Shown here piece after piece: positions 1-33,473 of a stretch of 33,473 bases of DNA. The notes beneath the pieces were generated by a model. That model saw only the letters and a program-made list of their open reading frames with translations. It ran no database searches and was not told the DNA's origin. Numbering within the stretch: position 1 is the first letter of the stretch; each line of letters starts with the position of its first letter. Source of the DNA: Arcobacter sp. (lineage in GTDB: Bacteria > Campylobacterota > Campylobacteria > Campylobacterales > Arcobacteraceae); contig CBFIGT010000012.1 in NCBI GenBank assembly GCA_965662175.1, positions 1 through 33,473 of the forward strand, in the 5' to 3' direction. A program made the translations under genes and the position numbers.

Positions 1-14
1 TAACTTATATAATA

Positions 15-311
15 GTTATTATATTTCATATAATAACAGGAGAAGTCCTCTCCTCCTTTTCCCTAAAGGAAAAAGAAGTCAAGGACTCACGATTAAAATC
101 GTAGGAAGAAATTTGATACTTGTTTTTTACTCCTACGGAGTATATAAATAGTTGAGGAGATTTTAAACTTTATCAGATAAATAAGAGATATTAAATTAGA
201 TAATTATTAGATAAAGGTTTGATTATTGTTTTTCTTTCTGAATCTGTCTCCGACGGTATTTAGCGTAAATCGGAGATTTACTTATCTATATCTTTTTCAC
301 TTCGTGAAAAA
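15..311. repeat. Cluster of short perfect inverted repeats, several with GNA triloops
   Basis: GTTATTATAT-TTC-ATATAATAAC (15-37), AGGAGA-N5-TCTCCT (38-54), TTTTCC-N5-GGAAAA (57-73), ACGAT-N4-ATCGT (89-102), TACTCC-TAC-GGAGTA (128-142), GTAAATC-GGA-GATTTAC (265-281), TTTTTCAC-TTC-GTGAAAAA (293-311). Confidence 0.8.
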
Positions 312-435
312 TTCACTCAACCAATCCATAATATTTAAATAATATAAACCATTTTTAATCACTTTAATCAGTTCTGGGTTATATTTGTAGGTTTTTGATA
401 ATTTAGCTTAATAATTAGGTTAAAATTGCTACAAT

Positions 436-489
436 TTCTTACAACATTATTACAACAAAATTAATGTTCTTACAACAAGATTACAACAA
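436..489 (+). repeat. Two 23-bp direct repeats, each holding two TTACAACA units (candidate integrase arm-type or regulator sites)
   Basis: TTCTTACAACATTATTACAACAA (436-458) and TTCTTACAACAAGATTACAACAA (467-489); TTACAACA at 439, 450, 470, 481 (spacing 11/20/11). Confidence 0.8.
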
Positions 490-562
490 TAAGGAAAATT
501 ATGATGTATGAGAATCCCCATCAAATCGGACTTATTGGTTTAAATGGAACGCTTTTTGATTT

Positions 563-579
563 TCCTACCAGGCGTGCCA
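563..579 (+). mobile_element. Putative att site: isolated copy of a tRNA 3' end (tRNA-Arg-like), marking the boundary of an integrated element
   Basis: T-CCTAC-CAGGCGT-G-CCA parses as T60 + 5-nt T-stem 3' strand + 7-nt acceptor 3' strand + discriminator + CCA. No 5' half of a tRNA precedes it, and a hairpin AAGTTCGAT-AAT-ATCGGGCTT (586-606) follows. Confidence 0.6.
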
Positions 580-790
580 TCTTCAAAGTTCGATAATATC
601 GGGCTTGTATAGATTTTAAGCTTTTTGTTTAAGGTTTGTAGAAAAACATTTTACTAACCTATTGCTAACCATTATTAAATTTCACCAATCAAAATACACT
701 AGTCATTTTGAAAACCTTTTTACAAATTAGTGTTACGATTTTTTAAATAATTTAAGTAAAAAATTATATTGAAAATTTAATCTATATATT

Positions 791-1036
791 TTAATATCCC
801 ATATCCCATTCTGTATAGTTTTGTGGAATTCCTAGTTTTGAGGTATCTATATTTTCATTTGTTTCTGGGTCTATTACTTTTGATACATTATTTGTGATTA
901 GATTATCAACTGCTTCTTGTATGGATGCATATACTCCTAATGAATCTTCATTAAAAATAGGGTGATATTTTTTATTTTCATCTTGTCCAATGTCAAAAAT
1001 CCCAACATCAGTAGGGTATGATAGTAGTATTCTCAA
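791..1036 (-). CDS. Small acidic hypothetical protein (81 aa)
   Basis: TTG start with AAAGGAA RBS; natural-looking composition; no family recognised. Confidence 0.7.
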   Translation of the reverse strand: MRILLSYPTDVGIFDIGQDENKKYHPIFNEDSLGVYASIQEAVDNLITNNVSKVIDPETNENIDTSKLGIPQNYTEWDMGY

Positions 1037-1155
1037 GATAGTTCCTTTTTTAGATTAATCTTAACAAGCTATCCTTTGGATTTTTTTATATTGAAAAGTT
1101 AGTTTTCTAAATCAAAAAATAGTAAGATAAGAAAATATCTTATAAAAGGAAACTT

Positions 1156-2247
1156 ATGAAAAATCTATTGGGAAAATTGCTATTTCTATTTATTTTGTCC
1201 TCTTTATCACTTTTTGCTAAAACTATTATAAATAGTGAAATGATTTTAGAAAGTGATGATGTTATATGGGGTATGGATTTTATTGATGAAGATAATTTAA
1301 TATTTACAGAAAAGTCAGGTTCAATAAAAATTTTAAATCTTAAATCAAAAAAACTCAAAGAGATAAAACATAATCTAAATATATTTAATGTTGAGCAAGG
1401 TGGTTTATTAGATATAAAACTCTCTCCTTTTTATAAAGATGATAAGAAGTTTTATTTAACTTATTCAAAAAGAGTTTTAGACCAGGGTGCTACAACTTTA
1501 ATTGAAGCTACAATAGTTGATAATAAACTTATTGTTACTAATGAGTTATTACAAACAAAGTCATTATCAAATAAAGGTCACCATTTTGGGAGTAGAATTA
1601 CTTTTGATAAAAATGCTCACATATACTTTGGTATAGGGGATAGAGGCTTTAGAGATAATGCCCAAAATCTACTAAATCATGCTGGTTCTATTATAAGATT
1701 AAATTTAGATGGTACCATTCCAAAAGATAATCCTTTTATAAATAAAGAGTTTGCTTTAAAAGAGATTTACTCTTATGGACATAGAAATCCACAAGGTCTT
1801 TTTTATGATAAGAAAAGAGATATTTTATTTGAAATTGAGCATGGTCCAAGGGGTGGAGATGAGATAAATATTATAGAAAAAGCCAAAAATTATGGTTGGC
1901 CTGTAATTTCACATGGAAAAGAGTATTGGAGTAATGAAGCAGTGGGTGAAAGTACTCATAAAAAAGGTATGGAACAAGCTATTATGATTTATATTCCATC
2001 TATTGCACCTAGTTCTTTGATTGTTTATCAAGGAGAAAAGTTCAAGAGTTTAAAGGGAAAAATATTATCAACAGCACTGAAACTTCGTCATTTAAATATA
2101 ATTACTTTAGATGAGAGCTTAAAAGTTATAGATGAACAAAGAGTTTTAACAAAATTAAATGAAAGATTTAGAAATATTGTAGAGTCACCAAATGGGGAAC
2201 TATTTATCTCCACAGATAGTGGGAAAATATTTAAATTAACTAATTAA
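1156..2247 (+). CDS. PQQ-dependent soluble sugar dehydrogenase family protein (glucose/sorbosone dehydrogenase, YliI-like), secreted
   Basis: Signal peptide; QGGLLD, HFGSRITF, GDRG, YSYGHRNPQG, EHGPRGGDEIN, NYGWP, SIAPS motifs. Confidence 0.9.
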   Translation: MKNLLGKLLFLFILSSLSLFAKTIINSEMILESDDVIWGMDFIDEDNLIFTEKSGSIKILNLKSKKLKEIKHNLNIFNVEQGGLLDIKLSPFYKDDKKFYLTYSKRVLDQGATTLIEATIVDNKLIVTNELLQTKSLSNKGHHFGSRITFDKNAHIYFGIGDRGFRDNAQNLLNHAGSIIRLNLDGTIPKDNPFINKEFALKEIYSYGHRNPQGLFYDKKRDILFEIEHGPRGGDEINIIEKAKNYGWPVISHGKEYWSNEAVGESTHKKGMEQAIMIYIPSIAPSSLIVYQGEKFKSLKGKILSTALKLRHLNIITLDESLKVIDEQRVLTKLNERFRNIVESPNGELFISTDSGKIFKLTN

Positions 2248-2310
2248 CTTAAGAGTGCTATAAATTAATTTAAATAAAATGCAAAAATTGAAAATAAAAA
2301 AGGAAAAGCG

Positions 2311-2565
2311 ATGAATGTAGAGATATATTATTGCGGAATGTGAAACTATTTACCACAAGCTTCTAGGTTAGAAGAGGAATTAAAAGGTAATTTTCCAAAC
2401 GTAAATGTTAAAAAAGAGGTTGGCCGTGGTGGAACTTTTGAGGTTATTGTTGATGGTGTTCTTCTTTTTGATAAGTTAAGTTTGCCTTTAGATTTTGGGG
2501 GTGGAAGCTCTTTTCCAAAAGAGAATGAAATAACTGAAAAGATAAAAGCATTGAATGGAGTTTAA
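2311..2565 (+). CDS. SelT/SelW/SelH (Rdx family) selenoprotein, 84 aa, Sec at codon 11 (TGA 2341-2343)
   Basis: AGGAAA RBS then MNVEIYYCGM-U-NYLPQASRLEEELKGNFPNVNVKKEVGRGGTFEVIVDGVLLFDK...FPKENEITEKIKALNGV*; CxxU, GxFEVxVDG and FP motifs of the Rdx family, frame open past the TGA. Confidence 0.92.
2360..2374 (+). promoter_or_regulatory. Candidate bacterial SECIS apical hairpin
   Basis: CTTCTA-GGT-TAGAAG; loop begins with GG 22 nt after the in-frame TGA, as in the bacterial SECIS model. Confidence 0.65.
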
Positions 2566-2596
2566 TCCTATTCCTAAATAGAATTATAAATAAAAC

Positions 2597-2635
2597 AAGG
2601 GTTGTTTCTGTATAAATTTTATACAGTAAACCCTT
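2597..2635. promoter_or_regulatory. Long inverted repeat between the selenoprotein gene and the glucosylglycerate operon (terminator or operator)
   Basis: AAGGGTT..CTGTATAAA-T-TTTATACAG..AACCCTT; perfect 9-bp arms at 2608-2626. Confidence 0.55.
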
Positions 2636-2651
2636 TAATTTCACTACTCTC

Positions 2652-2663
2652 TTAAGATATACT
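2652..2663 (+). promoter_or_regulatory. Putative sigma70 -10 box of the operon, 6 nt upstream of the ATG
   Basis: TTAAGA-TATACT (TATACT 2658-2663); no Shine-Dalgarno before ATG 2670. Confidence 0.5.
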
Positions 2664-2669
2664 AAAAGT

Positions 2670-3461
2670 ATGTTACTTAAAAATATAAAAACAAACTATT
2701 TAATTTTCACAGATTTAGATGGCACTCTTTTAGACCACGAAACCTATAAGTTTAATGAAGCTAAAGAAATGCTTGATTATATTAAGCAAAATAATATTCC
2801 GCTTATAATAGTCACTAGCAAAACGAAAGATGAGGTTATAGAGCTACAAAAAAAACTTAAGATTTCATACCCTTTTATTATAGAAAATGGTGCTGGTATT
2901 TTTATTCCTAAAGATGATGATTATGAGATTATTTCATTAGGAAAGAGTTATGAAAGTACACTTGATGCTTTTAGAAAATATGCACTTACTTTCAAAATTA
3001 GAGGTTTTCATGAAATGAGTGATAAAGAGCTTGCTCAACTTACTGGTTTATCACACGATAAAGCAAGACTCGCTAGAAAAAGAACTTTTTCAGAACCTTT
3101 TATTTTGGAAGATGAAGATTTATCTTTAGAGGATTTATTGGATTTAGCTTTAGAAGATGGTTTTGATATTGTAAAAGGTGGAAGGTTTTATCATCTAATA
3201 ACAAAAGGTCAAGATAAAGCAAATGCCATTATTGCTATGAAAGATTATTATGAAAAACTTCATAACAAAACTTATCACACAGTAGCTTTAGGTGATGGGG
3301 AAAATGATATTACTATGTTAGAAAGTGTTCAAGTTCCAATTTTGATTAGAAAACATGATGATACTTTTATAAATTGTGATATTGAAAACCTAATAAAATC
3401 AAAATATATAGGACCTAAAGGTTGGAATGATAGTTTAAAAAAGGTTTTAGATGTTGAATAA
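2670..3461 (+). CDS. gpgP: HAD-IIB phosphatase, mannosyl/glucosyl-3-phosphoglycerate phosphatase family (GpgP/MpgP-like)
   Basis: DLDGTLL, TSKT, PFIIENG, GGRFYH, GDGENDITML, GPKGWN; context next to a GpgS-like gene. Confidence 0.85.
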   Translation: MLLKNIKTNYLIFTDLDGTLLDHETYKFNEAKEMLDYIKQNNIPLIIVTSKTKDEVIELQKKLKISYPFIIENGAGIFIPKDDDYEIISLGKSYESTLDAFRKYALTFKIRGFHEMSDKELAQLTGLSHDKARLARKRTFSEPFILEDEDLSLEDLLDLALEDGFDIVKGGRFYHLITKGQDKANAIIAMKDYYEKLHNKTYHTVALGDGENDITMLESVQVPILIRKHDDTFINCDIENLIKSKYIGPKGWNDSLKKVLDVE

Positions 3462-4758
3462 AGAGGAGTTTGAAAATAGTTTTTTAGAACTTTTGGAAAA
3501 TATCCATCCTAAAAAACTAATACTAAATCAGTGTAAATATCAAAATGATGCTTTTTATATAAAAGATGAATGTTTTTCTCTTCCAAAAAATAAAAAGATT
3601 CATCTTTTTGGTTCAGGAAAAGCTGCTATTTCTATGGCTGAAGCTATTTATGAAATTATGGAAGAGAAGATAAAAAGTGCTGTTCTTGTAACTCCTTATG
3701 ATAATGATTTAAAAAAACAAAACTTAGTTTATGTGAAAAGTACCCATCCAATACCAAGCCAAAAAAGTATTGATGCTTCAAATAGTTTGATTAAAGGATT
3801 AGAGAGTTTAGAAGAAGATGATTTTTTTATATATCTTTTATCAGGTGGAAACTCTAGTCTTGTAGAATTACCTGAAGATGGTATAAGTTTAGAAGATTTT
3901 CAAAATACTACAAAACTTATGTTACAAAACTCTATGCCCATTGAAGCTATTAATTGTGTTAGAAAACATATTTCAAAAGTAAAGGGTGGAAAACTAGCTA
4001 CTTATACAAAAGCAAAGGGTATTGTTTTAACCTTGAGTGATGTCTTAGGAGATGATTTAGAGGCTATTGGTTCAGCTCCTTTATATTTTGATAAGACAAG
4101 TTTTGATGATGCTATATTTTATTTAAAAAAGTTTGATTTATTTGAAAAAATTCCTTTATCTGTACAAAAACATATAAAAAATGGGAAAGATGGAAAAACT
4201 CCTGAAAATCCAAAAAATGAGAACCCAAATATAAAACACTATTTAATTGGCTCAAATGATATTTTATTAAATGAAGCAAAAAAAGTTTTAGAAAAAAGAG
4301 ATTTAAAACCTATTTTAGAAGATTTTAAAATCAATGATGATGTAAATATTGTTTGTGAAAAGTTAATAGATTTTTGTAAAGATAAGAGTTCTGGATGTTT
4401 TATCTTTGGTGGTGAAGCAACTGTAAAAGTTGAGGGAAATGGTAAGGGTGGAAGAAATCAACATTTAGTTCTCTCTTTTTTAAATGCCTATCCAAAAGAT
4501 AAGGATATTATTTTTTTAAGTGGTGCAAGTGATGGAATTGATGGAAATTCAACTGCAAGTGGTGCAATTATTGATAGCAAAACTTTAAAAAAAGTAGATG
4601 AATTAAAACTTGATTTAAAAACTTATATGAATAATTTTGATTCAAATAGTTTTTTTGAAAAATTAAATCAACTTTTAATTCCAGGACCAACACATAACAA
4701 TATGTTAGATATTGTAATTATATATATAAATTCAAATAAAGGAGAAAAGAATGTCTGA
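3451..4758 (+). CDS. Glycerate kinase, MOFRL / class II family (glycerate 2-kinase)
   Basis: GSGKAA, HPIP, LSGGNSSL, RKHISKVKGG, SDVLGD, GGEATV, GGRNQ, SDGIDG. Confidence 0.9.
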   Translation: MLNKEEFENSFLELLENIHPKKLILNQCKYQNDAFYIKDECFSLPKNKKIHLFGSGKAAISMAEAIYEIMEEKIKSAVLVTPYDNDLKKQNLVYVKSTHPIPSQKSIDASNSLIKGLESLEEDDFFIYLLSGGNSSLVELPEDGISLEDFQNTTKLMLQNSMPIEAINCVRKHISKVKGGKLATYTKAKGIVLTLSDVLGDDLEAIGSAPLYFDKTSFDDAIFYLKKFDLFEKIPLSVQKHIKNGKDGKTPENPKNENPNIKHYLIGSNDILLNEAKKVLEKRDLKPILEDFKINDDVNIVCEKLIDFCKDKSSGCFIFGGEATVKVEGNGKGGRNQHLVLSFLNAYPKDKDIIFLSGASDGIDGNSTASGAIIDSKTLKKVDELKLDLKTYMNNFDSNSFFEKLNQLLIPGPTHNNMLDIVIIYINSNKGEKNV

Positions 4759-5962
4759 TTTCTTTCAAAATGGTGTTATAACTACCTTACAAAAGTTAGG
4801 GGATAGAACACTTGAGGATATGGAAAAAGAGCTTGAGAAATTTAGTGAAAGAAGAAGAATGGTTCTTCTTTTGCCAGCTCTTTATTCGGAGTTTGAAACT
4901 CCAGCAATGCATAAGATTATTGAAGAGTTAAAAAGTGTTAAATATTTATACAAAATTATATTAGGACTTGATAGAGCTACAAAAGAGCAGTTTGAAGAGG
5001 TTAAAACTCTTATGTCAGTTTTACCTTGTAAAGTTGATGTCTTATGGAATGATGGCCCAAAAATAAAAGAGCTTTATGCTGAATTAACAAAAGAGGGTTT
5101 TCCCGGACTTGAAACTCCTGGAAAAGGAAGAAATGTTTGGACAATGTTAGGTTATGGATTAGCTGATAAAGATGCCTATGCTTTTGCCTTACATGATTGT
5201 GATATTGTAAATTATAATAGGGAAATTCCAGCACGTCTTTTTTATCCAATAGTTCATCCCGCACTTGATTTTGAGTTTAACAAAGGTTATTACTCAAGAG
5301 TAAACCAAAAACTTCATGGAAGAGCTACAAGATTACTTTATACTCCTTTAATAAACTCACTTAAAAAAGTTTATGGACATAATAGATATTTAGAGTATAT
5401 GGAGAGTTTTAGATATGCTTTATCTGGAGAATTTTCATTTATTAGATCAATGGGAAGAGGAATAGGAATATCACCCACTTGGGGACTTGAAGTTTCAACT
5501 TTAAGTGAGGTATATAAAAACACTTCAAATAGAAGAATTTGTCAAACTCAAATTATGGAGAGCTATGAACACAAACATCAAAATCTAGGAAGTCAAGATA
5601 GCGGTGATGGTATTTATAAAATGGCAAATGATATTGCAAAAACACTTTTTAGGGTTTTAGCTCAAGAGGGAGTTGTTTTCTCCTCTTCATCTTTTAAAAC
5701 ACTTTTAGCTACATATTTTCAAGAAGCACGATTTGAAATCTCTAAATATAGCGCTTTAAGTAAATTAAATGGTTTAGATTATGATAGGGAAAAAGAGATA
5801 CAAGCTGTAAATGCTTTTCAAGAGGCTATTAAAGAAGCAGCTGTTGAGTTTTATGAAGACCCAATGGGAATTCCATCTTTATCATCATGGATTACAGTAC
5901 GTTCTGTTTTACCTGATTTTTCAACAAAATTTATTAAATATGTAAAGGATGATAACCAATGA
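4751..5962 (+). CDS. gpgS: Glucosyl-3-phosphoglycerate synthase-like glycosyltransferase (marine/cyanobacterial GpgS type)
   Basis: MSDFFQNGVITTL N-terminus, GKGRNVW, HDCDI (DxD), KGYYSR, GRATRL, YALSGEF, WGLE, YEHKHQ. Confidence 0.8.
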   Translation: MSDFFQNGVITTLQKLGDRTLEDMEKELEKFSERRRMVLLLPALYSEFETPAMHKIIEELKSVKYLYKIILGLDRATKEQFEEVKTLMSVLPCKVDVLWNDGPKIKELYAELTKEGFPGLETPGKGRNVWTMLGYGLADKDAYAFALHDCDIVNYNREIPARLFYPIVHPALDFEFNKGYYSRVNQKLHGRATRLLYTPLINSLKKVYGHNRYLEYMESFRYALSGEFSFIRSMGRGIGISPTWGLEVSTLSEVYKNTSNRRICQTQIMESYEHKHQNLGSQDSGDGIYKMANDIAKTLFRVLAQEGVVFSSSSFKTLLATYFQEARFEISKYSALSKLNGLDYDREKEIQAVNAFQEAIKEAAVEFYEDPMGIPSLSSWITVRSVLPDFSTKFIKYVKDDNQ

Positions 5963-7713
5963 AAGCCCCAAAACAACTACATATCTCAGATAGCCAACAC
6001 ACTATAAATAAAAGAATAAACCGTTTATACCCAAAAGATATTGCACAAAGAGCTGTTAATGATATTATTGATTTAATCTTTAAATATAAACAAAGAATAA
6101 AATCAAAAGAGTATCACCTAAGTCAAAAAGATATTATTTTGATAACTTATGGTGATCAAGTTTCAAAATATCATGAAGCTTCCCTTGAAACACTAAACAA
6201 CTTTATGGATGAACACTTAAAAGGAGTTATAAACTCAATTCATATTTTACCTTTTTATCCATACTCCTCAGATGATGGTTTTTCTGTTGTAAATTATAAT
6301 GCCGTTGATCCTCATATGGGCTCTTGGAAAGAGATAGAGGCTATTAGTAAAGAGTATAGACTTATGGTAGATGGAGTTATTAATCATATCTCACAATTTT
6401 CTGATTGGTTTAAAGCTTATTTAGCAGGTGACCCATATTTTCAAGATTTTTTCATAGATGTAGACCCTGCAACTGATTTAAGTAAAGTTGTAAGACCACG
6501 AGCTAGCTCACTTTTGAGTGAGTTTATTGATGATGAGGGAAAAATAAGAAATATTTGGACAACTTTTTCAAAAGATCAAGTTGATTTAAACTACAAAAGT
6601 CATAGGGTTTTACGAAATGTTTTAGATGCTTTATTTTATTATATAGAAAAAGGGGCTACTTTAATAAGACTTGATGCCATAGCTTTTATCTGGAAAGAGA
6701 TAGGAACAGAGTGTGTTCATCTTCCTCAAACCCATGAATTAATACAACTAATGCGTGAGGTTTTACATGAAGTTGCACCTGAGGTTATAATTATTACTGA
6801 AACAAATGTTCCTCACCATGAAAATATTTCATACTTTGGAAGTGGTGATGATGAAGCACAGATGGTTTATAACTTTGCCTTACCACCACTTTTATTAAAC
6901 TCAATTTTACACTCAAATACAAAAAAACTAACAGCTTGGGCAAAAACTTTGACTTTGCCAAGTGATAAGGTATGTTTCTTTAATTTTACAGCAAGTCATG
7001 ATGGAATTGGTGTTAGACCTGTAAAAGGTATTTTAAGTGATGAAGAGCTTAATGATATTGTAGAAAGTGTAAAAGCTCATGGAGGTTTGGTTTCTTATAG
7101 AGCAGAAGCTGATGGAACTCAAACACCATATGAATTAAACTGTTCATACATCGATGCACTAAGTCATCCTGATGAGGACCAGTATATTAGAATAAAAAGA
7201 ATGTTAGTAACACAAGCTGCTGTTTTAGCAATGCCTGGAGTTCCAGGTATCTATTTTCACTCATTAGTTGGTTCACAAAATTATCATGATGGTGTAAAAC
7301 ACTCAGGAATAAATAGGACAATAAATAGAGAAAAATATAATATTGATTGGTTAGAAAATGAGCTCTCTACTCAAGGAAGTTTAGCAAAAACTATGTTTGA
7401 TTCATACAAAAGATTGATTTCTATTAGAATAAATGAAGAGGCTTTTAATCCATTTGGTGAGTTTGAATTCTTAGATTTAGATGATAGAATTTTTGCAATT
7501 GACCAGTTTTCTTGCGATAAAGAGTCAAGAATTTTAGCCTTACATAACTTCTCAAATGAAGAAGTTGAATTAACGATTCCTGATAACATTTCCTTACCAC
7601 TTTGTGATATACTCTCTTCAAACTGTATGATGCAACATGGAGATGATTGCGAAGAAACAAATAAAATCAAACTAGAACCTTACCAAATAATGTGGTTAAA
7701 AGGCAAAATTTAA
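5959..7713 (+). CDS. GH13_18 sugar phosphorylase, probably glucosylglycerate phosphorylase
   Basis: LITYGD, HILPFYPYSSDDGF, WTTFSKDQVDLN, RLDA (nucleophile), ITETN (acid/base), ASHDGIG, PYELN. ETN/YELN match glucosylglycerate phosphorylases rather than the EIH/YQVN of sucrose phosphorylases. Confidence 0.85.
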   Translation: MKAPKQLHISDSQHTINKRINRLYPKDIAQRAVNDIIDLIFKYKQRIKSKEYHLSQKDIILITYGDQVSKYHEASLETLNNFMDEHLKGVINSIHILPFYPYSSDDGFSVVNYNAVDPHMGSWKEIEAISKEYRLMVDGVINHISQFSDWFKAYLAGDPYFQDFFIDVDPATDLSKVVRPRASSLLSEFIDDEGKIRNIWTTFSKDQVDLNYKSHRVLRNVLDALFYYIEKGATLIRLDAIAFIWKEIGTECVHLPQTHELIQLMREVLHEVAPEVIIITETNVPHHENISYFGSGDDEAQMVYNFALPPLLLNSILHSNTKKLTAWAKTLTLPSDKVCFFNFTASHDGIGVRPVKGILSDEELNDIVESVKAHGGLVSYRAEADGTQTPYELNCSYIDALSHPDEDQYIRIKRMLVTQAAVLAMPGVPGIYFHSLVGSQNYHDGVKHSGINRTINREKYNIDWLENELSTQGSLAKTMFDSYKRLISIRINEEAFNPFGEFEFLDLDDRIFAIDQFSCDKESRILALHNFSNEEVELTIPDNISLPLCDILSSNCMMQHGDDCEETNKIKLEPYQIMWLKGKI

Positions 7714-7734
7714 AAAAAGAAAAGGATACAAAAA

Positions 7735-8586
7735 ATGAGTACTACAGAAAAACTAATTACAAGTTGTTTATTTCCAGCAGCAGGATATGGAACAAGATTT
7801 TTACCTGCAACAAAAGCAATGCCAAAAGAGATGTTACCAGTTCTTACAAAACCATTAATTCAATATGGTGTTGAAGAGGCTATGGAAGCTGGATGTGATG
7901 TAATGTCTGTAATTACAGGTCGTGGTAAAAGAGCTATTACAGATCATTTTGATATCTCTTATGAGTTAGAGCATCAAATTCAAGGTTCATCTAAAGAGAA
8001 GATGTTAAGTGATATTAGAAATATTATTGAAAAATGTACATTTACTTATACTAGACAAAATGAAATGAAAGGTTTAGGAGATGCAATTTATAAGGGAAAA
8101 GTTTTAGTAGGTGATTCTAATCCTTTTGCTGTAATCCTTGCTGATGACCTTTGTGTAAATCCAAAAGGTGATGGAGTTTTAGCACAAATGGTAAAACTTT
8201 ATAATAAGTATAGATGTTGTATAGTTGCGTGTATGGAAGTACCCAAAGAGGACGTTCATAAGTATGGTGTAATTGAGGGAACTCAAATGGAAGATGGCGT
8301 GTTTATGGTATCAAATATGGTTGAAAAACCTGATAATGATAAAGCACCCTCAAACCTTGCAGTTATAGGACGATATATTTTAACTCCAGATATTTTTGAG
8401 GTAATTAAAAATACAAAACCAGGTAAAAATGGAGAGTTACAAATTACAGATGCCTTATGTACGCAAGCAAAAAATGGAATGGTTTTAGCTTACAAATTCA
8501 AAGGTAAAAGATTTGATTGTGGATCTGTTGATGGATTCGTTGAAGCTACTAACTATTTTTATAATTTAGAGAGTAAAAAGAAGTAA
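7735..8586 (+). CDS. galU: UTP--glucose-1-phosphate uridylyltransferase
   Basis: AAGYGTRFLPATKAMPKEMLP, VEKP, GELQITDA, RFDCGS. Confidence 0.96.
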   Translation: MSTTEKLITSCLFPAAGYGTRFLPATKAMPKEMLPVLTKPLIQYGVEEAMEAGCDVMSVITGRGKRAITDHFDISYELEHQIQGSSKEKMLSDIRNIIEKCTFTYTRQNEMKGLGDAIYKGKVLVGDSNPFAVILADDLCVNPKGDGVLAQMVKLYNKYRCCIVACMEVPKEDVHKYGVIEGTQMEDGVFMVSNMVEKPDNDKAPSNLAVIGRYILTPDIFEVIKNTKPGKNGELQITDALCTQAKNGMVLAYKFKGKRFDCGSVDGFVEATNYFYNLESKKK

Positions 8587-8589
8587 AAA

Positions 8590-10050
8590 ATGAGTACAAA
8601 ATTTAATCTATGTGACTTCATTCTTTTTGGAGGACATGGAGATTTAGCTTTTAGAAAGCTAATGCCTGCACTTTATCATTTATGTAAAGATGAATATATA
8701 AGTGAACAAAGTAGAATAATAACAATCTCAAGAAAAGATATATCAAGAGATGAACATATTGATTTAGTAAAAGAAAAATTAAAAGAGTTTTTAGGTGAAA
8801 ATGAGTTTGAAGAGAGCTCTTTTGAAAAGTTTAAAGAACAACTATTTATGGTTAGAGTTGATTTTTCAGAAAATGGTTCATATGAAGAGTTACAAAAACT
8901 ATTAAATGAGTATCAAGATAGAGAAAGAGTAAATTACTTATCAACTTCTCCTCACTTTTTTGGAGAGATTTGTAAATCTTTACATGAGTGGAGTTTGATA
9001 ACAGCAAAAACAAGAGTAGTACTAGAAAAACCTTTAGGAAGAGATTTAAAATCTTCTCAAGAGATAAATAAAGAGGTTTTAAAATATTTTAATGAAGACC
9101 AAATTTATAGAATTGACCACTATTTAGGTAAAGATACAGTTCAAAATATTATGGCTTTACGTTTTTCAAATAGACTTTTTGTGCCACTTTGGAACTCTAA
9201 TCATATTGACCATGTTCAAATTACAGTTGCTGAAAGTGTTGGAGTTGAAGGACGTTGGGATTATTATAATGAGTATGGTGCTTTAAGAGATATGATTCAA
9301 AATCATCTTATGCAACTACTTTGTTTAATAGCCATGGAACCACCTTGTTCATTGGATGCAAATAGTGTAAGAGATGAAAAAGTAAAAGTTTTACGTTCAA
9401 TTAGAAAAATGAGTGAGGCTGATTTAAAAGATAAAACAGTCAGAGCTCAATATACAAAAGGTTCATCAAATGGTGAGTCTGTTCCTGGTTATATAGATAG
9501 TGAAGATAAAGTAAGTGATACTGAAACCTTTGCAGCAATTAGAGTTGATATTGATAACTGGAGATGGAATGGAGTTCCTTTTTATATAAGAAGTGGTAAA
9601 CGTATGCAAAAAAGAAATTCAGAAATTGTAATACAGTTTAAAACAATTCCACACTCAATTTTTGGTGAAGATGAGAGTTCAATAAATCCAAACAGATTGG
9701 TAATAACACTACAACCAAGAGAGAGTATTGAGTTAAAACTTATGAATAAAGTACCTGGACTTGCTGATGGAATGAAACTTCAACAAGTTGACTTAGAGCT
9801 TAACTCTCAACAAAAAGTTAAAAAACAAGCGAATGCTTATGAAAAATTAATACTTGATGCAATTTGTTCAAATCCAACACTATTTATGAGACTTGATGAG
9901 GTTGAATTAGCTTGGAAATGGGCTGATAGAATAATTGATGGTTGGAAAAACAATGTAACTCCAATGAAAAAATATAGTGCTGGAACTGATGGTCCTAGTG
10001 CTGGGATACAACTTATTGCAATAGATGGAAGAAGCTGGAACGATGAGTAA
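8590..10050 (+). CDS. zwf: Glucose-6-phosphate 1-dehydrogenase
   Basis: GGHGDLAFRK, EKPLG, RIDHYLGK, RDMIQNH, RWNGVPFYIRSGK. Confidence 0.97.
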   Translation: MSTKFNLCDFILFGGHGDLAFRKLMPALYHLCKDEYISEQSRIITISRKDISRDEHIDLVKEKLKEFLGENEFEESSFEKFKEQLFMVRVDFSENGSYEELQKLLNEYQDRERVNYLSTSPHFFGEICKSLHEWSLITAKTRVVLEKPLGRDLKSSQEINKEVLKYFNEDQIYRIDHYLGKDTVQNIMALRFSNRLFVPLWNSNHIDHVQITVAESVGVEGRWDYYNEYGALRDMIQNHLMQLLCLIAMEPPCSLDANSVRDEKVKVLRSIRKMSEADLKDKTVRAQYTKGSSNGESVPGYIDSEDKVSDTETFAAIRVDIDNWRWNGVPFYIRSGKRMQKRNSEIVIQFKTIPHSIFGEDESSINPNRLVITLQPRESIELKLMNKVPGLADGMKLQQVDLELNSQQKVKKQANAYEKLILDAICSNPTLFMRLDEVELAWKWADRIIDGWKNNVTPMKKYSAGTDGPSAGIQLIAIDGRSWNDE

Positions 10051-10738
10051 TATATTTAAAGAGTTTGAGTCAAATACTCAATTAGCAAAAAAACTAGCAA
10101 GTGATATTTCACTAAAACTTAAAAATAGTATTGATGAAAAAGGGATTGCAACTCTTTTATTATCAGGGGGAAATACTCCAAAACTATTTTTACAAGAGCT
10201 TTCAAAAATAGAGATTGATTGGAAAAATGTAAGTGTTGGTTTAGTAGATGAAAGATGGATTGATAGCTCATTAGAGGATAGTAATGCTCATTTATTAAAA
10301 GAAAACTTATTAATAAATAGTGCAAAAGAGGCTAAGTTTATAGGTATGTATTTAGATGGAATTGAAGCAAAAGATGCTGAAAAGAAGTGTTCAGAACTTT
10401 ATAAACAAGAGTTTGAAAATATAGATGTTTTAGTTTTAGGAATGGGAGCTGATGCCCATACCGCATCTTTATTTCCAAATAATGAAAAACTAGATGAAGC
10501 TTTTGATTTAGAAAATAAAAACTTTTGTATAAATATAAATCCAACAACAGCACCATATAGTAGAATGAGTTTAACATTGAGTGCTATTTTAAGTGCTAAA
10601 AATATAATTTTGCATATTGAGGGTGAGAAGAAATTGGAAGTTTATAATGATATTTTAAAATCAGATGATTTTCATAAATATCCTATAAATAGTGTTTTGA
10701 AACAAAATAAAAAAGATATTGAGGTGTATTTCTCATGA
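10043..10738 (+). CDS. pgl: 6-phosphogluconolactonase (start probably ATG 10043, overlapping the zwf stop; ORF track gives 10025)
   Basis: LSGGNTP, VDERW, LGMGADAHTASLFP, RMSLT. Confidence 0.93.
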   Translation: MSNIFKEFESNTQLAKKLASDISLKLKNSIDEKGIATLLLSGGNTPKLFLQELSKIEIDWKNVSVGLVDERWIDSSLEDSNAHLLKENLLINSAKEAKFIGMYLDGIEAKDAEKKCSELYKQEFENIDVLVLGMGADAHTASLFPNNEKLDEAFDLENKNFCININPTTAPYSRMSLTLSAILSAKNIILHIEGEKKLEVYNDILKSDDFHKYPINSVLKQNKKDIEVYFS

Positions 10739-12555
10739 ATAAAATTATAGAAGATGTAACTAATAGAATAATTGAACGTTCAAAAAAAAGTAGAGAAGTC
10801 TATTTAAAAAGAGTTGGCGAGGCAAAAAAAAAGAGTTTAAGTAGAACTGCATTAGCATGTAGTAATTTAGCCCATGCAATAGCTCCCATGGATGAAAAAG
10901 AGAAAGAGTTCTTAAGTAATACAACTTCTTATAATATGGGAATAGTAACAGCTTATAATGATATGCTTTCAGCCCATCAACCATATTCAACTTATCCAAA
11001 CACTCTAAAAAAAGAGCTTTTAAAACATGGCTCAACAGCTCAAGTTGCAGGTGGAGTTCCAGCTATGTGTGATGGTGTTACTCAAGGCCAAAAAGGTATG
11101 GAATTATCACTATTTAGTAGGGATAATATTGCTATGGGAACAGCTGTTTCTCTAAGCCATGATACCTATGATGGGGCTTTTTATTTAGGAGTTTGTGACA
11201 AAATTGTACCAGGTCTTTTAATAGGAGCTTTATCTTTTGGATATTTACCTGCTATTTTTGTACCCTCAGGTCCTATGCCATCAGGTATTTCAAATAAAGA
11301 AAAAGCAAGAGTTAGAGAAGAGTTTGCTAAAGGTTTAGTTGATGAAAAAGCACTTTTAGAAGTTGAAAAAGCATCATATCACTCATGTGGTACTTGTACA
11401 TTTTTTGGAACAGCAAACTCAAATCAAATGCTTCTAGAGATGATGGGATTACAACTTCCAAATAGCTCTTTTGTAAATACAAACACGCCTTTAAGGGAAG
11501 CTTTGACAAAAAAAGCTGCTAAAACCTTAATACAATTATGTGAAAAGAGAGTCTCTTTATCTGATATTGTAAGTGAAAAAAGTTTTGTAAATGCCATAAT
11601 CGGGCTTATGGCAACGGGTGGTTCTACAAATCATACAATTCACTTAATTGCTATGGCAAAAGCTGCAGGTATAGTTTTAACTTGGGAAGATTTTGATGAT
11701 ATTTCAAAAATAACACCTCTTTTATGTAAAATGTATCCAAATGGAAGTGCTGATGTAAATGCCTTTAGGGAAGCAGGTGGGATGAGTGTTGTTATTTCAC
11801 AATTAATTGATGCAGGAATTGTACATAATGATGTACAAACAGTAGTTGGCTTTGGATTAGATAATTTTATAAAAGAGCCTACTTTAGAAAATGAAGATGT
11901 GGTTTTTATAAATGGAGCTACTATTTCTAAAAATAAAGAGGTAGTTGCAGGATTAGAAGCACCATTTTCAAAAGAGGGTGGTTTAAAACTTTTAGTTGGA
12001 AATATGGGTAAAAGTGTTATTAAAACCTCTGCACTTAAAGAAGAGCTTTTATATATAAAAGCACCTGCTATTGTGTTTAATTCTCAAGAAGAGTTACAAA
12101 AAGAGTTTACAAAAGGAAATCTAGAAAAAGATTTTATTGCGGTTGTAAGATACCAAGGTCCAAAATCAAATGGTATGCCAGAGCTTCATAAACTTATGCC
12201 TCCATTAGGAGTATTACAAGAAAAAGGTTTTAAAGTTGCAATCATAACAGATGGTCGTATGTCAGGGGCTTCTGGAAAAGTTGCATCTGCTATTCACCTG
12301 TATCCTGAAGCAATTGAGGGTGGAGTTATATCTAAAATAGAAAATGGTGACCTTATTGAAATGGATATTAAAAATGGTACCCTAAATATTTTACTTGAAG
12401 ATGATGTTTTAGAAAAAAGAGTAGCTAATAAAGTAAATTTAGAAAAAAATAGATATGGCTTAGGAGTTGAACTTTTCTCTACTATTAGAGAAAATGTAAG
12501 TTCAAGTGAAACAGGTGCTACTATTTTTAAACTTCCAGGAGAGGAAAACGCATGA
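10735..12555 (+). CDS. edd: 6-phosphogluconate dehydratase
   Basis: CSNLAH, TAYNDMLSAHQPY, PAMCDGVTQG, CDKIVPG, GTCTFFGTANSNQ, TDGRMSGASG. Confidence 0.97.
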   Translation: MNKIIEDVTNRIIERSKKSREVYLKRVGEAKKKSLSRTALACSNLAHAIAPMDEKEKEFLSNTTSYNMGIVTAYNDMLSAHQPYSTYPNTLKKELLKHGSTAQVAGGVPAMCDGVTQGQKGMELSLFSRDNIAMGTAVSLSHDTYDGAFYLGVCDKIVPGLLIGALSFGYLPAIFVPSGPMPSGISNKEKARVREEFAKGLVDEKALLEVEKASYHSCGTCTFFGTANSNQMLLEMMGLQLPNSSFVNTNTPLREALTKKAAKTLIQLCEKRVSLSDIVSEKSFVNAIIGLMATGGSTNHTIHLIAMAKAAGIVLTWEDFDDISKITPLLCKMYPNGSADVNAFREAGGMSVVISQLIDAGIVHNDVQTVVGFGLDNFIKEPTLENEDVVFINGATISKNKEVVAGLEAPFSKEGGLKLLVGNMGKSVIKTSALKEELLYIKAPAIVFNSQEELQKEFTKGNLEKDFIAVVRYQGPKSNGMPELHKLMPPLGVLQEKGFKVAIITDGRMSGASGKVASAIHLYPEAIEGGVISKIENGDLIEMDIKNGTLNILLEDDVLEKRVANKVNLEKNRYGLGVELFSTIRENVSSSETGATIFKLPGEENA

Positions 12556-13178
12556 ATGGATATGATGTAATGAAAATCTCACCAATAGTTCCTGTAATTG
12601 CTATTGATGATGAAAAAGATGCTCTACCCTTAGCAAAGGCTTTAAGTGATGGTGGAATAAATGTTATGGAAATAACACTAAGAACAGAAGCTGGACTTAA
12701 AGCTATAGAGATTATCTCAAAAGAGTTTCCTTCTATGAATGTTGGGGCTGGAACAGTTTGTAATAATGAAGATTTAATAAAAGCTAAAAATGCAGGTGCA
12801 AAATTTGTATTTTCACCTGGAATTAGTGATGAGCTAATTAAAAGTGCAAAAGAGAATGATATTACTCTTATTCCAGGTGTTGCAACAGCATCTGAGGTTA
12901 TGAAAGCACAAAATAGTGGAATATTTTATTGTAAACTATTTCCAGCAACACTTGCAGGTGGAGTTGATATTTTAAAAGCTTTTCAAGGACCATTTTCAAA
13001 AATGAACTTTTGCCCAACAGGTGGAGTTAATTTAAATAACCTTAATGATTTTTTATCTTTAAAAAATGTTTTATGTGTTGGTGGCACATGGATTGTTCCA
13101 AAAGATGAAATAAAAAAAGGAAATTTTGACATAATTACAACACTTTCTAAAGAAGCCTTAGATAGAATAGTTAAATAA
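12552..13178 (+). CDS. eda: KDPG/KHG aldolase
   Basis: EITLRT, VGAGTV, SPG, KLFPA, FCPTGG. Confidence 0.96.
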   Translation: MNGYDVMKISPIVPVIAIDDEKDALPLAKALSDGGINVMEITLRTEAGLKAIEIISKEFPSMNVGAGTVCNNEDLIKAKNAGAKFVFSPGISDELIKSAKENDITLIPGVATASEVMKAQNSGIFYCKLFPATLAGGVDILKAFQGPFSKMNFCPTGGVNLNNLNDFLSLKNVLCVGGTWIVPKDEIKKGNFDIITTLSKEALDRIVK

Positions 13179-13202
13179 TAAAATTGTTTATAAGGAGTTA
13201 CA

Positions 13203-14837
13203 TTGTCACATATTAGAGCGGGGAAAATAGCACCTAAGGAGATTTTGGAAGATATACCAAAATTAATTAGTAGCTATTATGAAAATAAACCAAATATAGA
13301 GGATGTTAGTCAAAAAGTTAGTTTTGGAACATCAGGGCATAGAGGAACATCTTTAAAAACAAGTTTTAATGAAGATCACATTTTAGCTATTTCTCAAGCT
13401 TTATGTGAATATAGAAAAAGTGTTGGTATTACTGGTACTTTATTTATAGGAATTGATACCCATGCTTTATCAACTCCTGCACAAACAACTGCACTTCAAG
13501 TTTTTGCAGCAAATGAAGTTAAATGTAAAATAGCAAGTAACAATAATTACACTCCAACTCCTGTTGTATCTTTTACAATTTTAGAATCAAATAAAAATAG
13601 TGAGATTTTAAATGATGGTGTAGTGATAACTCCCTCACATAATCCTCCAAGTGATGGTGGTTTTAAATATAATCCACCAAATGGAGGTCCTGCTGATAGT
13701 GATGTTACAACTATTATTGAAAATAGGGCAAATGAGATTTTAGCAAATGGTTTAAAAGACGTTAAATTTATCTCAAAAGAGGAGATAAAAACTTCACCTT
13801 TTATAGAAGAAGAGGATTTTATAACTCCATATGTAAAAGCTTTAACTACAATAATTGATATGAATGCAATAAAAGAGGCTAATCTAAAAATTGGTGTTGA
13901 TCCTATGGGTGGTTCTGGAATTGAAGTTTATAAAACAATCAAAAAAATCTATGGATTAAATATGGAAATAGTAAATGAAAATGTTGACCCAACTTTTTCA
14001 TTTATGACATGTGACCATGATGGAAAGATTAGAATGGACTGTTCATCTTCATATGCTATGGCTTCACTAATTGGATTAAAAGATAAATATGACATAGCTT
14101 TTGCAAATGACCCTGATTTTGATAGACATGGAATTGTAACTCCAAGTGTTGGGCTTATGAATCCAAATCACTACTTATCAGTTGCTATTTGGTATTTATA
14201 CTCAAATAGAGATTGGAGTGATGATTTAGCAATTGGTAAAACTTTAGTATCAAGTTCAATGATTGATAGAGTTGCTAAAATGTTAAATAAAAAACTTTAT
14301 GAAGTTCCTGTTGGATTTAAATGGTTTGTTGATGGACTTTATGCTGGAACTTTAGGTTTTGGTGGTGAAGAGAGTGCAGGGGCTTCTTTTTTAAGATTTG
14401 ATGAAACTGTATGGTCAACTGATAAAGATGGAATTATTTTAAATTTATTAGCAGCTGAAATTACCTCAAAACTAAAAAAAGACCCAGGTGTTTTATATGA
14501 AGAGTTAGAAGATAAGTTTGGAGTTTCATACTATAAAAGAGTAGATGCACCAGCCACTTTTGAACAAAAAGCAAAACTTAAAAACTTAAGTGTTGAAGAT
14601 ATTAAATCAAAAGAGTTAGCAGGTGAGAGTATTGAAAATATTTTTACAAAAGCAGATGGAAATAAGGCAAGTATTGGTGGACTTAAAGTAACTACTCAAA
14701 ATGGATGGTTCGCAGCAAGGCCATCTGGAACTGAAGATATTTATAAAATATATGCAGAGAGTTTTATTGGGCTTGAGCATTTGGAGCTTATTTTAAGTGA
14801 AGCAAAACAGATAGTATTAAAAAGCATAGAAGGATAA
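13203..14837 (+). CDS. pgm: Phosphoglucomutase (alpha-D-glucose phosphate-specific, E. coli Pgm type)
   Basis: TTG start with AAGGAG RBS; FGTSGHRG, TPSHNP, DPDFDR, GEESAG, RPSGTE. Confidence 0.95.
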   Translation: MSHIRAGKIAPKEILEDIPKLISSYYENKPNIEDVSQKVSFGTSGHRGTSLKTSFNEDHILAISQALCEYRKSVGITGTLFIGIDTHALSTPAQTTALQVFAANEVKCKIASNNNYTPTPVVSFTILESNKNSEILNDGVVITPSHNPPSDGGFKYNPPNGGPADSDVTTIIENRANEILANGLKDVKFISKEEIKTSPFIEEEDFITPYVKALTTIIDMNAIKEANLKIGVDPMGGSGIEVYKTIKKIYGLNMEIVNENVDPTFSFMTCDHDGKIRMDCSSSYAMASLIGLKDKYDIAFANDPDFDRHGIVTPSVGLMNPNHYLSVAIWYLYSNRDWSDDLAIGKTLVSSSMIDRVAKMLNKKLYEVPVGFKWFVDGLYAGTLGFGGEESAGASFLRFDETVWSTDKDGIILNLLAAEITSKLKKDPGVLYEELEDKFGVSYYKRVDAPATFEQKAKLKNLSVEDIKSKELAGESIENIFTKADGNKASIGGLKVTTQNGWFAARPSGTEDIYKIYAESFIGLEHLELILSEAKQIVLKSIEG

Positions 14838-14840
14838 AAT

Positions 14841-16052
14841 ATGAATTACAACGCAAACTTTAATCCAAGAATTTCTGATAGTGAAGTTTTTGAAGCTATT
14901 AAAAAAGAGAAACAAACAATTGGTTATTATAACTTACCTTTTCAAGATACAAGTGCTGTTAAAGAGTATGCAAAAACTGTAAAACAGACAAATATTGCAG
15001 TTATTGGTATTGGTGGTAGTACTTTAGGAACTTATGCTATTTATAATTTTTTAACAAGGTCAAGAGACTATTCAAAAAAACTACACTTTTTTGAATCAAC
15101 TGATCCAATTGATATAAATAGTAGAATTGAAAAACTTGATTTAGAAGATACTTTATTTATAGTAATTAGTAAATCAGGTACAACTATTGAGACTATTAGT
15201 GTATTTAAATATCTATGTTCAAAAGTAAAGATTGATAAAGAGAACTGTTTAGTAATTACAGAGTTTGATAGTAAATTAAATGATTTTGCCCTTGCAAATG
15301 ATATTAAAACCTTTGAAGTACCAAAAGATGTTGGTGGAAGATTTTCGGTATTTTCAAATGTTGGTTTAGTTCCATTAGCTATTATTGGAGTTGATGTAGA
15401 TGGATTATTAGATGGTTGTAAAAAATCTTATAAAGAGTATTTTGAACAAGAAGCACTATATAAACAACTTATGGTAAAAGCTAGATTTATGGCTGAATAT
15501 AAGCATAAATTTAATAATAATGTAATCTTTTCATATGCTTCAGAGCTTGAGGGATTTAATAAGTGGTATGTTCAATTATGGGGAGAGAGTTTAGGAAAAA
15601 TAGATAATGACAAAACTCACCAAGGTCTAACTCCAATTGGATTATTAGGGCCTGTTGACCAACATAGCTTTTTGCAGTTGATTATTGAGGGTAAAAGAGA
15701 TAAAACAGTAACATTTATCAAAATTAAAGATTTTGCTGATGATTCTGTTATCCCTGATATAAAATTAAAAGGATTAGAGAGTTTAGATTATATTAATAAC
15801 TTAAAATTCTCAGAACTTATAAATCATCAAGCTGATTCTACTATAAGAGCTGTTGAGGATTTAAAAGATATTCCATGTGATACTATTACAATAGAAAAAG
15901 TTGATGAGTTTAATTTAGCTTATTTAATGTTTTCTTATGAAATATTAACATCAATTGTTGGAAGATTTTTATATATAAATGCTTATGACCAACCAGGTGT
16001 TGAAAGTGGTAAAATTATATTAAAAGAGAAACTTAAAAATAAGATACTTTGA
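14841..16052 (+). CDS. pgi: Glucose-6-phosphate isomerase (short Campylobacterota type)
   Basis: GIGGS, SKSGTT, VGGRFS, QLWGESLGK, DQHSFLQL, DQPGVESGK. Confidence 0.95.
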   Translation: MNYNANFNPRISDSEVFEAIKKEKQTIGYYNLPFQDTSAVKEYAKTVKQTNIAVIGIGGSTLGTYAIYNFLTRSRDYSKKLHFFESTDPIDINSRIEKLDLEDTLFIVISKSGTTIETISVFKYLCSKVKIDKENCLVITEFDSKLNDFALANDIKTFEVPKDVGGRFSVFSNVGLVPLAIIGVDVDGLLDGCKKSYKEYFEQEALYKQLMVKARFMAEYKHKFNNNVIFSYASELEGFNKWYVQLWGESLGKIDNDKTHQGLTPIGLLGPVDQHSFLQLIIEGKRDKTVTFIKIKDFADDSVIPDIKLKGLESLDYINNLKFSELINHQADSTIRAVEDLKDIPCDTITIEKVDEFNLAYLMFSYEILTSIVGRFLYINAYDQPGVESGKIILKEKLKNKIL

Positions 16053-16056
16053 GGAT

Positions 16057-16461
16057 TTAATAATCCTCAATGAATCTTTTGAAAAGTTGAGGAATATCCT
16101 CTTTTGGAAAAGTATCCAAGTTCTCAAAATCAAAATCTTTTAATAGCTCACTCTCAATATTTGTGAGGTTTTTAATATTTTTATACCCCATATCCCAATT
16201 AGGGAAATATCTTTCACTAGCATCTTCTTCTATGAGTTCAATTAAATCTTTATGTCTTTCATCTTTTTGAATTTTATCATACACAAAAAGAACATTCTCT
16301 TTATCTCCCTCAAGACATTGAATAAAAGTTCTCCCTTTAACAATAAGAAGCCCAGAAATATTTCTCTCTTTATTGTTTTTTCTAGATTTCTCTAAAAGCT
16401 CTTCTAACTCTTGATTTGAAAAATCAAAATTTGCTGTACTCATATACAATAATCTATACAT
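16057..16461 (-). CDS. Stand-alone BLUF-domain blue-light sensor
   Basis: LLYMS (Tyr), NN..ISGLL, FIQCLEG (Gln), DERH, FPNWDMG (Trp/Met); GGAGG RBS. Confidence 0.93.
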   Translation of the reverse strand: MYRLLYMSTANFDFSNQELEELLEKSRKNNKERNISGLLIVKGRTFIQCLEGDKENVLFVYDKIQKDERHKDLIELIEEDASERYFPNWDMGYKNIKNLTNIESELLKDFDFENLDTFPKEDIPQLFKRFIEDY

Positions 16462-16583
16462 TTAAAACCTCCAAATTATTCTTATGTTATTTTAACAATA
16501 TAAATATAAATAGTAAGATTTTTATAAATGTTTTTATAAGTGAATTGTATAATAATTAAAAATAATTAAAATTAGGAATTAAA

Positions 16584-17537
16584 ATGAAACTAGGAATATC
16601 TTCTTGCTTGATTGGAAATTTGTGTAGATATGATGGTGCTCACTCAAAAGATGCATTTGTTTATAATGTATTACAAAAATATTTTGAGATAGTACCTTAT
16701 TGTCCAGAGCATATGATTTTTGGAAGTCCAAGGGAAACTATTAGATTAGTAAAAGTTGCAGATGAGATAAAAGTTGTAAAATCAGCAACTAAAGAGGATG
16801 TAACAGATGAACTTGAAGCAGTCTCAAAAGAGTGTGCTTTACAAATAGCAAATGATGATATTTGCGGATTTATTTTAAAATCAAAATCTCCAACATGTGG
16901 AATGGAGAGAGTAAAAGTTTATCAAGATACAAACTCAATGAGTAAAAAAGAGGGAGTTGGATTATTTGCTAGAAATATAAAAGAGATGTATCCATACTTG
17001 CCTCTTGAAGAAGAGGGAAGATTAAATGACCCATGGCTGAAAGAGAACTTTTTAATGCAAATCTTTGCATATAAGGATTTCCATGAGTTGTTGAAAAAAG
17101 ATAGATTAGCTTTCAACGATTTAGTAGAGTTTCATACTTCATATAAATATTTGATTTATGCAAAATCACAAGAGTTTTATAAAGAGTTAGGTTCAATTGT
17201 AGCAAATCATGAAAAGAAAGATTTACAAACAGTATTAAAAGAGTACAAAGAGAGTTTTTTAAAAGCAATTAGTGAAAAAAGTACAATCAATAAAACATAT
17301 AATGTTTTATTACATATTTTTGGATACTTTAAAAAACATATAACAAAAGAGGAAAAAGAGTTACTTCTAATGACAATGGAAGAGTATAAAGATGGAATTG
17401 TACCTTTAATTACAATTATTAAAATGTTTAATATTTATATAAAAAGATATGAAATAGAGTATTTACAAAAACAAAAATTTTTAAATCCTTATCCTAAAGA
17501 GTTAGCTTTAAGATCTGATTTAAAAGCAAATAAATAG
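16584..17537 (+). CDS. DUF523-DUF1722 fusion (YbgA family; TudS/RudS-like Fe-S desulfidase)
   Basis: GISSCL.G..CRYDG, CPE, KSKSPTCG, EEEGRLND, FHTSYKY, NVLLHIFGYFK, PYP..L.LR. Confidence 0.9.
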   Translation: MKLGISSCLIGNLCRYDGAHSKDAFVYNVLQKYFEIVPYCPEHMIFGSPRETIRLVKVADEIKVVKSATKEDVTDELEAVSKECALQIANDDICGFILKSKSPTCGMERVKVYQDTNSMSKKEGVGLFARNIKEMYPYLPLEEEGRLNDPWLKENFLMQIFAYKDFHELLKKDRLAFNDLVEFHTSYKYLIYAKSQEFYKELGSIVANHEKKDLQTVLKEYKESFLKAISEKSTINKTYNVLLHIFGYFKKHITKEEKELLLMTMEEYKDGIVPLITIIKMFNIYIKRYEIEYLQKQKFLNPYPKELALRSDLKANK

Positions 17538-17545
17538 GAATTAAA

Positions 17546-17998
17546 TTGTTAGCAAATATTCCTATGCATATGCATGTAATGGTAATATATTTTTCAATAT
17601 TACCATTTTTACTTTTTTATTCAATTAGTTTAGCAAAAAAGAAAAAATATAAAAAACACTTTTTATCCCAAGCTTCTCTTTTATCAATTACATTAGTTGT
17701 TTTAGTCTATTTTGAGATAATGATTAGAATTGATGGTGGTTTTTTTGAGTTTGCCAAACAAAGTAGTTTCGAACATGGTTTTTTAGTGAAATATCTTATT
17801 TTTCATATTGCAATTGCATTAGTTGCGGCTGTTTTATGGATTGGTTTATTTATTAAATCATATATAATTTACAAAAATAATCAATTAGAACTTTTGAAAT
17901 CTTCTAATCACAAAAAAATAGGAATGATAACAGCACTATTTATATTTTTGAGTTGTATTACAGGAGTTTTTGTATATCTGTTTTTGTTTATATTTTAA
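17546..17998 (+). CDS. DUF420-like membrane protein
   Basis: Four hydrophobic segments with conserved His positions (KKH, IFHI, HKKIG) and C-terminal TGVFVY. Confidence 0.75.
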   Translation: MLANIPMHMHVMVIYFSILPFLLFYSISLAKKKKYKKHFLSQASLLSITLVVLVYFEIMIRIDGGFFEFAKQSSFEHGFLVKYLIFHIAIALVAAVLWIGLFIKSYIIYKNNQLELLKSSNHKKIGMITALFIFLSCITGVFVYLFLFIF

Positions 17999-18053
17999 TC
18001 TATCTTTATAATCAAAAAAGTTACAATAACATAAATATTTATTAGGGAAAATA

Positions 18054-18602
18054 ATGAGCATAGAGAAGAATCTTTTAGATAGAAGTGCTGGTGCATGTGA
18101 ACTTTGTGGTTCAACTGAGCAAATAGACACAATTTTAGTATCTCCAAAAGATGAAGAGATTGTAGTATGTAGCACGTGTAAAGAACAAATTGAAGATGAA
18201 TCAAAAATGGATGCTAATCATTTTAGATGTTTAAATGACTCTATGTGGAATCAAACTCCAGCTGTTCAAGTTATGGTATATAGATTACTTAAAAAACTTT
18301 CAAATGAGGGTTGGCCTCAAGATTTAGTTGAGATGATGTATTTAGAACCAGAGGTTTTAGAGTGGGCAGAACTTGGATTAAGTGAAAATAGTGTTACTGT
18401 AAAAGATAGCAATGGAGTTACTTTAAATGCAGGTGATAATGTTACTATTATAAAAGACCTTGATGTAAAAGGTGCTGGATTTACTGCAAAAAGAGGAACA
18501 GTAGTTAGAGGTATTTCTCTTGGTGATGACCCTACACATATTGAGGGTAGAGTTAATGGTGTTAAAATTTTTCTAAAAACTTGTTTTCTTAAAAAAGTTT
18601 AG
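18054..18602 (+). CDS. PhnA-domain (YjdM-like) zinc-ribbon protein
   Basis: CELC...CSTC, HFRCLNDSMW, DSNG..L..GDNVTIIKDLDVKGAGFTAKRGT, FLKK. Confidence 0.88.
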   Translation: MSIEKNLLDRSAGACELCGSTEQIDTILVSPKDEEIVVCSTCKEQIEDESKMDANHFRCLNDSMWNQTPAVQVMVYRLLKKLSNEGWPQDLVEMMYLEPEVLEWAELGLSENSVTVKDSNGVTLNAGDNVTIIKDLDVKGAGFTAKRGTVVRGISLGDDPTHIEGRVNGVKIFLKTCFLKKV

Positions 18603-18610
18603 GATAATTT

Positions 18611-19981
18611 ATGTTTAGACTCTTTTTGATTTTAATAACTTTTTTTGCAATTAGTTTATTTTCAAAAGAGTTTAAAGATGATGGCTATTATCGCTATGTT
18701 CAAGTTTTAGCCATAAGGGATTTTTCAAGAGCCCAAATAGTTATGAAAAAACTTGAAGAGCATGGTTATGAGTATATTGTTAGAGACTCAATAAAAAAAG
18801 GTGAACAATATTTTCGTGTTGTTGTAGGTCCTTTTTCAAAAAATAGTATAAAACAAGAGCAAGAAAAACTTAACAAATTGCTTTATTTAAAATCTTCATT
18901 TATTTTAACATATGAAACAAAACCAAGTGATACAGTTCAATATAAAAAGATTATCTCAAGTAAAAAAGTAGAAACAAAACCATATATAGAGGAAAAAGAG
19001 GATAAAGAGAGAATTGATAAAATTGTACAACTCTCTTTTACAAGGGAAAGTTTTGTAAAAAACAAAAACTTTGTTTGTAAAGAGCTAAATGAACTAGTTT
19101 CTAAAAACTATCCCCCAGCCATACTACTTCTTGCCTCAAACTATATAAAAGGTGATGAGTGCGTAAAACAAGATTTATCAAAAGCAATTAAGTATTTAAA
19201 AAATATGCAAAAAGAGGGTTTGAATTTACCTAAGAATTTAGTTAAGTTTTCAAAAGAGCTTTTGGCTGAAACTTATATAAAAACCTCAGATAGGGATAAC
19301 TTCCTAAAAGCTAAGAAATTATTTGATGAGCTTTTACTTGATGAAACAAATAGTGATAAATATACTATTTATTTATATAAACGTTTAGCCTATATTGAAT
19401 ATACACTTAAAGAGTACAAGTATATGAATTTATGGCTACTTGAAGCAGCAAAACTAGATGATATAGAGTCTCAAATAAATTTAAGTAAAAACTATATTAG
19501 TGGTACAGGAGTTGAGAAAAATATTGAAAAAGCAGTTTATTGGCTGGAAAAATGTGTAGATAAAGATAAAAAGTGTGGAGAAAATTTGGGGGCTATTTAT
19601 ATGAATATAAACTATAAAATAGCACCAAATCTTGATAAAGCATTTATAAGCTATGCAAAAGCTGTTAAATTAGGTTCACAAAAAGCAAAAAGTTTTATAG
19701 ATAATAGAGATGAAATTGAAGAGTTTTACTCTTTTATGCAAAGTGATGAAATTCAATATAAATTAGTTGTTGAGTATTTAAATAAGTATATAAAAAAAGA
19801 GGAGTTAAAAAATATATTTATTACAAATATAAATCAAAGGGATAAAGAGTATGATGTTTTTATATCTCTTGCTCATAATAATGAGGAAAAAGTTGCCAAA
19901 TTAGTTTTTTTAAAAAATAGACATAACTATTGGTTTGTAAAAGATTTTAAAATAGCTAACTCTATATTAACTTTAAGATGA
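18611..19981 (+). CDS. Secreted SPOR-domain + Sel1-like repeat protein
   Basis: Signal peptide; YVQVLA...YFRVVVGPF (SPOR); YIKGDECVKQDLSKA and GTGVEKNIEKAVYWLEK (SLR). Confidence 0.75.
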   Translation: MFRLFLILITFFAISLFSKEFKDDGYYRYVQVLAIRDFSRAQIVMKKLEEHGYEYIVRDSIKKGEQYFRVVVGPFSKNSIKQEQEKLNKLLYLKSSFILTYETKPSDTVQYKKIISSKKVETKPYIEEKEDKERIDKIVQLSFTRESFVKNKNFVCKELNELVSKNYPPAILLLASNYIKGDECVKQDLSKAIKYLKNMQKEGLNLPKNLVKFSKELLAETYIKTSDRDNFLKAKKLFDELLLDETNSDKYTIYLYKRLAYIEYTLKEYKYMNLWLLEAAKLDDIESQINLSKNYISGTGVEKNIEKAVYWLEKCVDKDKKCGENLGAIYMNINYKIAPNLDKAFISYAKAVKLGSQKAKSFIDNRDEIEEFYSFMQSDEIQYKLVVEYLNKYIKKEELKNIFITNINQRDKEYDVFISLAHNNEEKVAKLVFLKNRHNYWFVKDFKIANSILTLR

Positions 19982-20871
19982 AAATAGTTTTACTTTTATT
20001 TACTTTATCTCTCTTCTCTTTTTCAAAAGGATTTGAATACTTTATTCAAGTTGCATCTACTAAAAAAGTTGAAAGACTTGATTATTTTAAGAAAATTGCA
20101 ATAGATAATAATTTAAACTATATTACAAAAGAGAGGATAAAAAAAGATACTCGTTATTTTAGACTATTAATAGGTCCATACAAAACAAGAGATGAAGCAA
20201 AAATATATTTAAGTGATTTGAAAAAGATATTTGATAATAAAAGTGCTTATATAAGTAGGTTTAGAAAAAATAGTTCAAAAATTGACAAAATCAAAAAAGC
20301 AGGACATGAAGCTTATATCAATCGTAATTTTACACTAATGAATAAGTATTTGGAAGAGGCTGCTAGTTTAGGAGATGATGAATCAATTTATTATATTGGA
20401 AAAAACTATCATCATGCAATTGGAATTAAGCAAAATATTAAAAAAGCGATTTATTGGTATGAAAAGTGTCAAAATGATAATAGATGCTTAATTGGTTTAG
20501 GAAATATCTATTTAAACTATAGTTTGGACTTAAAACCTAATTTAGATAAGGCATTTAAATATATAGAAAAAGCCTCAAAAAATGGCTCAAAAAAAGCAAA
20601 AGTTTTTATAGAAAATAGAGAGATAATTGAAAACACACATATGCTTTTACAAAAAGATGAAATTGAAGAAAAACTAATAGAGACTCTTTTTTATCAAAAT
20701 GCTAAAAATATCAAAATACAAAATGTACAAATAGTAAATAAATATACTCAAGATAAAAGTACAAACATTAATATAAGCACCATATTAAATGGTAAACTAA
20801 GAGATGCTTTTATGAGGCTTCAAAAAAATAAGAATAATTATTGGGAAGTTTTAGAGTTTAAGATTTATTAA
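19978..20871 (+). CDS. Secreted SPOR-domain + Sel1-like repeat protein, paralog of the upstream gene
   Basis: Signal peptide; YFIQVAS...YFRLLIGPYKTRDEA; GIKQNIKKAIYWYEK, PNLDKAF. Confidence 0.75.
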   Translation: MKIVLLLFTLSLFSFSKGFEYFIQVASTKKVERLDYFKKIAIDNNLNYITKERIKKDTRYFRLLIGPYKTRDEAKIYLSDLKKIFDNKSAYISRFRKNSSKIDKIKKAGHEAYINRNFTLMNKYLEEAASLGDDESIYYIGKNYHHAIGIKQNIKKAIYWYEKCQNDNRCLIGLGNIYLNYSLDLKPNLDKAFKYIEKASKNGSKKAKVFIENREIIENTHMLLQKDEIEEKLIETLFYQNAKNIKIQNVQIVNKYTQDKSTNINISTILNGKLRDAFMRLQKNKNNYWEVLEFKIY

Positions 20872-20894
20872 AATAGCTCCAAAAGGAGCTATTT
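20871..20894. terminator. Probable bidirectional intrinsic terminator between convergent genes
   Basis: AAATAGCTCC-AAAA-GGAGCTATTT. Confidence 0.8.
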
Positions 20895-20896
20895 AT

Positions 20897-22066
20897 TTAA
20901 AAATCACTAAAGTTTTTGATGATTTTCTTAGCTTCTTCAAGGGCTTTTTCACTTGAGTTTTTATCAAATGTCAATGCAACAGCCATTCTTCTTCCCTCAT
21001 GAGATTGTGGTTTTCCAAATACTCTAACATAAGAGTTATTTGTAAAAGCCTCTTCTTTTATATCAATTATAGGATTAAATGTATCATTAGTAGCCTTATA
21101 AGCAGCACTTGCTCCACAACCATAATCAATATAATCTAAAGGTAAGCCTAATACAGCTCTTACATGAAGTGCAAACTCACTTTGAGATTGTGTAATCATT
21201 GTAACCATTCCTGTATCATGAGGTCTTGGGCTAACTTCACTAAAATATACTTCATCACCTTTTACAAACATTTCAACACCAAAAATACCTCTTCCACCTA
21301 AACCATCAGTTACAGTTTTCGCTATTTCTTCTGCATTTTTCTTTGCTATTTCACTCATATTCATAGGTTGCCATGAGAAGATATAATCTCCATCTTGTTG
21401 GATATGACCAATTGGTTCACAAAAAACTGTTTGTTTTTCATTTCTAACAGTTAGTAAAGTAATTTCATAATCAAATTTTATAAACTCTTCTACAATTAAC
21501 TCACTAGCATCACCTCTAGCCTCTTTTGCTATTTCCCAAGAGTTTTGCAAATCAGCTTCAATTTTTGCAACACTTTGACCATGACCTGATGAACTCATTA
21601 CAGGTTTAATAACACATGGAAATCCCATATTTTGTGCTGCTTTTTCTAAACCCTCAAAAGTAGTAACAAACTCATAAGCACCGGTTTTTACTCCAAGTTC
21701 TACAGCTGCAAACTCTCTAATATTTTTTCTATTCATTGTTTTATTAACAGCATCTGCATTTGGAATTACATGAAATCCCTCTTTTTGGGCATCAAATAAA
21801 GCTTCAATACTTATAGCTTCAACTTCAGGTAGGATAAAGTCAGGTTTTTCTCTTCTAATTACATCCAAAATCTCATTTTTGTTTTTCATATTGATTGTGT
21901 AAGCTTTATTTGCAACTAATTGTGCGGGAGCATTATTATAACTATCAACAGCAATTGTCTCAATACCTAATCTTTGAGCTTCGATTATAACCTCTTTACC
22001 TAACTCTCCACTACCAAGTAACATAATCTTGATAGAGTCTGATTTTAATGGTGCACTAAATTTCAT
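20897..22066 (-). CDS. purT: Formate-dependent phosphoribosylglycinamide formyltransferase
   Basis: [47 protein letters not shown]. Confidence 0.97.
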
Positions 22067-22802
22067 TTTTTTCCTTTTTTAGATTTTCAAAAAACATTTC
22101 ATCATATTTTTGTAGACTATTTTTTCTTATTACATTTTTTAGTATTTTAAGATATCTTTCTCTGATTTGAGAATAGTTTATCATTGTTTGGCTCAAAACA
22201 ATTCCAGTTATCTTTTTTTCATTATTTCGTAGTTCAAGTCGCTTATTTCTAAATTGGAAATAGGCTTTTGTTCTATTTAGGTTTAGCATATAAGCTGCAA
22301 TAGAGTCTTCAAAGGATTTGAATATTCTAACTAGATGTTTTGCATTGGCATCTCTTTTTAAAGGCATAATTCCAATTTTACCAAAAGTCCAGTGACCAAA
22401 AAGGTTATTTCCAAGTTTTGTAAATCTACTTGTCCCCCAACCACTTTCAACAGCTGCTTGGGCTAATGCTTGAGAAGGTGGTACTATATCAACTTTTTTT
22501 AGTAGTTTATCAAAATCATAAGGATTTAATACCCCATATTTTCTTGCAATTTTTGTAAGTCTATCTATCTCTTGAGACTCTTCATCTAAGTCATTTCTTC
22601 CTTTTATAGATAATAAAAATTCTCTCTCTTCCAAAATAGCTCTGTTTGCATTTTCAATATGAGGATATAAATAATCAAAAAAATAGTTCTGTTTTTTGAT
22701 TGTGGCTTTCATCTTATAATACTCTTTTGGAAAGCCTGTTGTTTCACCAAAACAGAAACTAAAACCTAAAACTAAAAAACTAAATAATAAAAACTTCTTC
22801 AT
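22056..22802 (-). CDS. GH73 glucosaminidase-domain protein (Bax-like), secreted
   Basis: [31 protein letters not shown]. Confidence 0.88.
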
Positions 22803-22809
22803 AAAAATC

Positions 22810-23547
22810 CTATATCTCAGTTACAAAAACTTTTTTTACAGCACCTTTAAAAAAGATTTTTTCATCTTTTTTGCTTAAAGTTAACTCTTCATTACTTTTT
22901 GGATAAACAAATGTTTTATTTTCTACCAAATTAAGATTGTTTGCTCTTAAAAAACAAGCAGCCATTCCAGTTCCACAAGCTAATGTTTCTCCCTCAACTC
23001 CTCTTTCATAAGTTCTTACATAAATCTTACCATTTTCTATTTTTGCAAAATTTACATTTGCATTGTGGGCATATCTCATTTTTGCACATAATTCGTGATT
23101 ATAAGAGTTTAAATCATCTACAATAGTTACTAAATGAGGAACTCCCGTATCAACATGCCACCAAGTTAAACCCTCTTGTTCAAATGCTTCTTGGATTATA
23201 ATTGGAGTTGTTAATTGTGTTTCAACAATACTATTTTCTACACTTGATTCAATTAATCCAGCACCTGTTAAAAACTTCATACTACTTTTTGCTAAGCCAT
23301 TATTATATGCATAATGTGCACAAGCTCTAGTGGCATTTCCACACATAGCAGCATCACTTCCATCACTATTATAAAATAGCCATTTAAAATCAGCTTCTCT
23401 ACTTGGAACTAAAACAACAAAACCATCAGCACCAATTCCCTCTGTTCTATTACAAAGTTTTGTAGCATCTTCTTTAAAATCTTTTTCTAAAAAAGTATGT
23501 GAAATAATAAAATCATTTCCACTAGCGCTATATTTTGTATATGTCAT
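22810..23547 (-). CDS. dapF: Diaminopimelate epimerase
   Basis: GNDF, GIGADG, NSDGS.AAMCGNA, GVPH, ERGVEGETLACGTG. Confidence 0.96.
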   Translation of the reverse strand: MTYTKYSASGNDFIISHTFLEKDFKEDATKLCNRTEGIGADGFVVLVPSREADFKWLFYNSDGSDAAMCGNATRACAHYAYNNGLAKSSMKFLTGAGLIESSVENSIVETQLTTPIIIQEAFEQEGLTWWHVDTGVPHLVTIVDDLNSYNHELCAKMRYAHNANVNFAKIENGKIYVRTYERGVEGETLACGTGMAACFLRANNLNLVENKTFVYPKSNEELTLSKKDEKIFFKGAVKKVFVTEI

Positions 23548-24134
23548 ATAATTTCCTTAATAATTCTCTCTACCTCTTTTTGTAGATTTTTAAGATTTGT
23601 AGAGTTATTTATAACTAAATTGGCTAATTTTTTTTTCTCTTCAATATCCATTTGATTTGAGATTTTTAGTTTAGCTTCCTCTTCATTTATGCCATCTCTA
23701 TTCATCAATCTTTTTATTTGCAACTCCCTTGGAGTATAAATAACAAGTGACTTTTTTATAGGATAGTTCATTTTTTCATAAAAAAGTGGAATATCTATGA
23801 AGTAAGGTTTTCCCTGTTCTTCAAATATTTTTGACTCTTTTTCAATCTCTTGGGCAATTAATGGGTGAATAAAATTTTCAAGTTTCTCTTTATTCTCTTT
23901 ATTTGAAAAAATTATTGGACCTAGTTTTTTTCTTAAAACTTTTCCATTTTCAACATACTCATCACCAAACATAGAAGCAATTTCACCACTATGCTCATCA
24001 AGAAGTTTATGTGCAATTTTATCAGCATCAATTGTCAAAAAACCGTGTAGCTTAAAGAGACTACAAACTGTACTTTTACCTGTAGCTATTCCACCTGTTA
24101 ATGCAATAGCATGTTTAAATGTGTCATTATTCAT
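23544..24134 (-). CDS. coaE: Dephospho-CoA kinase
   Basis: LTGGIATGKST, DADKIAH, IHP, DIPLFYE. Confidence 0.96.
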   Translation of the reverse strand: MNNDTFKHAIALTGGIATGKSTVCSLFKLHGFLTIDADKIAHKLLDEHSGEIASMFGDEYVENGKVLRKKLGPIIFSNKENKEKLENFIHPLIAQEIEKESKIFEEQGKPYFIDIPLFYEKMNYPIKKSLVIYTPRELQIKRLMNRDGINEEEAKLKISNQMDIEEKKKLANLVINNSTNLKNLQKEVERIIKEII

Positions 24135-24140
24135 TAAGAT

Positions 24141-24146
24141 ATTATA
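24141..24146 (-). promoter_or_regulatory. Putative sigma70 -10 box 6 nt upstream of the coaE ATG
   Basis: Minus strand TTAG-TATAAT-ATCTTA-ATG; no Shine-Dalgarno. Confidence 0.55.
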
Positions 24147-24201
24147 CTAAGTTTTTTATTAATTGTAAAAAAGAGGGAAGAAGTGGTGATATTACAAAGC
24201 T

Positions 24202-24756
24202 TTATCGCTTTGCAATACCTGTTAAATCTTTTTGAATATGTGTAGGAAATACAAAAGATGCATGGTGAATTTCAGTTGAGTAGTAGTTTAAATCAACTAA
24301 TAAATCTGATCTTTGTAATACAATATCAGCTGTAGGATGATATTTTTTAGAAGCTAATACACAAGTTGTATGTCCAAAACTATATGGCATACAAATCCAG
24401 AAATTAACACCTGTAATTGTTAAATCATTTTTTAATCTTTTTGCATCTTTAGAATAACTATCTGTTTTATATGCAATAACACCATCATCTTTAATAATTC
24501 TTTGAATATTTGCTAAAATCATTTCATCTATATTTACATCTGTTAAAATTACTACATCAATATTTTTTTCATTTTTTGAGTTTAGTAAAGAGATATCTCC
24601 AAACTCTACATTTAATTTATGTTTTGCAACCTCTGCTTTTAGTTCATCATCACAGTTTCCAATAACTAAAATATTTTCAGGCTCTTTATGCGTACATAAA
24701 GGAACATGAACAATCATTTCATTAAAGCTGAAATTTTTGTTTTCTAAGCTTGACAT
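24202..24756 (-). CDS. Shortened, degenerate spermidine synthase-like protein
   Basis: EMIVHVPLCTHKEPENILVIG, ASKKYHP, YYSTEIHHASFVFP; lacks the GGGDG motif and the N-terminal domain. Confidence 0.8.
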   Translation of the reverse strand: MSSLENKNFSFNEMIVHVPLCTHKEPENILVIGNCDDELKAEVAKHKLNVEFGDISLLNSKNEKNIDVVILTDVNIDEMILANIQRIIKDDGVIAYKTDSYSKDAKRLKNDLTITGVNFWICMPYSFGHTTCVLASKKYHPTADIVLQRSDLLVDLNYYSTEIHHASFVFPTHIQKDLTGIAKR

Positions 24757-24852
24757 TTATTAGTCCTTTTATTTTATAAAATTTTCGATATAATACCGAA
24801 AAATTTTTAAATTAAAATGTATAAATAATTTTAATTAGTAAAAAGGTGAATA

Positions 24853-25848
24853 ATGAGCACAGTTAGTTACAAAGATGCTGGTGTAGATATTGATGCGGGA
24901 AATCAGTTTGTTGAGAATATAAAACCATATGTAAAATCAACAATGATTCCTGGAGTTCTTGGTGGTATTGGTTCTTTTGCGGGAGCTTTTGAGTTACCAA
25001 GTGGTTACAAAAAACCAGTACTTCTTTCTGGAACTGATGGTGTTGGAACAAAACTAAAATTAGCTATTGATTCTAAAAAATTTGATACAGTTGGTATTGA
25101 TTTAGTTGCAATGTGTACAAATGATTTATTATGTAATTTTGGTGAACCGTTATTTTTCTTAGATTATTATGCAACTGCAAAACTTGAAGTTGATGAAGCA
25201 AGTGATGTTGTAAAAGGTATTGCTGAGGGTTGTATTAGATCTGAGTGTGCATTAGTTGGTGGTGAAACAGCTGAAATGCCTGGTATGTATAAAGAGGGTG
25301 ATTTTGATTTAGCTGGTTTTTGTGTTGGAATTGCTGAAAAAGATGAGTTAAACAGAATTGAAAGAATAAGTGCAGGTGATACTTTAATCGCACTTCCATC
25401 TTCAGGTGTTCACTCAAATGGTTTTTCATTAGTTAGAAAGTTACTTTTAGAAAAATTAGGAATGAGCTTAGATGATGATTTCCAAGGGAAAGCTTTAAAA
25501 GGTGTTTTATTAGAGCCAACTAGAATTTATGTAAAAGAGTTCAAAGCAAATAAAGAGAATATCAATGCATTAGCTCATATTACAGGTGGTGGTATTACTG
25601 AAAACTTACCAAGAGTTTTACCTGATAATTTAAAAGCTATTGTTGATAGAAGTAAAATAAAAGTTTTACCTATTTTTGAATTTATGGGTCAACATGTTGA
25701 GCTTGAAGAGATGTATAGAACATTTAATATGGGTGTTGGAATGGTTCTTGTTGTAAGTCCAGATAAAGTTGATGCTGTTTTAGCTTCTACTGATGGATAT
25801 GTGATTGGTTCTATTGCTGAGGGTGATAAAGGTGTTGAGTTTATTTAA
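24853..25848 (+). CDS. purM: Phosphoribosylformylglycinamidine cyclo-ligase
   Basis: YKDAGVDI, TDGVGTK, GGETAEMP, SSGVHSNGFS, HITGGG, TFNMGVG. Confidence 0.97.
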   Translation: MSTVSYKDAGVDIDAGNQFVENIKPYVKSTMIPGVLGGIGSFAGAFELPSGYKKPVLLSGTDGVGTKLKLAIDSKKFDTVGIDLVAMCTNDLLCNFGEPLFFLDYYATAKLEVDEASDVVKGIAEGCIRSECALVGGETAEMPGMYKEGDFDLAGFCVGIAEKDELNRIERISAGDTLIALPSSGVHSNGFSLVRKLLLEKLGMSLDDDFQGKALKGVLLEPTRIYVKEFKANKENINALAHITGGGITENLPRVLPDNLKAIVDRSKIKVLPIFEFMGQHVELEEMYRTFNMGVGMVLVVSPDKVDAVLASTDGYVIGSIAEGDKGVEFI

Positions 25849-25866
25849 TTTAAACCAAATAAACTC

Positions 25867-25902
25867 AAAAAGGGATGAGTCTTTTGACTTATCCCTTTTT
25901 TT
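25867..25902. terminator. Intrinsic terminator after purM (probably bidirectional)
   Basis: AAAAAGGGATGAGTC-TTTT-GACTTATCCCTTTTTTT. Confidence 0.85.
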
Positions 25903-25918
25903 ATTTTAATACTTATTA

Positions 25919-26968
25919 TTAAACTTCAACTCTATTTCGCCCATTTTTTTTAGCTAGATATAGTTTTTTATCAACTGCTTTATAGGCTTTATCAAAAGAT
26001 TTAAAATCACCCACATATACAATTCCAAAACTACAAGTAAACTTTGGAATATCTTTTAGTTCAGAACTTTGAAACTCTATGCTGTTTTTTAGTTTATTTG
26101 CAATCTCTTTTGCTGTAGATAAGTCAGATTCAAGTAATATTATAAACTCTTCACCACCCCACCTTACTAAAATATCATCTTTTCTAATAATCTTTTTTAC
26201 AATTTCTGTTAAAGAAATTAATGCCTTATCTCCAATATCATGACCATATTCATCATTGATTTTTTTAAAATAATCTATATCAAACATTATTAGAGATAAT
26301 TTTTGTTTTAGGCTTGTCATTTGATGAAATTTTATATCAATTATTGAATCAAAATAGTGTCTATTGAAAATATTAGTTAATTTATCATAATTTGCTTTTA
26401 GTTCAAGGTCTGTATTCTCTGTTCTTAAAAACTCTATTTCACTTAAATCTATATCCACGCAAAACATTTCAGGGTCAGGTGTTCCCTCTCCTAGCATTAT
26501 GTGTGAAGAAAAAACTTGTATATAAGATTGGTCTTTTCTTTTAAGTTTTAATTCACCCGCTGGTATTAACTTTCCATTCTCAAACCAATCTTTTATCAAA
26601 TTTATTGCAGGCTCGTGCATCTCTTCTGGAATTATTAAATCTTCGAGTTTATTCCCAATTGCTTCTTTATAGGTATATCCATAAATAGTTTCACTAGCTT
26701 TATTCCAAAATACAACATCTCTATTTTTGTTATATCCTTGAATTGCAACATAAGGAATAGTGTTAATTAGCTCTATAAAACTTCTCTCTTCTCCCATGCT
26801 TGAAATTGTTTTACTTCTTTTATACATGATTAAATTATTTATTCTGTTTATTTTTGTTTTTTGTTCTTGGCTAAGATTATCAGAGTCTAATAACTTTAGA
26901 ATTTCATTGCATTCAAGAATGTGATCTTTTAAATTTTGTTTTATTTTTAATAAATCATCTTTTTTCAC
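25919..26968 (-). CDS. PAS + GGDEF diguanylate cyclase
   Basis: PAS (VVFWNKASETIYGY..EAIG); DKLT..FNR, DIDYFKKINDEYGH..GD, RKDD I-site, RWGGEEF, AKKNGRN; GTG start. Confidence 0.92.
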   Translation of the reverse strand: MKKDDLLKIKQNLKDHILECNEILKLLDSDNLSQEQKTKINRINNLIMYKRSKTISSMGEERSFIELINTIPYVAIQGYNKNRDVVFWNKASETIYGYTYKEAIGNKLEDLIIPEEMHEPAINLIKDWFENGKLIPAGELKLKRKDQSYIQVFSSHIMLGEGTPDPEMFCVDIDLSEIEFLRTENTDLELKANYDKLTNIFNRHYFDSIIDIKFHQMTSLKQKLSLIMFDIDYFKKINDEYGHDIGDKALISLTEIVKKIIRKDDILVRWGGEEFIILLESDLSTAKEIANKLKNSIEFQSSELKDIPKFTCSFGIVYVGDFKSFDKAYKAVDKKLYLAKKNGRNRVEV

Positions 26969-27182
26969 AACTGTAAGCCTTTATTGTTAACTTGAAATTT
27001 TCATAGTATCATAATTAGTATATATAATGTTTAAAAATTTCTTCAAGTTTAGATAAAATAATTATAGTTTAGTATTTATAAATTGAGGGAAAGTGAAGAA
27101 TAAATGGTATCCACTTAGAATATGGAAACAGAATGAAATCTTGATTAAGATATCGTTCCCATACTCTTTTTAGATTTAAAAC

Positions 27183-27413
27183 TTATTTAGTTTTTTTAGC
27201 TTCTGGTTTTGCTTTTTTTACTGGTTTAGTAACACTTTTTTTAGCTAATTTTTTAGCAGTAGACTTAGCTTTTTTTGGTTTAGTTAATTTTAACTTAACA
27301 ACTTTTTTAGTGATTTTTTTAGCTAATTTTTTAGCTGGTTTTTTCTTAGCAACTTTTGCTGCTGCTTTCTTAGCTATTTTAGCTACTTTTTTCTCTTTTA
27401 ATATTTTTGCCAT
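27183..27413 (-). CDS. Very basic Lys/Ala-rich small protein (histone H1-like composition)
   Basis: 34 of 76 residues Lys; AKKLAKK twice; AAAGGAAA RBS. Confidence 0.75.
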   Translation of the reverse strand: MAKILKEKKVAKIAKKAAAKVAKKKPAKKLAKKITKKVVKLKLTKPKKAKSTAKKLAKKSVTKPVKKAKPEAKKTK

Positions 27414-27613
27414 CTTATTTCCTTTGATTTTGTCATAATTACTTATGTTTAATAGTAATATAATATGGTGATTGTATATGAAAAAAGATAAAATGTCAAG
27501 GCTTAACTTAAATAGATTTAAAAAGTTGATTATTTGTCATTTAACCATTTAATAATAAATTTTTAGATAGAATTTAACGTTTTACTATAAAGAATGAAAA
27601 TTAAGGAAAAGAA

Positions 27614-28723
27614 ATGTTATTAACTCCAGGTCCTACTCCTGTACCAGAATTTGTAAGAAAAGCTATGGCTGATGTTACTATTCATCATAGAACTCCAGAA
27701 TTTGAAGCTATTTTTGAAGAGACTAGAGAGTTACTATTTGAATTATTTGAAATGGATGAAGTTGTAATGCTAGCATCAAGTGGTTCAGGTGCAATGGAAG
27801 CTTGCGTAACAAATCTAACACATAAAAAAGCACTTACTGTAAATTCAGGTAAATTCGGTGAGAGATTTGGAAAGATTTGTAAAGCTTTTGATATAGATTA
27901 TACTGAGATTAAAAATGAATGGGACACTCCTGTTGATGTAGATGGGCTTATTGAAACTATTAAAAATGATAGTGAAATTGATGCTGTTTTTATCCAATTA
28001 TGCGAAAGTGCGGGTGGATTAAGACATCCTGTAGAAGAGATTGCAAAAAGAGTTAAAGAGCTAAATAAAGAGATAATGATTGTAGCTGATGGTATCACAG
28101 CAATTGGTGTTGAAAAAATTGATGCTACAAACATAGACGCTATTATTACAGGTAGCCAAAAAGCACTTATGCTTCCTCCTGGTTTGGCTATTGTTGGATT
28201 AAGCAATGCAGCTGTTTCTAAAATTGAGAAAAAACCAAGAGGTTTTTATTTTAACTTAGCAACAGAAATCAAAAAACAAAGAATGAATACAACAGCATGG
28301 ACAGCTGCTACTACCTTGATTATTGGACTTAAAGAGATTTTATCTTTTATCAAAACAAATGGTGGTTTTGAGAATTTATATATAAAAACAGCACTAAGAG
28401 CTAAGGCTACAAGAGAAGCATTAGAAGCAATTGGTTGTACAATATATCCAAAGACTCCAGCAAATGCCATGACTACTGTTTTTACAGAACAAGCACCTGC
28501 TATTAGAAAAATATTAAAAACAAAATATAATGTAAATATTGCAGGTGGTCAAGATCATATAAAATCTTCAATATTTAGAATTAATCATATGGGATTAGTA
28601 GAAGATTTTGAAGCTTCATGGGCTGTAAATGCAGTTGAATTAGCTTATGATGAATTAGGCTTAAGAACATTTGATGGAACAGCAAATAGAGTTTTTGCAC
28701 AAACGGCACTAAAAGGTAATTAA
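27614..28723 (+). CDS. Class V PLP aminotransferase (alanine-glyoxylate / serine-pyruvate family)
   Basis: LLTPGPTPVP, HHRT, SGSGAME, GKFGER, GSQKALMLPPG, FRINHMG. Confidence 0.92.
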   Translation: MLLTPGPTPVPEFVRKAMADVTIHHRTPEFEAIFEETRELLFELFEMDEVVMLASSGSGAMEACVTNLTHKKALTVNSGKFGERFGKICKAFDIDYTEIKNEWDTPVDVDGLIETIKNDSEIDAVFIQLCESAGGLRHPVEEIAKRVKELNKEIMIVADGITAIGVEKIDATNIDAIITGSQKALMLPPGLAIVGLSNAAVSKIEKKPRGFYFNLATEIKKQRMNTTAWTAATTLIIGLKEILSFIKTNGGFENLYIKTALRAKATREALEAIGCTIYPKTPANAMTTVFTEQAPAIRKILKTKYNVNIAGGQDHIKSSIFRINHMGLVEDFEASWAVNAVELAYDELGLRTFDGTANRVFAQTALKGN

Positions 28724-29568
28724 TGATTTTAGAACATGAAATACCAAAAGGAAGTCGTTTATATTTTGGAAAAACAGCTAAATTAAAAAGAGAATTAGAA
28801 AATAGAGTTAGTGAAATTTTATATTCAAAAGATTTTGAAGAGATTATAACTCCAAATTTTTCTTATTCTCAACATCAAGCAATAACTAATAATAAGAAAC
28901 TAATTACTTTTTCAGATGAAGAAAATAATCAAGTTGCACTTAGAGCTGATTCGACACTTGATGTTGTTAGAATTATTACTAAAAGATTAGGAAGAACAAC
29001 TACTCACAAAAAGTGGTTTTATGTTCAACCTGTATTCTCATATGCATCTAAAGAGGATTATCAAATTGGATGTGAATGGATTGACCATGATGAGATTAGT
29101 GATATCTTAAATCTAACAGCAGAAATTTTAAAAAGTTTAGAAATAGAACCTGTTTTACAATTATCAAATATCAATATACCAAAACTAGTAGCACAAGAGT
29201 TAAATATTGATATAGATTTATTTAAAAATGGTGAAATAGCACAACTTTTTGAGATGAATATTTCATGGCTAACAAGTTTAATAAAAGTTAAAAATATAGA
29301 AGATTTAAAAGCAACATTAGCTTTAGTACCAGAGCTTATAAAAAAAGAGTTAGAAAAACTTTTAAAAACAGCAATGGAAGTAGAGTATAAAAACTTAGTT
29401 ATAGCGCCACTTTATCATGGAAGTTTAAAATATTATGATGATGTTTATTTTAGAGTTATTCATAAAAACTTAACAGTATCAAAAGGTGGTAAATATAGTG
29501 CAGAGGGTATAAGCTCACTAGGTTTTGCACTTTATACAGATAGCTTATTAAAAATTTTAGAGGATTAA
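28723..29568 (+). CDS. hisZ: ATP phosphoribosyltransferase regulatory subunit (HisZ-like)
   Basis: EHEIPKG, LRADST, QIGCE, GGKY...GFALY; typical position upstream of purA. Confidence 0.85.
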   Translation: MILEHEIPKGSRLYFGKTAKLKRELENRVSEILYSKDFEEIITPNFSYSQHQAITNNKKLITFSDEENNQVALRADSTLDVVRIITKRLGRTTTHKKWFYVQPVFSYASKEDYQIGCEWIDHDEISDILNLTAEILKSLEIEPVLQLSNINIPKLVAQELNIDIDLFKNGEIAQLFEMNISWLTSLIKVKNIEDLKATLALVPELIKKELEKLLKTAMEVEYKNLVIAPLYHGSLKYYDDVYFRVIHKNLTVSKGGKYSAEGISSLGFALYTDSLLKILED

Positions 29569-29571
29569 TAG

Positions 29572-30825
<1,254 letters not shown>

Positions 30826-30829
30826 CAAG

Positions 30830-31381
30830 ATGAAAATGAAGTTACATCATACACCTTACATATCAAGACGAATCTCTAGAGATTTAGTTAATTGTGATTT
30901 TGTAGAGATAAGAAAAACTAGAGATGAAATCACAGCTGAAATCGAAAAAATTTTAGATGCAGATATTGAAAAAGAGCATGATTTAGATGAAAAGGTTGAT
31001 GAAATACTAGCTGAACAAGCAGAAGAAATAGAGTTTTTAAATGCAGATTATAGACAACTATTTTGGATGACTAAAAAAAGATTAGCAAATGAGTTTGGTG
31101 TTATATTAAACAATGAAGATAGATTTTCAGATATTGCACACCAACTTATGGATTTTTTATGGGAAGAGGATTACATTCATTACACAGTATCTGATAATAA
31201 GATTAAAAATGTAATTTCTGACTCAATAAGTGATTTTATCAAAGGTTTTGAAAAAGCAGATGATGCAGTTTTTGAGAAAATTAAAAACTATAAAAGAAAG
31301 TTAATTCCAGGAACTGAAGAGTACGATATTGTTTATCATAGATTATATGAAGAAGAATTAATAAAAAGAGGATTAATGTAA
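30830..31381 (+). CDS. DUF507 family protein
   Basis: Acidic helical protein ending YKRKLIPGTEEYDIVY..LYEEEL.KRG, between purA and carA. Confidence 0.8.
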   Translation: MKMKLHHTPYISRRISRDLVNCDFVEIRKTRDEITAEIEKILDADIEKEHDLDEKVDEILAEQAEEIEFLNADYRQLFWMTKKRLANEFGVILNNEDRFSDIAHQLMDFLWEEDYIHYTVSDNKIKNVISDSISDFIKGFEKADDAVFEKIKNYKRKLIPGTEEYDIVYHRLYEEELIKRGLM

Positions 31382-31382
31382 T

Positions 31383-32501
31383 ATGCAAAAAGTTTGGATA
31401 TATTTAGAAAATGGGACATATTTAGAGGCAAATTCATTTGGAGCATCTGGAACGACTGTTGGAGAAATAGTTTTTAACACATCATTAACAGGTTATCAAG
31501 AGATAATTACAGATCCAAGTTATGCAGGACAGTTTGTAACTTTTACAATGCCAGAAATTGGAAATATAGGTGTAAATGAAAATGATATGGAGAGTTCAAC
31601 GGCATACTGTAAAGGTATTTTAGTTAGAAATTATCATCATGAATACTCAAACTATAGAGCAGAGGGTGATTTAGATTCTTTATTAAAAAAACACAATGTT
31701 GTAGGTATTAAAGATATTGATACTAGATTTTTAACAAAAATGTTAAGAGATGAGGGAGCTATGATGATGATAGCTTCAACAGAAATCTCTAATAAAGAAG
31801 AGTTAGCAAAAAAATTAGCTGAATCTCCAAGAATTGAAGATATTAATTATATAGAACAAGTATCTACAAAAGAGCCATATATTCATAAAAAAGGTGCTTG
31901 GAATCATCAAAAACTAAAATACAACAAAGCTGTTATGAGTGATAAAAGAATTGTTGTTGTTGATTTTGGTGTTAAAAGAAATATTTTAAATGAACTTGTA
32001 GAATCAGGATTAGAAGTTGAAGTTGTACCATCAACATTTAATGCAGATGATTTAATCAAAAGATTTGAAAATAAAGAGATAGGTGGGATTTTCTTATCTA
32101 ATGGACCAGGTGACCCTTTAACTCTAACAAAAGAGAAAGAACAAGTACAAAAACTAATAGTAGCTGGTATCCCAATGTTTGCTATTTGTTTAGGACACCA
32201 AATGCTTTCTATCGCCCATGGATACGATACTTATAAACTAAAATTTGGTCAACATGGTGGTAACCATCCAGTTGCTAGTAATGGTATAGTAGAAATAACA
32301 GCACAAAATCATAACTATAATGTTCCTGATAATATTATAGAAATTGCTGAAATTACTCATATCAATTTATTTGATAATACAATTGAGGGTGTTAAATACA
32401 AAGATAAACCAATCTTCTCAGTACAACACCACCCAGAAGCAAGCCCAGGACCACATGAGTCTAAATATATCTTCAAACAATTTGCTGATATTGTAAGATA
32501 A
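31383..32501 (+). CDS. carA: Carbamoyl-phosphate synthase small subunit
   Basis: GEIVFNTSLTGYQE..TDPSY, LSNGPGDP, ICLGHQ, GGNHPV, QHHPEASPGPH. Confidence 0.98.
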   Translation: MQKVWIYLENGTYLEANSFGASGTTVGEIVFNTSLTGYQEIITDPSYAGQFVTFTMPEIGNIGVNENDMESSTAYCKGILVRNYHHEYSNYRAEGDLDSLLKKHNVVGIKDIDTRFLTKMLRDEGAMMMIASTEISNKEELAKKLAESPRIEDINYIEQVSTKEPYIHKKGAWNHQKLKYNKAVMSDKRIVVVDFGVKRNILNELVESGLEVEVVPSTFNADDLIKRFENKEIGGIFLSNGPGDPLTLTKEKEQVQKLIVAGIPMFAICLGHQMLSIAHGYDTYKLKFGQHGGNHPVASNGIVEITAQNHNYNVPDNIIEIAEITHINLFDNTIEGVKYKDKPIFSVQHHPEASPGPHESKYIFKQFADIVR

Positions 32502-32531
32502 GTTATCTTATTTTCGCAATTTCTCTTTTGA

Positions 32532-32586
32532 AATTCAAAGTTTGTTCGTCGCATACTTAATGTATGCTCCTCTCAAACTTTGAATT
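32532..32586. repeat. Compound stem-loop downstream of carA
   Basis: AATTCAAAGTTTG / CAAACTTTGAATT 13-bp perfect arms enclosing a 6x6 internal loop and GCATAC-TTAAT-GTATGC. Confidence 0.75.
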
Positions 32587-32816
32587 CCACCTTGACCTTA
32601 CAAAAAACAATAATTTCTTTTAATTATCAATTCTAAAAATAAATGTAAATCTCTTTAAAACTTATATTGACATTTTGTAAAAAGTACTGTCATAAATATT
32701 TTAATAAAATTTTAAAAGTAATATAGTTATAAATTTATAATTTATTAAATATATTTTAATTTCTTTTTTAGGAGTAATATAGTAAATTATCATAGTTAAA
32801 AAATGAAAGGTAGAAT

Positions 32817-33200
32817 ATGAAAAAGCAATTATATAGTTTGTGTTTAATCTCTTTATTTGGATTATCTATTTCTGGTTGTAATAAAGCTTCTCATGATGTT
32901 GAGCCAACGTATGTAAGTCAATATAAATATGAAAAAAAATCTTGTGAAAGTCTAAAAAGAGAATTAGAATACATTCAAGAGAGAGCAAATATTATGATGA
33001 AAAGAGTTGATGATAGAAAAGATAGTCAAGATACTAAACTAGCATTTGGTTGGTTGTTTTGGCCATCATACTTAATAATCGATGACAACTCCTCTGAATC
33101 ACAAGAATTATCAAAATTAAAAGGTGAATACAATGCAATAAATAGAGTTATTGATGAAAAAAATTGTAAAGAGGAAGTTAAAAATGAAAAAACTAAGTAA
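32817..33200 (+). CDS. Predicted lipoprotein
   Basis: MKK + hydrophobic stretch + ISGC lipobox; YEKKSCESL...GWLFWP...LKGEYNA...C. Confidence 0.8.
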   Translation: MKKQLYSLCLISLFGLSISGCNKASHDVEPTYVSQYKYEKKSCESLKRELEYIQERANIMMKRVDDRKDSQDTKLAFGWLFWPSYLIIDDNSSESQELSKLKGEYNAINRVIDEKNCKEEVKNEKTK

Positions 33201-33473
33201 TGGAATATTAATAATTATAGCTACATATTTTTTTACGGGTTGTGCACACAAAATTAGTATAACTCCTAAAGTAGATGAAATAATGTTAATTGAACCAAAT
33301 AATAAATCGAATGTTAATGCTGCATATTTTATATCTCAAGAAGATAGAGTTAAACTAATAATTACACCTGGTGGTGGTGGCGATAATGTTGAATATGCTC
33401 CTTACGGAGATACAGAAACAGCATTTAGACTAGTTTTAACAAAATTTTTTAATAAGGTATATTCATTAGATTC
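33184..33473 (+). CDS. Predicted lipoprotein, 5' part only (runs off the window)
   Basis: MKKLSNGILIIIATYFFTGCAHKISITP...TPGGGGDNVEYAPYGDTE...; FTGC lipobox, no stop before the window ends. Confidence 0.8.
   Translation, partial: MKKLSNGILIIIATYFFTGCAHKISITPKVDEIMLIEPNNKSNVNAAYFISQEDRVKLIITPGGGGDNVEYAPYGDTETAFRLVLTKFFNKVYSLD

Follow-up and report, generated by a model that had tools for sequence, protein, structure and literature searches.

Loci in which the gene for glucosylglycerate phosphorylase (GGaP) lies with gpgS, gpgP and a glycerate kinase gene are known from Meiothermus silvanus, Spirochaeta thermophila, Escherichia coli (YcjM) and Synechococcus PCC 7002 (A2021-A2023), and phosphorolysis has been proposed as a sink for glucosylglycerate there (PMC7178133, PMC10873239). 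The in vivo role of GGaP has been called unconfirmed (PMC7178133), and the parts of these two papers that were examined mention no link to the Entner-Doudoroff (ED) pathway. In Mycobacterium hassiacum, which has GpgS and GgH, glucosylglycerate accumulates under nitrogen deprivation and drops on recovery; its authors doubt that the compound is an important carbon reserve, and its role as a glutamate stand-in and counter-ion is known for cyanobacteria and Dickeya (PMC5381378). Within the Campylobacterota, the Campylobacter glc locus, glcP-pgi2-glk-pgl-zwf-edd-eda, supports growth on glucose (PMC5118423). For Arcobacter anaerophilus IR-1, a run of genes annotated as gpgP, ttuD, gpgS, 'sucrose phosphorylase', gtaB, zwf, pgl, edd, eda and pgi (Acr_02712-02723) was printed in 2015 as raw annotation (PMC4584990, supplementary file 1), where it is left undiscussed; the word 'glycerate' is absent from the main text.

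The window analyzed here, a stretch of 33,473 nt from Arcobacter sp. (contig CBFIGT010000012.1), carries a related set of 11 ORFs, all on the + strand between 2670 and 16052 (Table 1). An earlier note on this DNA had described eleven one-strand genes with overlaps or gaps of at most 24 bp, and the ten junctions, which measure -11, -8, -4, +21, +3, -26, -4, -4, +24 and +3 bp in order, confirm this; the -26 bp zwf/pgl junction becomes -8 if pgl begins at its second ATG. Since the gene order is the same in 6/6 same-genus genomes with gpgS (L031, L129-L133, with gpgP split into two pieces in L133), the arrangement is not due to chance, and the eleven genes likely form one operon. The hairpin at its end sits between pgi and a converging BLUF gene, and is read as a terminator because of this position rather than its score, the terminator scan having found 5 terminator-like sites against 4.8 in shuffles. 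Since the cell probably has a constant need for pgi, internal or basal transcription also is likely. Five sequencing runs labelled wastewater metagenome contain 6-36% of sampled words; contigs assembled from four of the wastewater-labelled runs were short, low-depth and of mixed origin, and three of these four are possibly DNA, not RNA.

Table 1. Features of the predicted operon and its upstream region (positions in the window).
Feature	Coordinates	Strand	Basis
17-bp palindrome TGTATA-N5-TATACA, predicted activator site	2609..2625	.	6/6 aligned upstream regions
-10-like hexamer TATACT	2658..2663	+	32 nt past box, 6 nt before gpgP ATG
gpgP: HAD-IIB glucosyl/mannosyl-3-phosphoglycerate phosphatase	2670..3461	+	TIGR01486, 227 bits vs cut-off 165
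MOFRL/TtuD-type glycerate kinase, 2-phosphoglycerate product predicted	3451..4758	+	PF13660+PF05161 (DUF4147+MOFRL)
gpgS: glucosyl-3-phosphoglycerate synthase, ~400-aa type	4751..5962	+	NF040724, sole match
GH13_18 glucosylglycerate phosphorylase (GGaP), predicted	5959..7713	+	TETN + loop-A Glu392
galU: UDP-glucose pyrophosphorylase	7735..8586	+	TIGR01099 above cut-off
zwf: glucose-6-phosphate dehydrogenase	8590..10050	+	TIGR00871 above cut-off
pgl: 6-phosphogluconolactonase, alternative start 10043	10025..10738	+	TIGR01198 above cut-off
edd: 6-phosphogluconate dehydratase	10735..12555	+	TIGR01196, 927 bits vs cut-off 708
eda: KDPG aldolase	12552..13178	+	TIGR01182 and NF004325 above cut-off
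pgm: phosphoglucomutase, TTG start	13203..14837	+	TIGR01132 above cut-off
pgi: glucose-6-phosphate isomerase, family's housekeeping type	14841..16052	+	NF003016 above cut-off
Hairpin read as bidirectional terminator	16049..16070	.	at operon end

The ED set of zwf, pgl, edd and eda is complete, with open frames and curated NCBIfam cut-offs passed, and neither a glucose permease nor a glucokinase gene was found among the 11 genes or the conserved neighbors of the cluster. The TETN motif of the phosphorylase, at residue 280, corresponds to (T/S)ETN at beta-strand 5, and its loop A has Glu in place of Gln, aligned with the loop-A Glu of E. coli YcjM, to which the protein is 42% identical over 539 aa; (T/S)ETN and the loop-A Glu are the documented signatures of GGaP (EC 2.4.1.352) (PMC7178133). 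Among related phosphorylases, TETN is present in 82/82 and the Glu in all 78 that could be aligned at loop A. The genes for GpgS, GpgP and glycerate kinase all adjoin the phosphorylase gene, and these features together support the prediction that the GH13_18 protein is a GGaP. Identity as a sucrose phosphorylase was rejected, as loop A differs from N(L/V)D(I/L/V)YQ and TIGR03852 gave 234 bits against a cut-off of 334.

GpgS matched NF040724 over its full length with 320.6 bits, short of a curated cut-off of 700 that, judging by the name of the model, is set for methanogen orthologues. A search of the PDB with the single sequence gave no match; a profile matched 7 PDB sequences, each of them either Rubrobacter MpgS or a GpgS-type protein from mycobacteria. 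The predicted structure (pLDDT 95) has the GT-A fold of GpgS, the top fold matches being GpgS with Rubrobacter MpgS also among them. The DxD and acceptor-loop His residues (D149, D151, H274 and H276) are nearly invariant. Donor specificity is unreadable from sequence, and NDP-glucose is favored by context, namely galU and GGaP. PDB matches were 1xvi, 3ztw and 1wzc for GpgP, and 1x3l and 2b8n for the glycerate kinase, which scores below the cut-off of glycerate 2-kinase models. The enzyme identities given in the earlier note thus find support in NCBIfam and Pfam matches, GGaP signatures and GpgS profile matches, with gpgS and GH13 below curated cut-offs.

Upstream of gpgP, both half-sites of the palindromic box, the -10-like hexamer and its 6-nt spacing to the ATG are invariant in 6/6 aligned same-genus regions. 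No Shine-Dalgarno sequence was found ahead of gpgP in the window, and the transcript is predicted to be leaderless, starting at the ATG. A generic promoter scan returned 52 sites, compared to 75 in shuffles, and missed this promoter. The genome contains 15 exact copies of the box where about 1.9 would be expected; every copy is intergenic, and the enrichment is spacer-specific; the box lies 30-32 nt from the hexamer at 10/15 of these sites and at 24/45 sites in relatives. With at most one mismatch, the box was found in 41/73 Campylobacterota gpgP upstream regions (0.25 in shuffles) and in 0/13 in other phyla. Eleven of the 14 other exact copies precede nitrogen-assimilation or nitrogen-control genes, the box being found ahead of amt-glnK, narK, nirB, urtA, nifA and cowN and, with one mismatch, glnA. 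Because the box is shared with nitrogen-scavenging genes, the operon is likely to be part of a regulon for nitrogen starvation, a mode of control that goes beyond the earlier note.

A candidate for the activator acting at the box is an NtrC-like protein of 250 aa (G000:C94:254-1006), the gene for which adjoins glnD. It gave no receiver-domain match and only weak partial AAA+ and Fis-HTH matches, does not qualify as a classical NtrC, and also is encoded in genomes that lack the box ahead of gpgP. We tentatively raise the possibility, to which we give somewhat less than an even chance, that a global nitrogen regulon, so far undescribed, operates in free-living Campylobacterales, with a receiver-less NtrC-derived protein encoded alongside glnD activating sigma-70 promoters from the TGTATA-N5-TATACA box and with the operon as its carbon arm, a glucosylglycerate battery. 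Our literature search found no described nitrogen regulon for Campylobacterota, and NtrC gave no match in the papers checked for it.

We also examined how these genes are distributed. Among 151 Arcobacteraceae genomes, gpgS and GGaP occur in the same 46, in line with the cycle of synthesis and phosphorolysis envisaged in the earlier note, and edd, for which a synteny check with gpgS and GH13_18 had been suggested, not only keeps its place in the same-genus loci but is found in 33/46 genomes with gpgS versus 4/105 without. Conversely, 33/37 edd carriers have gpgS. The association persists within genera (CMH p=2.6e-5, six informative genera, with kin not independent), and among Pfk-less genomes edd is present in 17/18 with gpgS versus 3/67 without. 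As 13/46 gpgS genomes have no edd (12 of these 13 encode Pfk), ED is an optional partner of gpgS. Glucokinase, Pfk and glycogen synthase are all missing from 17 genomes with gpgS and edd, and the pathway there probably is fed from inside. In four closed same-genus genomes, FBPase and nifH are present, and PF02685 glucokinase, ROK, GluP, PTS EIIC, gluconokinase, 6-phosphogluconate dehydrogenase (6PGD) and GT20 were not found. Co-occurrence and these missing sugar-entry genes support ED as the exit for the glucosyl half, as the earlier note had proposed. Among five family genomes with edd apart from gpgS, the three examined have it beside glucokinase or polyol/sugar genes; elsewhere in the phylum, edd is present in 69/401 genomes. 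ED has become joined to the gpgS/GGaP core with more than one Edd lineage and in more than one gene order, the lineages being taken from a quick version of the tree. A pgm of this type is found in 11/15 genomes with gpgS versus 4/25 without and is not obligatory. All 5 gpgS-less genomes examined have pgi, with galU directly upstream in 4; the two genes look like an old housekeeping pair to which the other genes of the unit were added. Ectoine synthase is only loosely tied to gpgS (32/46 genomes with versus 35/105 without), and no gene for it turned up in the genome that carries the window, which is 94% complete.

The genome that carries the window departs from its closed relatives. We had expected it to encode no Pfk or glucokinase, and both genes were found, together with glycogen synthase, a second edd/eda/pgi and zwf; ED may therefore also serve glycogen or polyols here, and the 'self-contained' cycle of the earlier note does not hold for this genome. 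A PQQ-type sugar dehydrogenase gene upstream (1156-2247) was considered as a gluconate feed and set aside, given that it is absent upstream in same-genus loci and gluconokinase was not found. PfkB matches of another genome, G017, were considered as fructokinase; those checked are HldE and ThiD.

We consider it probable that these genes constitute one nitrogen-starvation-induced operon that makes glucosylglycerate and later splits it with phosphate, ED burning the glucose half and the kinase returning the glycerate half. Going by enzyme families, Pgi, Pgm and GalU would turn gluconeogenic fructose-6-phosphate into UDP-glucose, which GpgS would join to 3-phosphoglycerate, GpgP then taking off the phosphate. 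The resulting nitrogen-free anion could replace glutamate as a potassium counter-ion and store surplus carbon. GGaP would release glucose-1-phosphate and glycerate, the former passing through Pgm, Zwf, Pgl, Edd and Eda to pyruvate, triose phosphate and NAD(P)H, and the latter being phosphorylated to 2-phosphoglycerate, so that each glucosylglycerate would yield three pyruvate equivalents plus reductant for renewed glutamate synthesis. ED would be needed because the closed relatives have no detectable Pfk or 6PGD. Transcription would start from the sigma-70 promoter at the gpgP ATG, with activation through the box suggested by its geometry and the protein encoded beside glnD as candidate activator. 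A single promoter for synthesis and breakdown would require post-transcriptional control, as the cycle otherwise would be futile.

Other readings of the same genes were weighed. ED might mainly be a cyclic NADPH generator for nitrate, nitrite and ammonium assimilation that shares the nitrogen promoter and draws little flux from the glucosylglycerate genes. A cyclic ED pathway is known in Pfk-less bacteria (PMC5118423), 6PGD is absent from 5/5 genomes checked, G015 and G081 have ED without gpgS, Pfk or glucokinase, and the box is common to nirB and nitrate reductase genes. We nevertheless regard this reading as unlikely, since 64/67 Pfk-less genomes without gpgS have no edd, the reverse of the pattern in those with gpgS, and edd and gpgS are missing together from G098 and four g20 genomes. 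Catabolism of external glucosylglycerate or sugars, for example from cyanobacteria, with synthesis secondary, is highly improbable. No transporter was found among the conserved cluster neighbors, none of the 151 genomes has the phosphorylase without gpgS, and G054, a closed genome with the operon, gave only SBP_bac_1 matches of low score, although a UgpB-like carbohydrate ABC system is present in 3/4 closed relatives, a TRAP binding-protein gene of G017 has the box ahead of it, and the ED genes of G006, G027 and G085 have polyol or glycerol uptake genes as neighbors. Named carriers also do not use the sugars tested: A. anaerophilus IR-1, which carries the cluster, showed no growth with glucose, fructose or sucrose (PMC4584990), and A. 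nitrofigilis, which encodes P0014, is described as neither oxidizing nor fermenting carbohydrates.

The linkage might instead be largely historical, two independent modules having been inserted at an ancestral galU-pgi site, with ED serving glycogen breakdown. In favor of this, galU is directly upstream of pgi in 4 of the 5 gpgS-less genomes, as noted above; glycogen synthase is encoded in this genome and 38 others (39, down from 44 after five weak partial PF08323 matches were dropped), and ED lies beside glucokinase in G130. This account is hard to reconcile with the 17 genomes that combine gpgS and edd without glycogen synthase, glucokinase or Pfk, and with Sulfurimonas-type loci, where ED lies upstream in another gene order and Edd belongs to a different lineage; we see very little chance that it is correct. 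It is also very unlikely that the synthase product is mannosylglycerate or the precursor of a larger glycoside rather than free glucosylglycerate. The family models matched by GpgP are named for mannosyl-3-phosphoglycerate, and Rubrobacter MpgS is among the GpgS matches noted above, but MPG-synthase models gave no match, galU is linked in 53/67 loci, the partner phosphorylase has strict GGaP signatures, and no further glycosyltransferase was found among the conserved neighbors.

The operon makes the in vivo purpose of GGaP testable in cultured, harmless strains, since it unites synthesis, phosphorolysis and the sole evident exit for hexose phosphate, and routes that would compete are missing from closed relatives. 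It suggests why ED genes occur in arcobacters that show no growth on sugars, and cautions against reading ED genes or 'sucrose phosphorylase' labels in such genomes as signs of sugar use. If the battery exists, it would explain why sugar-blind Arcobacteraceae without glucose import or phosphorylation keep a full ED pathway. Glucosylglycerate also becomes a likely solute of Campylobacterota that are abundant in marine and brackish settings, and the promoter box provides a handle on nitrogen control in the phylum. Our literature search found no paper pairing glucosylglycerate or glucosyl-3-phosphoglycerate with Arcobacter, and glucosylglycerate is not named in the Campylobacterota papers among the matches listed. 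The earlier note knew of no description in this lineage; the gene list itself is already in print for IR-1.

Compared with the known GGaP loci, the Arcobacter unit has the same four enzyme families adjoining and a phosphorylase with TETN and the loop-A Glu, and adds galU, full ED, pgm, pgi and a nitrogen-regulon box. The IR-1 cluster has the same gene order and differs in having no pgm. The Campylobacter glc locus, from the same phylum, likewise has ED as a bypass of a missing Pfk, but it includes genes for a glucose permease and a glucokinase, neither of which is part of the Arcobacter operon; hexose phosphate would enter the latter as glucose-1-phosphate via Pgm. The M. hassiacum cycle uses a hydrolase instead of a phosphorylase, has no ED operon, and relies on a distant type of GpgS (about 19% identity to the Arcobacter protein). 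In the NtrC regulon of Proteobacteria, 17-bp palindromic sites act at a distance on sigma-54 promoters. The Arcobacter box resembles these sites in being a 17-bp palindrome ahead of glnA, amt-glnK and nitrogen-scavenging genes, but differs in its constant spacing to a -10 hexamer of the sigma-70 type that follows it. Likewise, the candidate regulator shares an NtrC-like AAA+ remnant and Fis-type HTH with NtrC, and differs in its 250-aa length, the lack of a receiver domain and the position of its gene beside glnD.

The eleven genes that the earlier note had read as one tightly packed, single-strand unit were recovered as eleven open frames in the window ORF calls (see table), with junctions ranging from -26 to +24 bp and, at the operon end, a hairpin that is terminator-like in both directions. 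With a G+C content of 27-34% throughout, close to the 27.8% of the genome, the operon does not have the appearance of a recently acquired island. Seven genes (galU, zwf, pgl, edd, eda, pgm and pgi) exceeded NCBIfam cut-offs, gpgP exceeded that of the MPGP family, and the second gene encodes a DUF4147+MOFRL kinase with PDB relatives 1x3l and 2b8n; the closest named relatives carry the labels Arcobacter, Halarcobacter, Malaciobacter and Poseidonibacter. The small SelT/SelW/SelH-family gene nearby probably encodes a selenoprotein (in-frame TGA at the CxxU position; TIGR02174 cut-off exceeded when TGA is read as U) and ends about 45 nt upstream of the nitrogen box described below. No PQQ-type dehydrogenase gene was seen at the corresponding place in same-genus loci, and the BLUF-domain gene is not at this site in same-genus loci L129-L133.

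Coordinates of the operon, its surroundings and related features (G, genome; C, contig; L, extracted locus; G000, the genome containing the window)
Feature	Location	Strand	Remark
Contig-edge region	window 1-1100		no ORF of at least 100 aa; may be mobile-element end or gene remnant
PQQ-type glucose/sorbosone dehydrogenase family gene (PF07995)	window 1156-2247	+	upstream of operon
SelT/SelW/SelH-family gene	window 2311-2565	+
Nitrogen box	window 2609-2625		upstream of gpgP
Operon, gpgP to pgi	window 2670-16052	+	11 genes
Hairpin	window 16049-16070		operon end
Stand-alone BLUF-domain gene	window 16057-16461	-	converges on pgi
NtrC-like candidate regulator gene	G000:C94:254-1006
Candidate regulator gene with glnD	L235:254-3540 (G000:C94)		genes overlap
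cowN	L179, G000:C104:5272
Conserved 77-79-aa ORF	L193:1161-1391, L211:952-1188, L216:944-1174		weak ribbon-helix-helix similarity
Glucokinase, Pfk, glycogen synthase, apparent glucan-processing genes	G000:C89:1-3329, C109, C201

Over 539 residues, the GH13 protein shares 42% identity with E. coli YcjM, a protein annotated as a glucosylglycerate phosphorylase (GGaP). It has both signatures that PMC7178133 names for this specificity, (T/S)ETN and a loop-A Glu; TETN was found in 82/82 related phosphorylase copies. The 403-aa glycosyltransferase matches NF040724 (GpgS) alone, over its full length and below the cut-off, with no Pfam match. A GpgS profile built from 76 homologues matched seven PDB sequences, each a mycobacterial GpgS-type protein or Rubrobacter MpgS, and a structure search with an AlphaFold model (pLDDT 95) ranked GpgS structures top and MpgS lower. 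These matches support the family assignments of the earlier note, gpgS-like and GH13_18 phosphorylase. The sugar donor is not readable from profile or structure matches; we favour UDP-glucose because galU adjoins in 53/67 loci and the phosphorylase is the partner enzyme.

Within the genus, gpgS was present in 6/7 genomes and the 11-gene order was kept in all six, with gpgP split in two pieces in one locus (L133). We surveyed 80 related loci, 67 of them outside Flavobacteriaceae and Psychrobacter. Among these 67, the phosphorylase and the kinase were each found in 66, gpgP in 61 and edd in 24 (17 downstream, 7 upstream). Where a locus extended at least 9 kb in both directions (34 loci), edd was present in 18. 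In a sample of 401 genomes of the phylum, 17 had gpgS, 69 edd and nine both; the two largest families had edd in 56/276 and gpgS in 0/276, and the two genes were not seen linked in the five genomes from outside Arcobacteraceae that had both.

Two elements were invariant in an alignment of six gpgP upstream regions: a 17-bp palindrome, TGTATA-N5-TATACA, and, 6 nt upstream of the gpgP ATG, a -10-like hexamer. The genome has 15 exact copies of this box, all intergenic, versus about 1.9 expected; other spacer lengths gave 0-3 copies, and among 60 permuted palindromes it had the most copies (mean 1.9; 13 and 12 in two others). Eleven of the 14 other copies stand before nitrogen genes (two narK genes, a nitrate-reductase-like pair, a formate/nitrite channel gene, nirB, two amt-PII pairs, urtA, nifA, cowN and an NtrC-like gene joined to glnD), the remaining three before a CheW-tailed protein gene, a porin gene and no called gene; a version with one mismatch precedes glnA and a second nitrate reductase gene. 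Relatives carry 21 (G017), 13 (G054), 7 (G098) and 6 (G056) copies versus 1-3 for the reversed control, and zero in G010; further targets in these relatives are ethanolamine ammonia-lyase, amino-acid ABC transporters and ureidoglycolate lyase. With at most one mismatch, the box lies upstream of gpgP in 41/73 Campylobacterota loci versus 0.25 in shuffles, is weak or absent in many of the loci from outside Arcobacteraceae, and was found in 0/13 loci of other phyla. A spacing of 30-32 nt between the box and a -10 hexamer recurs at 10/15 sites in this genome and 24/45 in relatives (about 1 and 3 at other spacings); the hexamer pattern was picked once the sites had been seen. Lying just upstream of the -35 region, the box would fit an activator. 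At cowN and the NtrC-like gene, the box is at most 30 nt from the start codon and has a -10-like hexamer inside it, an arrangement that would suit repression, not activation. The conserved 77-79-aa ORF lies downstream of an exact box in three same-genus genomes. No description of the box was found in the regulon literature, which was narrowly covered.

The NtrC-like protein (250 aa; a degenerate NtrC-type AAA+ part and a Fis-type HTH, with no receiver domain found) is a candidate global nitrogen regulator that may act at the box. Its gene adjoins glnD in 13/17 loci examined, is itself preceded by the box, at a distance of 26-28 nt, in the four same-genus loci, and was found in 37/40 genomes searched, missing in all three genomes of the genus of box-less G010.

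We consider it fairly probable that the operon is a nitrogen-starvation store-and-recycle system for glucosylglycerate with an Entner-Doudoroff (ED) exit. Nitrogen limitation would switch on the presumably co-transcribed genes, and gluconeogenic carbon would be banked as a nitrogen-free anion, a role reported for cyanobacteria and Dickeya (PMC5381378). On nitrogen return or a drop in salt, phosphorolysis, ED and glycerate kinase would bring all nine carbons back to pyruvate level plus NAD(P)H; the genome carries pyruvate kinase and an enolase-like gene. Rival, less probable readings are that the synthase makes another product, that ED runs cyclically for NADPH, that the catabolic genes serve scavenging, or that the modules are linked by history.

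Among 151 Arcobacteraceae genomes, gpgS and the phosphorylase co-occur in an identical set of 46. The edd gene was above cut-off in 35, with two further copies truncated by contig ends (G110; G055, L047), and 33/37 edd genomes carry gpgS (within-genus test, p=2.6e-5, a value that overstates the association, as related genomes are not independent); judged by position, 24 of these 33 have the two genes linked, five apart and four on different contigs. In four closed same-genus genomes, all with FBPase and nifH, we found no glucokinase, ROK kinase, GluP or PTS EIIC, and no gluconokinase, 6-phosphogluconate dehydrogenase or trehalose/glucosylglycerol synthase. A UgpB-like ABC system is present in three closed relatives. 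Seventeen genomes have gpgS and edd and lack glucokinase, glycogen synthase and Pfk. Pfk is present in 12/13 gpgS genomes lacking edd (the exception is 86% complete), and edd in 3/67 genomes lacking both gpgS and Pfk, a distribution in which nearly every solute maker has some hexose-phosphate exit. Co-occurrence and the missing entry routes thus favour ED as the exit for the glucose moiety, whereas the 13 gpgS genomes without edd, and ED sets apart from gpgS that adjoin polyol, glycerol or glucokinase genes, speak against it as a general rule. Such clusters in L137 (G006), L126 (G027) and L139 (G085) adjoin a polyol ABC transporter, polyol dehydrogenase and fructokinase-like kinase, or glycerol-3-P dehydrogenase and an ABC transporter, making polyol use in Arcobacteraceae possible; in G015 (L125) and G081 (L127), a zwf-pgl-edd-pgi cluster has no nameable ED source, with no gpgS, Pfk or glucokinase found.

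On historical linkage, galU lies directly 5' of pgi in 4/5 gpgS-less genomes; the operon was therefore probably assembled around these two housekeeping genes. Sulfurimonas-type loci, with edd upstream, have their own Edd lineage in a quick tree, which suggests that ED was joined on more than one occasion. Among the best 80 hits, a fast tree places GpgS of Flavobacteriaceae and Psychrobacter within the Campylobacterota sequences, pointing to transfer outward. None of the 13 loci of these two groups has edd; Flavobacteriaceae loci (L036, L078-L082, L086) have the four-gene core and Psychrobacter loci (L065, L067-L070, L076) gpgP-gpgS only, all without the nitrogen box. The claim that the cycle is self-contained did not hold in this genome, which has a glucokinase fragment behind a large gene (its IR-1 counterpart is labelled glucoamylase/phosphorylase-kinase-like), glycogen synthase, Pfk in a cluster taken as glycogen genes by eye rather than by HMM, and a second edd-eda-pgi and zwf adjoining transposases (C123 and C199). 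The second edd-eda-pgi (C123) shares 79-89% identity with the glycerol-linked ED sets found in another genus (G027, G085), and its edd is interrupted by an assembly gap; this second set may reflect transfer or bin contamination. Across the family, glucokinase never occurs without glycogen synthase (20/20), nor glycogen synthase without Pfk (39/39; Pfk total 66). Given this nesting, the three, together with apparent glucan-processing genes, look like one module, likely a glycogen module in supposedly asaccharolytic Arcobacteraceae.

The earlier note knew of no description in this lineage, and we found no paper linking glucosylglycerate to Arcobacter in a search that covered mainly openly available literature. 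The cluster itself is listed for A. anaerophilus IR-1 (Acr_02712-02723) in the PMC4584990 supplement; that paper mentions ED, states that the strain did not grow on glucose, fructose or sucrose, and nowhere uses the word "glycerate". A. nitrofigilis, whose GpgS (P0014) is 88% identical to that of the window, is described in PMC3035288 as a halotolerant diazotroph that does not use carbohydrates. The four-gene core (gpgP, kinase, gpgS and GGaP) is already a known kind. ED in Campylobacter differs in being accompanied, according to PMC5118423, by a permease and glucokinase.
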